A DNA stretch of 64,000 nucleotides, taken from positions 94,095-158,094 of the forward strand of contig CALWFB010000001.1 in NCBI GenBank assembly GCA_944377485.1. Direction: 5' to 3'. The translations under genes and the position numbers were made by a program. The stretch is from an uncultured Clostridia bacterium. GTDB taxonomy: Bacteria > Bacillota > Clostridia > Christensenellales > UBA1242. Below are positions 1 to 64,000 of this stretch, piece by piece; positions within the stretch are counted from its first letter, which is position 1; each line of letters starts with the position of its first letter. The notes beneath the pieces are model-generated. The model searched no databases and was not told the origin of the DNA. It saw only the letters and a program-made list of their open reading frames with translations.

Positions 1-1
1 A

Positions 2-3000
2 GCAACGGAAGATGCTGGCGCAAACATTCAGTACATAAATGTTGTAGGATATAGGAATGGTGTTCGAATTTCAGATTTGCCAGGAGTTAGACAATATAAC
101 AATAATCTTTATCAAGACTTTGTTTATATAATTCCACAAGTGGAAGGTAATGAAGGTTTCTATCAATTCAATATTACATACAGATATAACGATACTACAT
201 ATAATCAAACTTTTGAATTTTATATTCTATACGAAAGTTCCTATTCAAGAGATGTCAGTTTCGGAGGAACCTATACATATAGTACGACTCCTACATTAAA
301 CTGCTATAATACCACATTTAATACTGATACAAGTGGTGTGTATAGATATTATTTAGGAAAGACTTCTACAAATTATCCTACTCTTATCTATGATTATACT
401 AAATATAAAATGCAATATACTTTAACAGCAAATGGTAGGGTGACAACGTACGATTATGCTTATGTGACAAACACTACAATGGGAGGTGTGACTGCCAACC
501 TTGTTTGTACAATTACAAGTTCGTCAGGTACAAGGTATGAAACCTATTCATTATCTAATTATAATGCAGATAGTGAAAATAATATTGCTGTAATATTATT
601 GACTGAAATGGGTAATTACGATTTTTCGTTTAGTTATATCTACTCAGGATACAATGCTGGCGCGATGCCTGAAATGAATTTGACAATATCGAATCAATCG
701 CTCATTATGACTGGATTTGAATTGAAATATTCAAAAGCCAATTATCAAGAAGCGCAGATGAGATATTTAACGTTATCTAAAAATACAAATGATTTGGTAG
801 ATTTGATTGTTCCTAATGGTTATTTAGAAGATAGTACACCATCTATTTCGACTTTGGGTATAGTATATAATTATGATACAACGAGCCAAAACAAAGTGGG
901 AACAGTGGAAACTTATCAAGACGGAAATTTGACAGTTGATGATAGTTCTTCAACAACTACGACAGCGGATATTTTGGTTGGAGCGATAGACAATGCAACA
1001 AATAGATTGAATCTAACTTCTGTATCTGAGGAAACTATTAATAGTATAAACTATGAGAAAACCAATCAAGGTTCATTGTGGCTAAGTTCTAATGATACTT
1101 ATACACAAAATCAAAGTTTCTATTATTTTAGTAGAAATAAATTCACAAAATCTATTTTGCAAGATGAAAATACCAATGGATATTCGTTATATAGCAATCA
1201 AACCTCATTTAGTAGAACGGGCTACTATTTGGTGTTTATAAAAGTGGACGTTAATGGTATTAGTAGCGATGCTGCAGTTAATTATGACTATTATCAGGTA
1301 TTTGCATTCCAATATAGTACAGATACAGTAAATGTCAATGTCGTTGAATATGAAAATGATACCGAAGGCAAAGCAATCGGTTCAGGCGGATATACAAATA
1401 AAAATGTAAAAATTTCATGGACAGAGCCAGGAATATTTGAGAGAGCGATTAGTGCAAATTATTATAGTGTTCGCAATCAATTCTATAATAGAGAGCAATT
1501 ATTAAATACAACTCCTAATGTGTTAACTAATGGTCAAATCTTAGGGGACAACATTGCAAATAGAGAGGGTGCTAGCTTCCTTATTGAATTAAATAGCGAA
1601 GGACGAGCATCTTCATATCGTATGTTTACTATTGACCGTCAGCCAATCACAGGAGTATCTGTCTATTCTGTTGTTGCGACATCTAATGCTGATGGGAGTA
1701 CTGCTTATGAATTCAGAACTAACGTAAATGGTGAATATATTCGTGTTTCAAATTCAATTACGAATTCACTTGCTACAATTTTCTGGAATGATAAAAATAG
1801 TGGCGCAGGAATTACATTGACTTATACCTTTACACCATTTGTTAGAGATAGTTCCTTATCTCCTAGTCAGATATATCAATCAAGCACAGAAATTTGGCAT
1901 TCAACTAATTACAGATTAGGTACTACTGTTGGCTCATTTGATGATATTTATAAGGCAGATTCAATTGGTAGTGAAATTCCTTCTTCATCAGTATTGCGCA
2001 ACCAAGGTATTTATGTGTTCACATTGACAGATGACGCAGGAAATAGTTGTAAATATGTCTTTGTGATTGACTATACAGAGGCTTTCTTTGAAATTGATGG
2101 CAGTATGACCTCTCAATCATCCATGCTGTTTGGTGACGATGTTAGTATAAATGTCGGCACACATAAGGTCTTTGAATTATTTGGAAATCTTGACACTGCA
2201 TCAAATGCAATGACAGAGGAGCTTTATTCAATTATAAAAGCAAATAGTACAGATGAATATAGTGCTTTGGGATATTATGTGGAAAGTGATACGAATATTT
2301 CGGCATTAAATAGAATTTTCGCACTATTGAATAGTGACAATTCATACTATTTAAAAGTCCAAAACACATCTTTGACAGCATATTCAAATTTAGGTGTTTC
2401 AGATTCGACATTAAGCATTCATTCAATTACTGCAAACAACCATACGAGAACGATGAGATATCAAGAGAGTGCGTCAACAAGCATGATACGAGTTTTGTAT
2501 ATGTTGGGTGAGAATCAGGCTTATGATACTGCTAGAGACTCTAATTCGTATGTGACTATTGAAATAAATAAAGATAATTCACGAGGTTCAGTATATTATA
2601 GTCAAGATAGATTTGATATCAGCAATCTTGATAGTACTAATGTGACTAAATTAAACACTGGTAGCGATAATGAAAGTAGCACAGGTGTTCAATATAATGG
2701 AGTAGATGGAGCAGGTGCTACGAGTGACAATTATGTGGCATTCGTTTGGACACAGGGTTCTGGTTTATACGAAGTGGAAAGTGTTAGTTATCGACTTTAT
2801 GAACTTAATCTTTCAGAAGATAGTTTTGATTCAGATAAGTTCTATTATTATACATCAGTCAATTCAACCGATGTCATTTTGTATAACAGTGAAGGTCCGC
2901 AAAATGGAGCTACTTATGACGACAGTTCAGATAGATACTTTGCATTATTGAATGTGTCAGATGGGAAAACTGGTGCAGGACTATATGTCGTCACACGTAC

Positions 3001-6000
3001 TTATAGAGGAGACGATTCGACCGATTATGGTGATGATAAACGTGTTCAAAATTATTATTTTATAGTTGATAGAAATGAGATTATAGATGTTTCAAATGCA
3101 ATAAATGGTGGATATATCAATATCGGTTTGTTAGAAAAAGAAACGGAATATAATAACTTCTCTCAAATAGGTACTGAAACGGGAGTACTAAATTATATTG
3201 AAGATGGTATAGTAAATTCTTCATATAATGTTTATTTGCGTACTGATAAATTACCTGCTACTTTAAATGTTCCAGTTGGTAAATATTTCGGCGGTTCATA
3301 TGCTAGTACATACTATTCTGGTAGATTGGTATTTGATGTGTATTTTAGAGATACAGAAAATCAACTCAGTGGTTCAGACAGAGGAAAAACTATTAAATTA
3401 TTCAATGTTGATGTTGAAGATAGTGCCGATAGTTCAAATTACGTCAACGGATATTATCTAATTGATGTAGATGAATATTTATCAAATATATCTATGAGTT
3501 TGCGCAATAGATTTATACGTGCAGACAATGAAGGGGATTGGTTGTGTCTAAATGGTGATTACATCGTTGTGATTCGAGATTTAGTAGAAGGCACATCTGG
3601 TAATCATCAAAAAATTATAGGATTTAGATTGCAAAATAGTGTTCCGAATACAGACGTATACTCTGTCACTCAAAAAGATGACACGGTAGAAAATGCTATA
3701 TACGAAGCAGAACGTACGGCTGATGGATATGTATTAACTACTAGTGAAGAATTTGTAAAGATTGACTTGAATGCATATGATATTAATAATCTGAATGCTC
3801 AAGTAGATGTAGATTATTTAGTAGTCACTAGAACGTTGAATAATATTACTACTGATTATATCAATTATAGATATTCAAATACTGGTGGTGAATTCAATCT
3901 GGATAACAATTCTGATGTTGTTCAAAACATAATTGAAGATGGCAATTTAAGAAGAGTGATAACTTTAAATACGTATTTAAGAGATGCAAATGGTAATATT
4001 GATTTAGATAGTTTAAATCAGTCATTATATTACGACATAACAATTAGATATAAATTAAGTTCAGAAGACGCAAATGAAGCATATTTAAATTGTTATTACT
4101 ATTATGATGATAATGGAAATCTCATTACCTATTATGAAACAAAATATAGAGTAATCATTGATAGAATTCCACCTGAAAACAACATTAATTATTTAGTAGA
4201 AAATGATACGTTGGTAGAATATTATAATGAAGAAAATGGCGTTGAAATGTTTGAAAACAACGTATATGAAAACAATTCTGGCGTATACTTTGTTAATCAA
4301 TATACAGCATACTATCAAAATGCAGACGAAAGTAAAATTTATGCATTTAATGTTGATGACAATACTCCTTTTGATAATACTGATATAGCAAGAGTCTATT
4401 TCCGTGTGCTAGAAGGAGGTTTAAATGATGTCAATCTCAACTTGCCAGTCACTAACTATGCAAGTTATACATCTCGCACTGAATTGTCGAATGTTAACAC
4501 CTATGCTTCGCTATTCTCAAATAGTGAATATGGACAATACATAGAGATTTTAGAGCAAGATAGTGCGGGAAATACTACTCAATATGTGATTTTATACACG
4601 CATGAGGAAGATTTAGATGCATTAGAAATGACATTTAGTGCTACGATGGTTTCAGAGGGAGTCATCGCAGATAGTAATATAGACATCAATTTATTGGAAG
4701 ATAGTTTAAACAATTCATTGACAATATTTGATATCAATCTTCCTAATGAAGAAGTATTCAATGATACTATTGATAAGTTCTATCGATTTGAATTGATTAA
4801 TATGTCTGGTGAAATTTACTATATTAATACGAATGGTAGTACAGATTTCACAAATGATGGATTGGCACAAGACATAATTAATATGATTAAAAATGCAGGA
4901 CAAGGTAATTATATTTTACGCATTCATTCAAGGACGAACACATATTCTACAACTTTAAACTATTACGATAGAGATGAGAGAGTGGAACTGAATATCTTAA
5001 ATTTGGTTGAAAATGTAAATGGTAGATATAGAATAAACCTTGCAGGAGCAAATGTCGTTTCTAACGGAATCATGTACTATGCAGAACAAATCATTATTAG
5101 ATATAATGGCAATGAAAGTACATATATTTGCAGACCAGAAAATGGAAACTACAACTATTATTTACGCACAAACGATGGAGATGTATTGGTATCCAATATC
5201 ATATCTGATTTGAGTGATGGTACATATCAAATTGAGATGACAGATGCCTTTGGAGAGACCTCTTATCATAGATTCAATACTAGTGGAGAAAATTTCTATT
5301 CATTAGAATTTGAAGATGACAATTATTATGAATTATCAAATGTTTACTATTCATTTAAAGAAGCCACAATAAATTATGATAATGAAGTATATGACGTCAA
5401 TGTTATATACTCAATTAGCGGAATAAATAATCAAACTGTTGCATCAAATGTCAGTTCTGTCACTTATAGCGGAACAGAAATCATTGCAATTGATAGAACA
5501 AATGGTGTAATCAGAATAATTCCGTATTATGGTTCAAATTATTTAGGTGAAAATCTACGTGTGACTGTACAATTAATGTTTAATGGTGAAGCGGAATTTA
5601 TATATAATGTAGCGATAGATACTCGTACAGGAGCAGTTGCATTGAGGGACACCAATAACGCTAGTCAAAGCATGGACGTTGCTATCAATACCCCATATCA
5701 AGATACGACTTATTCGACCACTGGTTCTGGTACAATGAATTTAACTTGGAACAAATTAGAAAATGACTATTTTAATTATAATTATCTTCTACATGAAGAA
5801 ATGTTAAGCGGAGAATATGTCACGACTAATTTGTCTGACTATGACTCTTGGGTGATAAATACAGATTCGGACAGTACGGGCAGTTATAAATTTGAAATTG
5901 AAATTTATACAAAAGATGGCTTGTATTTAGGTAATAAAGTTTATTCATTCTCAGTGCAAGCAGTATTGAATCAGTTGTATTATGTACAGACAGGAAACAA

Positions 6001-7579
6001 TGAGGCAGTTGGACAAAATTCATCATTTACATTTAATGAATTGATAAACGATACCAATTTATCATCATTAGGCTTATCAATTAACAATATAGTGGGAAGT
6101 TTGCGCTTAACTTCTGCTGATGATTTGCCAAACACTAATATCCCATTGTATATTAGCAATGAAGATTTGTTTGTGGTTATTTCAACAGACCAAGGAGCTA
6201 GTCAAGTTTCTTATTCAATACAATTTGGTACATATAGATTTGAGATTTATCGTGTTTACACTAGTACATACAGTTTATATCTAGGTATTCTAGATGTCGC
6301 CGAGACCAATTCAATAGTTAACAATATTAAGATAAATACTAATGAATTATCTGTTAATACTAGTTTGTCATATACATATGCAGATACACAAAGTGGAACA
6401 TTCAATCTAAATTTTGACCAAATGATTACTATGAGCAACGCTTTGACTCAAAAGAATACGATTCTTTTAGACATTTATTATAACGATACCTTTGTTAGAA
6501 CAATTTATACTAATAATTTAGGTGAGAAGGTAAATTACTATATTGAAGGAAATGGCAAATATAGTTTTGTATTTAGAGATTTAGCAGGTAATACACATGT
6601 GTTTACGACCACTAATGGAGTAGTACAAAACAGTATTGACATTATGGTTTTGCGTGAAGTTGTTGTTAACGTAAATGGCGGAGCTCCAATAGATAATGCA
6701 TACTATAATGGTAGTGTTGAACTAAATGTATATAATCCATCAATGTATGATTTAGGTTCGATAGAACTATATGCAACAAGAAATGGAAATAGTTATAATC
6801 CAATCAAGTCGCAATATAATTATACATTCAATGAATATGGAACATATAGAGTGACTATTAGTGCAACCTATGGAGATGGAGAATACGTTTTAAGGAAAGT
6901 TGTGATATTTACAATTGTGAATGAGAATGAAGCTCGTGAATCAATAGATTTGACCAGTCTTGGTGGCTATACCATCAGCAAAGTGACTAATAATGTTGGC
7001 ACGGATATTACAACAAATTTCTTGAATATGTTAAACATCAATAGTGGAACAGATGGTATGTTATTGACATATGACAAGATGATAGCTAATAGTGGACAAC
7101 TAGGGATTTCAAGTGGAAAACAAAAATTCACATTGACATATATGGTTTCAGATGGCATTTATCCAGATAGAGAAGTGACGTTTAGTTTCACCATCAACAA
7201 CGAAATGCCAAATATAGAATGTTCATTAGCATCAGGGGAAAGTACAACTGATGGTTTCACTATCCGTTATAATCCAGGAATTATTTACGAACAAGTTGGT
7301 GATTCATTATTGTATATTAATGATATGTTGATTATGACTATTGATGAAAATTCCCCTACTGAATTAAGGCAAACTGAAATAACAGAAGAGAATAATGGAG
7401 CAGGTGATTATTATATCAGACTGATAAGTTCATCAGGAAATGTGATTTTGAGCTTCAAAGTTGAAATAAAAGAGCCATTAAATGTATGGGCGATTGTGAT
7501 AATAGTGGTTGTTTCTGTAATAGTGATTGCAGTAATAACAATTATAATAGTATTGAGAACTAGAATGAGGATTAGATAA
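2..7579 (+). CDS. Giant N/T/S/Y-rich modular surface protein, 5'-truncated by the window edge (2,525 aa visible), with a C-terminal transmembrane tail anchor
   Basis: The frame is open from nt 2, with no stop before the TTG at 77 used by the ORF track, so the N-terminus lies upstream of the window. Recurrent beta-sandwich-type module ends carry D-x-[AF]-G-[NE] motifs: TDDAGNSCKYVFVID (~nt 2030), EQDSAGNTTQYVILY (~4555), MTDAFGETSYHRF (~5240), FRDLAGNTHVFTT (~6575). The last ~32 aa are a hydrophobic helix (WAIVIIVVVSVIVIAVITIIIVL) plus a basic tail (RTRMRIR). No LPXTG. Confidence 0.85.
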   Translation, partial: ATEDAGANIQYINVVGYRNGVRISDLPGVRQYNNNLYQDFVYIIPQVEGNEGFYQFNITYRYNDTTYNQTFEFYILYESSYSRDVSFGGTYTYSTTPTLNCYNTTFNTDTSGVYRYYLGKTSTNYPTLIYDYTKYKMQYTLTANGRVTTYDYAYVTNTTMGGVTANLVCTITSSSGTRYETYSLSNYNADSENNIAVILLTEMGNYDFSFSYIYSGYNAGAMPEMNLTISNQSLIMTGFELKYSKANYQEAQMRYLTLSKNTNDLVDLIVPNGYLEDSTPSISTLGIVYNYDTTSQNKVGTVETYQDGNLTVDDSSSTTTTADILVGAIDNATNRLNLTSVSEETINSINYEKTNQGSLWLSSNDTYTQNQSFYYFSRNKFTKSILQDENTNGYSLYSNQTSFSRTGYYLVFIKVDVNGISSDAAVNYDYYQVFAFQYSTDTVNVNVVEYENDTEGKAIGSGGYTNKNVKISWTEPGIFERAISANYYSVRNQFYNREQLLNTTPNVLTNGQILGDNIANREGASFLIELNSEGRASSYRMFTIDRQPITGVSVYSVVATSNADGSTAYEFRTNVNGEYIRVSNSITNSLATIFWNDKNSGAGITLTYTFTPFVRDSSLSPSQIYQSSTEIWHSTNYRLGTTVGSFDDIYKADSIGSEIPSSSVLRNQGIYVFTLTDDAGNSCKYVFVIDYTEAFFEIDGSMTSQSSMLFGDDVSINVGTHKVFELFGNLDTASNAMTEELYSIIKANSTDEYSALGYYVESDTNISALNRIFALLNSDNSYYLKVQNTSLTAYSNLGVSDSTLSIHSITANNHTRTMRYQESASTSMIRVLYMLGENQAYDTARDSNSYVTIEINKDNSRGSVYYSQDRFDISNLDSTNVTKLNTGSDNESSTGVQYNGVDGAGATSDNYVAFVWTQGSGLYEVESVSYRLYELNLSEDSFDSDKFYYYTSVNSTDVILYNSEGPQNGATYDDSSDRYFALLNVSDGKTGAGLYVVTRTYRGDDSTDYGDDKRVQNYYFIVDRNEIIDVSNAINGGYINIGLLEKETEYNNFSQIGTETGVLNYIEDGIVNSSYNVYLRTDKLPATLNVPVGKYFGGSYASTYYSGRLVFDVYFRDTENQLSGSDRGKTIKLFNVDVEDSADSSNYVNGYYLIDVDEYLSNISMSLRNRFIRADNEGDWLCLNGDYIVVIRDLVEGTSGNHQKIIGFRLQNSVPNTDVYSVTQKDDTVENAIYEAERTADGYVLTTSEEFVKIDLNAYDINNLNAQVDVDYLVVTRTLNNITTDYINYRYSNTGGEFNLDNNSDVVQNIIEDGNLRRVITLNTYLRDANGNIDLDSLNQSLYYDITIRYKLSSEDANEAYLNCYYYYDDNGNLITYYETKYRVIIDRIPPENNINYLVENDTLVEYYNEENGVEMFENNVYENNSGVYFVNQYTAYYQNADESKIYAFNVDDNTPFDNTDIARVYFRVLEGGLNDVNLNLPVTNYASYTSRTELSNVNTYASLFSNSEYGQYIEILEQDSAGNTTQYVILYTHEEDLDALEMTFSATMVSEGVIADSNIDINLLEDSLNNSLTIFDINLPNEEVFNDTIDKFYRFELINMSGEIYYINTNGSTDFTNDGLAQDIINMIKNAGQGNYILRIHSRTNTYSTTLNYYDRDERVELNILNLVENVNGRYRINLAGANVVSNGIMYYAEQIIIRYNGNESTYICRPENGNYNYYLRTNDGDVLVSNIISDLSDGTYQIEMTDAFGETSYHRFNTSGENFYSLEFEDDNYYELSNVYYSFKEATINYDNEVYDVNVIYSISGINNQTVASNVSSVTYSGTEIIAIDRTNGVIRIIPYYGSNYLGENLRVTVQLMFNGEAEFIYNVAIDTRTGAVALRDTNNASQSMDVAINTPYQDTTYSTTGSGTMNLTWNKLENDYFNYNYLLHEEMLSGEYVTTNLSDYDSWVINTDSDSTGSYKFEIEIYTKDGLYLGNKVYSFSVQAVLNQLYYVQTGNNEAVGQNSSFTFNELINDTNLSSLGLSINNIVGSLRLTSADDLPNTNIPLYISNEDLFVVISTDQGASQVSYSIQFGTYRFEIYRVYTSTYSLYLGILDVAETNSIVNNIKINTNELSVNTSLSYTYADTQSGTFNLNFDQMITMSNALTQKNTILLDIYYNDTFVRTIYTNNLGEKVNYYIEGNGKYSFVFRDLAGNTHVFTTTNGVVQNSIDIMVLREVVVNVNGGAPIDNAYYNGSVELNVYNPSMYDLGSIELYATRNGNSYNPIKSQYNYTFNEYGTYRVTISATYGDGEYVLRKVVIFTIVNENEARESIDLTSLGGYTISKVTNNVGTDITTNFLNMLNINSGTDGMLLTYDKMIANSGQLGISSGKQKFTLTYMVSDGIYPDREVTFSFTINNEMPNIECSLASGESTTDGFTIRYNPGIIYEQVGDSLLYINDMLIMTIDENSPTELRQTEITEENNGAGDYYIRLISSSGNVILSFKVEIKEPLNVWAIVIIVVVSVIVIAVITIIIVLRTRMRIR

Positions 7580-8313
7580 TGAAAAATACACATATAGAAA
7601 AGATTATTATTGACGACACAAGTCTTGATTATGAATTAAAAGTTCCAGTAATTGAATTAATGAGATTATTGGAGATTGCAACATTTAATCATGCAGACAA
7701 GATGGGTTTTGACCATGACACCATGTTAAAAGAAAACAATGCATTTTGGGTTGTTAGTAAAATGAAAATGGCAATTAGTGGGGATATACATAGTCAAGAT
7801 AAAGTGACAATCAAAACGTGGACTCATACACCGGGAATGTTGAGATTCAATAGAAATTGTATTTTAAAAGTGAAAAATAAAATAAAAGTGAAAGCAGCTG
7901 CGGAATGGTGTTGTCTTGATTATGAGACGAGAAAACCAAGGAAAGGAAGTAGTATTAAATATCCGGACTTGGAGATGGTAGAGAAGAAAGAGTTGAATAT
8001 GCCATACTCTAACCTAAAACTTGATGTGAATGATACTGATTATGTTTATACAAAAATCGTACGTACAACAGACATTGATGTTAATAATCATACGAACAAT
8101 CTTAAATATAACTACATAGCATTCGATGCATTGACAATAGATGAGTTAAAGTCAATCAATATTAAAGAATATGAAATATATTTTGTTAATGAATCTAAAT
8201 ATGAGGATGAGATTAAGGTGTATAAAAAGAAATTAAAAGATTGTTATTATATCGAAGGGAAAATAGAAGACAAAACAATTTTTAGAGTCATAATCAAATA
8301 TCGTAAAAAATAA
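7579..8313 (+). CDS. Acyl-ACP thioesterase family protein
   Basis: 244 aa, two hot-dog halves. The second half has the family-typical VRTTDIDVNNHTNNLKY (cf. D-x-N-x-H-V-N-N-x-x-Y). The ATG overlaps the stop of the giant gene (TAATG at 7577-7581). Confidence 0.7.
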   Translation: MKNTHIEKIIIDDTSLDYELKVPVIELMRLLEIATFNHADKMGFDHDTMLKENNAFWVVSKMKMAISGDIHSQDKVTIKTWTHTPGMLRFNRNCILKVKNKIKVKAAAEWCCLDYETRKPRKGSSIKYPDLEMVEKKELNMPYSNLKLDVNDTDYVYTKIVRTTDIDVNNHTNNLKYNYIAFDALTIDELKSINIKEYEIYFVNESKYEDEIKVYKKKLKDCYYIEGKIEDKTIFRVIIKYRKK

Positions 8314-8321
8314 AGTGTTAT

Positions 8322-8355
8322 AAAAAAAGAGATTGAAATTCCAATCTCTTTTTTG
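8322..8355. terminator. Bidirectional intrinsic terminator between convergent genes
   Basis: aaaaaaAGAGATTGaaattcCAATCTCTttttt: 8-bp perfect stem (8328-8335 / 8342-8349), 6-nt loop, A-run upstream and T-run downstream. Confidence 0.75.
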
Positions 8356-8376
8356 TATCACAAGTTTAAATTTAAA

Positions 8377-9498
8377 TTATGTATTATCTGATGAAATAGA
8401 ATCATTTGTCGCTGTTGTATTAGGTTTAGTATGAGATGTTGTTTTTTTGGTTGGTTCACGCTTTTTTAGTTCCTGGAAGAAAACTTCACCTTCATGCGAC
8501 TGAAAATAGACTCCAACAATTCCTTTTTTCTTTGTGCTTAGAATGAAATATGCGGCTCTCTTTCTTGCTCCACCGACAATATAGCCAACCTTTTTTGAAT
8601 TTGGTTCTACAAATACATTATATGCTCGCAATCTTCCTTGATTATCAATAATGGTTATGCCATCAAAGTTTAACATGTTTATAAATAGGTTTGCAAATGC
8701 TTGCAATTTTTCTTCACTATAACTTTTAGATTGAGTAAATAGTTTACTGAAACTTATGGGTTCTTTTAACCAAATGCCATCTTCAAATAGTCCATTGTCA
8801 GTATAATCTTTATCAACAATGACACATATAGCTCCATTGACATCGTTCATAACATTGGTGAAAATATTTAGATACATGTTTTTCATATCTTGAAGTTTGC
8901 GTTGAGTGGTTCTTAGTTTTGAAAAAGTGACGTCTACAAATTCTTTAATTTCTGTTGCAAAGATATTAGATTTCGATTTGTCCAAAGAGAAATTGACGGT
9001 CAAATCATTTCCGCTGATAGAGTGAAGTAGCATGGTGTAAAAGTTTAAAGGGCGGGCTATTATGCAATGCATTTTGACTTGGCGTTCTTTTAAAGAGTTG
9101 TTGTCTTGTAATGCTTGCAAAAAATTTTTATCTTTGATGCTTCTAAATGACATGACGAGACCATAACTGATTTTATTTTCTTTTATATCAATAAATAGGC
9201 ACCAATCATTATCGGCAATTGCTAGAATAGATTTTAACCTAGAATTAAACATTGTGGCGTCATTATCTTCGAACAAAGTAAGTATACCCGATTTTGGTAT
9301 AGCTCTGACAATAGCTTCAATATTATCCGTAAAAATAATTTTAGGTTTAATTTTCATACCCTCTTCTGAGTAATTCATAATATCATTAAATTTGTTCAAG
9401 AAATGAGACATGAGTAGGGGCGGAAAATTCTCAAACTCTGTTTCAAAGAAATTTGTCACACTTTCTTTTGCGTTATCGAAAAAAATCATCTCACTCAT
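8377..9498 (-). CDS. Divergent DisA_N / diadenylate-cyclase (DAC)-like domain protein with an uncharacterised ~200-aa N-terminal domain
   Basis: C-terminal aa ~205-342 align by eye to the DAC fold of CdaA/DisA: NGAICVIVDKD (cf. IGALIVIE), NFDGITIID (cf. HDGAVII), GGARKRAAYFILS (cf. GTRHRAAIGISE; nt 8551-8574), GVYFQSHEGEVFF (cf. IVVSEETGxIS). S/T/N-rich C-terminal tail. Confidence 0.6.
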   Translation of the reverse strand: MSEMIFFDNAKESVTNFFETEFENFPPLLMSHFLNKFNDIMNYSEEGMKIKPKIIFTDNIEAIVRAIPKSGILTLFEDNDATMFNSRLKSILAIADNDWCLFIDIKENKISYGLVMSFRSIKDKNFLQALQDNNSLKERQVKMHCIIARPLNFYTMLLHSISGNDLTVNFSLDKSKSNIFATEIKEFVDVTFSKLRTTQRKLQDMKNMYLNIFTNVMNDVNGAICVIVDKDYTDNGLFEDGIWLKEPISFSKLFTQSKSYSEEKLQAFANLFINMLNFDGITIIDNQGRLRAYNVFVEPNSKKVGYIVGGARKRAAYFILSTKKKGIVGVYFQSHEGEVFFQELKKREPTKKTTSHTKPNTTATNDSISSDNT

Positions 9499-9519
9499 AT
9501 TTCACCACTCTTTAAAAAG

Positions 9520-9548
9520 AATATAACAATTTTTAATCGAAGATGCAA
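9520..9548 (-). promoter_or_regulatory. Sigma-A-type promoter for the DAC-like gene
   Basis: Minus strand reads TTGCAT (9548-9543), 17 nt, TATATT (9525-9520). Phased T/A-tracts lie just upstream (9569-9594). Confidence 0.45.
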
Positions 9549-9642
9549 ATAAATTTTAAAATTTTTTCAAAAAATTTCAAAAAATAGTCAAAAATAGTTG
9601 ACAAATTTAATTTTAAGATATTTGTTTGAAAATTATCCGAAG

Positions 9643-9921
9643 CTATTGTTTTGTTTTCAAATATAAAAGTTCATTTTTAAGCCGGTTGCATTCGGCTTGT
9701 TTTTCTTTTAATTCTTTTACAAGTTTTTCCATATTTAGGTTCATATTAATTATTTTTGCACGGGTCTCCAATTCTATTTTTTTTCTAACTACTCCAATTA
9801 GACCTTTAAACAATGATGTAATATCTTCGTCAGAAATAATCGGAGGCATCACATGGAGATGACATTCTTCATTTAGATTATTTTTAGATTTTGGATTTTT
9901 TTTATCATTTTCATTTATCAT
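9643..9921 (-). CDS. Hypothetical small coiled-coil protein (92 aa)
   Basis: K/E/L-rich heptad-like C-terminal half (KLVKELKEKQAECNRLKNELLYLKTKQ). Same strand as, and upstream of, the DAC-like gene. The overlapping plus-strand ORF (9626-9862) is F/S/I-rich, typical of the antisense of a K/E-rich gene. Confidence 0.5.
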   Translation of the reverse strand: MINENDKKNPKSKNNLNEECHLHVMPPIISDEDITSLFKGLIGVVRKKIELETRAKIINMNLNMEKLVKELKEKQAECNRLKNELLYLKTKQ

Positions 9922-10028
9922 ACTATTATTTTTAACCTTTGATTGAACAAATATCTTAAATAAAATGTTTTTGTTTGTAGAAATTTGAAAAAAAGCAAGT
10001 TTTAATGTTATTTGTCATAAATATTAAT

Positions 10029-10895
10029 ATGAAATATTTAGTATCAAAGTTTCCATGCACTCTCATTGGTAAAAGTTCAGTTCATCTTGATGAAAATGTA
10101 AAATATGAGTTAAAAAATATTGATGATAATATTTGCATGTTATTTGGAGATAATGGAGAACTTCCTAGTTGTATCAATTTCAAAACGTTTGAACGTTTTT
10201 GTTCTTATCATAATATTTTACAATTTGATTTTAAGTCAGATAATTATATAATTTTATATCCGCAAAAAGTTTTGCCTACGACAGTAAATGTTTTAAAGAT
10301 TCAGAACAAAGAACTTATCATTTCGTTATCAAATGAACTTTCAATTTCTATTGATGGTGAAAATATTTTAAAAGAATCAGTTAGTGAATTGATGTATTCT
10401 CATTATGAGATGAGGGCAGAATATTGTGTAATTTATTTTATTGGCAAGAGAAACTTTGTTGTAATTATAAAAGAAAAGGAATTGTGCTGTGCAGATTACT
10501 ACGATGAAATTAACATTACAGAAAGCGAAATATACTTTATGACTAGATTATATGATAGCCTTAATCACGGACGTGTCTATTCGATTAAAGATAAAAAGTT
10601 TGATTCATATCTTATTTATCTTGATGAATATGATATGAACTTAAAATCGGATTTTTCAATGAGCGTATTTTTAGATGCGTTGATTGCAAAAAATTATAAT
10701 TATTGCAATGCAATGCTTGATGATGATATTCACCAGTCGGAAGCAAATGCTATTTTAGATTTTTTCCCAAAATTTGATGATTACTATCCATTAGACAGTA
10801 CTAATGTAGCATTAATTGAAAAAAATACCCTTGCGGGCATTTTTGAATTTCATATAAAAGATAATAAAATAGAAAATATAATAGCAATTTCTTGA
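10029..10895 (+). CDS. Hypothetical protein (288 aa), no recognisable motif
   Basis: Long ORF in AT-rich DNA. Start trimmed to the first ATG (MKYLVSKF) instead of the ORF-track start at 10005. Confidence 0.6.
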   Translation: MKYLVSKFPCTLIGKSSVHLDENVKYELKNIDDNICMLFGDNGELPSCINFKTFERFCSYHNILQFDFKSDNYIILYPQKVLPTTVNVLKIQNKELIISLSNELSISIDGENILKESVSELMYSHYEMRAEYCVIYFIGKRNFVVIIKEKELCCADYYDEINITESEIYFMTRLYDSLNHGRVYSIKDKKFDSYLIYLDEYDMNLKSDFSMSVFLDALIAKNYNYCNAMLDDDIHQSEANAILDFFPKFDDYYPLDSTNVALIEKNTLAGIFEFHIKDNKIENIIAIS

Positions 10896-10919
10896 ATGTA
10901 TTAAATAATACAACTTTTA

Positions 10920-13328
10920 TCAATCTTTTGAAATACTATTTGATAAATCAAATAATTTATTTAAAACCACATATAATGGATATGCTGTTTGACAAACCAC
11001 TATCAAGAATAACCAATCTGTGTAAGATATTGATACATATCTAAACAATTCAGGTAGATAAGCAACACATGCAATACAGATTCCTAAACATGCTATATAC
11101 ATAATTGATTTGAACCAATTAAATGGTCTACACATCTTGAATAATGCAATGAATCCAACTGTAATGATGGCAAGAGATGCCATTGTCACTAACACTTCCG
11201 TTCGTATGTCGGTAAACATTTGATATATATACATAGCTATTGTGGCTGCAAACATACATATACCTGCCGGCAGTGCGTTTTTCAATAGATTAGACATGAA
11301 CTTACCCTTGATTCTATTGATATTCGGTTGTAATGCTAAGAAGAATGAAGGCAAACCAATAACAAATATTTCAAGCAAAATGAATTGTATTGGAGAGAAC
11401 GGATAAGTTTTATTCATACATAATACAAATATAGCTATGGAAATAGCAAAGATAGTTTTCATTAAAAATAGTGAAGAAGATTTTTGAATATTGTTTACAA
11501 CTCGTCTTCCCTCTGCAACCACACTAGGCATAGAACTAAAATTACTATCAAGTAGAACTAACTGACTGACACTCCTTGCTGCGTCACTTCCAGCAGCAAT
11601 TGCTATTGAACAGTCTGCTTCTTTCAAGGCTAATATGTCATTTACACCATCACCAGTCATGGCAACTGTTTTACCTTGTGATTTTAGAGTTTTTACTAGA
11701 ATTGCTTTTTGTTCAGGGCTGACTCTTCCGAAAATAGAATATTTTGTTGCGGCTTCCATAACTTCTGTATTGCTTAGTCCTTGCAAGCTGATATATTTGT
11801 CATAATTGTCGACTCCAACTCGTCTTGCCACTTCACTGACAGTAATAGGGTTGTCGCCAGAAATTATTTTTATATCGACATCATTTTGTTTAAACCATTC
11901 TATTGTTTTTGGAGCATCTTTTCGGATATTGTCTTGCAAGAGTATCATTGCAATAGGCTTTGAGTTGGAATTGGTAAAGTTTTTGTCACATTCAGTTAGT
12001 AATAAAACCCTGTACCCATTCATTGCATGTTCTTCTGCCTTGTTTTTTATTTCTTGGCTAGGTTTGTCTAGAACGTATTCGTATGCACCAAGTTTATATG
12101 CAGACATATTCTTAAATTTGCAACCCATAAACTTTCGTTCAGATGAGAAAGGAATGGATTTTTCAGCAGAATAACACGGCTTTCCAAAATAGGCTTTCAG
12201 AGCAAGGGCAGTGTGGTTTGCATCATGGAATGCTGCAACCATTGATGAGACTATGTTTGAAACATCTTTTCCCGTCTTGTTGGAGAGCAATTCTACGCTC
12301 TTTACACTCATTGAACCATTGGTCAATGTTCCAGTTTTGTCTAGGCATAGAACATTTGTACGGGCAAGCATTTCGATACAATATAATTCCTGCACAAGTG
12401 TATGTTGTTTTGACAGTCTGATTACACTCACGGCGAGTGCGACACTGGTAAGCAAGAACATCCCTGCTGGAATCATCGCTATGATACAACCACTTGTTTT
12501 GGTAATCACCATGTATGATAAGGAATATTCAAGTGCTGGATTTTCTGAATAATAAGAATAGTTGTTATATAACATCATGATGGCTATTGGCACCATAAAA
12601 ATTGTAATGATTTTTATTAAAGTGCGTAGCGATGTCAATAATTCGCTTTTAGCTTGTTTGAAAGTTTTGGCTTTTTCACTTAATTGAGAGATATAATTTT
12701 CATCTCCAATTTTATTGACTTTTGCTTTGCAGTTTCCGCTGGATATAAAGCTGCCACCCAGTAAATTATCTCCCTTTTGTTTTTTTACTGGTTGACTTTC
12801 TCCCGTTAACAAACTTTCGTTGACTTCCACTTGACCATCAATAACGATACTATCACAAGCTATTTGCATACCGGGATTTAAACACAAAACATCGTCTAAT
12901 ACAACTTCTGTTTTATATATTTCTTCTTCTTCGCCATCACGAACAACTTTTGTGAAATTAGAATTCGTTAAAGATAATTTATCCATAATCTTTTTGGCTT
13001 TAATTTCTTGAATAATACCTATTGTGGTGTTGAGTATTACAATCACCATGAACATCATATCTGTATAGGCGCCAACAGCAATCAATGCACAGGCTACAAT
13101 CAAACACGTCATATTGAAAAAGGTGAATATATTTTTTGCAAATATACTCCACAAACTTTTGCTAGTCTTCAATTTTGAGACGTTGACTAAATTTTCTTCA
13201 TTACGCTTTTTGACTTGTTCTGTTGATAGTCCAGATTCTGGTTTTGGCTTGAAACGAACAATAGATGAATTATCTATATTTGATTTCTTTTTTTTATTTA
13301 TATTTTTCTTTTTTTCTTTCATATTCAT
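10920..13328 (-). CDS. Cation-transporting P-type ATPase (HAD superfamily, type II-like)
   Basis: Actuator motif LLTGESQPV, phosphorylation motif CLDKTGTLTNG, hinge motif MTGDGVNDILALKEADCSIA, multiple TM helices on both sides of the cytoplasmic domains. The start is ambiguous (ATG at 13328 or 13322; ORF-track start at 13367). Confidence 0.9.
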   Translation of the reverse strand: MNMKEKKKNINKKKKSNIDNSSIVRFKPKPESGLSTEQVKKRNEENLVNVSKLKTSKSLWSIFAKNIFTFFNMTCLIVACALIAVGAYTDMMFMVIVILNTTIGIIQEIKAKKIMDKLSLTNSNFTKVVRDGEEEEIYKTEVVLDDVLCLNPGMQIACDSIVIDGQVEVNESLLTGESQPVKKQKGDNLLGGSFISSGNCKAKVNKIGDENYISQLSEKAKTFKQAKSELLTSLRTLIKIITIFMVPIAIMMLYNNYSYYSENPALEYSLSYMVITKTSGCIIAMIPAGMFLLTSVALAVSVIRLSKQHTLVQELYCIEMLARTNVLCLDKTGTLTNGSMSVKSVELLSNKTGKDVSNIVSSMVAAFHDANHTALALKAYFGKPCYSAEKSIPFSSERKFMGCKFKNMSAYKLGAYEYVLDKPSQEIKNKAEEHAMNGYRVLLLTECDKNFTNSNSKPIAMILLQDNIRKDAPKTIEWFKQNDVDIKIISGDNPITVSEVARRVGVDNYDKYISLQGLSNTEVMEAATKYSIFGRVSPEQKAILVKTLKSQGKTVAMTGDGVNDILALKEADCSIAIAAGSDAARSVSQLVLLDSNFSSMPSVVAEGRRVVNNIQKSSSLFLMKTIFAISIAIFVLCMNKTYPFSPIQFILLEIFVIGLPSFFLALQPNINRIKGKFMSNLLKNALPAGICMFAATIAMYIYQMFTDIRTEVLVTMASLAIITVGFIALFKMCRPFNWFKSIMYIACLGICIACVAYLPELFRYVSISYTDWLFLIVVCQTAYPLYVVLNKLFDLSNSISKD

Positions 13329-13428
13329 TCTAATTATTATATTAACATAAATAGTTAATTTTAACAAATATATAAACGAATATTTTCACATATTAAAAAA
13401 AATTTTCATAAAGATTAACGGAGGCAGT

Positions 13429-13944
13429 ATGGATTTAGATAGTATTAAAGTTAGAGTAGATAAACCCTATCCCAAAATAGTAGGTGCAACGAATGAGCCT
13501 ATGACAGTTAGTATTTTAAAGAATTTAGCGTCTGCAAGAACAAGTGAGTTAAGTGCTGTATTGCAATACATATATCAATCAGTAGTTGCTGACAAAACTA
13601 TGTCTGATATAGCGGACATATTAGAAGAAATAGGTATAGTTGAAATGACACATTTAGATATGTTGATGCATGCGATTACGGATTTTGGCGGAATACCTAA
13701 ATATGAAGACAGTAATGGATATCAGTTCAATACGAATTATATTAACTATAATACAAAATTAAAGGATATGCTAAATAACAATATCGTTGCAGAGCAAAAG
13801 GCAATTGACCAATATAGAGAGGGAATAAGGCGAGTAAGAAATGAAAGTTTAAAAAGTTTATTTGCTCGGATTATTGAAGATGAAGAACAGCATATTAAAG
13901 TTTTTAAATATCTATTAGATAGTGTGGAATTTCTTTCAATATAA
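13429..13944 (+). CDS. Ferritin-like di-metal protein (Mn-catalase / CotJC-type family)
   Basis: Two E-x-x-H metal motifs (IVEMTHLDML; EDEEQHIKVF) and ELSAVLQYIYQ, resembling the CotJC/Mn-catalase helix 1. GGAGG RBS 7 nt upstream. Confidence 0.6.
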   Translation: MDLDSIKVRVDKPYPKIVGATNEPMTVSILKNLASARTSELSAVLQYIYQSVVADKTMSDIADILEEIGIVEMTHLDMLMHAITDFGGIPKYEDSNGYQFNTNYINYNTKLKDMLNNNIVAEQKAIDQYREGIRRVRNESLKSLFARIIEDEEQHIKVFKYLLDSVEFLSI

Positions 13945-14072
13945 TAAATAGTTTATTTTTAATTAAATTAATTATTAAAAAAATAATAAAAAAAGAAAAA
14001 ATTTTTAAAAAAAAACTAGTAAAATTGATAATTTTTTACTAATTTTTTTAATTTTTTAATATTTTTTTGTAA

Positions 14073-14813
14073 TTATTTACAAAATAGCATTAATTCACGT
14101 AATTTTCCATATTTATTAATTTCTTTTAAATTTTTTTTATTTACTACGGCATGTGCTTTTATTAATAATTCATTATTAAAATTAAATATATCCTTTGTGC
14201 AAATTCTTCCAAGTAAGAAATCCGAATTTTGTACACTTGGTTTTTTGTTTTCTTCAACGGGGACAGCATTGATTGGTTTTTCTTCTTTTTTCTCCTCAAC
14301 TGGCATGATATTTGCTATTTGAATTTTTTCTGATTTAAATATTTTAGGACTTTTGTTTGGTACAAATTTGCTGACATTTATTTTATCGGTTTCATCATAG
14401 AATATTACTGTATTTTTACCAAATGATGCCAATGCTTTTACATTCAAGGTTTGATTGTTATCAAGTGAAAATTTTTCTGTTAAAAATTTGTCATTTAAAC
14501 TTAATTCACGTATTATACCTAAATATTCACCTTTTATTGTATAGGCTTTTGAACCGATTGGACAAAGATAGTATTCGCTATCTTCCACCTTTAAACTGAC
14601 TGCTTGATTGTTTCTAACAGTTATAGCATTTTTCCCTATATGATATATATTTTTTGTTGGCAAAATAAGTCTTGTGTCGTTTTCGCCAATTAGTTCCAGT
14701 TGAATAAGCTTTTTCATCTTTTTATCAAAATAAAGTTTGTCCACAACTCCAATCAATTCGCCCTCATAAAGAGATAGTACATTAAGTGATAAAAATTCAT
14801 TACAATAATACAT
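14073..14813 (-). CDS. PRC-barrel domain protein (YlmC/YmxH-like, tandem barrels)
   Basis: LSLYEGELIGVVDKLYFDKKMKKLIQLEL and a second AYTIKGEYLGIIRELSLND segment match the PRC-barrel pattern (G-x-x-[IL]-G-x-[IV]-x-[DE]). Confidence 0.55.
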   Translation of the reverse strand: MYYCNEFLSLNVLSLYEGELIGVVDKLYFDKKMKKLIQLELIGENDTRLILPTKNIYHIGKNAITVRNNQAVSLKVEDSEYYLCPIGSKAYTIKGEYLGIIRELSLNDKFLTEKFSLDNNQTLNVKALASFGKNTVIFYDETDKINVSKFVPNKSPKIFKSEKIQIANIMPVEEKKEEKPINAVPVEENKKPSVQNSDFLLGRICTKDIFNFNNELLIKAHAVVNKKNLKEINKYGKLRELMLFCK

Positions 14814-14899
14814 ATTTTACCTCTAAATAATAATATGTTTTTATTTTTCAGTTATGATTATATTAAAATAATATAAATATTATTTTTTGTCTAAATTAT

Positions 14900-14928
14900 T
14901 TGATTTATAGCGAATATTTGGGTATAAT
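14900..14928 (+). promoter_or_regulatory. Sigma-A-type promoter for the 1,477-aa lipoprotein gene
   Basis: TTGATT (14900-14905), 17 nt, TATAAT (14923-14928). RBS AGGGGT before the ATG at 14949. Confidence 0.5.
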
Positions 14929-14948
14929 AAATAAAAAATAGGGGTAGT

Positions 14949-17900
14949 ATGAAAAAAATAAAATTATTGATGATTTTAATGCTTTTAATAGTGCCTATAT
15001 CTTTTGTTGCGTGCAGCAATGAAAATAGAGATACTATGCAAATGCCGACAAATTTGACCGTCGAAACAGGTGGTTTAATCACTTTTGAACGTGTTGAAAA
15101 TGAAGGATATTATACTATATTGATTGATGAGACAGAGTTTAATGTTTTTACCAACAATTCCAATGTTCAATTATTTAGTGAAAATGGTAAAAATTATTTG
15201 CAATACGATGCCTCAAAGATTTTTATTTTGGGAGAGAGTTATACAGTCCGTGTAAAAGCAAGAGCTGATGGGAAACGTGACAGTTCTTATACAAGTGTAG
15301 TGTCTTATACTCATACTATTCCGATGGCAAAACCTACAAATATTCAAATAAACGGAACGGTTTTAACTTGGGACGTTGTGGAAAATGCAAGTTTGTATTT
15401 TGTCAGAGTATTGACCCCTACTGATAACGTCAGTGCTGATGATAGTGAGACGATAGCAAATGCTGAATTGACCACATATCAATTTAGTACTAATAGATTT
15501 GATTTTTCATCAATTTTAAATAGTGCAGGCACTTACAAATTTTATATTAATGCGCTAAGTAATGATAGTAATTATACCGAAAGTGGATATACCAGCAAAG
15601 TGACATATAGAAATGAAATACAACTGGCTACTCCAACGAATTCACAAATATATATAGTCAATGAATTGGATACAAATCAAGGTATATATGTAGATAATTT
15701 CCATTTGATTGCAGTTATAGATACTAATGCTAACGGAATTACTATACAAGCGGGAGAATATAAAAAATCAGTTGAACTAAATGGCACAGAAAGCAGTGTG
15801 AAACAGACTGAAAATTTACTTGATATAAATCTAAATCAATTTTTTAAAGATGTATATGTTGATGGGAAATTAATTGATTTTAGTGAAATAAAACAATATT
15901 CATTCCAAATACAGGCAAATTATTTGACCATGAATGAACAGGATAAATATTATCTAGATTCAAATTTCAGTGAAGATATTTTAATAGAAAATTACAAAAA
16001 ACTAGATGCTCCAAAAATTGAATTGAAATATGATGAACTCTCAAATTGTTATGTTGCAAATTGGAGTGTAGATAATGTTGAATTTATAAGCGGATACAAA
16101 GTTTATATAGCGACTGACACGGGAGTGAATATTTACGAATTAAGCAAAAACAATACATCAATAATGTTGCCAACAAGTTTTATTTCTGTAAGTGTACAAG
16201 CAATAGGACAGGGGAATTATTTAGATTCTAATCTTAGCGAACAAAAATCTAATTTTTCAGAACAAATTACTGACAATATAAGTGCAGAAATAAATGCAAA
16301 TACACTAATATGGGACGGAGTTGATGATGCCTATTATATTCTTGAAATAGATAATCAAATCATAGTGCAGGAAGAAAATACTTTTAATCTATTATCCGTG
16401 GATATAGTAGATGAGATTATTTTGACAATTGTCAAATCTAATTTTGCTCCAAAAACAATAAATGTAGAATTAACTTACTCAAAACAACTGGCAACTCCAA
16501 CTATTGCATCAAATCAGGGATTTCAAGAAAATAATCCATACGTTTTGACTTTTACAGGTGTAGACAATGCAATAGGATATTATGTATATTTAACAGGAAT
16601 AAACAATTCTGAACCTGCAAGGATTCAAGAGATATTTACTTCAACTACGATTGATTTATCTAAATATATTATTAAACAAGGAATGTATCGAGATTATTCT
16701 GTTCAAATTCAAGCTGTTGCATCTCCATATAGTGGATATACGGATAGTGAATTGACAGAATTTGGCACTTTGACAGTATCACATACTCGAATATTAGATG
16801 TACCTATGTTTTTAAGAGATGATTCAGGTACAATCACTCCAGTAGTTAGAAGAAATGTCAATGGTATAACAAATTATTTCTTATGTTTTTATGGTGTGGA
16901 ATATGCGTACAGATACGAAGTGATGGTCAATTTCAATACGATTAATGTAGTAAGCAATGGAACAACTGATTTGTATGAAATTAACATTACCAATTATTTA
17001 ACAAGTGCTAACAGTTATACAATTATGGTTAGAGCTCTTCCAAATCCACTTAGCGAAGAAAATATCAAAGCAAGTAATTATAATTCATACGATTATGTTC
17101 TGACAATGCAGTTAGACGAAGTGACAAATATTCGTATAACAGAGAATGATGGGAGATATACCTTATCGTTTGACATACAAGAGAATGCAGATTCATATAG
17201 AGTTAGAATAGTAAAACTAAATGATGGAAACTATACGAATTATCTATATGATTTAGGTTTGGCAAATCCGTTTGAAGTGGTTCAATCTACGGATATTACA
17301 GATTATGTTGTACAAGCGGGTGAGTACTACGTATATGTGACAGCACTGGCAGGAAAAGATAGTTTCTATGGAGATTCTAATGAATCACAAAATTATGGCG
17401 TGTTGAACAAATTGAGCACTCTTAACACTCCTAGTGAAATACAATTCTCTAATCAATCGGCTGATAGTTATCTAATAAGATGGGTTGGAGATGAAAATGC
17501 CGATTATTATACAATTAAAGTGACAGATACTAATGGAATATCAAGAGAATACAAGGCTTATAACACTACACAATATAATATCAATCCAAGTATAACGTTG
17601 GAAGGTAATTATGCTGTTTCTATTAAAGCAGTGGTAGATAGCACAAGTGAAAATGCAATTGAATATACATCTAGTCCATTTAGTGAAGAAGTATATTTGT
17701 ACTATACATATACTCAACCACATGATTTTGAAAGATATAGTGTATATATGTATGGAGAATATTATGACTTTTCTGTTAGTACAGTTCAAGAATTAATGAA
17801 TTTGTTATGGTATCACTATCTATTTGGAATTAATCCAGATTTAGATTTGGGAATCTATTTAAATGTTAACGAAGGCGAGAGTGTACGCAATGCAATAATC

Positions 17901-19382
17901 CGATTGGCAGATGAAGCAAATTCAATTTACAACTTTAATAACGATGGTGAATGGTTAAATTTAATTTCTAGCGGAACAGATAGTGCACTATTTGGTTATA
18001 TGACTCGTGCATTATTATCATTATATCCAGAGATGGCAGTGTTGAATAATTTTGAAATAACGCATGAAGATAACAGTCAAATATTCAGATTATACTATGA
18101 AAATGCTCTGGAGGTTGAGAAGGTAGATACAGAATCGACCTTCATTCAAATTCCAACAGATTATGGTAATGATTATGAATATTTAGATATCTATTCAAGA
18201 AGAAGTGATAATTCATTATTCGCAATAGATAGTCTTCCAGAAATGGATGTTAGTACAACAGAGCAATTATTAATGGCAGTTCAGTATGGAAGAAAACCTA
18301 ATTTTGTAGGAGATAGTGAAACGGCGCAACTCGTTTATGAGAATGCCAAAGATGTGTTGAGGACGATTATCAACAATAACATGTCAGACTTGGAAAAAGT
18401 GACAGAAATCTTTGATTGGCTAGAATATGCTTACAACCTAAATTATTATTCAAATAGAGTGTTGTCCGACAATGTTTTGGTTGAAGGTACTTTGGCGGAA
18501 TATGGCAATAGAAAAGAATATTATCTAGAAGGGATTTTCTTGGACATTCATAATACTGAGATTGGTGGCTATGATGGAGAATTCTATTTAGGAAACAAGA
18601 ATGCAACTAGTGAATCGTTTGCAAAAGCATTTACATTACTTTGCGGTATTGAAGGTATTGAAACTAGAAAGGTAAATGGAACGTTTACTTATATGTTAGA
18701 AGGTCAATACGTGACAACTCCACATGCATGGAACAAAGTATACATTGACACCAGTTCTGATGGGGACAATCCAACATGGTATTCATTGGATATTACATAT
18801 TCAGACAATAGATTTGTTCCTTATAATTATAGAGAATGTTATAATTATAGTTCACATTTATATTTCTTAGTGACTGATACATTCTTAAATCTTAATCTAA
18901 ATCTAACACAAGATTCGCATATTAATTATCCTAGTGCAAATAGCTATTATGACTATTACGCAAATACCAGTTTTGCAATGACAGTAGAGGATATTAATAA
19001 TACCATTGTCGGAGCAGGAGATAATATTGCAGATTTTGAGTATAGTATGGAATTTGTAGATAATTCAGAAAATAATTATCAATTATATGCTTTGACAGCA
19101 GAATATAGTCAATTACAAGCTTTTGTAATGAATTCAATAATGTATGCAAAGAATTTGATGCTCTATGAAAATACAAGTTCAAGAAGTTCGTTCGAATTTA
19201 GAGTAAGCAATAGTGCAATAGGCGGAGCGACTCTTCCTAGCAATGCAACGATACAATCTATAATGCAGACAATTAACCAATATTATAGCTATCTTGATGA
19301 ACAGACACAAACAAATGTGCATTATGTCCAAGATACAAATACTGGTATGACTACATATGTATTTACTCTTGAAATAAGTTAG
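14949..19382 (+). CDS. Large modular lipoprotein: at least 9 FN3-like modules plus a C-terminal transglutaminase-like domain (nucleophile Cys replaced by Ser)
   Basis: Signal peptide with lipobox (LIVPISFVAC|SNE). Repeated ~85-95 aa modules have the signature [LA]-x-x-P-x-x-[IL]...L-x-W-x-x-V-x-[ND]-A-x-x-Y-x-[VI], e.g. AKPTNIQINGTVLTWDVVENASLYFVRV and LNTPSEIQFSNQSADSYLIRWVGDENADYYTIKV. C-terminal region: EKVTEIFDWLEYAYNLNYY ... NATSESFAKAFTLLCGIEGIETRKVNG ... TPHAWNKVYI ... WYSLDITYSD, i.e. the transglutaminase-core pattern G-x-C-x-x-F-A...GIPAR-x-V-x-G...HAW...D. Confidence 0.85.
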   Translation: MKKIKLLMILMLLIVPISFVACSNENRDTMQMPTNLTVETGGLITFERVENEGYYTILIDETEFNVFTNNSNVQLFSENGKNYLQYDASKIFILGESYTVRVKARADGKRDSSYTSVVSYTHTIPMAKPTNIQINGTVLTWDVVENASLYFVRVLTPTDNVSADDSETIANAELTTYQFSTNRFDFSSILNSAGTYKFYINALSNDSNYTESGYTSKVTYRNEIQLATPTNSQIYIVNELDTNQGIYVDNFHLIAVIDTNANGITIQAGEYKKSVELNGTESSVKQTENLLDINLNQFFKDVYVDGKLIDFSEIKQYSFQIQANYLTMNEQDKYYLDSNFSEDILIENYKKLDAPKIELKYDELSNCYVANWSVDNVEFISGYKVYIATDTGVNIYELSKNNTSIMLPTSFISVSVQAIGQGNYLDSNLSEQKSNFSEQITDNISAEINANTLIWDGVDDAYYILEIDNQIIVQEENTFNLLSVDIVDEIILTIVKSNFAPKTINVELTYSKQLATPTIASNQGFQENNPYVLTFTGVDNAIGYYVYLTGINNSEPARIQEIFTSTTIDLSKYIIKQGMYRDYSVQIQAVASPYSGYTDSELTEFGTLTVSHTRILDVPMFLRDDSGTITPVVRRNVNGITNYFLCFYGVEYAYRYEVMVNFNTINVVSNGTTDLYEINITNYLTSANSYTIMVRALPNPLSEENIKASNYNSYDYVLTMQLDEVTNIRITENDGRYTLSFDIQENADSYRVRIVKLNDGNYTNYLYDLGLANPFEVVQSTDITDYVVQAGEYYVYVTALAGKDSFYGDSNESQNYGVLNKLSTLNTPSEIQFSNQSADSYLIRWVGDENADYYTIKVTDTNGISREYKAYNTTQYNINPSITLEGNYAVSIKAVVDSTSENAIEYTSSPFSEEVYLYYTYTQPHDFERYSVYMYGEYYDFSVSTVQELMNLLWYHYLFGINPDLDLGIYLNVNEGESVRNAIIRLADEANSIYNFNNDGEWLNLISSGTDSALFGYMTRALLSLYPEMAVLNNFEITHEDNSQIFRLYYENALEVEKVDTESTFIQIPTDYGNDYEYLDIYSRRSDNSLFAIDSLPEMDVSTTEQLLMAVQYGRKPNFVGDSETAQLVYENAKDVLRTIINNNMSDLEKVTEIFDWLEYAYNLNYYSNRVLSDNVLVEGTLAEYGNRKEYYLEGIFLDIHNTEIGGYDGEFYLGNKNATSESFAKAFTLLCGIEGIETRKVNGTFTYMLEGQYVTTPHAWNKVYIDTSSDGDNPTWYSLDITYSDNRFVPYNYRECYNYSSHLYFLVTDTFLNLNLNLTQDSHINYPSANSYYDYYANTSFAMTVEDINNTIVGAGDNIADFEYSMEFVDNSENNYQLYALTAEYSQLQAFVMNSIMYAKNLMLYENTSSRSSFEFRVSNSAIGGATLPSNATIQSIMQTINQYYSYLDEQTQTNVHYVQDTNTGMTTYVFTLEIS

Positions 19383-19416
19383 TATAAAAAATCAATGATT
19401 AGTTAAACTAGATTTA

Positions 19417-20859
19417 ATGAAAATTGATGCAGTGAAAACGAGTGAACAAATAAAAAAGAAACTGCACGATAGTGGAGATTTAAAGTCTCGAAACGTGCAG
19501 TTTTTTGACACACAAATTTGCATATTATACTTTGCTCCCATTACAGATAATGAGCTTTTGAATAATACATTGTTATATCCGCTCATCAATTTTTCCGATG
19601 AAATTAAGGGTAAAGACGTTGTTGAAGTTTTGCGAGACAAAGTTTTGGCGAATCAAGAAGTGACATTATTTTCTGATTTGCAGTCTGCAATAGACAAATT
19701 ACTAGCAGGTAATACTCTCATTTTAGTGGACAAGGCAGATAAAATTATCGGCTGTGATATGGAAAAAATCACAGTACGTGCTGTGGCAGAACCTCCTACT
19801 AGTGTGGTGATAAAAGGTCCACGAGAGGGATTTACTGAAAGTTTAAAATTTAATTTAGCATTAATTCGTAAACGTGTAAAATCTGATGATTTTGTTGTGA
19901 AGATGTTAGAGATAGGAGAGATGACAAAGACGCAGGTTGCGGTAGTCTATTTTGATTCTATTGCGGATAAAAAAGTTTTAAATGAAATACTAAAACGTTT
20001 ACAATCAATTAAAATAGATGGGGTGCTGGATAGCCATTTTCTTGTGGCTTACCTTCAACGAAATAAAAAATCATTATTTAAGCAGGTTGGAGATACCGAA
20101 AAACCCGACATATTAGTTGGCAAAATGTTGGAAGGTAGAGTGGGAATAATTGTAGATGGTAGCCCTATTGTTTTGACCCTGCCATTTATTTTGTTGGAAG
20201 ATTTGCAAAATAGTGATGATTATTATTCGCAACCAATTCGAGTGACTTTTGTGCGAACTTTGCGTTTGGTAGGTGTAATATTGGCAGTTTTACTTCCTGG
20301 CGTATATATTGCGTTGGAATTATATCATTACAAAATTTTACCAACCGAATTTTTGATAACAATTATGAATAGCACGCAAGGAATACCTTTTTCTCCTTTC
20401 ATTGAAATCTTGTTTATTATTTTACTGTTTGAGATATTATATGAGGCAAATATTAGAATGCCACAATATTTTGGTATGGCGATGTCAATCGTAGGTGCTT
20501 TGATATTGGGAGAGACGGCGGTAAATGCAGGTTTAGTGAGTCCTCCTGCTGTAATGATAGTGGCGCTTTCAGGCATCACTTTCTACATCATACCAGGTCA
20601 AGCTTCTCAGTTTAGTATTTTGCGTCTAATAGGAGTAATAATAGGAGCCTCACTTGGGATATATGGAATACTTTTGTTCTGTGTGTTTATTCTTTCATAT
20701 CTATGCAACTTTGATAGCTATAAATCTGCGTACCTTGCACCGACCGCTCCATACATTCAAGATGACCAAAAAGATTCGTATATGCGTAAGACCATTGACG
20801 AGATGAAAAAACGACCAAAATCTATTGCTAATAACAAGCAAAATGAAATCAGGAGATAG
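19417..20859 (+). CDS. Spore germination protein, GerA family A subunit
   Basis: 480 aa. Soluble N-terminal part (GPREGFTESLKFNLALIRKRVKS) followed by 4-5 TM helices. First gene of an A-B-C operon. Confidence 0.88.
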   Translation: MKIDAVKTSEQIKKKLHDSGDLKSRNVQFFDTQICILYFAPITDNELLNNTLLYPLINFSDEIKGKDVVEVLRDKVLANQEVTLFSDLQSAIDKLLAGNTLILVDKADKIIGCDMEKITVRAVAEPPTSVVIKGPREGFTESLKFNLALIRKRVKSDDFVVKMLEIGEMTKTQVAVVYFDSIADKKVLNEILKRLQSIKIDGVLDSHFLVAYLQRNKKSLFKQVGDTEKPDILVGKMLEGRVGIIVDGSPIVLTLPFILLEDLQNSDDYYSQPIRVTFVRTLRLVGVILAVLLPGVYIALELYHYKILPTEFLITIMNSTQGIPFSPFIEILFIILLFEILYEANIRMPQYFGMAMSIVGALILGETAVNAGLVSPPAVMIVALSGITFYIIPGQASQFSILRLIGVIIGASLGIYGILLFCVFILSYLCNFDSYKSAYLAPTAPYIQDDQKDSYMRKTIDEMKKRPKSIANNKQNEIRR

Positions 20860-20860
20860 T

Positions 20861-22012
20861 ATGAAAATAAATTATAGACAACTTTCAATAATGGTGTTTA
20901 TGAGTTTCATCGCTCTAAAATTTTTAGCATTGCCTAGTTTGCTTTATGTTGAAAGTAAAAACATGAGTATGTTAGTGGCATTAGCACTTATGCTAATTGA
21001 TGGAATATATGTATTTGTTTTGCTTGATTTGATGAAGAAGAGTGGTGAAAAAAATATATACGAGTTTATGAAGAGTTGTCTTGGTACGGTGATTACAAAG
21101 CTCGTATTAATCTTATTGATACTCAAATATGCACTTGTTGCTGGCAATATATCAAAAGGATTAGAGTTTTTCGTGGTAGAGAACTTGTATACGGAATTTA
21201 ATTGGTTTGTCTTTGTTTTGCCACTTATGATATTGGTGGGTTTCATGGTGTATAAAGGAATTCGAAATATTGCACGAGTAGGCGAAATGGTTTGTTGGGC
21301 AATAGTGATTGGTCTTATCTATATAGCACTAAAAGCATTATCTGGAATTGACATTTTGTCATTTTTACCTTTTTTTAAAGATGGATTTAAACCACTTGTC
21401 GATAGTGCTTGGATACATTTGAGTTGGTTTGGTTCTGCTACATTTATGTTCATGTTGTTTGGATTTGTTGATTTTCGTTCAGAGAAGAAAACTGAAATGA
21501 TTAAATACATTATTTTTGCAATATTGATTGTTCAACTTTTATATTTTGTTTTTTATGGTTTGTTCGAAGTGACATGTCCGACTCATAATTACTGCATTAG
21601 TGATATTAGTCAATTTTCAAGTACCTATTCAGCCATTGATGAATTATCTTGGCTTGTGGTGTCAATGTGGATAGTTGCACAGGCGGTTCAATTAGGACTT
21701 TATGGATATTGTATGGCACAAGCTATCAAATATTTGTTTGATATTAAAGGTAATATACTTTCGATTATTATTGTTGTTGTTTATTTACTTGCTTGGAGTT
21801 TTATAGGTGAAAATACGATTAGAATGGAAGAAATATTTTTCACACCTTTCGCCTCAATTGTGACATTTTTAGCGCAATACATTTTGCCAGTAGTTTTGCA
21901 AATAGCATATACCATAAAAAATAGAAAAAAGAAAGGGGGAGAAAAGGTTAAAGAGGTAGATTATGAAAGAGAAAAAAACAGAGATAAAGAAGAAGTTAAA
22001 GTCAATATTTAG
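20861..22012 (+). CDS. Spore germination protein, GerA family B subunit (APC-type permease-like)
   Basis: About 10 TM helices. ATG at 20861 lies 2 nt after the A-subunit stop, with AGGAGA RBS at 20851-20856. The ORF-track start at 20825 was rejected. Confidence 0.85.
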   Translation: MKINYRQLSIMVFMSFIALKFLALPSLLYVESKNMSMLVALALMLIDGIYVFVLLDLMKKSGEKNIYEFMKSCLGTVITKLVLILLILKYALVAGNISKGLEFFVVENLYTEFNWFVFVLPLMILVGFMVYKGIRNIARVGEMVCWAIVIGLIYIALKALSGIDILSFLPFFKDGFKPLVDSAWIHLSWFGSATFMFMLFGFVDFRSEKKTEMIKYIIFAILIVQLLYFVFYGLFEVTCPTHNYCISDISQFSSTYSAIDELSWLVVSMWIVAQAVQLGLYGYCMAQAIKYLFDIKGNILSIIIVVVYLLAWSFIGENTIRMEEIFFTPFASIVTFLAQYILPVVLQIAYTIKNRKKKGGEKVKEVDYEREKNRDKEEVKVNI

Positions 22013-23231
22013 CCCTAAAAAACTAGTATTATGGTTGTCGATTTTAATCCTAATATTTACAGTGCCAGCGTTTAACAAATCTGCTATGAGCCAGACACAA
22101 GCAATCGTCACAATGCTTTGTGTTGACAAAATTGATGACAAGATTAAGGTGGCGGCAACTGTCCTTACTCCTTCGCAGGACAAGAAGGCAAATTTTCAGG
22201 TATATTCGGGAGAGGGAGAGACATTAGGTTATGCGGTTGATAGTGTTTCTTTGGCAATAGGAAAAGAAATGGGCTTTGCACAATGTAAAATAATGGCTCT
22301 TGGTGAAAATATATGCTCAGAAGGAGTTATGCAGGTACTAGATTATATGACTAGGACAAAAAAAGTTGGCAGAAATGCGGTGCTTGTTTCATTTACTGGT
22401 GGTGTGGTTGATTTTACACAAGCAGTGGCAAATCTAAATTTAGAAAAATCTCTACGATTAGATAGGATTGTCAGTTTTGACAAGCGATATGTTCTGACGC
22501 AAGACAGCAATATTGAGACATTTTATATAGGATATTATAGTCCTATTTCACTTGGACTCATGTCGAAAGTTAAACTTGGTACTAGTGAAGAGTTTAATGC
22601 AATAGAAGTAGCTAGTTCAGATAGTGGAAGTGCAGGCGGAGCGAGTACAGATATGAGTAGTACAGGAGATGGTGGTGAGAACAAAAAATTTATTATGAAT
22701 GATGGCACAGTCAGTTTATTTAAGAATGGAAAACATTATATAGACATGACATTAGACGAAGTGAAAAAAGCAAATATTTTTGTCAACGATGCACAAAAAG
22801 GTACAGTAGTGGTCGAGGGGGTGACAGACCATATATATAACAATGCAAAAGTTGTGGTAAACATTTTGAAGAAAGATATATCAATCAAACCAAGTTTTAA
22901 AGATGGCATTCCTATTTACAAAACAGATGTTGATTTGACTGTTTTTATCGATGAAGTTATTGAAGAAAATCCTAGTGAACGATTGCTTAGACGAAATCAA
23001 GATTTTTTAACAAATGCTCTTATTGCCAAAATCAAAGAAAAGATGGAAGGAGATATGAGGGAGATTATTAAATATTGTCAAGATAATGAGGTTGATTTGT
23101 TAGGAGTGTATAAGCATTTTTATGCACTAGAAAATAAAGATTTTGAAGAATATTTAAATAGAGTAGGTGAAAAAAATTACCTTGATGGAATTGATTATCA
23201 AATCAGCATCAAGGTAAAAAGTGAAAATTAA
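21963..23231 (+). CDS. Spore germination protein, Ger(x)C family C subunit (no lipobox; TM- or signal-anchored)
   Basis: Third gene of the operon, overlapping the B gene by 50 nt, with RBS AGAGGTAG. N-terminal hydrophobic segment LVLWLSILILIFTVPAF, then IVTMLCVDKIDDKIKV, which resembles the GIGVD start of GerxC proteins. The C-terminal domain is typical in size. Confidence 0.75.
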   Translation: MKEKKTEIKKKLKSIFSPKKLVLWLSILILIFTVPAFNKSAMSQTQAIVTMLCVDKIDDKIKVAATVLTPSQDKKANFQVYSGEGETLGYAVDSVSLAIGKEMGFAQCKIMALGENICSEGVMQVLDYMTRTKKVGRNAVLVSFTGGVVDFTQAVANLNLEKSLRLDRIVSFDKRYVLTQDSNIETFYIGYYSPISLGLMSKVKLGTSEEFNAIEVASSDSGSAGGASTDMSSTGDGGENKKFIMNDGTVSLFKNGKHYIDMTLDEVKKANIFVNDAQKGTVVVEGVTDHIYNNAKVVVNILKKDISIKPSFKDGIPIYKTDVDLTVFIDEVIEENPSERLLRRNQDFLTNALIAKIKEKMEGDMREIIKYCQDNEVDLLGVYKHFYALENKDFEEYLNRVGEKNYLDGIDYQISIKVKSEN

Positions 23232-23306
23232 TAAATTTATTAAATGTAATTTTATATTTATAAAGAAATTTTGTTTTGTATATTAAATTTAAAAGGTTTA
23301 TTAAGA

Positions 23307-25679
23307 TTATCTCAATTTAGCATTTATGGTTTTTATCTCCGCATCTAAAACTTTATTCACAATAGGCGCAATTTCATTCTCGCTCAAAGGCTTTTCACCT
23401 TGTCGAATGACAAGTGTCATAGCAACACTCTTTTTGTCCTGACCTATTGAGTCTGAGCAATAAATGTCAAAGATTTTGCATTCAACAATGTTTTGTCTAT
23501 CAGCTTTGATTGCGGTTTCAATGATTTTGCTCGCAGGGATATCTTTATCTACAACGATGGCTAAATCACGCATAATGTAAGGCAATTTTTCTGGTGCATT
23601 TCCCGTGTGTCTATCGTTTAGTCGTGAAATTACATTTGTTAGGTTTATTTCTGCTATGAATACTTTTTGATTGATTTCAAAATTCTTTCTAATAATAGGG
23701 TGAATTTCCCCAATTATACCAATTGGACGATTGTATAAATAAATGTCCGCACAAATTCCCGGGTGCATCTGTTTATGTTGACTTGCTCGATATTCTAGTT
23801 TTATTCCAATACTGGATAGTATTTTATTTAAGTCATTTTTTAGTTTATAGAAATCATAATCGCCAGTTAGACTGAGGCATAAATTATTGTGTTCATCAGG
23901 TAATTCAGTAATCGGAAGTTGTTTAGGAATGAACACACGAGCTAATTCAAACAACTTTAAATCTTTGTTCCCTTGCTTTAAATTGAATGAAATTGTATTT
24001 AACATGTTAGGGATAAGGCTTCTTCGCATGATGCTGTAATCTTGTCCTATTGGATTGGCGATTTTTATATGTTCATTTTCGTCCATTAGAGCAGCAGCAA
24101 TCATCTTAGGTCCGCCAAATTGCCAGGTCAAAGTTTCATTATATCCGAATAAGGCAGTTGTGATTTTTAGTTTATTTATATTTTTTTGTTCAACAGTCAA
24201 TTCTCCAACGGTAGAGAAGTCTGTGGCAGTACTATCGTCAATACTGATTTTATCCAAGCCGTAAATTCTGCCCACTTCTTCACATATATCGCAATCACGT
24301 TCAATATCGGTTCTCTCTTCTGGAATCGTGCTAATAAGAGTGTCGCCACGTGCAATCGTCTGAATTCCTAGTCTATTTAGAATTTCAATCATTATAGATT
24401 TATCTATATTAAGGCCTAATCTATCACAAATATTTTGTACTTTACTTTCTACTGTTCTCAATTTTGGCAATCCAGAATTTTTATCGACTGTCACACTTGA
24501 AATATCGCCGGCATTTAATTTTGATATAATATTTAATGCACGTTTCATACCAATTTCTGTATTACCAATATTTACACCTTTTGAATATCTTATGGAACTA
24601 TCACTGCTTAATCCTAATGCGTGTGAACTGCGTCTAATATTTGCAAAATGAAAATTAGCAGATTCGAGCAATACATTTTTTGTATCAGGATAAGTACCGC
24701 TATCTACACCCCCCATAATTCCTGCAATGACCATAGGTTCAACAGCATTCGCAATCACCAAGTTATTTTCATTTAAAGTGTATTCATTATTGTCGAGTGT
24801 GAGCAATTTTTCTTGATTTTTAGCACGTCTGACGATGATTTTGTCACCTTTAATTTTAGATAAATCAAATGCGTGCATAGGTTCACCCACTTCTAGTAGA
24901 ACATAGTTAGTGATATCTACATAAAGAGAGTGTGGAGTATGGTCAAGTAGAGTCAGTCTCCTTTGCATCCAATCAGGAGATGCTCCATTTTTAACGTTCT
25001 CTACAATAGTGGCTTCATATCTTGGGCAAAGAGCATAGTCTAATACTTCTACATCAATTTTTTTGTTTGAATTTGTTTTATATGATAAATCAAGAGGTTT
25101 TAATGGAAGATTGAATATTGCACTAATTTCTTTTGCAATTCCATAGATTGAATTACAATCAGCACGATTTGGTAGCACATTGATGTCTAAAACGATTTCA
25201 TTAAGTTTCAACACTTCTGCAATAGGAGTGCCAACTTTTAATCCGTCTTCAAGAATTAGTAGTCCGTCCACTTCGGCATTAGGATAAATTGAGTTGTCAA
25301 TACCTAATTCTTCACCTGCACAGAACATACCATTGCTTTCAACTCCACGCAAGTTTCCACTTTTTATTTGAACGCCATTAGGAAGATTTGCACCAACTAG
25401 GGCAAGGGGTACAAAATCACCTGTTTTCATATTCGTTGCATGTGTGACAATTTGAGTAGAACCAAATCCATAGTCCGCTGAACATATCACAAGTTTATCA
25501 GCATTTGGGTGTGGGCGTATGTCGGTAATTTTTGACACCACCACTTTATCCAAGCCTTTTGCTTTGTCAATTACTTCTTCTACTTCAAAACCAGCATCGG
25601 TGAGCCCTTTTGTTAATGTGCGTAATTCTATATCACTAGTGTCCACATAATCATTTATCCATGATAATAAAACTTTCAT
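23307..25679 (-). CDS. pheT: Phenylalanine--tRNA ligase beta subunit
   Basis: 790 aa. N-terminus MKVLLSWINDYV... (typical PheT), tRNA-binding, B3/4, B5 and anticodon-binding-like segments. Downstream of pheS on the same strand. Confidence 0.95.
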   Translation of the reverse strand: MKVLLSWINDYVDTSDIELRTLTKGLTDAGFEVEEVIDKAKGLDKVVVSKITDIRPHPNADKLVICSADYGFGSTQIVTHATNMKTGDFVPLALVGANLPNGVQIKSGNLRGVESNGMFCAGEELGIDNSIYPNAEVDGLLILEDGLKVGTPIAEVLKLNEIVLDINVLPNRADCNSIYGIAKEISAIFNLPLKPLDLSYKTNSNKKIDVEVLDYALCPRYEATIVENVKNGASPDWMQRRLTLLDHTPHSLYVDITNYVLLEVGEPMHAFDLSKIKGDKIIVRRAKNQEKLLTLDNNEYTLNENNLVIANAVEPMVIAGIMGGVDSGTYPDTKNVLLESANFHFANIRRSSHALGLSSDSSIRYSKGVNIGNTEIGMKRALNIISKLNAGDISSVTVDKNSGLPKLRTVESKVQNICDRLGLNIDKSIMIEILNRLGIQTIARGDTLISTIPEERTDIERDCDICEEVGRIYGLDKISIDDSTATDFSTVGELTVEQKNINKLKITTALFGYNETLTWQFGGPKMIAAALMDENEHIKIANPIGQDYSIMRRSLIPNMLNTISFNLKQGNKDLKLFELARVFIPKQLPITELPDEHNNLCLSLTGDYDFYKLKNDLNKILSSIGIKLEYRASQHKQMHPGICADIYLYNRPIGIIGEIHPIIRKNFEINQKVFIAEINLTNVISRLNDRHTGNAPEKLPYIMRDLAIVVDKDIPASKIIETAIKADRQNIVECKIFDIYCSDSIGQDKKSVAMTLVIRQGEKPLSENEIAPIVNKVLDAEIKTINAKLR

Positions 25680-25705
25680 ATTTTTCTCCTTAAAAGTTAT
25701 TTGTT

Positions 25706-25976
25706 AATTATAATTACTTAAATTGCTTAATAAATCTTTATCATTTACTGTCAATCATGAGATTGCTAGGAAACTTCGCCAGATTTATAATCAATTATAA
25801 TTACTTAAATTGCTTAATAAATCTTTATCATTTACTGTCAATCATAGAAATTGCCAGGAAACTTCGCCAGATTTATAATCAATTATAATTACTTAAATTG
25901 CTTAATAAATCTTAATCATTTACTGTCAATCATAGAAATTGCCAGGAAACTTCGTCAGATTTATAATCAATTATAA
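25706..25976. repeat. Tandem array, 3 x 87/88 bp, in the pheS-pheT spacer; each unit reiterates the pheS 3' end
   Basis: Units at 25706-25792, 25793-25880 and 25881-25968 are near-identical (a few mismatches). A fourth partial unit (25969 to ~26000) is the authentic pheS end. Each unit starts with aattataattacttaaattgcttaataaatct, which is 8 nt downstream of the stop plus the reverse complement of the codons R-F-I-K-Q-F-K-stop. Confidence 0.95.
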
Positions 25977-26999
25977 TTACTTAAATTGCTTAATAAATCT
26001 GACATCGTTTTCGAACATGACTTTTGCATTAGGAATTTTGTAGCGCATCTTTGGGAAACGGTCAAAACCAAATCCAAATGCATATCCACTATATTCGTTA
26101 GGGTCAATTCCGTTCATTTCAAGGACATGTGGATGAATCATGCCTGCACCTAGAATTTCATATTGACCAACACCTTTACATGCTGAACAACCTTTACCTT
26201 TACATACATTACATTCTGCATCGACCTCTACACTTGGTTCAGTGAAAGGGAAGTATGAGGCTCTAAATTTTGTCTTGGTACTTTCGCCAAGATATTTTTT
26301 CAAAATTAAACTCAAATCGTGTTTCAAGTCTGCAAGACTGACCTTTTTATCGATATATATACCTTCTAATTGATAGAATGCAGGAGTGTGAGTTGCATCA
26401 ATCTCGTCTTTTCTGAAAACTCTACCAAAGCTGAACACTTTGAAAGGAGGTTTAATTTTTTCCATTGCTCGTGGCTGAGTATTAGAGGTTTGTGTACGAA
26501 GTAAAATATCGTTTGTTATATATAAACTATCTTGCATATCACGAGAAGGGTGGTCTTTTGGAACGTTTACAAGTTCGAAGTTGTATTTATCATAATCAAT
26601 TTCTGGACCATCTATTTGACTAAATCCCATGCCATTCAAAATCTCTGCCATGCGAATAAAATCGATTGATATAGGGTGCAAAGCTCCAATATCTTCTTGA
26701 TTTAGGTCAAGAGTGACGTCAATTTTTTCTTTCATCAACTTTTCTTCAAGTTCGGCATCTTGCAAAAAGGTTTCTTTGCTAGATATCATTTTTTCAACTT
26801 CCTGTTTTGCAGAATTTAAAAGTTGTCCCATAGTTTGTTTTTCTTCTGGGCTAACTTCTTTCATGAAGCGGAAAAGTTGAGTTAATTTTCCATTTTTACC
26901 TAAAATTTCTACACGCAAAGATTGACACTCAGCACTAGTATTTATCTTATTTAAAGTGTCCGTTGTATATTTTATTATTTCTTCAATTTTATCTTTCAT
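25977..26999 (-). CDS. pheS: Phenylalanine--tRNA ligase alpha subunit
   Basis: 340 aa, class-II motifs (FRKDEIDATHTPAFYQLEG; GAGMIHPHVL; GYAFGFGFDRF). AAGGAG RBS. Preceded by a T-box leader. Confidence 0.95.
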   Translation of the reverse strand: MKDKIEEIIKYTTDTLNKINTSAECQSLRVEILGKNGKLTQLFRFMKEVSPEEKQTMGQLLNSAKQEVEKMISSKETFLQDAELEEKLMKEKIDVTLDLNQEDIGALHPISIDFIRMAEILNGMGFSQIDGPEIDYDKYNFELVNVPKDHPSRDMQDSLYITNDILLRTQTSNTQPRAMEKIKPPFKVFSFGRVFRKDEIDATHTPAFYQLEGIYIDKKVSLADLKHDLSLILKKYLGESTKTKFRASYFPFTEPSVEVDAECNVCKGKGCSACKGVGQYEILGAGMIHPHVLEMNGIDPNEYSGYAFGFGFDRFPKMRYKIPNAKVMFENDVRFIKQFK

Positions 27000-27038
27000 A
27001 TTTGCTCCTTTTTAATATGCTATCAATAATGTGGTATC

Positions 27039-27071
27039 AAAATAAAAAACTCGCCCTAATATTAGGACGAG
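27039..27071 (-). terminator. T-box attenuator (intrinsic terminator) upstream of pheS
   Basis: Minus strand reads CTCGTCCTA-atat-TAGGGCGAG followed by TTTTTTATTTT. 9-bp stem with one G-U pair. It directly follows the T-box sequence. Confidence 0.8.
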
Positions 27072-27106
27072 GGAATCTCGTGGTACCACCTAATTGCGCT
27101 CACAAA

Positions 27107-27343
27107 CTTCGTCAATTCTAGTCCGCATTACTTCGTTATGCGAACAACGACTTTTACTCGTTTGTTCGCTAATCCCACTCGCATTTAGATAACACTCGTG
27201 GGAACCCTGAAAAAGCTTCGTCAATTCTAGTCCGCATTACTTCGTTATGCGAACAACGACTTTTACTCGTTTGTTCGCTAATCCCACTGCGTATCTTGTG
27301 ACACTTGTGGGAACCCTTAGTACTGCACAGCTTTCCGCATTAC
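27107..27343. repeat. 109-bp tandem duplication (2 full copies plus a partial third) inside the T-box leader
   Basis: Two 73-bp cores are 100% identical (27107-27179 and 27216-27288). The flanking ~36 bp are related but diverged (cactcgtgggaaccct vs cacttgtgggaaccct). A third partial occurrence of tccgcattac is at 27334-27343. Confidence 0.9.
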
Positions 27344-27587
27344 AATTTGCTAATAGAAGTTTGATTAAGTTTATGAACCTTCATTACATTTTCACAGTTT
27401 TGTCTGGCGACTCTTAATCACATTATTGATTAAAAATGTGTTTACCGAGTGCAACTCAGATGCTGAAATTCGCTCACAGTTTGAACATAAGTGACTTTCT
27501 TCCAATGGACACTCTCTCAGAATGAAAACTGCTCACTACTTACACATCGTCATAGTTTTTATTGATGCAAATTAACTTTGCATTAAT

Positions 27588-27616
27588 ATTTTATCAATAT
27601 AAAATTGCTTTGTCAA
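27588..27616 (-). promoter_or_regulatory. Sigma-A promoter of the pheST T-box leader
   Basis: Minus strand reads TTGACA (27616-27611), 17 nt, TAAAAT (27593-27588), with TGA immediately upstream of the -10 (extended -10). Confidence 0.65.
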
Positions 27617-27742
27617 GAGATTAATTATAAAGCAATACAAATAAATTCCACTTAATTAGTTTTTTTAGTTTTTAATTCGACAATAATCGTTGTCAAAATA
27701 GTTTAATGATATGTTAGGGTATTATTTAAAGGATAGGGGTAT

Positions 27743-30028
27743 ATGAAAATTAAGAGCAATTCATGGAAATTTGTATTGAAGTACATAGTGGTATTTTTTG
27801 TCTGTTTAGTTTTTGCCAAAGCGGAGATTAATTATATTTCTCCATTTTTGATAGCCTTTTTCTTTGCGGGAATATATGTTGGATTTGAAGAAAAGTTGCT
27901 GTCTATTTTTGTTTTGAGTAGTGCACTCGCAGTTAATCCTACACTAAATTCTCTTTTGATTAATATAACCGCAGTGGCAGTTGGTTTGATACTGTTTTAC
28001 ATTTATAAATTTTCAAAAAGACCTATACCTCTATACATGATTTTTTTAGGTTTTATGCTAGGTATTGTCACCTATATATATTTTAATCATTCTAATTTTT
28101 TACATTTATTATACTACATAGCACTTGGATTGATTTGTTTATACATATTTATCATTGTATTGCATGTCATTTTGCTTAGAAAAAATTGTTTTAAACTAAC
28201 ATTGAATGAAAGTATATGTTTTTTATTCTCTATCGCAATACTCGGTATGGGATTAGCACCAATCTATATATTTGAATTTTCAATTTACAGATTTGTGCTT
28301 ATGAGTATAATTTTCATATTTGTCTCCACAGGCAGTACGCCAATGACTTTTGCTATTACTTTATCGTTTTCATTGGGGGTAGGGCTTGGTAGTCTAGATT
28401 TATTACCTTTGGCAGAGTTTGCCTTGCTGACTTTGCTGGCAAATATTTTCAGTATGCCTGCAAAATTCAAAATATCTTTTGTTGTAATAATTGCAGATAT
28501 ATTCATTCAGTATTACTTTTTCAATGTTGGAATAGATTTGTTTTATCAAATATTACCAATAATTCTTGCCGGACTATTATTTTTGTGTATACCTAATAAA
28601 ATGCTCAATAATTTTTCTGATTTTGTCTATGTCAAGAAAAGTGAATTGTCATCTCGCAATTTGATTAATACTACGAGAAAAAACATTCGTAAACGAATGA
28701 GTGAATTGAGCAATGTATTTTTAGATATGAAGCAAATTCATCTAAATATGGTAAAAAAAGATTTGACGAAAGAAGAATTGATTGCAATGCTAACACGTGA
28801 GATAATGAACACCTGTTGTAAAGATTGTTTAGACAAAAATAGATGTACACGAGCGCTCGGCACTGACAATAAATCAAATTTGGAACTATTAATTGAAATA
28901 GCAATTACAAAGGGAAAAGTGACATTGTTAGATATTCCGAATAGTCTAAGCAATCGTTGTGGCAAAGTAAACAATTTGATTAGTTTAATCAACAGGTTAA
29001 GTAGCGAATATAAGCAATATAAAAACATGCTTACAGATGTAAATAATGTAAAGATTTTATTGGCAGACCAAATGGGAGCAGTTTCTAGATTGTTATTAGA
29101 CATAGGTGATGAAATTGATACAAATGTCAGTTTTGATATAGCCAGAGAAAATAAGATTATTTCACGTCTTTTAAGTTTGAATATTGAGTGTAAGGAAGTG
29201 TTGCTGTATACTGAAAAAAACGAAGATATAAGTGCGGTTTTAATTTTAAAGGGTAAGGAGATATACAATCCTATTGTTGAAAAAGTGATGAGCGAAGTGT
29301 TAAAAATGCCTATGGAGATTACGAGTATACTTCCTATTGAAGATGGAGATTTCTTTTCAGTCACTTTAAGACGAAAGAATAAATATGATTGTGTGTTTGG
29401 TTTGGCTAGTTGTAATAAATCTGGCAATACTGAGTCGGGAGATTGTCATAGCATAATTAGATTGGGAAAAGATAGATTTTTATTGGCTCTGTGTGATGGA
29501 ATGGGAAGCGGAAAGGGCGCTCACAAAATGAGTGCTATGACTCTTGGACTGATTGAGAATTTTTATAAAGTAGGTTTTGATAATGATGTTGTGTTAGAGA
29601 GTGTAAATAAATTGTTAGCAATAAATAATCAAGAAAATTATTCAACATTAGACGTTTGTCTTCTTGATTTAAATAATGAGATTGCAGATTTTATCAAAGT
29701 TGGCTCTCCGTTTGGTTTGATTAAACGAGATGGCAATATTGAAATCGTTGAGGGTGGAGCTTTGCCAATAGGGGCATTAGACAATATTTCTCCTGCCACA
29801 AAAAAGACAACAATATCCACAAAGGATTTAATAATAATGGTGACAGATGGAATCACAGATGCCTTTGTCAGTCAGGAGAACATCATAGAATATGTATCAA
29901 AGTTGGCGAGCAACAATCCTCAGACATTGGCAGAGTCTATTTTGAATGAAGCGTTAAGGCTTAATGATATGACAGCAAAAGACGATATGACGGTATTGGT
30001 TAGCAGAATGTATTTAAAGTCAAATTAA
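27743..30028 (+). CDS. spoIIE: Stage II sporulation protein E (membrane PP2C phosphatase)
   Basis: 761 aa. About 10 N-terminal TM helices, a central regulatory region and a C-terminal PP2C domain (GDCHSIIRLGKDRFLLALCDGMGSGKGAHKMS ... IIMVTDGITDAF). Followed by tilS, as in the Bacillus spoIIE region. Confidence 0.92.
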   Translation: MKIKSNSWKFVLKYIVVFFVCLVFAKAEINYISPFLIAFFFAGIYVGFEEKLLSIFVLSSALAVNPTLNSLLINITAVAVGLILFYIYKFSKRPIPLYMIFLGFMLGIVTYIYFNHSNFLHLLYYIALGLICLYIFIIVLHVILLRKNCFKLTLNESICFLFSIAILGMGLAPIYIFEFSIYRFVLMSIIFIFVSTGSTPMTFAITLSFSLGVGLGSLDLLPLAEFALLTLLANIFSMPAKFKISFVVIIADIFIQYYFFNVGIDLFYQILPIILAGLLFLCIPNKMLNNFSDFVYVKKSELSSRNLINTTRKNIRKRMSELSNVFLDMKQIHLNMVKKDLTKEELIAMLTREIMNTCCKDCLDKNRCTRALGTDNKSNLELLIEIAITKGKVTLLDIPNSLSNRCGKVNNLISLINRLSSEYKQYKNMLTDVNNVKILLADQMGAVSRLLLDIGDEIDTNVSFDIARENKIISRLLSLNIECKEVLLYTEKNEDISAVLILKGKEIYNPIVEKVMSEVLKMPMEITSILPIEDGDFFSVTLRRKNKYDCVFGLASCNKSGNTESGDCHSIIRLGKDRFLLALCDGMGSGKGAHKMSAMTLGLIENFYKVGFDNDVVLESVNKLLAINNQENYSTLDVCLLDLNNEIADFIKVGSPFGLIKRDGNIEIVEGGALPIGALDNISPATKKTTISTKDLIIMVTDGITDAFVSQENIIEYVSKLASNNPQTLAESILNEALRLNDMTAKDDMTVLVSRMYLKSN

Positions 30029-30154
30029 TTAAAATTTGCAAAAATTTCACAAAAAACAATTAAAATGCATGGTTTTGTTGACATTTTTCTGAAAAATTAA
30101 TTTTAAATTCGAATTTTATATTCAAATTTTTTATTGAAAATTTAAAATTAAGTA

Positions 30155-30183
30155 TTGCAATTCTTTGCTTGTTATAGTATAAT
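30155..30183 (+). promoter_or_regulatory. Sigma-A-type promoter for tilS
   Basis: TTGCAA (30155-30160), 17 nt, TATAAT (30178-30183). AGGAG RBS before the ATG at 30213. Confidence 0.55.
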
Positions 30184-30212
30184 CATTCTAGATTATTAAT
30201 TTAGGAGCGATT

Positions 30213-31556
30213 ATGGACAAGGTTTTAGATTATATCAAGAGCAACAACATGATTAAATCTGGCGAAATTATTGGTGTGGCATGTTCGGGTGGAAGAGATA
30301 GTATTTGTCTTCTTCATTATCTAAATTCAGTAAAAGCAGATTTGGATTGTGAAGTTGTGGCTGTAAACATTGACCATGGCATACGTCCAAATAGTGCACT
30401 TGACACAGAATTTGTGATGCAGTTTTGTAAAGACAATCATATCCGTGCTTACAAATTCAAAGGAGAAGCCTTAAAGGTTGCTAAGGAAGAAAAATTGACC
30501 ATTGAGCAAGCTGCTAGAAAGGTCAGATATGGAGTGTTTGAGACTCTAATAAAAAAAGGATTGGTAGACAAAATAGCATTGGCACACCATATGACAGACC
30601 AAGCCGAAACAGTGCTATTAAACATCATACGTGGAGCAGGATTGAGTGGAGCACGAGGAATGGAACCTGTACGTGATGGAATTTACATTAGACCATTGTT
30701 GACAACTCCGAGAGAAGAGATTATGGCTTATCTTGATGAGAATTCGCTAGAATATGTTGATGATGAAACAAATCAAGACAATACATATTCAAGAAATTAC
30801 ATTAGAAATATTGTTATGCCTGCACTTAGAAAACATTTTAATTCAGTAGATAAAAATATTGTAAATTTTGCTTCAATTTGTGCACAAGATGATGATTATA
30901 TCAATAGCCAAATCAATTTGGGCACATTGATAGAAACCAAAGATTATGTGAAAGTGCCTCTAACATATTTTTATCAACCTGTACCGATTATAAATCGAAT
31001 TTTGAGAAAGGTTTTATCAAAATTTGTAAAACAGGATATAGAAAGTAAACATATTAAAATGATTAGAGAGTTTGCTATTGAAGCAAATAATGGAAATATA
31101 ATTAGCCTTCCATACAAAGTAAAAGTTAGCAAGGAATATGATTTCATTACTATTGGTATGTTAAAGAAAAAAGAATTGACCGGTGAATATGCATTTAGAA
31201 GTGGAAAACTTAAAATTGAAGGGTATGGAATAATTAGAAGCACTTCAAGTAAAGTATTGACTGAACCTAAAATGCATCAGCATATTATAGATGCTGATAG
31301 AATTCCTACTGATGCGATTTGGCGTTTCCGCCAAGAAGGAGATACATTTGCTCCATTGGGATTAGGTGGCAGTAAGAAATTAAAAGATTATTTCATAGAC
31401 AAAAAGATACCACAACGCATGCGAAATAATATTCCAGTATTAGCTTCGGGCAATCGCATTTTGATTGTCGCCGATGTTGAAATTGCAGATGAATTGAAGA
31501 TTACAGAAAACACTCGTAGATATTATAAAGTCAATTATGAAAAGGACGTTGTATAA
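30213..31556 (+). CDS. tilS: tRNA(Ile)-lysidine synthase
   Basis: PP-loop motif VACSGGRDSICLL, plus the C-terminal TilS substrate-binding domain (RFRQEGDTFAPLGLGGSKKLKDYFIDKKIP). Confidence 0.92.
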   Translation: MDKVLDYIKSNNMIKSGEIIGVACSGGRDSICLLHYLNSVKADLDCEVVAVNIDHGIRPNSALDTEFVMQFCKDNHIRAYKFKGEALKVAKEEKLTIEQAARKVRYGVFETLIKKGLVDKIALAHHMTDQAETVLLNIIRGAGLSGARGMEPVRDGIYIRPLLTTPREEIMAYLDENSLEYVDDETNQDNTYSRNYIRNIVMPALRKHFNSVDKNIVNFASICAQDDDYINSQINLGTLIETKDYVKVPLTYFYQPVPIINRILRKVLSKFVKQDIESKHIKMIREFAIEANNGNIISLPYKVKVSKEYDFITIGMLKKKELTGEYAFRSGKLKIEGYGIIRSTSSKVLTEPKMHQHIIDADRIPTDAIWRFRQEGDTFAPLGLGGSKKLKDYFIDKKIPQRMRNNIPVLASGNRILIVADVEIADELKITENTRRYYKVNYEKDVV

Positions 31557-31586
31557 AAAAATCCACATTGTGTGGATTTTTTATTT
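31555..31586. terminator. Bidirectional intrinsic terminator (tilS / DAGK-like gene)
   Basis: aaaaaaATCCACAttgTGTGGATtttttatttt: 7-bp stem (31561-31567 / 31571-31577) flanked by A- and T-runs. Confidence 0.7.
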
Positions 31587-31615
31587 TTAAGTAGTAATCA
31601 ATTAAAATAATTGTA

Positions 31616-32650
31616 TTATTTGTGTTTATCGTTTTTTGATAGTTTTTTATCTTTTTCAGATTCAGAAGAATTTTCTATTTCGTTGATTTCTTCTTCAGAT
31701 AATTCTCTATGTGGTATTTCTTCCTTGTCAACTGGTTTAGGTTTTGACCTTTTAAGGTTTGGAGTAGAGACCTCTTTTTCAATAGTATTGAAAATTTTTA
31801 ATCCACCATTGACAACACTTATCTCTAATTCAGAAAGATTTTCAATCTTGCCATCAACTAATGCTTTAATTTTATTGTCAGCATTGCTAATTTTTAAATG
31901 GTCTAACCAAAATTGTTTAGTTCGTTCATCATAGATTTGATTACCCTTTTTGAATAATTTTAAATACTTTTTTCTATTTTCTTTTTCAGGTAGAGTACAA
32001 TAGTTGAAATTGAATAGGCCATCTGAGACATTAGATAAGGGACTAACATCGCCAGTTTTGCTATAACCAGCATTGCTAATGCTGAGTTCAAAAACGTTTT
32101 CTGTAAATTCCTTCTTAGATTTAGTATCAATTGAAAGTTCTATTCCTTCAAAATTGTTTCCATACTGCATCAAAACTAAATTTTTGGTAAATATATTTTT
32201 CATCTTGTATTGATTATAAACTTCGAACAATTCTGTACTTGCACCAATTAAAATATTGTTGATGACAATTTTGTCATTCATAAACAAATAATCAATAGGT
32301 TTGATTTGCTTTTGCATAATTTTTTTGATTGCATTGATTGGATTTGCTTCTAAATTTAGATATGATGAAAAATCATCATGTTTGCTCAAAGGAATGATTC
32401 CTAATTTAATCTTTGATATATCTGCAACATTATTTAAAAAAATATGGATAATCTGTTCATCTCCAACTATTATAAAATCGGTCTCTCCATCATTTGATAA
32501 ATCCATTGCATTTTTCCCTATATCTTCTAGTGTTGGAGAAAAATAAACAGCATACTCAATTTTTTCAGATTTTAGAAATCTGACAATCCTTTTTGTATAC
32601 TTTTCTCCATTTTCGTTATAATCATATGGTGCAACTAGGATATTAAACAT
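31616..32650 (-). CDS. Diacylglycerol/lipid kinase (YegS/BmrU/DagK) family-like protein with degenerate nucleotide-binding motifs and a K/E-rich tail
   Basis: The N-terminal layout matches the DAGK catalytic domain, but GGDGT is VGDEQ (FIIVGDEQIIHIFLNN) and GTGNDFA is LGIIPLSKHDDFSSYL. The last ~60 aa are a charged, low-complexity tail. Confidence 0.5.
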   Translation of the reverse strand: MFNILVAPYDYNENGEKYTKRIVRFLKSEKIEYAVYFSPTLEDIGKNAMDLSNDGETDFIIVGDEQIIHIFLNNVADISKIKLGIIPLSKHDDFSSYLNLEANPINAIKKIMQKQIKPIDYLFMNDKIVINNILIGASTELFEVYNQYKMKNIFTKNLVLMQYGNNFEGIELSIDTKSKKEFTENVFELSISNAGYSKTGDVSPLSNVSDGLFNFNYCTLPEKENRKKYLKLFKKGNQIYDERTKQFWLDHLKISNADNKIKALVDGKIENLSELEISVVNGGLKIFNTIEKEVSTPNLKRSKPKPVDKEEIPHRELSEEEINEIENSSESEKDKKLSKNDKHK

Positions 32651-32880
32651 ATAATTATTATAACCAAATTTTTAAATTTTGCAAATATATTTAAAATTTA
32701 ATTTTAAATTAATACTAGTTTTTAATTTTAAAATTTCAAATTAATTTAAAAAAATTAAAAAATTAAATATAATTTACTATATTTATTAAATATTTACCTT
32801 TTATAAATACTAAAATTTAATATTTAATAATTTTTGTTAATTTATTACATTTATTTTTTTATTATTTTTTTTATAAAGAT

Positions 32881-32909
32881 TTGACAATGTGATTTTAAAT
32901 AATTAATAT
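32881..32909 (+). promoter_or_regulatory. Sigma-A-type promoter for the TasA-like gene
   Basis: TTGACA (32881-32886), 17 nt, TAATAT (32904-32909). This would give a very short leader ending in the AGGTGG RBS (32916-32921). Confidence 0.4.
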
Positions 32910-32925
32910 ATTAATAGGTGGTAGT

Positions 32926-33510
32926 TTGAAAAAATATAATTCGTATAGTTTTAAATGGCTGTTGATATGGATTATTCTTCCTATCCTATTGTTTTTCATT
33001 GCGATGAGTTCTGTATATGCATATTTTACTGCAACAGCAAAAGCACAAGAGGGAGAATTGTCAACAGCCATTATACGAGTTGGTTTTAGCGAAGATACGG
33101 CAAGTTCCATTGTGAATTCTAATGATGTAATCACTACAAACGTTTTGCCAGGGAGTACAATTGTAGTGAATGGTAGTGTAGTGAACACGGGGACGATGCC
33201 GATATATTCAATTTTAGAATTTTTAATTACAGTTGAAGGAGAGACTAATCCTGTTGAACAGTCATACTTTACAGCAGATGGTACAGAATTACTGGCAAAT
33301 AATGGGACATATACGACTGCTGCCACTCAAATTGCAACAAGTGCTGAATCTGACTTTCAATTACAATTCACCTTTGATTTCAACCAATACGATAATGAAT
33401 ATATGGGTAAGGGTGTAAATATAGAAATTGTAGCACATGCAATTCAGGTAGAGAATATTGATAGTCCTGTTGAAGCAACAAATATTATGATGGAATCATT
33501 AAATACATAA
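32926..33510 (+). CDS. TasA/CalY/camelysin (Peptidase_M73)-like secreted protein with a SipW-type signal
   Basis: TTG start 5 nt after the AGGTGG RBS. The hydrophobic N-terminus ends in SSVYAYFTATA (cf. the SipW-cognate signal ...TFAYFTD). VLPGSTIVVNGSVVNTGTMPIY matches the family pattern PGD...F-x-V-x-N-x-G-[ST]. The C-terminal AHAIQVENI is also family-like. Confidence 0.6.
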   Translation: MKKYNSYSFKWLLIWIILPILLFFIAMSSVYAYFTATAKAQEGELSTAIIRVGFSEDTASSIVNSNDVITTNVLPGSTIVVNGSVVNTGTMPIYSILEFLITVEGETNPVEQSYFTADGTELLANNGTYTTAATQIATSAESDFQLQFTFDFNQYDNEYMGKGVNIEIVAHAIQVENIDSPVEATNIMMESLNT

Positions 33511-33519
33511 GGAAGCAGA

Positions 33520-34791
33520 ATGGAATACATAATTTTAGGTTCAATTTTTGGAGTTATATGGCTAATTACACTTGTCACATTTGTGGTATTATACAAGAAA
33601 AAACAACCAACATTATCAGATGACAAATCAATAAAGACGGTGGTAGATAATCAAAAAGAACAGAATATTTTATTGAATAATATGCTGATGCAAGCATTGA
33701 AGAATAGCGAAGTGGCAACGCAGAACACAATCAATAATTTGACAGTTGTGCAAAAACAAGAGTTTGATTCAATCAGTAAGCGAGTAGATGAGTTGACCAC
33801 TCGAAATGAACAGAGAATTGAGAAATTGACCTTTGATGTAAATCTTTCATTAAATAACATGCGTCAAGAGAATGAAAAAGCATTGGAAAAAATGCGTGAG
33901 ACAGTAGATGAGAAATTGAATAATTCATTATCTCAAAGGTTAAATGAAAGTTTTAGCAAGATTCAGCAAAGTCTTGAAAGCGTAAATTTAGGTTTAGGCG
34001 AGATGCGTACACTTGCAAATGGCGTAGGAGATTTAAAGAAAGTATTGTCTAACGTAAAAGTTAGAGGAGGCTGGGGAGAAGTGATGCTGTCTACACTTCT
34101 AGAACAGATGCTAGCTCCTAATCAATTCAAAGCGCAAGTTCAAATTAAGAAGAATAGTAAGGAAAGAGTGGATTTTGTTGTGGTTATGCCTGGGAAAGAT
34201 GGGCATGAGGTATATCTACCAATTGATAGTAAATTTCCACTAGAAGATTATAATAAATTGGTGGAAGCAAGTGATACATTAGATAAAGAATTGATTGAAC
34301 GAACACAGAAACAACTTTTAAAGCGAATAAAAGAAGAAGCAAAATCAATTCATGAAAAATATGTTTCCGTTCCTGAAACGACAGATTTTGCAATTATGTT
34401 TTTGCCAATAGAGGGATTGTATGCAGAAGTGGTCAGAGATATAGAATTGATGGACACTTTGCAAAATCAATATAAAATTGTGGTATGTGGTCCAACCACA
34501 CTTACAGCACTATTAAACAGTTTGCAATTAGGGTTCAAAACATTATATATTGAAAAGAGAAGTAGCGAATTGTGGCAGGTATTGTCCACATTTAAACAAG
34601 AATTCGAAAAATTTGTGCAACTATTATTGAAGACTCAAAACAAACTTGGAGAGGCAAATTCAACCATTGAATTGGCAACAAAATCATCAAGAAAGATTGC
34701 TAAAAAATTGGGAGATGTTTCACAGGTTGTTGGTATTGAATATGATAATTCAGATGAGGAGCCAGAAGGTTTACCAAATATAGAAGAATAG
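33520..34791 (+). CDS. rmuC: DNA recombination protein RmuC
   Basis: N-terminal TM helix, a long coiled coil, and an RmuC nuclease-like C-terminus (TDFAIMFLPIEGLYAEVV ... VVCGPTTLTALLNSLQLGF). Confidence 0.88.
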   Translation: MEYIILGSIFGVIWLITLVTFVVLYKKKQPTLSDDKSIKTVVDNQKEQNILLNNMLMQALKNSEVATQNTINNLTVVQKQEFDSISKRVDELTTRNEQRIEKLTFDVNLSLNNMRQENEKALEKMRETVDEKLNNSLSQRLNESFSKIQQSLESVNLGLGEMRTLANGVGDLKKVLSNVKVRGGWGEVMLSTLLEQMLAPNQFKAQVQIKKNSKERVDFVVVMPGKDGHEVYLPIDSKFPLEDYNKLVEASDTLDKELIERTQKQLLKRIKEEAKSIHEKYVSVPETTDFAIMFLPIEGLYAEVVRDIELMDTLQNQYKIVVCGPTTLTALLNSLQLGFKTLYIEKRSSELWQVLSTFKQEFEKFVQLLLKTQNKLGEANSTIELATKSSRKIAKKLGDVSQVVGIEYDNSDEEPEGLPNIEE

Positions 34792-34929
34792 ATAATTAAA
34801 GTTATTTTTCGTTTGTTTGCAAATTTATTTAATTGATTTATAAAACAAATAAATTAAGTTGGGATAATAATTTAGTCAATAATCGACAAAATTTTACATT
34901 AAAAAATAACTATTACACATAATATTGAT

Positions 34930-36264
34930 ATGAAAAAATGGATATTACCATTATCAATATTGTGTGTATTTTTTCTAATCTTTTTTGTGACAAGCGAAAG
35001 AATAACAGTATATGCTTTAAGTAGTGAAAATTTTAATGAACAAATTGAGTTTGTCTATAAGGATAAAATTTTTATATATAATTTGCAACCAAACATCAAG
35101 AAATCTAATATATTTGAATTGAATTATGAGATTAATAAATACAATAGATTTCATTCTAAGGAAGAAAGAAAGAATTTATTAAAAACAATGCTCAATTTAA
35201 ATTTCAGTGAAGAAGTGGCAGTAAATTATCTGTTTCCTAACATAAACAAGAAGATACAAGAGATTGAAAAAAACATTGAGAAAAAGGCAAGAGATGCAAA
35301 GTTAAGCACAAACACAAATTCAAACAAAGTGTTTTTCATACAAAAAGAAGTGATTGGAGAAAAACTTGACAAAAGTTCACTATACCATAATATAGCGAGA
35401 GTATATATTATGGATAATGAATTGAAATTTAATATACCAATTCATTATATTGAGCCAGAAGTCAAAAGCAGTGATTACGAAAAATATACACATCTAAGAG
35501 CTGATTTTTCAACGGATATTTCACGTTCATCAAAAGACAGAAAACATAACATAAAGAATGCATTACATAGTCTTAATATGGTTGAAATTGCTCCAAATGG
35601 GACATTTTCATTTAATAAAACTGTTGGAAGACGCACAGCTCAAAATGGATACCGTTCTGCAAAGATAATTGTCAATAATGAGTTTGTAGATGGATTGGGA
35701 GGTGGAGTGTGTCAAGTATCTACGACATTGTATAATAGTGCGCTTTTGGCAGGGTTGGATATTTTAGAAGCAAATAAGCATAGTAAACAAATTAGTTATG
35801 TTAAATATGGATTTGATGCAATGGTCAATTATGGTAGCAGTGATTTACGTTTTAAAAACAATACTAACGAAAAGATAATAATTGTCACTAATTTTACAAA
35901 TTCTCGTGCTAGAATTCGAATTTTTGGAGAAGATTTAGGGAATGTTAGTTATAAATTATCCAATGAAATAGTTAGCATAACCGAGCCAATAGTTGAAGTG
36001 AAATACGATAATGCAGGCACGTATTCTGATAGAGTGAAGTATGAAGATGAATTCTTTTATTTGAAAAATGCATATAGAGGTATGGAAATCAAATCATATA
36101 GAGAGAAATATATTGCTGGGAAACTAAACAAAAAAGAGTTATTAAGGCATGACAAATTTAAAGTGCAAAATGGTGTAAAAATATATGGAACAAAAAAACG
36201 TGTAGAAGATGACTACACGTTAGAAAATATAGATAATGATATACTCACTCTTTTTCACTCATAG
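34930..36264 (+). CDS. VanW family protein
   Basis: N-terminal TM helix. VanW core NGYRSAKIIVNNEFVDGLGGGVCQVSTTLYNSALLAGL. Confidence 0.85.
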   Translation: MKKWILPLSILCVFFLIFFVTSERITVYALSSENFNEQIEFVYKDKIFIYNLQPNIKKSNIFELNYEINKYNRFHSKEERKNLLKTMLNLNFSEEVAVNYLFPNINKKIQEIEKNIEKKARDAKLSTNTNSNKVFFIQKEVIGEKLDKSSLYHNIARVYIMDNELKFNIPIHYIEPEVKSSDYEKYTHLRADFSTDISRSSKDRKHNIKNALHSLNMVEIAPNGTFSFNKTVGRRTAQNGYRSAKIIVNNEFVDGLGGGVCQVSTTLYNSALLAGLDILEANKHSKQISYVKYGFDAMVNYGSSDLRFKNNTNEKIIIVTNFTNSRARIRIFGEDLGNVSYKLSNEIVSITEPIVEVKYDNAGTYSDRVKYEDEFFYLKNAYRGMEIKSYREKYIAGKLNKKELLRHDKFKVQNGVKIYGTKKRVEDDYTLENIDNDILTLFHS

Positions 36265-37303
36265 GGAAAACCCTTGTTTTAAAATTAGATAGACGGGCTT
36301 TGTATGAATCTATTGACTCATCGGGCACATATATTTTAAATGTGTCTGAAACTTGTGGTGCAAACGCAAAACTGCTGACTTGCGGAGGGGTTGTTCCAAG
36401 GAATGTGATGGTTGCAAGTTTAAAATATTCTACTGGGTCAGTGGCAAGAGCGCTAAAACAACTTGAAGCTAGATTTTGAACGTTTTCATGGAATATCATA
36501 TTATTGAATCCTCCTCCAAAATTGAAATTTGAACCGATATTAATTATATTTGATGGTAAAATTAAATCGCAATCAAAAATTCTATTGTAAATGTATGATA
36601 TTGGGAACAATATTAAAGATGTATTATTAAAAACAAATTCATCATGAAAAGCCTTTCCTTTGTTATAATAAAACGTATATGCAGAGGCAGAGGTTATTGA
36701 TGAGGGTACTACAATTTTATCACAATTTTCACCAGTATTACTAAATGCATACTGGTCAATTGTGGTTAAAGTGTTAGGAAGTATTGATAAATCAATATTT
36801 TTAGCACAACTAAAACCGTATTCGCCGACTGTTTTTAAATTTATTGCATCTTCAAAATTTGCGATTGTCATATCAGCGCCTTCGCCAAAAGAATAAGCTC
36901 CAACATCTTCCAACTCTTCGTTTAGAGTAATAATCATTTTGTGTGGAGAAGAACCAAACAAATTTGGTCTTATACTAGTTTGACCAGACTCAATAGAAAA
37001 ATAATAAGTGCTAGTACTTTCTGGGTTATAATATAGATACATTTCTTTGAATAATGTAGTGTCAGGTGCGACAAAACAACCTGTTTTTAATTTGCTATTT
37101 CCTGCGTAGTAAGTTTTTCCTTGAAGAACATCTGTATCAGTTGCTGTTGCTAAACTTAAATTAGTTGCATCAATTGAATTAATCCCTGCCGTGATTTCAC
37201 TAGGGCTTGGGTGAGTATAGGTGGTTTGCACAACTCCTCCACGATTTATAATCGCATTCTTTTGTAATTCCAATTCTTGTTTTAATTCTTCTAAACTATC
37301 CAT
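36245..37303 (-). CDS. Leucine-rich-repeat (BspA-type) protein with an N-terminal coiled-coil / tail-fibre-like segment
   Basis: Repeats of the type x-[IL]-x-x-I-x-x-Y-A-F-S (VGAYSFGEG, VGEYGFSCAKNIDLSILPNTLTTIDQYAFSNT, IVVPSSITSASAYTFY). No signal peptide. The 3' end overlaps the vanW-family 3' end by 20 nt (convergent). Confidence 0.6.
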   Translation of the reverse strand: MDSLEELKQELELQKNAIINRGGVVQTTYTHPSPSEITAGINSIDATNLSLATATDTDVLQGKTYYAGNSKLKTGCFVAPDTTLFKEMYLYYNPESTSTYYFSIESGQTSIRPNLFGSSPHKMIITLNEELEDVGAYSFGEGADMTIANFEDAINLKTVGEYGFSCAKNIDLSILPNTLTTIDQYAFSNTGENCDKIVVPSSITSASAYTFYYNKGKAFHDEFVFNNTSLILFPISYIYNRIFDCDLILPSNIINIGSNFNFGGGFNNMIFHENVQNLASSCFSALATDPVEYFKLATITFLGTTPPQVSSFAFAPQVSDTFKIYVPDESIDSYKARLSNFKTRVFPMSEKE

Positions 37304-37452
37304 TTTTTCTCCTTACATTTTTATAATCAATAAAAGTTTATTTTTAAATCATTTGTATTTCGTTATATCAAGTTAATTATAAGTTTAATTTTTATCATTA
37401 TTGCTTTATTATTTTATTTAATGATGATTGATTTTTTCTATAATTGTAGTAT

Positions 37453-37749
37453 TTAAATCTCTGTGGACGAAGCTGTGCTATTTGTATCAGATTCAGAATT
37501 TGTATCGTTTGTATCAGAATTTTCACTATCTGTGTCACTCGTGGAATCTTCTGGATTTTCTGAAATGGGCTCCTCTCCTTGCATTAAATAATTTCCACTA
37601 AGTACAGAGTTTACATCTTCTTCAAATATATAACTACCTTTTAATATAAAATCCAATTCATTTTTGACTTCTAATAAATGGTAATATTTTTCTAATTTTT
37701 TTTCTAAATCTTCAATACGTTTTAAACACAATTCTAATAATTCGTCCAT
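37453..37749 (-). CDS. Hypothetical small protein: N-terminal coiled coil plus an acidic S/T/D/N low-complexity tail
   Basis: 98 aa: MDELLELCLKRIEDLEKKLEKY... then ...PEDSTSDTDSENSDTNDTNSESDTNSTASSTEI. Upstream of, and co-oriented with, the LRR gene. Confidence 0.5.
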   Translation of the reverse strand: MDELLELCLKRIEDLEKKLEKYYHLLEVKNELDFILKGSYIFEEDVNSVLSGNYLMQGEEPISENPEDSTSDTDSENSDTNDTNSESDTNSTASSTEI

Positions 37750-37822
37750 AATATTCTCCTATGATGATTTTAAATATGAATTTGAAAATTTAACCAAAAC
37801 GTGACAATTTAAACAAAAAAGA

Positions 37823-37851
37823 TTGCACAATTACATATAATGTGATATAAT
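37823..37851 (+). promoter_or_regulatory. Sigma-A-type promoter (extended -10) for the membrane-protein gene
   Basis: TTGCAC (37823-37828), 17 nt ending in TGA, TATAAT (37846-37851). AGGAG RBS before the ATG at 37868. Confidence 0.5.
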
Positions 37852-37867
37852 ATTAATAGGAGAAATT

Positions 37868-38422
37868 ATGTCTAAGAATTTAAAAATTTCATATATTTTA
37901 TCAATGATATTTGCAGGTATAATCATGGCATGGGGCACTATTTCTAATTATTTTTCTGGTGTAGGAGTGTGCTTTATTTTGTTGGTTGGCATATTGACAA
38001 CACTTTTGATATTTTTACTGACAGATAGTTTTGTAAAATCAAGAATAAAAGATTTATTTATTGCCACATGTGTATTTGTACTTTTAGAATTTTTTGTTTA
38101 CTTTTTGATAGAATTCAATCTTTTATCAATAGATGCTATGCTTGGAATGCAGAGATATCAAATGTTTATATCTATATTGGCATTGATTTATTTAGTGTAC
38201 GTGATATTTAGATTTATTTTGGACTTAAAAGATATTAAAGTCGGATTTATTGAAACAATGTTAGGAAACAAAGAACGAACAAAGAAAATAAAGACAGCAA
38301 AAGAATTATCTAATGGTTCGTTAGAAGAAAAACCAAATCAAAAGAATAATGAACGTGCTAGCCAAACAGAAGAATCGAAGGCATCAAACGAAACAGTTGA
38401 TATCGAAATAGATGAAGAATAA
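37868..38422 (+). CDS. Hypothetical integral membrane protein (4 TM) with a charged C-terminal tail
   Basis: Four hydrophobic helices, then a K/E/N-rich tail. Good RBS, followed by a terminator. Confidence 0.65.
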   Translation: MSKNLKISYILSMIFAGIIMAWGTISNYFSGVGVCFILLVGILTTLLIFLLTDSFVKSRIKDLFIATCVFVLLEFFVYFLIEFNLLSIDAMLGMQRYQMFISILALIYLVYVIFRFILDLKDIKVGFIETMLGNKERTKKIKTAKELSNGSLEEKPNQKNNERASQTEESKASNETVDIEIDEE

Positions 38423-38444
38423 ATAGGTGTACACCTATTTTTTC
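38422..38444 (+). terminator. Intrinsic terminator
   Basis: aATAGGTGTACACCTATttttt: a palindromic 8-bp stem followed by a T-run, immediately after the stop at 38420-38422. Confidence 0.7.
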
Positions 38445-38476
38445 ATGACAATTTAGTAGAAAGTTTAAATTTTGTG

Positions 38477-38505
38477 TTGACATCAATCTTTTTATGTGAT
38501 AATAT
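38477..38505 (+). promoter_or_regulatory. Sigma-A-type promoter for rpmG-secE-nusG
   Basis: TTGACA (38477-38482), 17 nt, TAATAT (38500-38505). Confidence 0.55.
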
Positions 38506-38560
38506 AATAATGCACCTGGTAGGTGTTTTTTTAACATAAATAAAGATATAAGGAGAAAAT

Positions 38561-38731
38561 ATGGCAAAGAAAGCAAAAACCAAAAGAGAAAAGATAATAT
38601 TAGAATGTACAGAATGTAAGAACAGAAATTACAACAGTACAAAGAATAAAGCAAATGACCCAGAAAGATTAGAAATCAAGAAATATTGTCCAACTTGCAG
38701 AAAAACAACAGCACACAAAGAAACTAAGTAG
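38561..38731 (+). CDS. rpmG: 50S ribosomal protein L33 (zinc-ribbon form)
   Basis: Not in the ORF track (56 aa). Sequence: [56 protein letters not shown]. It has CxxC...CxxC and an AAGGAG RBS at 38550-38555, in the classic position upstream of secE-nusG. Confidence 0.9.
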
Positions 38732-38739
38732 AGGTGAAT

Positions 38740-39162
38740 ATGTCTAAGAAAAATAAATCTGCCAAGAAAAATCCAACTAATGTTAAACTAGATGAAACTA
38801 AAAACCTAGAAGAAAACGAAAGTGAAATTGTTAAAAGTGAAAATCTAGAACAAGTAGCACAGGCAGAACAGCAGTCAGAGCAAACTGAAAACACACCTAA
38901 GAAAGCAGGTAAAGAAAAAGTTGTTGAAGTTAAAGCAAAAGACGTAGCAAAAAATACTAAAAAGAAAGACAAAAACAAAAAACCTAACAAGATGGCTAAG
39001 GCTTTGAAGGATACAGGCAATGAATTAAAGAGAATTACTTGGCCGCCATTTAAGCAAGTAGTGAAACAAACATGTGTTGTCTTAGTGTTTGTTATTGTTT
39101 TCACTGTCGTATTGTTTGGATTTGACCAACTTTGTATTTGGTTGACAAGTTTCTTATATTAA
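38740..39162 (+). CDS. secE: Preprotein translocase subunit SecE with a ~85-aa K/E/N-rich N-terminal extension
   Basis: The C-terminal 56 aa (MAKALKDTGNELKRITWPPFKQVVKQTCVVLVFVIVFTVVLFGFDQL...) form a canonical short SecE. The frame is open for 86 more codons upstream, to the ATG at 38740 with GAGGTG just upstream. Confidence 0.85.
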   Translation: MSKKNKSAKKNPTNVKLDETKNLEENESEIVKSENLEQVAQAEQQSEQTENTPKKAGKEKVVEVKAKDVAKNTKKKDKNKKPNKMAKALKDTGNELKRITWPPFKQVVKQTCVVLVFVIVFTVVLFGFDQLCIWLTSFLY

Positions 39163-39214
39163 TCCATATTATTTTGTTATATTATAATTTTGTATATTTT
39201 AAGGAGAGAAGATA

Positions 39215-39772
39215 ATGGCAATTATAGATAAAGACATTGACAAAGAGCCAAAATGGTACTCTTTACGTGTGTTCGTAGGTTATGAAAATGTAGCAAAACT
39301 TAATCTCGAAAACACAATAGAAAAATATGATTTACAAAATCGTATTTTTGATATTGTAATTCCAATGGAAGATGTATTGGTTGAAAAACGAGGCAAAAAA
39401 GTGCTTGTTCCTAAGAAAACCATGCCAGGATATCTATTAGTAAAGATGCTTTATGGCGATGACATTTGGCATGCAGTAATTCACACTCAATACATCAACA
39501 GTTTTGTTGGACCAAAAGGTAGACCTGTTCCAATTACAGATGAAGAAGCGAGAAGACTTGGTCTTGATGGGGCGAACAAAGAGGCTAAAATTGATTTAGA
39601 TGTCAATGTGGGTGATACTATTGAAATAATAGAAGGTTCATTATCTGGATTTGTAGGTAAGGTTAAGGACGTCAATAAAGATAATCAGACGCTAACTGCT
39701 ATTGTTGAAATGTTCGGTAGAGATAGTGAAGTAGAGTTGAAATTTAATCAAATTCGTATTGGAAATGTTTAA
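39215..39772 (+). CDS. nusG: Transcription termination/antitermination factor NusG
   Basis: KWYSLRVFVGYENVAK (NGN domain) and a C-terminal KOW (GDTIEIIEGSLSGFVGKVKDV). AAGGAGAG RBS. Confidence 0.93.
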   Translation: MAIIDKDIDKEPKWYSLRVFVGYENVAKLNLENTIEKYDLQNRIFDIVIPMEDVLVEKRGKKVLVPKKTMPGYLLVKMLYGDDIWHAVIHTQYINSFVGPKGRPVPITDEEARRLGLDGANKEAKIDLDVNVGDTIEIIEGSLSGFVGKVKDVNKDNQTLTAIVEMFGRDSEVELKFNQIRIGNV

Positions 39773-39855
39773 TTTTTTAAAGTATATAAATAAAAAATTT
39801 GCATATGACTTGAAACGAATACAGTACAAACCTAACGATTAATTTATTATAAATA

Positions 39856-39884
39856 TTGACTAACTATATATTTTGTGTTATGAT
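39856..39884 (+). promoter_or_regulatory. Sigma-A-type promoter (extended -10) for rplK-rplA
   Basis: TTGACT (39856-39861), 17 nt ending in TGT, TATGAT (39879-39884). Followed by a ~95-nt structured leader. Confidence 0.55.
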
Positions 39885-39982
39885 TCGAGCGGAAACTAAT
39901 CAGCCGAAAAGAGAGAGAATTTCGTGGGAGGATAAAATTTCAGATTATCCATGCAACCACGCCATAGAATAGGAGGAAAATT

Positions 39983-40420
39983 ATGGCAAAGAAAGTTAAA
40001 TCTGTTGTCAAAATTCAACTTCCTGCTGGTAAAGCTACCCCAGGACCACCAGTTGGTTCATCACTTGGTCCACACGGTATCAACATTGCAGGATTTGTTA
40101 AAGAATTTAATGACAGAACAGCAAAACAAGTTGGATTTGTTATCCCTTGCGTAATCACTATTTATGAAGATAGAAGTTTCACATTCGTTTTGAAACAACC
40201 ACCTGCTGCTGACCTTATTAAGAAAGAAGCAGGAATTGAAAAGGGTACAGACAAATCAAAGAACAAAGTTGGAAAAATCACAGTCGAACAACTTAGAAAA
40301 ATTGCAGAAATCAAGATGCCAGACCTTAATGCAAGTTCTATTGAAAGTGCAATGAGCATGATTGCTGGTTCTTGTCGCAGTATGGGTGTCACAGTGGAGG
40401 GCTACAATGAAAAGAAGTAA
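39983..40420 (+). CDS. rplK: 50S ribosomal protein L11
   Basis: [35 protein letters not shown]...: canonical L11. AGGAGG RBS. Confidence 0.97.
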
Positions 40421-41099
40421 AAATTATGAAGAAGCTTTGAAATTGTTGGACAAGACCAAAACTTATGACGCAAAAGAAGCAATGGACCTTGTGACAAAGA
40501 CAAGCAAAGCAAAATTTGATGAAACAGTAGAATTACATGTTAGATTAGGTGTTGATGGACGTAATGCTGACCAACAAGTACGTGGCGTAGTAGTATTGCC
40601 AGAAGGTACAGGAAAATCTGTTAAAGTTTTGGTAATTGCGAAAGGCGATAAGGCAGAAGAAGCTAAGAAAGCTGGCGCTGATATAGTTGGTGATGATGAA
40701 ATTATCGCAAAAATTATGTCTGGAAATTGGTTAGATTTTGATGTATGTATCACTACACCAGATATGATGGGAGCACTTGGTCGTTGTGCTCGTATATTAG
40801 GACCTAAGGGCTTGATGCCAAATCCTAAGAGTGGTACAGTCACTATGGACGTCACAAAGGCTATTAAAGATGTGAAGGCTGGTAAAGTTGAATATCGTCT
40901 TGACAAACAAAATATTGTTCACGTTCGTATTGGTAAAGTTAGTTTTGGTGCAGATAGATTGTATAACAACCTTTCAACAGTTATGGATGCAATTATCAAA
41001 GCAAAACCAGCAGCTGCAAAAGGTACTTATATAAAATCAGCATATGTCGCAACAACTATGGGACCAAGTTTAAAAATTAATTATTCTGATAATAAATAA
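40407..41099 (+). CDS. rplA: 50S ribosomal protein L1
   Basis: 230 aa starting [24 protein letters not shown] at 40407 with GGAGG at 40396-40400. Overlaps the rplK end by 14 nt. The ORF-track start at 40362 was rejected. Confidence 0.95.
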
Positions 41100-41103
41100 T
41101 AAA

Positions 41104-41136
41104 AAAGGATATATCTTATTGATATATCTTTTTTTG
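41104..41136 (+). terminator. Intrinsic terminator after rplA
   Basis: aaaGGATATATCttattGATATATCtttttttg: 8-9 bp stem and a T-run. Confidence 0.65.
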
Positions 41137-41182
41137 ATATTTAATTAAATAAAATAATATTTATTATATAATTAAATTAGTA

Positions 41183-41617
41183 TTAATTTTTTCCAGTAGA
41201 ACCAAGTCCACCACGATTGATATCGCTCAATTTAGTGACAGTAGTGATTATATGTTCTGGTTGGTGCGCAAGGATTCTAAATTGGCAAATTCTATCATTT
41301 TTATGGATAATTGTGTCACGAAGTGCAATGGCAGGGAACATCCATTGGTCATTATCGCCACAGTATGTCTCGTCAATTATACCAATGCTGTTGGCTTGAA
41401 GTATGCCATAATTTTTGAATGTGCTACTTCTAGGTGCAACTATTGCTTCATATCCTTTTGGGAGTTGTATTCCAATTCCTAATTTAATTAATCTAAATTC
41501 GCCAGCTTTCATTTCAATATCTTCTGCACATCTTAAATCATACCAATCACTTTTTTTACCTTCAATATATTTAATTGGCTCAATGTCAGTAAAATATTTT
41601 ACTTTTAATTCTAACAT
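41183..41617 (-). CDS. dut: dUTP diphosphatase
   Basis: 144 aa. PRSSTFKNYGILQANSIGIIDETYCGDND (dUTPase motifs 2-3) and the C-terminal RGGLGSTGK (motif 5). Confidence 0.9.
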   Translation of the reverse strand: MLELKVKYFTDIEPIKYIEGKKSDWYDLRCAEDIEMKAGEFRLIKLGIGIQLPKGYEAIVAPRSSTFKNYGILQANSIGIIDETYCGDNDQWMFPAIALRDTIIHKNDRICQFRILAHQPEHIITTVTKLSDINRGGLGSTGKN

Positions 41618-41740
41618 TTTTTCTCCTTTTATTTGAATAAAATATGAATTTTTTTAATATAATTTTTATAAAAAAATTATTAAAAAGCACTTTAAAATAG
41701 TATTTTAAGTCAAATTTATTTAAATTTTTAATATTTTAAT

Positions 41741-42661
41741 TTATTTTTTATTTTCCATCAATCTTTTATCTGGTGAATCTAATAAAATATTTAAACAAAT
41801 ATTTTTATTGCTTAATCTGCTAAAAATTCGTTCGTCATATCTAGTTAAAATATCATCAGGAGATAAATTTGATGAAATAACGGTCGGTAATTTATGTATT
41901 TGGCGTGTATTGATTACATTGTATAGATATTCTTTTGTGACATTGTTTAAAATTGGTTCAGTTCCTAAATCATCAATCAAAAGGATATCTGCTTTTAAGC
42001 AATCTGAAAACTCGTATGATTTTCCGATATGATACAATCTTGCCAATTCGTTTAATTCGAACATTGTTTTAAAACATACAACGTATCCGTTATTGATGAA
42101 CTCGTTAGCGATTGCTTCTAATAAAAACGTCTTTCCACTGCCTGCACCACCGATTATATTGATGTTTAATTTTGAAACATTTGGATAATTTTTACACCAA
42201 ATTTTTAATTTTTCGGTAGTTTTTTTATCTGTCTCATTCATTAATTTTTCATTACAATCGGAAAAAGAATGAAAATTGTTTTGGCTACTTGTCAATATGG
42301 ATAAACGTTTATTTAATTCTTTTTTTACACATGAGCATATTTTATTGCCGTCCATGCCTGTATCTTTGCATATTGGACAATCATATTTTGGAACTAAATT
42401 TTCTTTATTAATATGATTTGTTTTTAAATATGAATCAATCTTTTTTTGTAGTTCAAGTATATCTTTTTTTAGTTTTAAATTTTCTATTTCATATTTTGAT
42501 TTCATATATTCTAATTGCTTTATATTGTAGTCGGTATAAATATTATCAAAATACTTATCATTTCTGAGATTTTGAATAAATTCTTCACATGCTTCTTCTG
42601 CTCGAATTCGTTTCAAAAGATAGGTTTGTTTTATTTCATCAATTAGTTTTTTCTTGTCCAT
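41741..42661 (-). CDS. DnaI/DnaC-like helicase-loader AAA+ ATPase
   Basis: Zn-binding CPICKDTGMDGNKICSC, Walker A GGAGSGKTFLLEAIAN, Walker B LLIDDLGTE. Start set at ATG 42661 (MDKKKL), 6 nt after GAGG and 1 nt after the upstream stop. The ORF-track start at 42682 was rejected. Confidence 0.8.
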   Translation of the reverse strand: MDKKKLIDEIKQTYLLKRIRAEEACEEFIQNLRNDKYFDNIYTDYNIKQLEYMKSKYEIENLKLKKDILELQKKIDSYLKTNHINKENLVPKYDCPICKDTGMDGNKICSCVKKELNKRLSILTSSQNNFHSFSDCNEKLMNETDKKTTEKLKIWCKNYPNVSKLNINIIGGAGSGKTFLLEAIANEFINNGYVVCFKTMFELNELARLYHIGKSYEFSDCLKADILLIDDLGTEPILNNVTKEYLYNVINTRQIHKLPTVISSNLSPDDILTRYDERIFSRLSNKNICLNILLDSPDKRLMENKK

Positions 42662-42662
42662 A

Positions 42663-44123
42663 TTATACCTCAACTTCACCATCTAAATTGGTTAGAAAAC
42701 TAGATATCTGTTCTTTTGTGTAGTTATTGTGGATAAATCCAGAATTTGTATTATTATTGGATTTATTTTCTTTATCCTTTGATTTGTCTGTTTTGACTTT
42801 ACTTAAAGTTTTCAATCCTAAATTGTTCCAATTAGACAGCAATTTGTTTAGATATTGAATTGCATTATTTGTACCCGTGCTTAGTGATGCTCCGTATAAA
42901 ATTATCTCATCACTAAATTTCCAATCAGTCGTCCACACTTTATAGAATTGCCTATCGGCATTGTTGACATTTCGTGTCAGTCCGAGAGCCGAAAGGACTT
43001 GTTTGATTTTTTCATCTTGTACGAGATTGTCGTCAATATACTGCATATAGGCTTGCATGCTGACAATACCAAGTTTGAAGAGTTTGTTGATAATATTATT
43101 CATGCCTTCCAATGTTTTAATTGTGGACAAAAAGCAATTATTAGCAATCATTTTTAATGTGTCTTTGTCATATCCCATATTAAGCCATGTAATTATGTAA
43201 GTATCAATCTCTTTTGTCACATCTTCATAATAAATGCCCAATTCTTTATTGATAGTCATTGCTATAAAGTATAGATTTTCTTTTTCCACTTCATAATTTT
43301 CAATTTCAGGTATTGAAATAAGTTTCATTTGAAAATATTTTGTTAAAATGTTATCTAGTGAATACATGTCAGTACGTCTATTCTTCGCTTTCATACTTTT
43401 TATAACAAATGTAATAGTGTTCAATTCAAAACCATACGAATTGAGCCACTTGTTGAGCATATCTTTGTCCTCAATCTGTATTTTACGCTTGCTTCCCATA
43501 GCTAGAAGTATAAGGCTGACATTGTCATCTACAATTCCTAATTCTTCAATCTTTTTCTTAACGGCATCTAATGAAATTATTCCTTCACGTAGCCAGTCTT
43601 TTGCAACGGTAAGGGCATAGTTTGGAAGCATCTTAAAATCTTTATAGTTAGCGCAATATTTCACAATTTCCAACAGTGCAGATTGCTCAATATGTTTATT
43701 TTCCATCAGATAGTAGAATTCACCATACTCGTTCTGAGTTAACATATGATGAGGGAACAATTCCTGTAATTGAATGTTAAAATCAGTATATTTGTCAGTC
43801 TTGAATTTTTTTATGGCCTGTGCGTTGCTGATTACGGGCAAAAAACGAACTTCGACAGGGTCGGTTGATAGAACTTGAACTAATCCTTTTTCTTCCCAAT
43901 ACTTGAACAGTGAAATTACATCTTCGTTTGGCAAATTTAATACTTTTGCGAAATATTCAAGAGAATTGTCCTCATTTGTTGAATTGTTGCACTGATACAG
44001 ACCAAGAAGATAAGCTTTGACACACAAATCCGGAGCATTAGGCAAATATTCGCTGATAAAGATATTATCAACGACCGTCTTATTGCTAGTTTGATAACTA
44101 GGTGAAAATTTACAAAATGACAT
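42663..44123 (-). CDS. Replication initiation / membrane attachment protein (DnaB-Bsu / DnaD-domain family)
   Basis: 486 aa. The N-terminus (NIFISEYLPNAPDLCVKAYLLGLYQC) and internal repeated DnaD-like winged-helix segments resemble the Firmicute DnaB/DnaD family. It lies immediately upstream of the dnaI-like gene, as in the B. subtilis dnaB-dnaI operon. Confidence 0.6.
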   Translation of the reverse strand: MSFCKFSPSYQTSNKTVVDNIFISEYLPNAPDLCVKAYLLGLYQCNNSTNEDNSLEYFAKVLNLPNEDVISLFKYWEEKGLVQVLSTDPVEVRFLPVISNAQAIKKFKTDKYTDFNIQLQELFPHHMLTQNEYGEFYYLMENKHIEQSALLEIVKYCANYKDFKMLPNYALTVAKDWLREGIISLDAVKKKIEELGIVDDNVSLILLAMGSKRKIQIEDKDMLNKWLNSYGFELNTITFVIKSMKAKNRRTDMYSLDNILTKYFQMKLISIPEIENYEVEKENLYFIAMTINKELGIYYEDVTKEIDTYIITWLNMGYDKDTLKMIANNCFLSTIKTLEGMNNIINKLFKLGIVSMQAYMQYIDDNLVQDEKIKQVLSALGLTRNVNNADRQFYKVWTTDWKFSDEIILYGASLSTGTNNAIQYLNKLLSNWNNLGLKTLSKVKTDKSKDKENKSNNNTNSGFIHNNYTKEQISSFLTNLDGEVEV

Positions 44124-44233
44124 GACAATATTTTAACACAATTTTTTTTATTTGTCTATTATATCCGTCTTATGTAGACTTCCATTTTTTGTTTATATGT
44201 TCTATTAGTGAGAAGCAATTCATAATATTGAAT

Positions 44234-45712
44234 ATGAAAAGATATTTTGCAATAGTTATGGTTTTAATACTTGGACTGGCTTGTGTGGCTTGTAAGAAAA
44301 AAGATAATATAATAGAATATAGTAAAGATTTATCAAACTATGAAATAAATTTAGATTTTGATACGGACACGAAATCTGCACAGGCAAGTTTGAGTTTAGA
44401 TTATATAAATAGTAGCGATGACATGCTAAACGAATTGAAATTTCATTTGTATCCACAATTTTTTAAAGAAGATGCATCTCATTTGGTTGTCGGTAGTACA
44501 AAACTTAATGATGCTTATCCTAATGGAATGAGCTATTCAGAATTTGATATAAATCGAATAGTTGTTGAAAATGAGGATAAAGAAATACAATATCAGGGTG
44601 AATATAATGATATTTTAGTCGTGAATTTAAATAATCATTTATTGCCCGACAATAGAATAAATATCTTTATTGAGTTTAGTTTCAGTTTGCCAAATTGTGA
44701 ACATCGATTTGGATATGGTAATAATACAATAAATTTAGCAAATTTCTATCCAATAATGTGTGTCTATGAAAATGGAGGTTTTGACGAAAGCGGATACAAT
44801 CCTAATGGAGACCCCTTTTATAGCGATATGGCTAATTATGAGTTGACAATTAATCTAAATAATTCAAATTATATAGTAGCTGGTACGGGCGAAAAGACGG
44901 ACGTAAAACTGGTAGATGGAAAATATCAAACAAAATTCAGTGCAAAATTAGTTAGAGATTTTGCATTAGTATTAAGTGATAAATTTGAAGTAATCTCAGG
45001 TAAAGTTGGAAATACAAAAGTTGAATATTATTATTTTTTAGATGATGATGCAAAAAAATCCTTGCAAGCGGGGCTAGATGCGATTGAGACATTTTCCGAT
45101 TTGTTTGGAGATTATCCTTATCCAACTTTCTCAATAGTAAAAACAGATTTTATATATGGTGGAATGGAGTATCCAAATTTAATAATGATTAGTGCTGATA
45201 TAGAAAATATTGACGACTATATGAATGTCATAATTCATGAAACGGCGCATCAATGGTGGTATGGAATGGTTGGCAACGATGAATATAAATATCCATGGCT
45301 AGATGAAGCATTAACAGAATATTCGTGTCTATTATTTTATGATAACAATTCAGGATATAATTTGACTCATTCTGAAATGTTAAGTGCATCAAAGGAAAAT
45401 TATTCATTATTCGTGACAGTATATCAAGATGTATTAGGTGACTTAGATACTAGTATGCGAGCAGTAAATGAATATGATACAGAACCAGAATATACATATT
45501 GTACATATGTTAAGGGAGTTTTGATGTATGAAAGTTTGTATCAATTAATAGGAGAAAAAGATTTTATAACCGGACTTAAAAATTATTTTAATGATAACAA
45601 ATATACAAATGTAATTCCCTCAGATATTATTAGGGCATTTGAAAAAGCATGCGGTAATGAATTAGATAATTTCTTTTCTAGTTGGATTGACGGGAAAGTT
45701 GTAATTAGATGA
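44234..45712 (+). CDS. M1-family (gluzincin) metallopeptidase, probable lipoprotein
   Basis: HETAHQWWYG...18 aa...WLDEALTEY (HExxH+E). Signal with a lipobox-compatible LILGLAC|VAC. Start trimmed to the ATG at 44234. Confidence 0.85.
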   Translation: MKRYFAIVMVLILGLACVACKKKDNIIEYSKDLSNYEINLDFDTDTKSAQASLSLDYINSSDDMLNELKFHLYPQFFKEDASHLVVGSTKLNDAYPNGMSYSEFDINRIVVENEDKEIQYQGEYNDILVVNLNNHLLPDNRINIFIEFSFSLPNCEHRFGYGNNTINLANFYPIMCVYENGGFDESGYNPNGDPFYSDMANYELTINLNNSNYIVAGTGEKTDVKLVDGKYQTKFSAKLVRDFALVLSDKFEVISGKVGNTKVEYYYFLDDDAKKSLQAGLDAIETFSDLFGDYPYPTFSIVKTDFIYGGMEYPNLIMISADIENIDDYMNVIIHETAHQWWYGMVGNDEYKYPWLDEALTEYSCLLFYDNNSGYNLTHSEMLSASKENYSLFVTVYQDVLGDLDTSMRAVNEYDTEPEYTYCTYVKGVLMYESLYQLIGEKDFITGLKNYFNDNKYTNVIPSDIIRAFEKACGNELDNFFSSWIDGKVVIR

Positions 45713-45731
45713 AATTAAAAATAAATAAAAA

Positions 45732-45765
45732 AATAACGGATTTATTGAATTTCCGTTATTTTTTG
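45732..45765 (+). terminator. Intrinsic terminator after the M1 peptidase gene
   Basis: AATAACGGA-tttattgaatt-TCCGTTATT followed by TTTTT: 9-bp perfect stem. Confidence 0.7.
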
Positions 45766-45927
45766 CAAATTATTTTTATTTTTTTCATTATTTTTAATAT
45801 TTTTTTATTTTTTAATTAAATAATTTTATAATTTTTTTTGATTAATGTGAAATACAATCAAATACTTAACTATTTAAAATAATTTATATTAAAATATTTA
45901 AAATTAATTAAAATTTATTAATAATAT

Positions 45928-45956
45928 TTGTAAAAAAATGGTTTTTTGTTTATAAT
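45928..45956 (+). promoter_or_regulatory. Sigma-A-type promoter abutting the ABC-transporter start codon
   Basis: TTGTAA (45928-45933), 17 nt, TATAAT (45951-45956). The ATG at 45964 is 7 nt after the -10 and has no SD sequence. Confidence 0.4.
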
Positions 45957-45963
45957 TAAATAA

Positions 45964-47682
45964 ATGAAAATGCTATTTGGTTATTTGAAAAAATATAAGA
46001 GGTTCGTAATTTTAGGACCAATTTTTAAAATGTTCGAAGCATTTTTGGAATTATTAAATCCTCTTTTGGTTGCAGAAATCGTTGATGTTGGAGTTTCAAC
46101 TGGTGACACAAATTTTATTATTAAAGTTGGGATTATTATCTTAGTTTCTAACATAGTAGCATTTGGATTTAGTTTAATAAGTCAGAAATGTGCATCTTTA
46201 ACTAGTGTGGGTGTAGCAACGGAGATGCGAGATGCTCTATTTAAAAAAATTTCTTCATTCTCGCACACGGAATTGGACAGGTTTGGAACAGCTTCTCTTG
46301 TGAATAGATTGACTAATGATGTTATGCAAGTAGAAAATGCTGTTTCAATATTTATGAGAATGATGATACGTGTACCATTTTTGTTGGTTGGTGCTTTTGT
46401 ATTAAGTTTAATGATAAATATAAAGACTTCTTTTATATTCTTGGTCTTAATTCCAATAATGTTGATAATACTCATCATTTATATGAAAAAAACAACTCCA
46501 TATTTTAAAATAATGCGTACCAAACTAGATAATATTACAAAAATTACAAAAGAAAACTTATCAGGAACTCGTGTCATTAGGGCATTCAATAAACAGGCTG
46601 ATGAACAAAGTAGATTTGAAGTTGCCAGTGAAGATTATACAAGTACAAGCATAAAGGTTTCAAAAATTTCTGCACTATTAAATCCATTGATTTATTTAAT
46701 AGTGGACGCAGCAACGATTGCTTTACTCTACATTGGTGGAATACAAATTAATATAGGAGGCATGACCCAGGGTGACATTATTGCACTCATTGATTATATT
46801 GCGATTATAACAATATCATTATTGCTACTATCACAAATAATTGTAATGTTTGTTAGAACGGTGGCAAGCCTTCATCGAATTGAAGAAATCAAGAATACAA
46901 AACCTACTATTGTAGATTCATTAGAAGCAAAAGAATTTAAGCGATTGAATTATGATAACATCTTGGAATTTAAGAATGTCAGTTTCAATTATTCAATGGA
47001 TAGCAAAGAAAAGTCTTTTATAAAAGATTTATCGTTTGAATTGAAACCAAAACAGACACTGGGAATCATTGGAGGAACGGGTAGCGGTAAGACGACTTTG
47101 GCAAGTTTAATTACGCGTTTTTATGACGTGACAAATGGCGAAATTTTATATAAAGGGAAAAATATTAAAGATTTTACAATTGAACAGTTACGTAGAGAGA
47201 TTAGTATTGTTCAACAGAGAAGCGCTTTATTTAGTGGAAGTTTGCGTGAGAATATGCAACTTAGAGATAAAAATGCGTCGGATGATGAAATTATTGAAGC
47301 ATTAAAAATCAGCCAAGCATGGCAATTTGTTTCAGAATGGCCTAATAAATTAGACTATCAGATTATGGCAGGAGGTAAGAACGTGAGTGGTGGTCAAATG
47401 CAACGTCTAACAATAGCCAGAGCATTAATAAATAAACCTGAATTGTTGATACTAGATGATAGTAGTAGTGCACTAGATTTTATGACCGATTCGAATTTGA
47501 GAAAGGCACTAAAAAAATTGGATACAACTCTCATTCTTATATCACAGCGAGCAACCTCAATAAAAAATGCAGATTTGATAATAGTCTTAGATAATGGAGA
47601 TGTAGTAGGCATGGGCAGACATGCCGAATTGATGAAAAATTGTGAGATTTATAAAGAAATTTACGATTCGCAGGCAAAATAG
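45964..47682 (+). CDS. ABC exporter, fused permease/ATPase subunit with a degenerate site (heterodimer partner 1)
   Basis: 6 TM plus NBD. Walker A GGTGSGKTTL, signature VSGGQMQR, Walker B LLILDDSSSALD (catalytic Glu replaced by Asp). Confidence 0.9.
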   Translation: MKMLFGYLKKYKRFVILGPIFKMFEAFLELLNPLLVAEIVDVGVSTGDTNFIIKVGIIILVSNIVAFGFSLISQKCASLTSVGVATEMRDALFKKISSFSHTELDRFGTASLVNRLTNDVMQVENAVSIFMRMMIRVPFLLVGAFVLSLMINIKTSFIFLVLIPIMLIILIIYMKKTTPYFKIMRTKLDNITKITKENLSGTRVIRAFNKQADEQSRFEVASEDYTSTSIKVSKISALLNPLIYLIVDAATIALLYIGGIQINIGGMTQGDIIALIDYIAIITISLLLLSQIIVMFVRTVASLHRIEEIKNTKPTIVDSLEAKEFKRLNYDNILEFKNVSFNYSMDSKEKSFIKDLSFELKPKQTLGIIGGTGSGKTTLASLITRFYDVTNGEILYKGKNIKDFTIEQLRREISIVQQRSALFSGSLRENMQLRDKNASDDEIIEALKISQAWQFVSEWPNKLDYQIMAGGKNVSGGQMQRLTIARALINKPELLILDDSSSALDFMTDSNLRKALKKLDTTLILISQRATSIKNADLIIVLDNGDVVGMGRHAELMKNCEIYKEIYDSQAK

Positions 47683-47688
47683 GAGATT

Positions 47689-49428
47689 ATGAAGAAAAAA
47701 GGATTTAAACAATTACTTTCAAAATTACTGCCTTATGTTCGACCACATAAGACATCTTTTTATATGTCAGTGGTGTTCACTCTGTTAGCAATTAGTATAA
47801 ATATGGCAATTCCTATACTTTCTGGGTTAGCAATTGACTGTATGATAGGTGTTAATAATGTGAATTTTCATCTTTTGTACGAATATTTAATTATAATTTT
47901 AATTATGACGATAATGAGTTCATTATTGGATTGGTTGGGTGAATATAATATGAATATTTTAACTTATAAAACAGGACAATCAATCAGGAACGCAATTTAT
48001 CACAAATTGAACAATGTACCGATTAAATATGTGGACAACAATTCTCACGGAGATATTATGAACACAATGATAGCGGACGTTGAGAATGTGACAGATGGAT
48101 TTTTGAGCGGATTTAAGTCTATTTTGTGTGGTATATTTCAATTAGTTGTAGTTATGGTTATAATGCTTGTATTGAGATGGTTGCTAGCTTTGATTGTCAT
48201 AATTATAGCACCTTTTTCATTGCTTTTGGCAATTAAGATAACCAAAAAGAGCAAAAAACTATATCGTCAACGTGTCGAAATACAAGGTTCTGTCAGTGGT
48301 TATGCAGAAGAGATGATTACTAATATGAAGATAATCAAAGCGTTTAACGATGAAGATAATGCAGTTGAAAAATTTAATTCATTGAATAAACAATTATATG
48401 ATTCTGGTGAAAAATCAAGTTATTATGCGTCTCTTGCAAATCCTGCATCACGTTTGGTAAATGGAATTTTATATGGTGTGATTGGAGTTATGGGTGCCTT
48501 TATGGCTATGGATGGTCTCAAAATTGGTAGGATTTCATCATTTTTAAGTTATTCGGATAATTTCACGAAACCATTTAATGATTTAACAAGTATATTTGCG
48601 GATTTAAATATTGCAATTGCCAGTGCAGGTAGGGTTTTTGAATTGTTGGATGAACCTAATGAAATTGACGATAGTAAACTGCCAATACTAAAAAAATGTA
48701 ATGGTGAAGTGGAATTAAAAAATGTAGATTTCAGTTATTCGAATTCGTTTAAATTGATTGAAAATTTGAATTTGTCAGTAAAGAAAGGGCAAAGAGTGGC
48801 TATCGTTGGGCCAACGGGATGTGGAAAAAGTACAATAATAAACCTTTTGATGCGCTTTTATGATGTTGATAAAGGTAGTATAAAAGTTAGCAGTAAAGAT
48901 ATTAGGAAAGTAAAACGTGCATCATTTAGAAGCTTCTATGGAATGGTGTTGCAGGAGAGTTGGCTTTATAATGCTAGTGTCAGAGATAATGTTGCATATG
49001 GAAAACCTGATGCCAGTATGGATGAAATAATTGAAGCCTGCAAACAGGCAAACGCTCATCAGTTCATTGAAAAATTGCCAGAGGGTTATGATACGATTAT
49101 AACAGAAAGAGCAGATAATATTAGTGCTGGGCAAAAGCAACTTTTATGTATCGCTAGAATTATGCTTTTAAAGCCACCAATGATGATTTTAGACGAAGCA
49201 ACAAGCAATATTGATACCAGAACAGAAATGAAGATTCAGGAAGCACTGGATATCATGATGGAAGGAAGAACGTGTTTTATTGTTGCACATAGATTGTCAA
49301 CCATTGAAAATGCTGATACTATTTTGGTAATGAATAAGGGAAGTATTGTGGAACAAGGAAAACATAATGAGTTGTTGGAAAAACAAGGATTTTATTATGA
49401 ATTATTTAATTCTCAATTTGGAGTGTAA
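47689..49428 (+). CDS. ABC exporter, fused permease/ATPase subunit (heterodimer partner 2)
   Basis: 6 TM plus NBD. Walker A GPTGCGKSTI, signature ISAGQKQ (non-canonical), Walker B MMILDEATSNID (canonical D-E). 6-nt gap after partner 1, with AGGAG RBS. Confidence 0.9.
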   Translation: MKKKGFKQLLSKLLPYVRPHKTSFYMSVVFTLLAISINMAIPILSGLAIDCMIGVNNVNFHLLYEYLIIILIMTIMSSLLDWLGEYNMNILTYKTGQSIRNAIYHKLNNVPIKYVDNNSHGDIMNTMIADVENVTDGFLSGFKSILCGIFQLVVVMVIMLVLRWLLALIVIIIAPFSLLLAIKITKKSKKLYRQRVEIQGSVSGYAEEMITNMKIIKAFNDEDNAVEKFNSLNKQLYDSGEKSSYYASLANPASRLVNGILYGVIGVMGAFMAMDGLKIGRISSFLSYSDNFTKPFNDLTSIFADLNIAIASAGRVFELLDEPNEIDDSKLPILKKCNGEVELKNVDFSYSNSFKLIENLNLSVKKGQRVAIVGPTGCGKSTIINLLMRFYDVDKGSIKVSSKDIRKVKRASFRSFYGMVLQESWLYNASVRDNVAYGKPDASMDEIIEACKQANAHQFIEKLPEGYDTIITERADNISAGQKQLLCIARIMLLKPPMMILDEATSNIDTRTEMKIQEALDIMMEGRTCFIVAHRLSTIENADTILVMNKGSIVEQGKHNELLEKQGFYYELFNSQFGV

Positions 49429-49535
49429 AAAAATATAAAAAATTAATAAAATTTAAATATATTGATAAATAAAAAATATTAAATAAACATTTTTAATATA
49501 TAAAAACACGAAATATTTTGTGTTTTTATTTATTT

Positions 49536-50624
49536 TTATAAATTATTTATTAAATTAGCAAATATTTTTTTATTTTCAATTAATCTTTTTTCATTAGGGT
49601 TTAGTGCGATAGCTTTTTCGACCATGCTAAGAGCTCGTTTGTAATCTCCTAGTTCATAATAACACATAGATAAATAATCATATGGCAGACTTCCCCAGCA
49701 CTCAGGCATAGACATATAATTAATTTGTCTATCATGAATTTTTAACATTTGATTGAAGACAAATGCAGATTTTAAATATTCTTTATCTTCAAAATATTTT
49801 ATTGCTAATTCATAGTATGGTTCACGAACATAATCTGCTTCGAGTATTGCCAAAATTTGATATGCTTCTTGATTTTTGCCATCGCCTTTAAGTCGATAAC
49901 AATTTGCAATATATCTCAAACTTGCGGCTCTCTCAATATCCCAAATTGCACTTGGAAGATTTAGATGCCGTATGAACATCTCGATAGCTTTATCGTATTC
50001 TTTGTGAAACATATATTCTCGTGCTAAATAGTGGGTATTTCTATCATCGTTCGGGTTTTCTTTTACAGACAGTTCGAGCAAAGGTAAATATGATGCCCGT
50101 GATTTTGTGTTGTCTGCTTTATGGTTCAACTGTATTTGTGGGATATCAATGGTTTCAAGGATTTTATTGGTTGTTGGGACAAGTATTTCATGAACTGGAT
50201 TTTTCCATTTAAAGCATTTGTTTTTATGTATTTTGTCTGCCATGAATACTATTCCTTCGCTTCCGTCAGGGTTGAAATTCCATGTGTATCTATAACGTAC
50301 TCTACCAGTATTTTCGTTCAAATTCTCTTTTAGAACTTTCGTCCAACCTGGTTCAAAATATTCATCAATATCAATACATACACAAATATCTGCATCTTCT
50401 GGTATTAATTCCATACTATCGTTTCTGGCTTCATCGAACCTGAAATTATCATAGGATTTTTGTTTAACTATTATACCCAATTCCTTAAATTTTTCATAGG
50501 TTCCATCACTACTTCCGGTGTCTAAGACACAAATATAATCTGCTTCTTTTACTGATTCATACCAACGTTCAATAAATTTTATTTCATTTTTTGCTATGGC
50601 ATATACACAAATTTTTTTATTCAT
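49536..50624 (-). CDS. Family-2-type glycosyltransferase with C-terminal TPR repeats
   Basis: GT-A-like N-terminus (CVYAIAKNE...ICVLDTGSSDGT...CVCIDIDEYF). TPR-like C-terminus (CYYELGDYKRALSMVEKAIALNPNEKR). Confidence 0.7.
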   Translation of the reverse strand: MNKKICVYAIAKNEIKFIERWYESVKEADYICVLDTGSSDGTYEKFKELGIIVKQKSYDNFRFDEARNDSMELIPEDADICVCIDIDEYFEPGWTKVLKENLNENTGRVRYRYTWNFNPDGSEGIVFMADKIHKNKCFKWKNPVHEILVPTTNKILETIDIPQIQLNHKADNTKSRASYLPLLELSVKENPNDDRNTHYLAREYMFHKEYDKAIEMFIRHLNLPSAIWDIERAASLRYIANCYRLKGDGKNQEAYQILAILEADYVREPYYELAIKYFEDKEYLKSAFVFNQMLKIHDRQINYMSMPECWGSLPYDYLSMCYYELGDYKRALSMVEKAIALNPNEKRLIENKKIFANLINNL

Positions 50625-50731
50625 AATTTATATTTATGATTTTATTTATAATTTTGTTATTTAATAAAAAATGTAAAAAAATAATTATTTTTAAGAAAAA
50701 AGCATGAAAAAATAAAATTTTTAATAATTAT

Positions 50732-50759
50732 TTGACAATATTTTTTGATTTATTATAAT
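50732..50759 (+). promoter_or_regulatory. Sigma-A-type promoter abutting the macro-like gene start codon
   Basis: TTGACA (50732-50737), 16 nt, TATAAT (50754-50759). The ATG at 50766 is 6 nt after the -10 and has no SD. Confidence 0.45.
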
Positions 50760-50765
50760 AATATT

Positions 50766-51506
50766 ATGTTAAAAATTGATTTAAATGAAAATGAAAAGAA
50801 AGAAATAATTGATGAATTATTAAATATTTTAACTAAGGAAAATGAGCAAAAACTTTTAGATGATTTGACAGATGAAGACAAGCGTTGGTTATTAAATAAT
50901 TTAATGCTTATGCGAACAATGGGGTATTTGGACGAAAATTTTTTACATAAGCAAGATTGTTTACTTTCATATGAAAATAGATTAGGGGGAGTTGTTAATC
51001 CGACAGATTTCAAGTTCAAAAAGAATATTGCTTTTTATAATGAAAATATTACTAAACTTAGTGTGGATGCTATAATAATATTTTCGAGCAATCTTTTCGG
51101 AAGGTTAGATAATTATATAAAATGTTTAGACAACACAATTTTATTGCATGCAGGTTTGCAGGTAAATGAAGATTTGGCTTTTAAACTAAAATCCAATAAT
51201 GGTCTTATTGATTATACTGTTCCATATATTATTGAAGGATACAATTTGCCGGCAAAGAATATAGTGAAAATAATGTTGCGTGAAATATATGGCGATTTCT
51301 TAGATTCTGATAAAGAAAGATTAAAATTGGTTTTGAATAATCTATTTCAGAAAATAAAAGAGTTGCATTGGAAAACTATTGCAATAGGGATATATGATTT
51401 TCCAATGAATTACCCATTAGAATTAATGAAAAATATAATTACTAACGAATTTCAAAGATTAAATAAACAATATAAGACGAAATTAAATATGATTTTTGTG
51501 GAATAA
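50766..51506 (+). CDS. Macro-domain (protein-ADP-ribose hydrolase family)-like protein with degenerate active-site motifs
   Basis: Co-linear with the Firmicute ~265-aa macro proteins: an N-terminal helical extension (RWLLNNLMLMRTMGYLDENFLHKQDCLL), NITKLSVDAIIIFSSN (cf. GDIT-x-L-x-[VI]-DAIVNAAN), EGYNLPAKNIV (cf. RGYNLPAKYIIH) and IAIGIYDFP (cf. ISTGVFGFP). Confidence 0.55.
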   Translation: MLKIDLNENEKKEIIDELLNILTKENEQKLLDDLTDEDKRWLLNNLMLMRTMGYLDENFLHKQDCLLSYENRLGGVVNPTDFKFKKNIAFYNENITKLSVDAIIIFSSNLFGRLDNYIKCLDNTILLHAGLQVNEDLAFKLKSNNGLIDYTVPYIIEGYNLPAKNIVKIMLREIYGDFLDSDKERLKLVLNNLFQKIKELHWKTIAIGIYDFPMNYPLELMKNIITNEFQRLNKQYKTKLNMIFVE

Positions 51507-51530
51507 GTTAATAATTATAAATTAAATGAT

Positions 51531-51995
51531 TTACATATATTTAAAGAAATGTAAATTACTTTTTTCTAGTGACGAAATAAGGGTTTTTAAACAAAATAGT
51601 AAATCAATCATACAGTCTTCACTAATTTTTTTATAATATTCCTTGTCTTCTTTTGAATTCCAATTTTTAATTTCATAAATACATTCAATTAGTTTTTTTG
51701 TGAAAGTAAATAAATTAAATTCTTTGATTTCATGTTTATATTCTATATTAATGCTAAAAGTCGCATGAAGATTATCCATTAATTTTTCGATTATTTTTTT
51801 TGATTCATTGATGCATGATGAAATTGATGTATTAAATTTATTAGTTAGTCCAAAACAAAAATGCCTACATTCTTCTAGTAAAAAATATATTTTATTAATA
51901 TTGTTTTTTCTATTAAATGGCAAAAATTTTTCATATTCAGATTGAATCATTTTATATTTTTCATCACTTAAAATTGGAAAATCATTATAATTCAT
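51531..51995 (-). CDS. Hypothetical helical protein (154 aa)
   Basis: ORF with no recognisable motif, between the macro-like gene and cysS. Confidence 0.5.
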   Translation of the reverse strand: MNYNDFPILSDEKYKMIQSEYEKFLPFNRKNNINKIYFLLEECRHFCFGLTNKFNTSISSCINESKKIIEKLMDNLHATFSINIEYKHEIKEFNLFTFTKKLIECIYEIKNWNSKEDKEYYKKISEDCMIDLLFCLKTLISSLEKSNLHFFKYM

Positions 51996-52136
51996 ATATA
52001 ATTTTATGCTAATAATTTATATAATAGACTTAAATTTTTAATTTAATAATTTTATAAAAAAACATAAAAAAATAGAGAATATTGTCAAAATTATATATTT
52101 TTTTTGTATTTTTTCTCTATTTTCTCTATTTTTTAT

Positions 52137-53522
52137 TTATTTTTTAATTATTTCATATTCGTTGTTTGGTTTATCTAAAATGCTGTATCCTAAAATATTT
52201 ATTTCATCTCGTAGTAAATCACTTGTTTTATAATCTTTGTTTATTCTAGCATTTTTTCTTTCTTCCGCTATTTTAATAATTTCTTTTGGGATTGTAATTT
52301 TTTCTTCTATAATTTCATCAAGCTTTAAACCTAAGAAATTATCGAACTTCAAAATAAGGTTGTATATGTCTAAGCTGTCTTCATTATTCTTTAATGCATC
52401 CCACATTACAGATAAAGCGAGCGGGGTGTTTACATCGTCTGCAATATATTCTTCAAATTTTTGTTCGTAATTTTTAATTTTGCTATCTTCAATTTTTGTT
52501 GTTCCGTATTTGTGTTTTAAAAGTAGTTTTTTCAAATTGGCATAGCTTTCTTTTGCACTATTCAATGCTTCGAATGTGAAATTTTGAGGTTTTGAATAAT
52601 GAGCGGATAGATAAAATAGGCGCAATTCCATTGGGGAATAACCTTTTTCTTTTAGGCTAGACAATGTGTAAATTGAACCTTTTGACTTGCTCATCTTCCC
52701 ACCATCGAACATTAAATGCTCTAAATGGAACCAGATATCTACCACATTATGACCGCATTTAGCATAATTTTGAGCTATTTCATTTTCATGGTGCACTGTT
52801 TTGTGTTCTATTCCACCACCGTGAAGGTCTATATGTTCACCTAAAAATTTGTTTCCAATCGTGCTACATTCTATATGCCAACCAGGATAACCAATTCCCC
52901 ATGGGCTATTCCATCGCTGAATATGGTTATCTTTTGCGATTACCCAGAGTACGAAATCTGCTGGATTTTTCTTTTCTTCATCGACTTCAATACGAGCGCC
53001 GAATTTCTTTTCATTTTGGTTCATACCACCAAGCTTGCCATAATCTTTGAACTTGCTAGTGTCAAAATATACTCCGTTTTTTGTGATATATCCATATCCA
53101 TTTTTTAGAATGTCTTCGATAAATTTTATAATATCATCTATTACAGATGTTGCAGGGCAGATATGTTCGGGCGTTTCAATATTTAAATCTTTCATATCAT
53201 TAAAACAAATATTCCAATAATACTTTGCAATTTCTTCTGGTGATTTATGTTCTCGTCTTGCTGCAACTTCCATTTTGTCTTCACCTTCATCTTCATCGCT
53301 GGTCATATGACCTACATCTGTTATATTCATTGCATGGTTAATTTTATATCCTAAATATTTGACGGCACGACGAATACAATCCATGACAAAGAATGCACGC
53401 ATGTTTCCTATGTGTTGAAACCAATATACAGTGGGACCGCAAAAATAATAATTTACTGTGTTGTCAATAGGTTTAACTGTTTGTTTTTGTTTGGTTAATG
53501 AATTATAAATTTTTAATTCCAT
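52137..53522 (-). CDS. cysS: Cysteine--tRNA ligase
   Basis: Class-I signatures HIGNMRAF (HIGH) and KMSKSKGS (KMSKS), Zn-site Cys/His (CGPTVY; WHIECS) and the C-terminal DALR-like/anticodon domain. Confidence 0.94.
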   Translation of the reverse strand: MELKIYNSLTKQKQTVKPIDNTVNYYFCGPTVYWFQHIGNMRAFFVMDCIRRAVKYLGYKINHAMNITDVGHMTSDEDEGEDKMEVAARREHKSPEEIAKYYWNICFNDMKDLNIETPEHICPATSVIDDIIKFIEDILKNGYGYITKNGVYFDTSKFKDYGKLGGMNQNEKKFGARIEVDEEKKNPADFVLWVIAKDNHIQRWNSPWGIGYPGWHIECSTIGNKFLGEHIDLHGGGIEHKTVHHENEIAQNYAKCGHNVVDIWFHLEHLMFDGGKMSKSKGSIYTLSSLKEKGYSPMELRLFYLSAHYSKPQNFTFEALNSAKESYANLKKLLLKHKYGTTKIEDSKIKNYEQKFEEYIADDVNTPLALSVMWDALKNNEDSLDIYNLILKFDNFLGLKLDEIIEEKITIPKEIIKIAEERKNARINKDYKTSDLLRDEINILGYSILDKPNNEYEIIKK

Positions 53523-53882
53523 TTTATTTCCTTTTATATTAATTCGTTCTATTATAAATTATAATTTGAATAAAGTCAAGAATTTTAATTTGAGAGATTA
53601 ATTATAAAAACGATGATAGAAAAAATAAATTATTAAAAAATTTTAAAAAATATTTAAATTTTATATAAAAAATAAATAAAAAATGTAAAATTATGTAAAT
53701 TTTTATTTAATTTTTAATTTTTTATAAAAATTTTTATCTACTTAATTTTTAGATTTTAGCGTGTTTTTATGCTTTTTATATATTTATAATATATTTTATA
53801 TTTTTTTGTGTTAAATATTTGATAAAATATTATCAATGTGTTAAAATAAACTTAATGGAATAATGACATAAAAGGGGTAAAT

Positions 53883-56800
53883 ATGTCAATACTGAAAAAC
53901 AAAAAGTTTTATATGTGTTTGATACTTGCGTTCGTGTCGCTACTTATTTTTGGTTGTGAAAACAAAACGCCAGTTGAAGATATTTCTTTTAAAGAAGATG
54001 AAATAGTTCTTTTGGTAGGAGAGTCGTATACTCCTAATGTTTCTGTCACTCCTTCATATGCTACTGATTCATCATATACTTTAACTAGCAACAATTCAGC
54101 AGTAGTTGCTATTAATGGCAATTCTATCTTGGCAGTATCGGAAGGCAATACTACAATTCGTGTTAGGTCAAATGATAATAACCTTATTGAAGATGTGATG
54201 ACCGTCATAGTGAGAAAAAATAAAACAACATTAGACACTCCTAGAAATTTGACATATAATGCATCTACACAAACTTTTACATTTGACAATGTTAATAATG
54301 CAACAAGTTATACAATCAGAATTAATGGACATGAAATCAATCTTGGCAATAGCAATACATATTCTCTTTTTCAATATGATTTAGAATTCGGAAATGCTTT
54401 TGATACAGTATTGACGGTTCAAGTTATGGCAAATGCTCCTACTTACAGTCAGGCATTTATAAATAGTGCATTTAGTAGTGAATTAATCATCTATCAAAAT
54501 AGTCCAGTTGTTTCTGCAAGTATAACTAATGGAACTTTAACTTTTGAAAAAAATTCCAACTCCACTAATTATTCAATATTGATTAATGGTGATGAGTTTA
54601 CACGTGGCACAAGTAATGTCATTGACTTGACAAAAATACCTGATGTCTATGTAGGAAATAATGTGACTGTTGGAATTGTTTCACTTGTAAACGATGATGT
54701 TAAGACACGTAATGGGAATAATGTAGTATATTATGATTCAATTAGTTATGATATTGATGCCGCAGTGCTTGATGTGACTGATATTGCAATGACAATGTCG
54801 ACGATTAGCTGGAACAATGTCAACAATGCGAGTTCTTATTCAATTTATATAGATAATGAACGAGTTGCCAATACTATTAATAATTATTTTGATTTAAAAA
54901 CCCTTGCTGATTTTGAAGATATTATATATAAAGATGGTGGTTATCTTATTCGTGTTGAACCTGAAATTGGGGTAAATAGTGTTAATGTTTTAAAATCAGA
55001 AATGTTGAGTGAAGAATTGAGTTTCAATAGATTTGACATGCCGAACTTATCAGCGAGTGGCAATTTAATATCATGGCAAGCAGTGGAATACGCAAATTCA
55101 TATGCTATTGAAATAACTTATGATGAAATGATTGTTAGGACAACTTCTATTTCTAATTCATTTTCATTAGATAACTATCCTGCCGGAACGAATTATACAT
55201 TCAAAATTTATGTAGAAGGGCAAACTTTTGGTGATGTCAATTATCTGTCTTCACCTGTTGCATCTATACAAATAAATAAAAAATCCGATGTTGAGTTGAG
55301 TATTGTTGATTATGTGCTAACTTTCAATAGTCAAATTGGTGATAGTTATAAAATAGAGTTTAATACAATTGATGATACTATCAGTGAGACGATTGAAGCA
55401 GATAGTGATGTATTTGAATTCGATTTGTCTACTTATTCTTTCATGGCAGGGCAGAATGAAGTGGTGGTCACGCATTTAGGGGATAACTCAACAGCGTTTG
55501 ACAGCAATACTACAACTATTCAATTCATTCAACTAGAAAGCATTGACGACATTGAAATAACTAATGGAGTGGCAAAAGTTAATGTCAGTGAAATTAATGA
55601 ATCTGCTGAGATTAAGTTCACAATAACTGGTGAAAAGGGAACAAATATTCAAATTTCGGGCAATGAAGTAAGCCTAAATTCGCAAGATTCAAGCCTAGAA
55701 AATTATCTTCAAAGCGATAATTATACTATTACGGTATATGTTTATGGTGATGGTCAAAATACATTCTCAGTAGGTGGGAAAGTTGCAACAATTTGTGCAT
55801 CAAAACCTTTTGTGGTATTAGGTGTACCTAGTGTTAGTCTATTAGATAAAGATAGTGCAAGTTTAACAATTTCAGATGTCTTGGGAGCTGAGAAATTTAA
55901 TATTTACACTTTGACCGATGATGAATATATATTGACTGAGGAATTAATTCAAAATAATTATGATTTCACATTAAATAATGGAGAAATGTCAATCAAAATT
56001 CAAACAGTTGGAGATGGAACAAATTACTTAAATTCTGTTTTGTCAGATGAAATAAAAATAATTCGTTTAAGCACCCCTTTGTTGTCGTATGATAGCACAA
56101 CAGATATAATAACCAGAACAGACAGTAATCCTAGTGAGTATGTAAAAAACTTTACATTTAAGTTTAATAATGTTGAAAATGACTATGCTTTTGACAATAG
56201 TCCGTTTACAGAATTTGTGGTTGGCGAGAATATATTGACATTGAAAGCCAATGCAGTAGATAGCAGTAGTAATATATTCTATCTAAATTCTTTTGAATAT
56301 CAGTTGACTATTGACATGATAGATAATTCAACGGATATTACGATTGATGGAAATAATAGACTTGTAATTACTCCAAAGAATCAAGATATAGAATATAATA
56401 TTAACCTTATAATAACTATTGATGAAGAAATGAGTTTTGAAGGTAATGACGGAGTTTTAACTTGCGGAGATGACACGTTAAATTATATTTATGAAGACGG
56501 AAGTTATTATATTGATTTGCTGAACCCTGATTATACTCCAATAATTGCTGAAATGAATAAGAATTTCAATGTTAGAGTAAAATTTATTAGTGATAGTACA
56601 GGAGAAGACAGTACTGCAAATAGTGCTTTCACTGCTGATAAATCTATAACATTATTGACTAAAACAACAGCAGGCAGAGAAGGACAATATATAACTATTT
56701 CAAATATTGTTCAAACTAATACATATGTTAATTATGCATTATTGATTAATAATACTTATTGTTTAAACTTAGATGGTTCAACAGTGGTTGACAGCGATAA

Positions 56801-59800
56801 TCAGTTGTTAAAAGTTGATGTCAATTATATCTATGAAAATACACCAATAGAGAACTTATCGGATATAAATGAGGTGGCGGTTATTACATTGAATGTTGAT
56901 TCAAGTATTGAAACTCCAACGTTGAGTGTGGTTGGAGACAGTATAAAGATTGCTCGTGTCGAATTGCCAGAGTTGACAGCTACAAAAGATAATACATCAG
57001 ACGACAATTCAGTAAAAATTTCCTTTAAAACTAATGATACAGACTTTGATAAGACATATGTAGTAGAGATATATAATCTTGTTGATGGAGAAAAATCAAA
57101 TACTGTGGAAGTGAGATATTCTGACACTGATGCAGTCGCAAATACGATAACCTTTAATCTTGACGATTATACGCTGATAGGAGATATCTATATTTCATAT
57201 TATATCTTGACTAGTGGTGAATATATATCAGATGGAGATACTGTTTATGTGTTCAATTCAGACACATCAAATGAATTGAAATTTACTAAAATTGATACCG
57301 TTTCAAATATCATAGTGTCAGGAGGATTTGTCACATTTGATGCGGTTGAGAATGCTGTTGGTTATGAAATATACAAAGAAACAGCATCTGGATATCAAAA
57401 AGTCAATACGGGACTGTTGACTACTACGAGCTATAATTTAGCGAATGAAACAGGAAATATTAAATTGTATATCAAAGCAATTTCAGCAGATAATGGATAT
57501 ACTAATGCAAATTTAAGCGAAGTAGTTAATGTAAACAAACTGGCAACTCCTGTGTTCAGTGTTGAAAATGGTATGATTGTTTTGACATTGTCACAGGATG
57601 CAGTCACATTATTAGAGGCGGGCACAGTAGATTGTACCATTCATATAATAAATGGCTCAAAAGAATATTATTTAAATATAGATAGTGAAGATGTCACATT
57701 AAATAATGATAAACTTTATATTGAACCATACTTGGTACTTGGCTATGGTGTTAGTTCGTTGCTAAAAGAAAACTTAGTTATCAATATCAATGTAAACTAT
57801 GTAGATAGTGAACAAATGATTTATTACCTAAATTCTAATAGTATTTCAGTAGAAGTATATGGATTGTTTGCTCCTTCAAATACACAAAAATATACTTCAC
57901 AAGAGGACGATAGAGAGATAATTGAACATATCTCATGGGTAGGAAGTCAAAATAATATGCTTGATGGTGTTGATGTAGGCTATGGCTACATTTTAAGAAT
58001 TCAAGTTGGCGATAATGTATATTATAGTTCTGATACAAGATTAAAATTTATAGATTCAGATGATGAAACAATATTAAATACCTATCCAAGCATTTTACAA
58101 GATGTCAATGTGATTTTCCCTTACGGATATGATGCTGATGGTGATGGTGTAATTTCAGAAACAGAAAAGTTCTTGGCTGGGGAATATCACATTAGCGTAA
58201 AAGCCCTTCCAAAAACACAAAGTGGATATAATTTGCTTTCAAGCGCTTATTCTCTTGACTATGTAGTATATATAATGGAAACTCCGTATTTAGATGCAAG
58301 TCAAGGTAGTATTATTTGGCAAGTTGATGAACAGGCAACTAGTTATGTAGTTAGAATCTATGATTCTGATTTTACAACAGAGATTGATAGAGAAGTGATT
58401 ACGGAAACAAAATTTGACTTTTCTAATGAAAAGTTTAATAGTTATTTTGGTTTATATGGAATAAGTGTTCAATCAATCAGTACACGTGAAAATGTGTTGA
58501 ATAGCGAAACTAGCGAAATTATGCAAGTATTCAGAATGCCTGAAATAGATAGTGTGACTGTTGATGATGGTTCATTAGTGATTCATGCAAACAGATACTT
58601 TAACGAAGCAGAAATACAGTTTGTAGATAGTGCAGCTAATAGAACGGAAAGCTTGATATATTCTCGTGCGGAAGATGCGGCTAATCAATTGACAGCATTG
58701 GGAATTACTAAATGGGGAGATTTACAGGAAGATAATGTCACTCAACTTTATACTGTAAATAAATATATAGTAGAAATTTCTGAATCCGATATATTGAATA
58801 TTTTAGTTAACAGAAGTTATAGCATCAACATACGGTTGAAGGGTAATTCAAATAGAAGTTTATGTGTAATGAATTCAATTCAAACAATAAAAGTTAGTGA
58901 ATTAATTGGTACAAAACTTAACACCAACATATTCGAAGTTAGCAAAGGAATATTACAATTTAATAGTACAGATGATTATGAATCGGTAGACTTGAATTAT
59001 AATTTTAACAATCAAGATATATTAGATGAAAACAGTTTCTGGAATGACACCATTGTATATAAATTGACGATTACAACTCCAACAAGTTATGTAATTTATG
59101 CGGTGGATTATTATAGATTCTTAGATGCGATTTCTAATTCAAAATTATCAAGTGATGAATATGCACTGATGGATGAAAGTTTGTCTAATCTTTATGCATA
59201 TGTCAAATTTAATTACACAGACGAAGATGGCGCAAAAACTTTATACTTTAACGTATTCAAAGATAATAGTATTAATTTAAAAGATTATAATACTTTATAT
59301 TATTATCCTATTGATGTGACGGTAGAGAATGGAGAATTTATCTATACAGGTGCGGAAAGCGAAAGAGCATATTCTACAATAGATTTATCTAATGGCGGGT
59401 CATTCGTTATACGAGTAAATATGTTGGGTGGAGATAGTATAATTTCAAGAGATACTGGTTCGCAAGCAATCACTTCACATACTGCATATTTAACGGCAAA
59501 TACCAATACTTCTAATACATTCATTAGATATAGTGAAAATGTTTTGACTTCATATTTAGGGAAAATTAAATTGAATAATCAAAGTCCGGTTGATGAATCA
59601 GACATGGTAATTGATTATCCTTTATATGAATTGACTATTACAAAACTAAATACGGTAGATTCTCAAATCGTATACTTGTATTACAACACGGAAGAAGAAG
59701 CTCGCCAAATTGTTGACAGCCCAGATGCAATTTATGTAAAAGTGACTTTTGATGAATTAAATGCAATATTGTTTGACATGTCAGAATGTTTAGATGATAC

Positions 59801-62729
59801 AGGAAATTATATATTCTCGTCAGGCAGTTATGAAATTTCAGTTCGTACGATTGCTGGACTTGGTAATAGCACGCTTGAAAATGCATCTGACTATCTATTA
59901 AATTCAAAAGCTCCAACAAATAGTTATATTTATAATAAAATTTCAGACACATCAGTATATGCAGAAAATGGAGTTTTGAAATTTGCATTGTCAAGTATTA
60001 ATAGTAATAATACAACAATATACATTTATGATTATGAAATCACAATAATTGATGATACAGGCACTCCTCATACATATCAAATCACACGGGATAGTGAGGG
60101 TATTAGTATTGATTCAGCTAATCATATAGTCACATATGAATTGCCGTCTAGCATTGATATCAATGGAGAAATTCTAAATATAGAAGACGCAAAAGAATAT
60201 TCAATCAAAGTAAAAGGTTTGGCACAAAGCAACCAATATGTATTGAATGGAAGTTTCATCAAAGATAATGCTGTGGATAGAGAGTTTGAATTCTCAAAAT
60301 CAACAGGTATTAGTACAACAAGTGGAGAAGATTTAAGGATAGAAGATGGTGTGCTAAAATGGAAGGTGTTGGATATAACAAACTATACAACAGTCACTAT
60401 ACAAATTACTTTCTTAGATTCTAATCAAGAGAGAAAAACTATTACATTCACAACTACTGGTACACGTGAAAATGATAGTTATGGAACTTATCAATACCAT
60501 TATTATTCATTCCTAGATGACAGATATCGTTTAGATGACGGTACTGGTACAACCTATATTGATTATGGCATAATTTATAGTATAAAACTGTATGTGGCAG
60601 GTACGACTAATAGTGAACAAGCAGTTTTAAATAGCAACTATTCAAACGAAATTGAAATTGAAAGATTGAATAGAGTTGACGATGCACAATTATTGTCTAT
60701 CAATGGAAATTTGAGCTGGAATTCTGTTGAAAATGTGACTAATTATATTGTCACATTGACTTCTAGTACAAATTCATATGTGTTTACTACCACTACAAAT
60801 TCTATTGATTTCTCAGTGACGACAGACGATACAGGCAAAAGTTTAGAAGCTGGGACATATTCAGTAAATATTAGAGCTATGGGAGACGAACAAATCAATT
60901 CAAGATTAACCAATTCTAGTCACTCATTTATAAAATTATCTCCTGTGGAAAATATTGGTGTTGATAGTGGAAATCTCAATAGAATACGTTGGGATATTAA
61001 TGAAGACGCACAAGGATATTGGGTCAAATTCACATATAATACTAGTGATGGAGTGTCGACAGAACATGAAGAAACTATTTCAGGAAGTGAAAACAATTCA
61101 ATCCAGGCTCCTACTGGAATGACTGGTCAATATACAGTTCAGGTTAGAGCAATGGGTATAGGATATGGATATGTATTCAATAGTGAGAGCAGTTCATATA
61201 CCAGTTCAAAAGATAGACCAAATCCTGTCGGTGCAGTGTTGTATGATAATGAACAATATAGATATTATTGGACAACTGCTTCTGATTTCGGTGAAGGAGA
61301 TAGGTTAAGAATTACATATAATTTCAGACCATATATTCAAGCATCGTCTGGAATAGAATTGTCTAGTGATATACAATCTGTTGTGGTAAATTATAGTTAT
61401 AATCAGGCTGGAACATATTTCATACAAGATTCAATTAAATATTACTATTACGCTCCTACTGTAATGGGACAAATAACCAGCTTTATGGTACAAGTTGAAC
61501 GTGAAGGCAGTCTATATTCAGCAACAAGTAGAGGAGAGGATATTACAATGAATATATACAGCATCGGTTCAGGTACAGCAGAAGACCCATATGGGCTTGA
61601 TAGTGTTGATGAATTGATGGAAATAGGACATTTTGCTAATGCCAACTTTAAATTATTGTCTGCAATAAGTTTTGCTCAAACAAATATTTCTGATTTAATA
61701 GAAGAAAAAGGTGCTATTGTTTGTGAAACATTCAGCGGAACACTTGACGGTAATGGTTATGCAATCTATGGATTTGGCAATGTACAATTGTCAAATATCA
61801 ATCAATTTGCATTATTTAGTAATTTAAATGGTGCGACTATTAAAAATATTGTCTTTGGAGAGTCGACAGTCGATACAATTATTACAAATACATTTGCCAA
61901 TACTAATAGTGATATGGTAAACTTAGCATTGATAGCAAATAATGCGAACAATGCAACAATAGAGAATATTACAACACATAATGTGAAGTTCGTTCTTGCA
62001 GGTTCTGGAAGATTAAGTAGCAATGTATATGTTGGAGGTTTATTAGGTGAAGCCACTGATACAACAATTTCGGGTTCTATCTTAGAGATTGAAGTACAGT
62101 TTGATGTAGACTTTACTTCTAGCAGTTATATAGGTGGTATAATCGGTTATGCTACAACTTCTACAATCAACTCAAGCTCTGATAGAGAAACAGAATTGAC
62201 ATTTACTATCACTCAGGCGAAAACTAATAGAACATTCACATATATAGGTGGAGCTATCGGATATTTAATAGGAGATGATGGTAGAAGTAGCGGAATATTT
62301 GAGGCAACGGTAGATGTATCGTTTAACAATATTTACGCTAGCAATCTTGGTGGATTAATTGGCTTTATGAGTAGAGCAACTGTTCAAGAAAGTACTGTTA
62401 ATGGAAATATCACACATACAGGAATTAGCAATAGTACAAATATTGGTGCAGTTGCAGGTACAAGTCAGAGTGGTATTATCTCTCAAAATAATATTAATTT
62501 GACATTTGATATAGGAATTACCAATGCATCTTCAACAATCTATATTGGTGCAGTGGCAGGAAGATTAACTACAACAGGTTCACTAGATTGTCAAGTTTTA
62601 GATTGTGTGATTGCATACGAATTTGTTGATTGTACAGTATTGTCAAGTACTGATATCCAATCAATCGGTATTTACGGATATAGCAGTCAGACCAATGTAA
62701 TTGTTTCTGGTTGCACACAGCGAAGTTAA
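53883..62729 (+). CDS. Giant (2,948 aa) modular surface lipoprotein: Big_2 domain, more than 20 FN3-like modules, one EF-hand-like loop, C-terminal GLUG-motif beta-helix
   Basis: Lipobox LLIFGC|ENK. Big_2-like segment (LLVGESYTPNVSVTPSYATDSSYTLTSNNSAVVAINGNSILAVSEGNTTIRV). Repeated ~85-95 aa modules, e.g. LDTPRNLTYNASTQTFTFDNVNNATSYTIRING, STISWNNVNNASSYSIYIDN, NLISWQAVEYANSYAIEITY. The C-terminal module GSGTAEDPYGLDSVDELMEI...FSGTLDGNGYAIYGF is followed by at least 6 GLUG-like repeats (YVGGLLGEA, YIGGIIGYA, YIGGAIGYL, NLGGLIGFM, NIGAVAGTS, YIGAVAGRL). Confidence 0.9.
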   Translation: MSILKNKKFYMCLILAFVSLLIFGCENKTPVEDISFKEDEIVLLVGESYTPNVSVTPSYATDSSYTLTSNNSAVVAINGNSILAVSEGNTTIRVRSNDNNLIEDVMTVIVRKNKTTLDTPRNLTYNASTQTFTFDNVNNATSYTIRINGHEINLGNSNTYSLFQYDLEFGNAFDTVLTVQVMANAPTYSQAFINSAFSSELIIYQNSPVVSASITNGTLTFEKNSNSTNYSILINGDEFTRGTSNVIDLTKIPDVYVGNNVTVGIVSLVNDDVKTRNGNNVVYYDSISYDIDAAVLDVTDIAMTMSTISWNNVNNASSYSIYIDNERVANTINNYFDLKTLADFEDIIYKDGGYLIRVEPEIGVNSVNVLKSEMLSEELSFNRFDMPNLSASGNLISWQAVEYANSYAIEITYDEMIVRTTSISNSFSLDNYPAGTNYTFKIYVEGQTFGDVNYLSSPVASIQINKKSDVELSIVDYVLTFNSQIGDSYKIEFNTIDDTISETIEADSDVFEFDLSTYSFMAGQNEVVVTHLGDNSTAFDSNTTTIQFIQLESIDDIEITNGVAKVNVSEINESAEIKFTITGEKGTNIQISGNEVSLNSQDSSLENYLQSDNYTITVYVYGDGQNTFSVGGKVATICASKPFVVLGVPSVSLLDKDSASLTISDVLGAEKFNIYTLTDDEYILTEELIQNNYDFTLNNGEMSIKIQTVGDGTNYLNSVLSDEIKIIRLSTPLLSYDSTTDIITRTDSNPSEYVKNFTFKFNNVENDYAFDNSPFTEFVVGENILTLKANAVDSSSNIFYLNSFEYQLTIDMIDNSTDITIDGNNRLVITPKNQDIEYNINLIITIDEEMSFEGNDGVLTCGDDTLNYIYEDGSYYIDLLNPDYTPIIAEMNKNFNVRVKFISDSTGEDSTANSAFTADKSITLLTKTTAGREGQYITISNIVQTNTYVNYALLINNTYCLNLDGSTVVDSDNQLLKVDVNYIYENTPIENLSDINEVAVITLNVDSSIETPTLSVVGDSIKIARVELPELTATKDNTSDDNSVKISFKTNDTDFDKTYVVEIYNLVDGEKSNTVEVRYSDTDAVANTITFNLDDYTLIGDIYISYYILTSGEYISDGDTVYVFNSDTSNELKFTKIDTVSNIIVSGGFVTFDAVENAVGYEIYKETASGYQKVNTGLLTTTSYNLANETGNIKLYIKAISADNGYTNANLSEVVNVNKLATPVFSVENGMIVLTLSQDAVTLLEAGTVDCTIHIINGSKEYYLNIDSEDVTLNNDKLYIEPYLVLGYGVSSLLKENLVININVNYVDSEQMIYYLNSNSISVEVYGLFAPSNTQKYTSQEDDREIIEHISWVGSQNNMLDGVDVGYGYILRIQVGDNVYYSSDTRLKFIDSDDETILNTYPSILQDVNVIFPYGYDADGDGVISETEKFLAGEYHISVKALPKTQSGYNLLSSAYSLDYVVYIMETPYLDASQGSIIWQVDEQATSYVVRIYDSDFTTEIDREVITETKFDFSNEKFNSYFGLYGISVQSISTRENVLNSETSEIMQVFRMPEIDSVTVDDGSLVIHANRYFNEAEIQFVDSAANRTESLIYSRAEDAANQLTALGITKWGDLQEDNVTQLYTVNKYIVEISESDILNILVNRSYSINIRLKGNSNRSLCVMNSIQTIKVSELIGTKLNTNIFEVSKGILQFNSTDDYESVDLNYNFNNQDILDENSFWNDTIVYKLTITTPTSYVIYAVDYYRFLDAISNSKLSSDEYALMDESLSNLYAYVKFNYTDEDGAKTLYFNVFKDNSINLKDYNTLYYYPIDVTVENGEFIYTGAESERAYSTIDLSNGGSFVIRVNMLGGDSIISRDTGSQAITSHTAYLTANTNTSNTFIRYSENVLTSYLGKIKLNNQSPVDESDMVIDYPLYELTITKLNTVDSQIVYLYYNTEEEARQIVDSPDAIYVKVTFDELNAILFDMSECLDDTGNYIFSSGSYEISVRTIAGLGNSTLENASDYLLNSKAPTNSYIYNKISDTSVYAENGVLKFALSSINSNNTTIYIYDYEITIIDDTGTPHTYQITRDSEGISIDSANHIVTYELPSSIDINGEILNIEDAKEYSIKVKGLAQSNQYVLNGSFIKDNAVDREFEFSKSTGISTTSGEDLRIEDGVLKWKVLDITNYTTVTIQITFLDSNQERKTITFTTTGTRENDSYGTYQYHYYSFLDDRYRLDDGTGTTYIDYGIIYSIKLYVAGTTNSEQAVLNSNYSNEIEIERLNRVDDAQLLSINGNLSWNSVENVTNYIVTLTSSTNSYVFTTTTNSIDFSVTTDDTGKSLEAGTYSVNIRAMGDEQINSRLTNSSHSFIKLSPVENIGVDSGNLNRIRWDINEDAQGYWVKFTYNTSDGVSTEHEETISGSENNSIQAPTGMTGQYTVQVRAMGIGYGYVFNSESSSYTSSKDRPNPVGAVLYDNEQYRYYWTTASDFGEGDRLRITYNFRPYIQASSGIELSSDIQSVVVNYSYNQAGTYFIQDSIKYYYYAPTVMGQITSFMVQVEREGSLYSATSRGEDITMNIYSIGSGTAEDPYGLDSVDELMEIGHFANANFKLLSAISFAQTNISDLIEEKGAIVCETFSGTLDGNGYAIYGFGNVQLSNINQFALFSNLNGATIKNIVFGESTVDTIITNTFANTNSDMVNLALIANNANNATIENITTHNVKFVLAGSGRLSSNVYVGGLLGEATDTTISGSILEIEVQFDVDFTSSSYIGGIIGYATTSTINSSSDRETELTFTITQAKTNRTFTYIGGAIGYLIGDDGRSSGIFEATVDVSFNNIYASNLGGLIGFMSRATVQESTVNGNITHTGISNSTNIGAVAGTSQSGIISQNNINLTFDIGITNASSTIYIGAVAGRLTTTGSLDCQVLDCVIAYEFVDCTVLSSTDIQSIGIYGYSSQTNVIVSGCTQRS

Positions 62730-62740
62730 AAGGGGAATGT

Positions 62741-63322
62741 ATGAATTATTCAGACGAGATTTTAGAGAACAAAGCATTCAATTTCTTTAAACAATTAATG
62801 TACAATATTGTTTTGGCAATATGTATAATACTTGTTGTTTGTTTAGTACTTGTGTATGGCTTTAAATTTAGGCCATACGAAGTACTATCAAACAGTATGG
62901 CACCAGAATTTGTTGCGGGAGATATGATTGTAGTAAAAGCACAAAAAGAATATGTTGAAGGCGATATTTTAAAATTTGATAATGCAGGGCTACCTGTCAC
63001 TCACAGGCTTTTAGATATTCGAGAAGTTGATGGTGTCACATATTATCTATGTCATGGTGATAGCGTTTCTGATTTGACACAAGAAGATGTTAAGCAAATG
63101 TCTTGGGAAGAGGTGTTAGATGATGGTACAATTCAACGTGTCAGATTAGAAAGTATTGAAGGAAAAGTTGTGGCAAGTTTAAAGAACTGGGGTTCATATT
63201 TTAATTTTGTCAGTGAGCACAAACTTTTAATCATTGCCATTATCGTATCAATCTGGTGTGTCAGTGCTACTGCACAAAATGAGATTGAAATGAAAAAGAG
63301 TAGGAGATTGTTGGACAAATGA
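62741..63322 (+). CDS. sipW: Signal peptidase I, ER/archaeal (SipW) type
   Basis: N-terminal TM helix. Catalytic Ser in VLSNSMAPEFVAGDMIVV, conserved His in LPVTHRLL, and CHGDSVSD. There is no Lys-type GDNRxxSxDSR box. C-terminal TM helix. ATG at 62741 lies 11 nt after the giant-gene stop, with AAAGGGGA RBS. Confidence 0.85.
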   Translation: MNYSDEILENKAFNFFKQLMYNIVLAICIILVVCLVLVYGFKFRPYEVLSNSMAPEFVAGDMIVVKAQKEYVEGDILKFDNAGLPVTHRLLDIREVDGVTYYLCHGDSVSDLTQEDVKQMSWEEVLDDGTIQRVRLESIEGKVVASLKNWGSYFNFVSEHKLLIIAIIVSIWCVSATAQNEIEMKKSRRLLDK

Positions 63323-64000
63323 TAAAAAGAGCAAAAACTAAGAAAAACTTTATAAAAGTTTTATGCGTCATATTAGGCGTAGTTTTTGCATTATCTATGG
63401 GGTATACTTTTGCTGCCGAAATTTTAAATTTTGAATTCGGTAGCAATTCTTATTCTACAACAACTTATGCTACGAATCAGCAGTATACAATCATTAATGA
63501 TACCATCAATAATCCTATACCATTTGGTACGGGGGCTCATAATTATGAAGTGGCAATAGAATATTCTTTTGGTTATGATTTTGATATACGAATAAAATAC
63601 TCACTTGAATGGAATGGAGGTAATAATACAGATATTAATAATGTCATTTTGAATTATGCCAATCGAGATGCGTATATTGTGGATAACGAATATATTTATT
63701 ACAAAGATACAATTTCAGCGGGCAATGGAACTTTAATGTTATTTACTGGTGTAGACTTTATTGACTCATCAGATGAATCATATATAGGAGCATCGTTGAC
63801 AATCAATATAGATGAGGTGCGAATATATAAAGAGGGCGACACATATGATGAGACACATTCACTATATGTCGATAGTGAAGCAGGAAGAGCATGGTTAAAA
63901 TACAAAAACAGTTCAACCATTGAAGGAGCATACGTTTTAATCTATAATAAACGCTCAGAAGAAAATTATTATATATCACATCCAGGCTTGGAATCTGCCT
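63319..64000 (+). CDS. Secreted protein with a SipW-type signal (possible TasA-like fibre subunit), 3'-truncated by the window edge
   Basis: Not in the ORF track because there is no stop before the window end. The ATG overlaps the sipW stop (AATGA, 63318-63322). The frame is open for 227 codons. N-terminus: MIKRAKTKKNFIKVLCVILGVVFALSMGYTFAAEILNF (basic n-region, hydrophobic core, TFA-A-E resembling the TFAYF SipW-cognate motif). Confidence 0.6.
   Translation, partial: MIKRAKTKKNFIKVLCVILGVVFALSMGYTFAAEILNFEFGSNSYSTTTYATNQQYTIINDTINNPIPFGTGAHNYEVAIEYSFGYDFDIRIKYSLEWNGGNNTDINNVILNYANRDAYIVDNEYIYYKDTISAGNGTLMLFTGVDFIDSSDESYIGASLTINIDEVRIYKEGDTYDETHSLYVDSEAGRAWLKYKNSSTIEGAYVLIYNKRSEENYYISHPGLESA

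Follow-up and report, generated by a model that had tools for sequence, protein, structure and literature searches.

The pheS and pheT genes, encoding the alpha and beta subunits of PheRS, are located one behind the other on the minus strand of a 64,000-nt stretch of DNA from an uncultured Clostridia bacterium (hereafter referred to as the window) and are separated by a spacer that carries a repeat array (Table 1). The initial annotation had regarded this 297-bp spacer as unusually long, and comparison bears this out, the corresponding spacer being shorter than 35 nt in 45 of the 53 distant bacteria. A single promoter and terminator pair was detected for the operon, upstream of pheS in the T-box leader region; the array is therefore expected to be co-transcribed with both genes and would form a part of the T-box-controlled pheST mRNA. 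A terminator-like site (a G+C-rich stem followed by a U-run) was sought on the minus strand across the spacer and none was detected by a scan that does recover the T-box terminator, in agreement with the earlier view that the array is unlikely to be a terminator. Searches of Rfam 15 returned zero matches in the spacer, whether at the gathering threshold or at E<=10, the T-box matches being confined to the 5' leader. Every pheT examined possesses a strong Shine-Dalgarno (SD) sequence of its own.

Table 1. Features of the pheS-pheT locus in the window (E, pheS end; HP1 and P2, predicted hairpins; CM, covariance model).
Feature	Position	Strand	Details
pheS (PheRS alpha subunit, 340 aa)	25977..26999	-	Pfam tRNA-synt_2d 2.5e-79 and Phe_tRNA-synt_N
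pheT (PheRS beta subunit, 790 aa)	23307..25679	-	B3_4, B5, tRNA_synthFbeta, FDX-ACB, tRNA_bind
pheS-pheT spacer	25680..25976	-	297 nt
Short native spacer with pheT SD AACAAATAACTTTTAAGGAGAAAAAT	25680..25705	-	Identical in empty-site strain L060
pheS promoter and T-box leader region	27000..27616	-	Promoter 27616-27588; terminator 27071-27050
E0, true pheS end with 8 nt of 3' flank (first 32-mer)	25969..26000	-	Exact match
Filler 1, 56 nt: inverted pheS-end copy, then GAAGUUUC, P2 and tail	25913..25968	-	
E copy 1, untranslated exact 32-mer	25881..25912	-	
Filler 2, 56 nt	25825..25880	-	Module 2: HP1 25859-25921, P2 25835-25857; CM match 25834-25920, 73.1 bits
E copy 2, exact 32-mer	25793..25824	-	
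Filler 3, 55 nt, variant CTAGCAATC-TCATG	25738..25792	-	Module 3: HP1 25771-25833, P2 25748-25769; CM match 25747-25832, 72.6 bits
E copy 3, orphan without inverted partner, directly 5' of pheT ribosome-binding region	25706..25737	-	
HP1, module 1	25947..26010	-	MFE fold; inverted-copy alignment z=5.8; covariation; CM match 25922-26009, 94.8 bits
P2, module 1 (CUGGCAAUU/GAUUGACAG, loop UCUAU)	25923..25945	-	Begins right after GAAGUUUC (25946-25953)

The 88-bp, threefold tandem array described by the initial annotation was recovered with Tandem Repeats Finder at 25706..26000 (period 88, 3.4 copies, 97% matches, score 555). Its head-to-tail units of 87/88 nt do repeat the pheS stop region, as had been proposed: the 32-mer AGATTTATTAAGCAATTTAAGTAATTATAATT, which comprises the RFIKQFK codons, the TAA stop codon and 8 nt of flank, is present in four exact copies, for which the chance expectation is zero. 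These four pheS ends (E) alternate with three fillers of 56/55 nt that differ mutually by a few SNPs and one indel, N fillers thus being accompanied by N+1 pheS-end copies. The imperfect inverted repeat noticed at each junction, CAGATTTAT/ATAAATCTG around the palindrome AATTATAATT, was likewise found, and the order within the array is E, the reverse complement of E, the short hairpin P2 and again E, with the palindromes AATTATAATT and P2 at the junctions. The window accordingly holds three modules and one orphan E, behind which the pheT ribosome-binding site is intact. The 56-bp portion of the unit, earlier described as its non-pheS part, consists largely of the inverted pheS terminus followed by a second hairpin. 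A decayed direct copy of the pheS codons upstream of E was also considered as the source of the filler and rejected, local alignments scoring no higher than shuffles (z about 0). The layout differs from the constant repeats and different spacers of CRISPR-like arrays, the three 56-nt 'spacers' being 97% the same and homologous across species.

Dispersal of the unit over many loci was also assessed. The filler and the motif-plus-hairpin were found only in the array, in the 64 kb of the window and within 3 kb on either side of pheS in relatives, and neither a regular expression for the motif-plus-hairpin nor a covariance model detected anything convincing elsewhere in the window or the flanks. 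In the window, the model recovers only the three modules (94.8, 73.1 and 72.6 bits); with the orphan pheS-end copy set aside, the next match on the same strand reaches 18 bits (E 0.9), and the reverse strand of the palindrome 30 bits.

The suspicion that the locus is variable in copy number was substantiated by assemblies in which PheS is 99-100% identical and which carry no unit (L060), one unit (L054, L063) or three units (the window, L239). A second species shows one unit in L233 as against three in L232. Comparison of the precise empty site of L060 with the filled sites defines the insert as 56 nt plus a 32-nt duplicate. The window, 100% identical to scaffold_22 of ENA ERZ28615289, is a short-read-style metagenome scaffold, and other assemblies break or gap at such repeats; five Logan contigs, for example, end exactly at the branch point forced in the k=31 graph by the 32-mer. 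The exact copy number of three comes from one assembly, and the assembler could in principle have inflated a true locus with one unit or none. However, the three units are set apart by specific SNPs and an indel, and the variant specific to unit 3 recurs beside pheT, behind another pheS-end copy, in an independent assembly (ERZ2916164 NODE_35095, L240) that begins inside a pheS-end copy. Moreover, many independent MAGs of related species also carry multi-unit arrays. An assembly artefact is therefore highly improbable.

Reiterated pheS ends were identified at the pheS-pheT junction in 17 of the 35 clade loci (Ca. Onthoplasma/Christensenellales, PheS at least 79% identical) as compared to none of the 51 distant bacteria. 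The module is thus clade-specific and restricted to this junction, with zero to three modules per locus among related species and strains, and about half of the related species lack it. The pheS end itself is bimodal, falling into types E1 and E2 that are ~70% identical to each other; the synonymous differences between the two cluster exactly in the 30 nt that are repeated, the left edge being sharp, and the adjoining 60 nt are near-invariant. The coding sequence is preserved by all the differences among end copies, including those in mixed arrays (E1/E2, L010, L235), where differing synonymous pheS ends, all of them coding-competent, stand side by side. The most downstream copies are the most degenerate in L009 and L015, and the array of L235 terminates in a truncated filler without a final pheS-end copy. 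Unrelated small cargo genes were also observed at the pheS-pheT junction of relatives.

Direct repeats of a gene 3' end flanking an insert, together with a precise empty site (L060), raise the question of whether the array is the scar or miniature of a site-specific integrative element that targets the pheS 3' end and brings its own replacement end, the displaced ends having been stacked over successive integrations by att-site accretion in the manner of CIMEs. The coding-competent synonymous ends of the mixed arrays, the greater degeneracy of the furthest-downstream copies (L009, L015) and the cargo genes of relatives would all suit such a scar. However, the insert measures just 56-70 nt, half of which is an inverted copy of the target, and the hairpins vary in sequence, whereas a recombinase site would have to be conserved. 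No integrase or transposase is present near the locus among the 25 annotated ORFs of the window, and neither these ORFs nor the spacers and context in relatives revealed a recombinase or large element between pheS-end copies. The pheS end and the filler are absent from phage, plasmid and IMG/VR contigs, so that a phage or plasmid attP was rejected, and a scan of IMG/VR with a 16-nt degenerate motif returned single chance matches only (L089-L168). The G.U bias described below also points to RNA. An integrative origin is considered unlikely.

The first ~30 nt of the filler form an imperfect inverted copy of the pheS terminus, and each module is therefore predicted to fold into an interrupted hairpin of ~24 bp, HP1, with the stop codon at its tip. 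In module 1, the 5' strand of HP1 is formed by the last 12 codons of pheS, and the hairpin is composed of AAAC:GUUU, an internal loop GAU x GAA, GUCAGAUUUAU:AUAAAUCUGAC and CAAUU:AAUUG, the stop codon being the apex. Since HP1 starts within pheS, any duplication of the module reiterates the pheS stop region. Folding of the spacer, one of the checks suggested at the outset, predicts HP1 followed directly by P2 in 12 species (MFE folds, z down to -5.0), and the pheS end finds its reverse complement in the 5' half of the filler for 12 of the 13 module types (z 2.5-7.7).

Comparison of the spacer with that of relatives, likewise suggested, revealed a clade-wide family of modules with compensatory base changes in both helices. 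The main covariation count was made on related sequences in an N-padded hand alignment fitted to the structure, as a plain MAFFT alignment misplaced P2, and the counts are consequently biased towards the structure; in this alignment, pairing extends to 87.8% of the cells, as against 69.8% for shuffles (0/500) and 32-46% after sliding. For P2 the paired fraction is 95.6%, and eight of its nine pairs are doubly changed; in the P1 stem, the middle helix of HP1, seven of the 12 pairs are doubly changed. RNAalifold, run on an unfitted alignment, found P1 de novo with 8 compensatory pairs. The Arg/Phe codons AGA-UUU, AGA-UUC, CGU-UUC and AGG-UUU are matched by AAAUCU, GAAUCU, GAAACG and AAACCU, respectively, and each arm in the mixed arrays is complementary only to the E immediately upstream. 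G.U pairs outnumber A.C mismatches on the sense strand by 24 to 5 in about 10 independent events, which favours the sense RNA strand. The 8-nt GAAGUUUC was considered as a motif recognised in trans (a tRNA-Phe anticodon/codon mimic, T-box specifier-like or anti-SD) and set aside in favour of its simpler assignment to the 3' strand of the HP1 base: its GUUU pairs with the invariant Glu-Asn codons GAAAAC and its GAA faces GAU. Both sides of the HP1 base have changed together in L010 (AAU with AUUU), and no conserved GAA was found in the P2 loops. The element is real and fast-changing, and probably RNA-structural in nature.

The absence of the module from about half of the relatives and from the near-identical L060 indicates that it is dispensable, which makes a neutral or selfish DNA palindrome a strong rival to an RNA function; the variable copy number fits a neutral or selfish element equally. 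Such a palindrome would have been founded by a replication error of the inverted-triplication type that joined the forward pheS end, an inverted copy and a forward copy at short palindromes, with the RNA structure being incidental and without host function. Arm-to-arm template switching would then keep the complementarity and unequal crossing-over would alter the copy number. The forward-inverted-forward order, whose two junctions carry the palindromes AATTATAATT and P2, respectively, is in line with this origin, as are the patchy presence, the degenerate copies and the occurrence of 0-3 copies within a species; the orphan E, for which an RNA function gives no explanation, would be its natural by-product. 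Short inverted repeats are known to give rise to inverted triplications (PMC4689423), and DNA template switching homogenises inverted-repeat arms, yields clustered substitutions and can maintain complementarity without selection at the RNA level (PMC8604942), so that the synonymous clustering of E1 and E2 would be expected from template switching filtered by coding selection. However, the GAU/GAA internal loop of HP1 is conserved and has been 'corrected' to a perfect palindrome in no module type, and the P2 sequences are wholly different between the types yet remain paired and abut HP1 throughout. The filler, including P2 and the tail, shows no detectable homology to pheS upstream of E, where a simple triplication would restart. 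The excess of G.U over A.C on the sense strand (24:5) and the conservation of the fillers, which share 92-95% identity between species that are only 52-61% identical at the four-fold sites of pheS, a level far above that of neutral sites, also point away from neutrality. A neutral or selfish palindrome therefore appears possible but somewhat doubtful.

Decoupling of pheS and pheT translation, one of the roles proposed in the initial annotation, or a relay between the two, was supported neither by modelling of accessibility nor by a search for mini-ORFs that would couple them. The arms could in principle relay termination on pheS to the pheT ribosome-binding site by pairing alternatively with the upstream or the downstream pheS-end copy, or mini-ORFs could deliver ribosomes to it; the N+1 pheS-end copies per N fillers, the position of the last copy just 5' of the pheT SD as in empty sites, and the window MFE fold, which pairs some arms with the downstream copy, are compatible with such a device. 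However, masking of the pheS end shifts the predicted accessibility of the pheT ribosome-binding site by <=0.07 in 12 species, and the structural relay was rejected on this basis. Mini-ORFs ending at each pheS-end copy were rejected too, in-frame starts before the copies being inconsistent across species and absent from the window. The arms of mixed arrays complement the upstream copy only, each pheT has its own strong SD, and L235 ends in a truncated filler instead of a pheS-end copy. A translational device is accordingly very unlikely.

Control from the opposite strand was weighed for each window unit, as each carries a near-consensus sigma-70-type promoter in that orientation from which an antisense RNA against the pheS 3' end might start. 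These are TTGCCA-17-TATAAT (11/12 matches) at 25851-25879 and 25939-25967, and TTGCTA-17-TATAAT at 25763-25791; they equal the real pheS promoter in their match to a consensus that may not be that of the host. The hexamers are, however, not conserved, as judged by inspection, in L003, L017, L009 or the A/B-type modules, and the helices show the G.U bias of the sense strand, so that antisense control has very little to recommend it.

The 88-nt unit is best explained, at what is judged an even chance, as a clade-specific intercistronic 'pheS-terminus palindromic module' in the pheST mRNA that likely acts as a stabiliser or processing barrier. Each module would comprise E, the last 10-12 codons and the stop codon of pheS; the imperfect inverted copy of the E codons that forms HP1 with its conserved purine internal loop (GAU opposite GAA); and the hairpin P2 abutting the HP1 base. 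The array would grow and shrink through unequal recombination or slippage between the exact 32-nt repeats, extra copies being by-products that are not required. HP1 and P2 together may constitute an optional intercistronic barrier, as in selective RNA processing and stabilisation (SRPS). The pheS segment would have its 3' end shielded by HP1, a candidate endonuclease site would lie in the G/A-rich, single-stranded joint 5' of P2, and the pheT segment would have P2 as its 5' hairpin. A stable stem-loop that lacks a U-tract is indeed predicted where the upstream cistron ends, within a single transcription unit, and the structure is compatible with a role in mRNA stability or processing. In Clostridium, transcript ratios are set by 3' stem-loops and intergenic processing sites, preferentially for subunits of heteromultimers (PMC4423207), and for RNase Y of B. 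subtilis the preferred site is G|A within unstructured, AU-rich RNA that is followed by a structure (PMC11780869). As PheRS is an alpha2-beta2 enzyme, skewing of the alpha:beta mRNA ratio would be without obvious benefit.

The bimodal pheS end with its edge exactly at the repeat boundary, the coding-preserving differences and the filler identity of 92-95% against ~55-60% at neutral sites hint at a further, rather speculative reading with a small probability, namely that the modules are self-propagating gene-end cassettes. Each would consist of a synonymous pheS terminus, its matched inverted arm and the hairpin, and would pass between species with sharply defined edges. An essential gene may thereby have its working 3' end replaced time and again from a set of 'spare ends' kept downstream, in what may be an analogue of cassette systems that is non-coding and operates without a recombinase. 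The RNA fold that is conserved, with its stop-codon tip, purine internal loop and abutting hairpin, could also be a recognition element for a trans-acting factor.

The terminal codons of an essential and highly conserved gene can serve as one strand of a non-coding structure, which can be copied, stacked and swapped without change in the protein. Should the hairpins adjust how stable each half of the pheST mRNA is, the array would give this uncultured gut lineage a compact dial, naturally variable in copy number, for the stoichiometry of the subunits, and would be a test case for the birth of intercistronic stabilisers. If they are functionless, the locus would illustrate cleanly, in nature, how inverted triplication and template switching on a small scale shape synonymous coding sites, with a bearing on how clustered synonymous changes and 'covariation' are read elsewhere. 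In practical terms, the number of units at the locus (0-3) marks strains, and short-read assemblies of these bacteria can be expected to break there.

Several known systems share features with the pheS module. REP/BIME, ERIC, Correia, RUP and BOX elements are small palindromes co-transcribed in operon spacers, sometimes in tandem and variable between strains, and some of them are known to stabilise the upstream mRNA or to act as RNase targets; each such family shares a consensus and is scattered over the genome in tens to hundreds of copies. The pheS module resembles them in its small palindromic units, arranged in tandem in an operon spacer and variable among strains, but is found at one junction (64 kb plus flanks) and is built from the end of the neighbouring gene. 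The occurrence at many loci that characterises dispersed repeats (REP/BIME, MITE, MIRU) was not seen in the 64 kb or within +-3 kb in relatives. In att-site duplications and CIMEs, a gene 3' end is found in direct repeats, replacement ends are synonymous at the protein level and accretion occurs in tandem. Direct repeats of the pheS 3' end similarly flank the insert, as the comparison with L060 demonstrates, but the 56-70-nt insert is partly an inverted target and no recombinase, large element or attP-bearing phage or plasmid was found.

The mycobacterial MIRU VNTRs are likewise tandem 50-100-nt units in operons, between co-transcribed genes that are strain-polymorphic in copy number and whose insertion leaves the expression of the neighbouring gene preserved; they occupy many loci and contain a small ORF coupled to the downstream start codon (PMC12548453). 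The pheS array, by contrast, occupies one locus and has no consistent ORF, the window units being without an in-frame start, and its unit copies the upstream stop region and forms a palindrome with it. Inverted triplications, tandem-inversion duplications and quasi-palindrome template switching share the forward-inverted-forward order and the short-palindrome junctions, and homogenisation of the arms could explain both the matched changes and the clustered synonymous substitutions of the pheS end; those on record are either amplifications on the kilobase scale or single mutational events (PMC4689423, PMC8604942). The pheS unit differs in being 60-90 nt long and in having been retained by many species; its internal loop is conserved, it has a second hairpin that co-varies independently, and its third copy does not resume at the original position of the second palindrome. 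The SRPS stem-loops of the Clostridium cip-cel operons (PMC4423207, PMC8219983) are similarly situated at a cistron 3' end in the polycistronic mRNA of a heteromultimeric complex, in a clostridial setting, and resemble the pheS module in having no U-tract and in being flanked by a single-stranded joint that is a candidate cut site. The pheS module differs from them in being present in only about half of its clade, in being tandemly reiterated along with the gene end, and in a hairpin that takes its 5' strand from the coding end of the upstream gene.

The array reported in the initial annotation, three 88-bp units between pheS and pheT, is real and contains more structure than was noticed there. 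It was recovered by Tandem Repeats Finder within a pheS-pheT gap of 297 nt, and on the gene strand the spacer reads [32][56][32][56][32][55][32], followed by AACAAATAACTTTTAAGGAGAAAAAT-ATG. The 32-mer AGATTTATTAAGCAATTTAAGTAATTATAATT spans the seven terminal pheS codons, the TAA stop and 8 nt of flanking sequence, and is exact in 4/4 copies. The three segments between the copies (fillers) show a single indel and a few SNPs among them. The surrounding DNA is AT-rich and chromosomal (G+C ~31%), with genes for sporulation and germination (SpoIIE, GerA/B/C), tilS, cysS and replication-loader genes, and no transposase or integrase is found among the 25 annotated ORFs of the window. The spacer holds no terminator-like site, in agreement with the initial annotation, and the sole strong gene-strand promoter lies 5' of the T-box leader.

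Coordinates of the features in the window and in the related loci (L-numbers)
Feature	Locus	Position	Strand	Details
pheT	window	23307-25679	minus	
Spacer tandem array	window	25706-26000		period 88, 3.4 copies, 97% matches, score 555
Unit promoters, near-consensus sigma-70-type	window	25763-25791, 25851-25879, 25939-25967	plus	TTGCCA or TTGCTA, 17 nt, TATAAT
pheS	window	25977-26999	minus	
pheS T-box leader	window	27000-27588		
8-mer CGAAGTTT in leader	window	27104-27114		just 5' of T-box antiterminator
Leader tandem duplication	window	27107-27317	minus	109 nt x 1.9, 93%
Giant ORF	window	77-7579	plus	2500 aa
Giant ORF	window	53883-62729	plus	2948 aa
Assembly gap in 3-unit array	L232	~2580-2676		~96 N
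ASCH-domain ORF at pheS|pheT junction	L221	2532-2921		129 aa, also in L222 and L223
Unannotated ORF at pheS|pheT junction	L018	4023-4582		~180 aa, NUDIX-like by eye
Small ORF at pheS|pheT junction	L021	~2412-2687		
pheS-pheT spacer	L024	1455-1504		49 nt

The spacer is normally short, as had been presumed, measuring <35 nt in 45/53 distant bacteria. Scanning a single genome from each species gave 23 close relatives (uncultured Clostridia, Ca. Onthoplasma and Christensenellales MAGs; PheS 80-96% identical) with spacers of 8 to 559 nt, many of the long ones carrying one to three units built as in the window; two more species were added from further contigs. The pheS end recurs downstream in 17/35 loci of the clade vs 0/51 loci of bacteria with PheS <=66% identical. 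In a distant Clostridia MAG (L024, PheS 49% identical), the pheS end has a significant inverted counterpart in the spacer (z 3.9) and no direct one, which may represent the same principle in a simple form with one hairpin.

The pheS|pheT junction of other relatives carries unrelated small genes (L221-L223, L018 and L021), and it appears to be an insertion hotspot. In some relatives (L211-L220, L234 and L235) a methyltransferase gene lies ~10 nt 5' of pheS, leaving no space for a T-box leader, and the regulation of pheST therefore varies within the clade.

Dissection of 27 modules, each consisting of the pheS end (E) and a filler, revealed the same order of components in 27/27: E, linker, arm, 8-mer, P2 (a short second hairpin) and the next E. 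E has the consensus D-[V/I]-R-F-I-x-Q-F-K-stop. Downstream of it lie an AT-rich linker, the arm, whose sequence complements the D-V-R-F-I codons, and the 8-mer GAAGUUUC (or a closely similar sequence). P2 begins directly after the 8-mer, and 4-6 nt separate its end from the next E copy. Over its first 25-33 nt, the filler imperfectly repeats the pheS terminus in inverted orientation (z = 2.5-7.7 in 12/13 module types when the reverse complement of the terminus was aligned to the filler). Minimum-free-energy folds of the first module from 12 species give a long interrupted hairpin, HP1, and then P2, separated by <=3 unpaired nucleotides in 9/12. HP1 of the window has a base AAAC:GUUU, an internal loop with GAU opposite GAA, a middle stem GUCAGAUUUAU:AUAAAUCUGAC (P1 in the pairing counts), an upper helix CAAUU:AAUUG and the stop codon at its tip. 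The conserved 8-mer is the 3' strand of the HP1 base, and is conserved because it lies opposite the invariant Glu-Asn-Asp codons GAA-AAC-GAU; in L010, the Asn codon is AAU and AUUU replaces GUUU. Since HP1 starts inside pheS, copying of the module also copies the stop region, which explains the reiteration first noticed.

Pairing was counted mainly on a hand-made, N-padded alignment fitted to the structure, in which 87.8% of cells are paired vs 69.8% in column shuffles (0/500 reach 87.8%) and 32-46% when the partners are slid by 1-3 columns. On the same alignment P2 is 95.6% paired with both sides changed in 8/9 pairs, and both sides are changed in 7/12 pairs of P1. Because of this fitting, RNAalifold was run on a plain MAFFT alignment of 12 diverse modules, where P1 was predicted unaided with 8 compensatory pairs. 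The synonymous Arg/Phe variants of E (AGA-UUU, AGA-UUC, CGU-UUC and AGG-UUU) face the arm partners AAAUCU, GAAUCU, GAAACG and AAACCU, respectively. In mixed arrays (L010, L011, L013, L014, L062 and L235) every arm complements the E immediately preceding it, not the one that follows, so the module has the form [E + filler]. G.U pairs are more frequent than A.C pairs (24 vs 5, from few independent events), which speaks for the sense RNA rather than the antisense strand. A two-hairpin structure is kept at the pheS stop through sequence turnover, in a T-box-controlled operon without an internal terminator.

A covariance model built on an unfitted alignment matched only the three modules in the 64-kb window (94.8, 73.1 and 72.6 bits); excluding the orphan E copy, the last 32-mer upstream of the pheT ribosome-binding region, the next same-strand match scored 18 bits (E-value 0.9), and the reverse strand of the palindrome 30 bits. 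Searches of the window with the filler, the 9-mer GAAGTTTCC and a motif-plus-hairpin regex found no site beyond the three modules. The spacer has no match in Rfam, nor do the spacer, pheS ends and fillers in phage, plasmid and IMG/VR collections.

Copy number differs between near-identical strains. Among loci with 99-100% identical PheS, L060 is an empty site (…AAGTAA TCATAATT AACAAATAAC…), L054 and L063 have one unit and the window three, while in a second species L233 has one and L232 three with an assembly gap, such counts from short-read MAGs being soft at this junction. The gap in L232 lies where the scaffolder failed to resolve the repeat. The window is identical to ENA ERZ28615289 scaffold_22; five Logan contigs stop 6 nt past the stop codon, the exact branch point of a k=31 graph, and an independent contig (L240) begins within an E copy, with the unit-3-specific variant adjoining pheT. 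Unequal recombination or slippage between the exact 32-nt direct repeats is the most evident candidate cause of these changes.

In one subclade the final 30 nt of pheS occur in two versions, E1 (GATGTGAGATTTATTGAACAATTTAAATAA) and E2 (GACATAAGGTTTATAGAGCAGTTCAAATAG), both encoding D[V/I]RFIEQFK, which share ~70% identity with one another, against 90-100% within a type. The pheS bodies there are 85-90% identical, the 27 nt just 5' of E are nearly invariant, and the E1/E2 boundary is the exact left edge of the reiterated segment. Untranslated E copies differ from the real end almost only synonymously, and between species with only 52-61% identity at pheS four-fold sites, fillers of the same type reach 92-95%. 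Any of three explanations would fit these patterns: the module as a whole may be under strong constraint, species may recently have exchanged modules, or template switching between the arms may have been filtered by coding selection (PMC8604942). A palindrome acting purely at the DNA level, originating by inverted triplication, maintained by template switching and devoid of function, is a possible but rather doubtful explanation of the module.

In the mRNA, the module may act as an intercistronic stability or processing barrier, a reading about as likely as not. In Clostridium cellulolyticum, transcript ratios are set by stem-loops at cistron 3' ends and intergenic processing sites, preferentially for subunits of heteromultimers (PMC4423207). 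B. subtilis RNase Y has a preference for G|A where unstructured, AU-rich RNA is followed by structure (PMC11780869), and the G/A-rich joint at the HP1 base, just before P2, matches this loosely. Against a required function, the module is absent from half of the clade and from one near-identical strain, its copy number drifts, and PheRS requires both subunits in equal amounts; confidence in a barrier is therefore no higher. An att scar, a translational relay, an antisense promoter and an artefact jointly take up the small probability left.

The unit promoters point antisense into the pheS 3' end. Their agreement with the consensus is no poorer than that of the genuine pheS promoter; on inspection, modules of other species do not preserve them. 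The only other large-period tandem repeat of the window splits the T-box leader, and both repeats flank pheS; Rfam detects two sub-threshold halves (27.9 and 26.7 bits) in this leader, and a full-length T-box (47.6 bits) in the unduplicated leaders of the conspecific L054 and L055. Other members of the clade have leader repeats of their own: L011 (117 nt x 2.2), L060 (105 nt x 3.0) and L003, where two copies lie 108 nt apart. Besides occurring in the spacer modules, the 8-mer CGAAGTTT recurs just 5' of the T-box antiterminator in the pheS leaders of L002, L017, L011, L013 and L003, in the last twice and directly 5' of a hairpin; chance, shared origin and a shared recognition site are candidate explanations.

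Searching the literature for repeats between pheS and pheT, and for the organism by name, returned nothing, and we know of no described element in which the terminal codons of a gene, an inverted copy of them and a further hairpin are combined and reiterated in tandem over a clade. The module lacks the defining features of intrinsic terminators, CRISPR arrays and the coupling ORFs of MIRUs. Unlike dispersed repeat families it occupies one locus only in the 64 kb searched, and unlike the scars of integrative elements it has no recombinase at its locus and no attP in the phage and plasmid collections. It is an intercistronic palindromic repeat or VNTR of putative function, resembling SRPS stem-loops and REP-type stabilisers in its putative mode of working, MIRU-type VNTRs in its variation, and, as a miniature, inverted triplications in its layout.

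Follow-up and report, generated by a model that had tools for sequence, protein, structure and literature searches.

The pheS-pheT leader of this genome raises the question of how a T-box riboswitch can carry a tandemly repeated insert between its tRNA-binding and termination parts. Annotation pipelines depend on the usual picture of T-box leaders, that of compact elements 200-300 nt long whose Stem III is short. In the window, by which we mean the whole 64-kb stretch of DNA that was analysed, the pheS leader measures ~582 nt from the promoter to the ATG at 26999. A first-pass annotation had described it as a far over-long, Phe-specific T-box leader with its extra length between the tRNA-binding domain and the antiterminator, and our analysis agrees on both points: the specifier is UUC, pheS and pheT follow, and the insert sits where it was placed. 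What the insert is, and how it arose, we see differently. The leader is probably an ordinary Phe T-box whose switch works as usual, and whose Stem III has become a tolerated, fast-evolving and recombination-prone array of modules.

Table 1. Features of the pheS-pheT leader and operon (window coordinates)
Feature	Position	Strand	Description or basis
Promoter, sigma-70-type	27588-27616	-	-35 TTGACA 27616-27611, 17-nt spacer, -10 TAAAAT 27593-27588, TG upstream
Stem I	27453-27556	-	RF00230 partial match; distal loop also present
Stem I K-turn region	27553-27545	-	AUGACGAUG
Stem I AG bay	27517-27512	-	AGAGAG
Stem I specifier loop	27471-27462	-	GAAUUUCAGC
Specifier codon UUC (Phe)	27465-27467	-	Read from sequence; conserved purine A next, 27464
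Stem II	27407-27452	-	Alignment to T-box model and MFE hairpin
Stem IIA/B pseudoknot region	27378-27406	-	CAGACAAAACUGUGAAAAUGUAAUGAAGG; alignment to T-box model
Stem III closing helix, 5' strand	27367-27379	-	GGUUCAUAAACUU; MFE pairing with 27109-27098
Degenerate partial third copy	27318-27343	-	GUAAUGCGGAAAGCUGUGCAGUACUA (cf. GUAAUGCGGACUAGAAUUGACGAAG in units); read from sequence
Repeat unit 1 (distal)	27213-27321	-	Tandem repeat; covariance model R1, 109.8 bits
Unit 1 hairpins		-	Ha 27312-27282, Hb 27278-27249, Hc 27254-27230
Repeat unit 2 (proximal)	27104-27212	-	Tandem repeat; R1, 104.7 bits
Unit 2 hairpins		-	Ha 27203-27173 (GA/GA internal loop), Hb 27169-27140, Hc 27145-27121
Stem III closing helix, 3' strand	27098-27109	-	AAGUUUGUGAGC; then GC, then conserved AA 27095-27094
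T-box sequence	27077-27095	-	AAUUAGGUGGUACCACGAG; RF00230 partial match
Terminator	27040-27071	-	CUCGUCCUA-AUAU-UAGGGCGAG (27071-27050) and U-run; 9 bp, 5 of them GC
pheS Shine-Dalgarno	27010-27005	-	AAGGAG; ATG at 26999
pheS, 340 aa	25977-26999	-	Pfam PF01409, PF02912
pheT, 790 aa	23307-25679	-	Second gene of regulated operon; Pfam PF03483, PF17759 and others

The pheST promoter is the best site of the region, with 11 of 12 consensus matches, and its sequence is kept in two contigs of the same species (L001 and L002). An internal promoter in each unit (TTCGCA-18-TAGAAT) was considered and rejected: it has only 9 of 12 matches, it is not kept in the relative L009, and its transcript would be without Stem I. 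We also rejected a leader-peptide attenuator of the E. coli pheM type, as the repeat region contains no credible Phe-rich ORF. The only sense-strand ORFs there encode 22 aa (27237-27169) and 44 aa (TTG start, 27224-27090); each has two Phe codons, which lie scattered, and lacks a Shine-Dalgarno sequence, and the frame of the 22-aa ORF is altered in the one-unit allele described below. A discriminator-base check found no tRNA gene, tRNA-Phe included, within the 64-kb window. A second tandem array lies directly downstream of pheS.

Judged by its sequence, the leader is a tRNA-Phe-specific T-box riboswitch of the kind that attenuates transcription, with all core parts present (Table 1). The segment GAAUUUCA supplies the UUC specifier followed by A, and the overlapping UUU is likewise a Phe codon; the amino acid agrees with the downstream genes. 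The surrounding GAAUUUC(A/G) motif is kept in all 23 relatives, among which the Stem IIA/B region is near-invariant. The end of this region, before Stem III, is a string of purines, GAAGG (27382-27378). In the T-box sequence, a 7-nt bulge, UGGUACC (27088-27082), contains the UGGU that would pair with the tRNA 3' end ACCA, and the stretch UAGG-UGGUACC-ACGAG...CUCGU-CCUA aligns to model positions ~184-216 with high posterior probability. The 5' strand of the terminator (27071-27063) doubles as the 3' strand of the antiterminator. The terminator hairpin is followed by the U-run UUUUUUAUUU, and together they form the sole terminator-like site on the minus strand in 25600-27800. Neither a motif search nor Rfam at permissive thresholds found a second T-box motif in the 64-kb window.

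At the Rfam gathering threshold of 93 bits the leader has no match. The canonical parts can be delimited with RF00230, but only as two collinear matches of 27-28 bits: one runs from Stem I through IIA/B (27562-27375, 27.9 bits, E = 3.8e-4) and the other covers the T-box and antiterminator, with their model columns aligned (27167-27060, 26.7 bits, E = 7.8e-4). The leader is split in this way because ~290 nt part the IIA/B pseudoknot from the T-box sequence, and its failure to reach the gathering score reflects an insertion penalty, not absent elements. Among relatives, a longer insert goes with a lower RF00230 score, from 102 bits at ~30 nt down to 26 bits at 485 nt; where Stem III is short, the score is 82-102 bits. 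In Rfam scans of the region and the whole window at permissive thresholds, the units matched no known family except T-box.

The insert contains a tandem duplication, reported by Tandem Repeats Finder at 27107-27317 (period 109, 1.9 copies, score 371). Its two 73-nt cores (27107-27179 and 27216-27288) are 100% identical, as originally noted, and the longer 76-nt copies (27104-27179 and 27213-27288) have one mismatch. The same cannot be said of the 109-nt unit as a whole, which had been called perfect. In the ungapped register 15 of 109 positions differ; 14 fall in the first 33 nt (hairpin Ha, 5' strand and apex), and the 73-nt core is free of differences. This mosaic (0 of 73 nt against 15 of 36 nt differing) qualifies the view of a recent event, with which the identical core alone would agree. 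A single fresh duplication fits it less well than an older array made uniform by recombination, or units having been lost and gained, and the repeat in L009 has the same mosaic pattern. For the origin of the units, neutral slippage is a live option. Upstream of unit 1, the partial third copy is probably the decayed remnant of an older unit. Across the 64-kb window there are exactly two occurrences each of the 30-nt hairpin GCGAACAAACGAGTAAAAGTCGTTGTTCGC and the motif AGGGTTCCCACRAGTG, and neither had a match in any of 100 shuffles. The duplication had also been taken to explain the excess length, of which it accounts for only 109 nt: in the one-unit allele the distance from IIA/B to the T-box is still ~190 nt, compared with 24-34 nt in relatives with short leaders.

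Each unit is predicted to be a self-folding module. Hairpin Ha (UCCCAC...GUGGGA, with a G-run on its 5' side) is followed by three segments, seg1 GCGAAC, seg2 GUUCGC and seg3 GCGGAC, which are predicted to form alternative hairpins, Hb by pairing of seg1 with seg2 and Hc by pairing of seg2 with seg3. Across 14 instances, in an alignment whose register was set by hand, the outer stem of Ha is 97.6% paired and two of its pairs have compensatory changes; the observed score was reached in 0 of 500 shuffles. RNAalifold on seven units found Ha and Hc with 9 covarying pairs, and the compensatory changes in both hairpins span genomes with 80-96% PheS identity. In these alignments the covariation of Ha and Hc shows selection for structure. 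The GA/GA internal loop is missing from several copies, including unit 1 of the window. We found no pairing partner for the unpaired G-run that is conserved 5' of Ha; CCCU of the antiterminator loop was rejected as one, because the antiterminator loops of L011, L016, L017, L022, L026 and L031 are without the C-run. The Hc loop GAAGU was likewise rejected as an anticodon mimic for the specifier AUUUC. Its positions are not conserved, with GAA present in some Hc loops (window, L009 and L004) and missing from that of L018, and such matches arise by chance in purine-rich loops.

Stem III adjoins the T-box on its 5' side and is flanked by 5'-RRRxG and AA-3' (PMC7583486). In the present leader a 12-bp helix (27379-27367/27109-27098) has GAAGG before it and GC-AA after it, and its form is modified in that the strands are ~257 nt apart. 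The helix encloses the repeat region in minimum free energy (MFE) folds of both the region and the whole leader, and it is kept whether one, two or three units are present; the MFE structure of a 540-nt RNA is unreliable in detail, and Stem I is non-canonical in the whole-leader fold. The fold that encloses the repeat region has z = -5.5, and blocking the 5' strand costs 11.4 kcal/mol. This strand is the best partner of the 3' strand (-15.2 kcal/mol), and in prefix folds it stays essentially free until the partner is transcribed. The pairing extends beyond the window: in all 14 relatives with inserts of at least 100 nt the IIA/B-side flank pairs with the T-box-side flank, at a mean of -15.0 kcal/mol compared with -9.4 for cross-species and -6.6 for shuffled controls.

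Because this long-range helix at the Stem III position encloses the insert, we place the repeats inside Stem III, and in the predicted structure they are an expansion of it; Ha, Hb/Hc and the remnant all lie between 27378 and 27098. The first-pass annotation had allowed that the repeats might be ordinary Stem II/III. They are indeed inside a helix at the Stem III position, but that Stem III is far from ordinary. In every module seg1 is complementary to the Stem III 3' strand, and in L017, L022, L031 and L016 the local seg1 is predicted to bind this strand more strongly than the distal strand does. The arrangement inside Stem III may therefore alternate with another topology, a linker insertion followed by a local Stem III.

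Homologous modules, 0 to 4 in number, occupy the same place in Christensenellaceae relatives (Ca. Onthoplasma and other MAGs), where the distance from IIA/B to the T-box ranges from 24 to 485 nt. The module is kept in ~13 of 24 related genomes with constant place and orientation. Outside its training set, R1 matched L011, L026, L023, L016, L022, L031, L017 (two copies), L014 and L019, always on the sense strand and between IIA/B and the T-box. At this place L009 has an independent tandem repeat of period 108, whose core of 74 nt is perfect, and L008 (period 103), L016 (109) and L017 (117) each have another; tandem duplications of 103-117 nt thus occur in four other species, and amplification in five lineages overall. 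Four relatives (L012, L025, L027 and L028) have a plain Stem III region of 24-34 nt, and L007 (96% PheS identity) and L010 have other inserts. The apex of Stem II is also freely expanded within the clade. In a metagenome scan with TGGGRNNAGCGAACAAAC, a pattern too unspecific for this use, the 120 stretches listed came from unrelated, mostly high-GC contigs; the Ha motif GG-N1-2-CCC combined with a downstream T-box was in 0 of the 120.

Comparison with orthologous leaders showed that near-identical strains differ in copy number. Contigs L001-L003 have one unit, an identical PheS and pheS DNA that is 99.1-99.7% identical. Because contigs with identical PheS hold one unit, the unit number is variable within the species as far as these contigs, which are short-read de Bruijn assemblies, represent it. 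One further contig (L006) ends exactly 30 nt (k-1) before the divergence of the two paths leaving the core, and both the unit junction AAGCUUUUUCAGGG and the unit-2 hairpin recur in an independent sample (L004). An exact look-up of the neighbouring SpoIIE protein for further contigs spanning the leader returned no record.

Two other readings concern the identity of the units. They had been proposed to be reiterated, degenerate copies of the antiterminator/terminator that act as decoys or pausing structures, which we consider very unlikely. There is a resemblance: between CAGGGUUCCCACGAG and the T-box AGGUGGUACCACGAG, 12 of 15 aligned positions agree, with one gap, and CAGGGUUCCCACGAG stands at a fixed distance after GACGAAG, which also precedes the Stem III 3' strand, and GGGAUUAGCGA is loosely like the terminator 3' strand AUUAGGGCGAG. 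However, the resemblance of CAGGGTTCCCACGAG or CAGGGUUCCCACGAG to the real T-box is equalled or bettered by a local match in 258 of 2000 leader shuffles (13%), and the comparison of the module with its own T-box/terminator gave p = 0.17-0.88 for all 14 instances tested (11 genomes). In the window and in the instances tested from relatives alike, the similarity to the T-box and to the antiterminator/terminator is within chance. In relatives the homologous motif moves further from the T-box, as in L031, where CGGGGUCCCCGC is even less like one, while the real T-box is invariant. CCCAC pairs with GUGGG in the covarying hairpin of the unit instead of mimicking helix A1/A2, and an A1/A2-like helix is impossible, since ACGAG and CGAGU are non-complementary direct repeats. 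The units are without the UGGN bulge, and their hairpins without a U-run in either unit, as the first-pass annotation had itself observed, and both absences argue against decoys; with Stem I missing as well, the units have none of the parts of a tandem T-box or duplicated antiterminator. The least probable reading, which we give hardly any weight, is that the units derive from a REP- or MITE-like repeat, dispersed or mobile, whose copies entered the leader, or that assembly produced the duplication as an artefact. Their G+C content (0.44-0.45) is higher than that of the AT-rich surroundings, the array downstream of pheS is a second one close by, and short-read contigs break at the units. Against this, there is no further unit copy in the 64-kb window, all 25 R1 matches in 221 kb (the window and the pheS neighbourhoods of relatives) lie in pheS leaders, and no inverted terminal repeats were found flanking the units. 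The 15 differences between the units and the recurrence of the unit-2 hairpin and junction in an independent sample would not be expected of an artefact.

A weightier alternative, though still unlikely, is that the module is a functional accessory domain, in which Ha with its G-run and GA/GA loop, together with the Hb/Hc flip, would bind a partner or set the folding pathway of the discriminator, so that copy number would act as a heritable rheostat of pheST. The proposed partner could be a protein, another part of tRNA-Phe or another part of the leader. In a sharper form, which we regard as rather improbable, the domain would be selected, each copy adding an alternative 5' Stem III strand and an Ha, and the recombining copy number would set the kinetics or threshold of the tRNA-Phe decision. 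The covariation in Ha and Hc, which a purely neutral insert would not need, means that a specific role should not be dismissed. The persistence of the module in one place and orientation, its amplification in five lineages and the complementarity of every seg1 to the Stem III 3' strand point the same way, and a precedent exists in stem Sa of staphylococcal glyS, which is needed for full readthrough and tRNA discrimination (PMC9177973). Yet close relatives do without the module, having other inserts (L007 and L010) or a plain Stem III region, and the free expansion of the Stem II apex in the clade is what tolerated expansion segments would show. The G-run is without a partner in our searches, and the GA/GA loop is not common to all copies.

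In the tolerated-array reading, which we favour, the mechanism would be that of the family. Uncharged tRNA-Phe would pair at two sites, the UUC specifier of Stem I and the UGGU bulge of the T-box, and its binding would stabilise the antiterminator against the terminator. The insert between the Stem III strands would be a lineage-specific expansion domain of ~109-nt modules, with two full modules and a decayed remnant in the window. The discriminator, formed by Stem III together with the antiterminator, would still assemble and the switch would work as usual, since folding within the modules is local and the closing helix still has its canonical purine-rich flanks. The array would grow, shrink and homogenise via unequal recombination or slippage between modules, so that copy number would be polymorphic inside the species and would differ greatly from one sister species to the next. 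The regulatory consequence would most likely be small. For each unit there would be ~109 nt more to transcribe after tRNA capture and before the decision on termination, and the seg1 of that unit would offer an extra 5' partner for the single Stem III 3' strand. The Stem III expansion is a variant of a known switch and no new kind of regulator.

With canonical T-boxes (RF00230; B. subtilis tyrS, pheS and glyQS) this leader has in common Stem I with the specifier, Stem II, the IIA/B pseudoknot, a purine-flanked helix 5' of the T-box, the UGGN bulge, an antiterminator and a terminator that exclude each other, and, downstream, an operon of the cognate aaRS. It differs in the distance between the Stem III strands, which enclose only a short loop in canonical members, and in total length. 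In tandem T-boxes such as B. subtilis thrZ the whole riboswitch is repeated, including Stem I, specifier and terminator. The present leader is likewise repetitive, but only an internal module without tRNA-contact elements is repeated. In concept the insert resembles the expansion segments of rRNA and RNase P RNA, in which extra helices grow from the apex of a conserved helix, the core is kept and length varies fast; here the setting is a small cis-regulatory leader, with tandem duplication and polymorphism within a species.

The closest described architecture is that seen in the metICFE-mdh (met) leader from S. aureus, in which a 150-nt insertion, L I-III, is tolerated at the corresponding place; as speculation, its authors raise added time for transcription and the positioning of the tRNA (PMC7913692). 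Both leaders have extra stem-loops between IIA/B and an otherwise complete T-box, and the likeness is one of architecture alone. The S. aureus insertion precedes a local Stem III, is non-repetitive and is conserved in staphylococci, whereas the insert described here is enclosed by Stem III or may alternate with it, and consists of tandem modules in 0 to 4 copies. Stem Sa of glyS is likewise a lineage-specific addition to the 3' domain of a T-box that affects readthrough (PMC9177973), but unlike our module it is a single, non-repeated 42-nt stem in the terminator/antiterminator domain and is fixed in its lineage.

The Rfam model at threshold misses the pheST element entirely, together with most pheS leaders of the clade. 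If the module is neutral, the practical lesson concerns annotation: models for such leaders must be split or tolerate insertions. With all tRNA-contact elements intact, as much as ~480 nt of modular, tandemly duplicating RNA can be accommodated at the Stem III position, which goes beyond the one precedent described, that of the S. aureus met leader. These genomes also provide alleles with 0 to 4 modules in a natural series, one versus two within one species among them, with which one could probe how T-box switching responds to transcription time and topology in the interval from tRNA capture to the termination decision.

The pheST leader belongs to the T-box family by every structural criterion that could be tested except its Rfam score, which falls short because of an insertion in the leader. 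The whole window gave no Rfam match at gathering thresholds; at permissive thresholds RF00230 matched the leader twice, in collinear order. All parts of the T-box core are present. The specifier loop GAAUUUCAGC gives UUC followed by a purine, the T-box sequence is UAGG-UGGUACC-ACGAG, and the antiterminator 3' strand CUCGUCCUA is common to a terminator that is followed by a U-run. From promoter to ATG the leader measures ~582 nt, in agreement with the first-pass annotation, and the duplication supplies only 109 nt of its excess length. The window contains no second T-box and no tRNA gene. No credible leader peptide was found in the leader.

Features of the pheST leader and its surroundings, with leader repeats of related loci (handles beginning with L)
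Feature	Position	Strand	Remark
Promoter	27616-27588	minus	TTGACA-17-TAAAAT with upstream TG, near-consensus
RF00230 match 1	27562-27375	minus	27.9 bits; Stem I, Stem II, IIA/B pseudoknot
Closing helix	27379-27367 with 27109-27098	minus	12 bp, predicted
Partial third copy	27343-27318	minus	decayed, upstream of the units
Unit 1	27321-27213	minus	
Unit 2	27212-27104	minus	
G-runs	27313-27317 and 27204-27208	minus	homologous positions in relatives
RF00230 match 2	27167-27060	minus	26.7 bits; confidently aligned columns are T-box sequence and antiterminator
Terminator	27071-27050	minus	
pheS	25977-26999	minus	ATG at 26999; Pfam confirms PheS
pheS-pheT spacer array	25706-26000	minus	88-bp period
Antisense promoter-like sites	25763-25791, 25851-25879, 25939-25967	plus	directed into the pheS 3' end
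pheT	23307-25679	minus	Pfam confirms PheT
L009 leader repeat			period 108; 74-nt perfect core over the same part of the unit as the window's core
L008 leader repeat			period 103
L016 leader repeat			period 109
L017 leader repeat			period 117, 2.2 copies

Tandem Repeats Finder reported 1.9 copies with a period of 109 nt (27107-27317), and a repeat search found 76-nt copies (27104-27179 and 27213-27288) with one mismatch; the 73-nt cores are therefore identical. In the 64 kb there are exactly two copies each of the 30-nt hairpin and of the AGGGTTCCCACRAGTG motif, and shuffled sequences had no match. The earlier description of a perfect 109-bp duplication was overstated: aligned in register, the two units show 15 differences over 109 positions, 14 of them within the first 33 nt and 0 in the core. 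This mosaic of identity (in the window, 0 differences over 73 nt against 15 over 36 nt) recurs in L009. It fits an older array subject to unequal crossing-over and conversion better than one fresh duplication.

The organism's clade consists of uncultured gut Christensenellaceae (Candidatus Onthoplasma and other MAGs), with 24 species-level genomes whose PheS is 80-96% identical to that of the window; the next relatives are at 49%. In the minimum free energy fold, the whole repeat region (fold z = -5.5) is enclosed by a helix of GGUUCAUAAACUU with AAGUUUGUGAGC, predicted at the exact Stem III position, right after the Stem IIA/B pseudoknot (IIA/B) motif and the GAAGG purines and right before GC-AA-UU-AGGUGG. 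The predicted helix survives removal of one unit or addition of a third. Blocking its 5' strand costs 11.4 kcal/mol, and in prefix folds of growing length this strand is essentially free as long as its partner is absent. All 14 relatives whose inserts reach at least 100 nt show complementarity between the flank that follows IIA/B and the one that precedes the T-box, with differing sequences (for example GUCGCAA/UUGCGAC and GCAAAUUU/AAGUUUGC); duplex energies average -15.0 kcal/mol for own flanks, -9.4 across species and -6.6 with shuffled 3' strands. The long-range helix and the general flank complementarity therefore make the repeats an expansion that grows out of Stem III, rather than an independent element located between Stem I and the antiterminator. 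Across the clade, the T-box lies 24 to 485 nt beyond the end of the IIA/B motif (296 nt in the window), and the Rfam T-box score drops smoothly as this distance grows, from 92-102 bits at ~30-56 nt to 78 bits at ~140-190 nt, 31 bits at 280 nt and 26 bits (T-box only) at 485 nt.

Each unit is predicted to fold by itself. In the first hairpin, Ha, an outer stem UCCCAC/GUGGGA leads through an internal loop (GA/GA in unit 2) to an apical stem that is short and variable. Ha is followed by three segments, GCGAAC (seg1), GUUCGC and GCGGAC, of which the first two pair as Hb, the 11-bp hairpin of the first-pass annotation, or the last two as Hc. These hairpins are autonomous and covary. In a hand-registered alignment of 14 instances from relatives, the Ha outer stem is 97.6% paired, with U-A, C-G or A-U as basal pair and C-G, U-A, A-U or G-U as top pair; none of 500 column shuffles reached the observed covariation score, and slid registers collapse. 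RNAalifold on seven full units recovered Ha and Hc, with nine pairs preserved through double changes such as GUUCGC/GCGAAC to GUUUGC/GCAAAC in L018. In 12 of the 14 aligned instances, the Ha C-run is preceded at a distance of 1-2 nt by a conserved, unpaired G-run of three or four G (GGG-N1-2-CCC); a search for a pairing partner of the G-run found none.

In almost every species with the module, seg1 (GCGAACAAAC in the window), which directly follows Ha, also makes a good partner for the one Stem III 3' strand, so that n+1 alternative 5' strands are available to it in an array. Seg1 is weaker than the distal strand in the window (-10.7 vs -15.2 kcal/mol) and stronger, with a purine-rich string before it, in L017, L022, L031 and L016. 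The topology may alternate between an insert inside Stem III and an insert in the linker plus a local Stem III; either way, some helix is predicted to adjoin the T-box. Expansion reaches beyond Stem III, since the Stem II apex is strongly and variably expanded in the pheS leaders of the close relatives L007, L008, L009, L010 and L023, where specifier and IIA/B are 123-159 nt apart (85 nt in the window, 55-58 nt in short leaders).

We scanned 221 kb, made up of the window and 32 related loci, with R1, a covariance model of the unit. All 25 matches fall in pheS leaders and none elsewhere, 24 of them on the sense strand; the sole antisense match is a marginal overlap in L009 (14 bits, E = 0.4). 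R1 also found species outside its training set (L011, L026, L023, L016, L022, L031, L014, L019 and, with two copies, L017). The module is thus an old, locus-specific part of the clade's pheS leader. It is present in ~13 of the 24 genomes. Among those that lack it are L007, which is the closest representative, and four short-leader species (L012, L025, L027 and L028). A metagenome scan for the module, with a pattern too unspecific, gave chance matches only among the matches listed.

Copy number differs within the species, and duplication is recurrent. Three Logan contigs with identical PheS and 99.1-99.7% identical pheS DNA cross the leader with exactly one unit, and their SpoIIE-pheS spacer is 635 nt vs 744 nt in the window (a SpoIIE look-up found nothing). 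A deletion could just as well have produced the one-unit allele. The same-species contig L006 starts exactly 30 nt (k-1) ahead of the point where two paths leaving the core diverge, as expected if its sample carries the branch. An assembly artefact is unlikely. L004 (relevant stretch 1-140), with pheS DNA 100% identical to the window's, begins at the unit-1/unit-2 junction with the unit-2 type of Ha; its last unit is only about two-thirds identical to the window's and closer to that of L009, and the last 95 nt ahead of the ATG hold 3 SNPs. Either this is a leader allele recombined within the species, or the metagenome contig is a chimera with its join in the conserved T-box. Four other species (L009, L008, L016, L017) have independent tandem repeats at the same leader place.

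We infer that the switch acts as a normal tRNA-Phe-dependent attenuator, and that the insert is a tolerated expansion segment whose own hairpins would stop interference with the core. Recombination would add and remove units, the main effect probably being ~109 nt of extra transcription per unit ahead of the termination decision. In the main rival reading, selection maintains the module as an accessory domain, with copy number tuning expression. Covariation and persistence of the module speak for this, but the module is freely lost in close relatives and the Stem II apex expands freely in parallel (specifier-to-IIA/B span 55-159 nt), and we regard such a domain as rather doubtful. A mobile element is unlikely given the confinement of R1 matches to pheS leaders in the 221 kb scanned.

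The suggestion that the units serve as decoy antiterminators is also unlikely. CAGGGUUCCCACGAG aligns to AGGUGGUACCACGAG, but an equal or better local match occurs in 13% of shuffled leaders, and the module (junction, Ha and start of seg1) resembles its own T-box/terminator at chance level in all 14 instances from 11 genomes (p = 0.17-0.88). The homologous motif in relatives (UGGGUCCCCAU, CGGGGUCCCCGC, UGGGCACCCGA) diverges from the T-box, while the true T-box is invariant. CCCAC pairs with GUGGG within the unit; ACGAG and CGAGU are direct repeats and not complementary, so an A1/A2-like helix is impossible. Neither a UGGN bulge nor a U-run was found in the units. The units may still have an ancient origin in T-box sequence.

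Among described variants, the closest are stem Sa of staphylococcal glyS (PMC9177973) and the S. aureus met leader, which carries a 150-nt L I-III insertion after IIA/B, in the linker with a local Stem III, described by its authors as absent from all other T-boxes analysed (PMC7913692). The latter arrangement corresponds to the second topology proposed here. A full-text literature search found no described insert that combines the five properties seen here: modular, tandemly duplicated, within or alternating with Stem III, varying from 0 to ~4 modules among sister species, and polymorphic within a species. The insert should be of moderate interest to riboswitch specialists, and is a useful caution for annotation.

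A second tandem array lies in the pheS-pheT spacer (3.4 copies, 97% identical). The first part of its 88-bp unit is the final ~27 nt of pheS coding sequence (..RFIKQFK*), and the unit holds a hairpin CUGGCAA...UUGACAG. Same-species L001 has only ~1.4 units and a spacer of 123 nt vs 298 nt in the window. Analogous arrays follow pheS in L009 (80 nt x 3.3), L018 (88 x 1.9) and L029 (93 x 2.5), which makes both non-coding pheS flanks duplication-prone across the clade. Each 88-bp unit carries a near-consensus promoter-like site antisense to pheST (TTGCCA or TTGCTA, 17 nt, TATAAT; 10-11 of 12 matches), which could be a chance product of AT-rich sequence or a thrice-repeated antisense promoter. In four relatives an extra ORF (about 1930-2490) lies between the T-box terminator and pheS, encoding a ~175-aa protein with no Pfam match (L021, L022) or a NUDIX-domain protein (L024, L026; E = 1.6e-17 for the L026 copy); there, the Phe T-box would have one more gene under its control. 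L017 has a further tandem repeat ahead of its pheS promoter (1650-1758, 52-nt period, 2.1 copies), an indication that these genomes often duplicate intergenic DNA in tandem.
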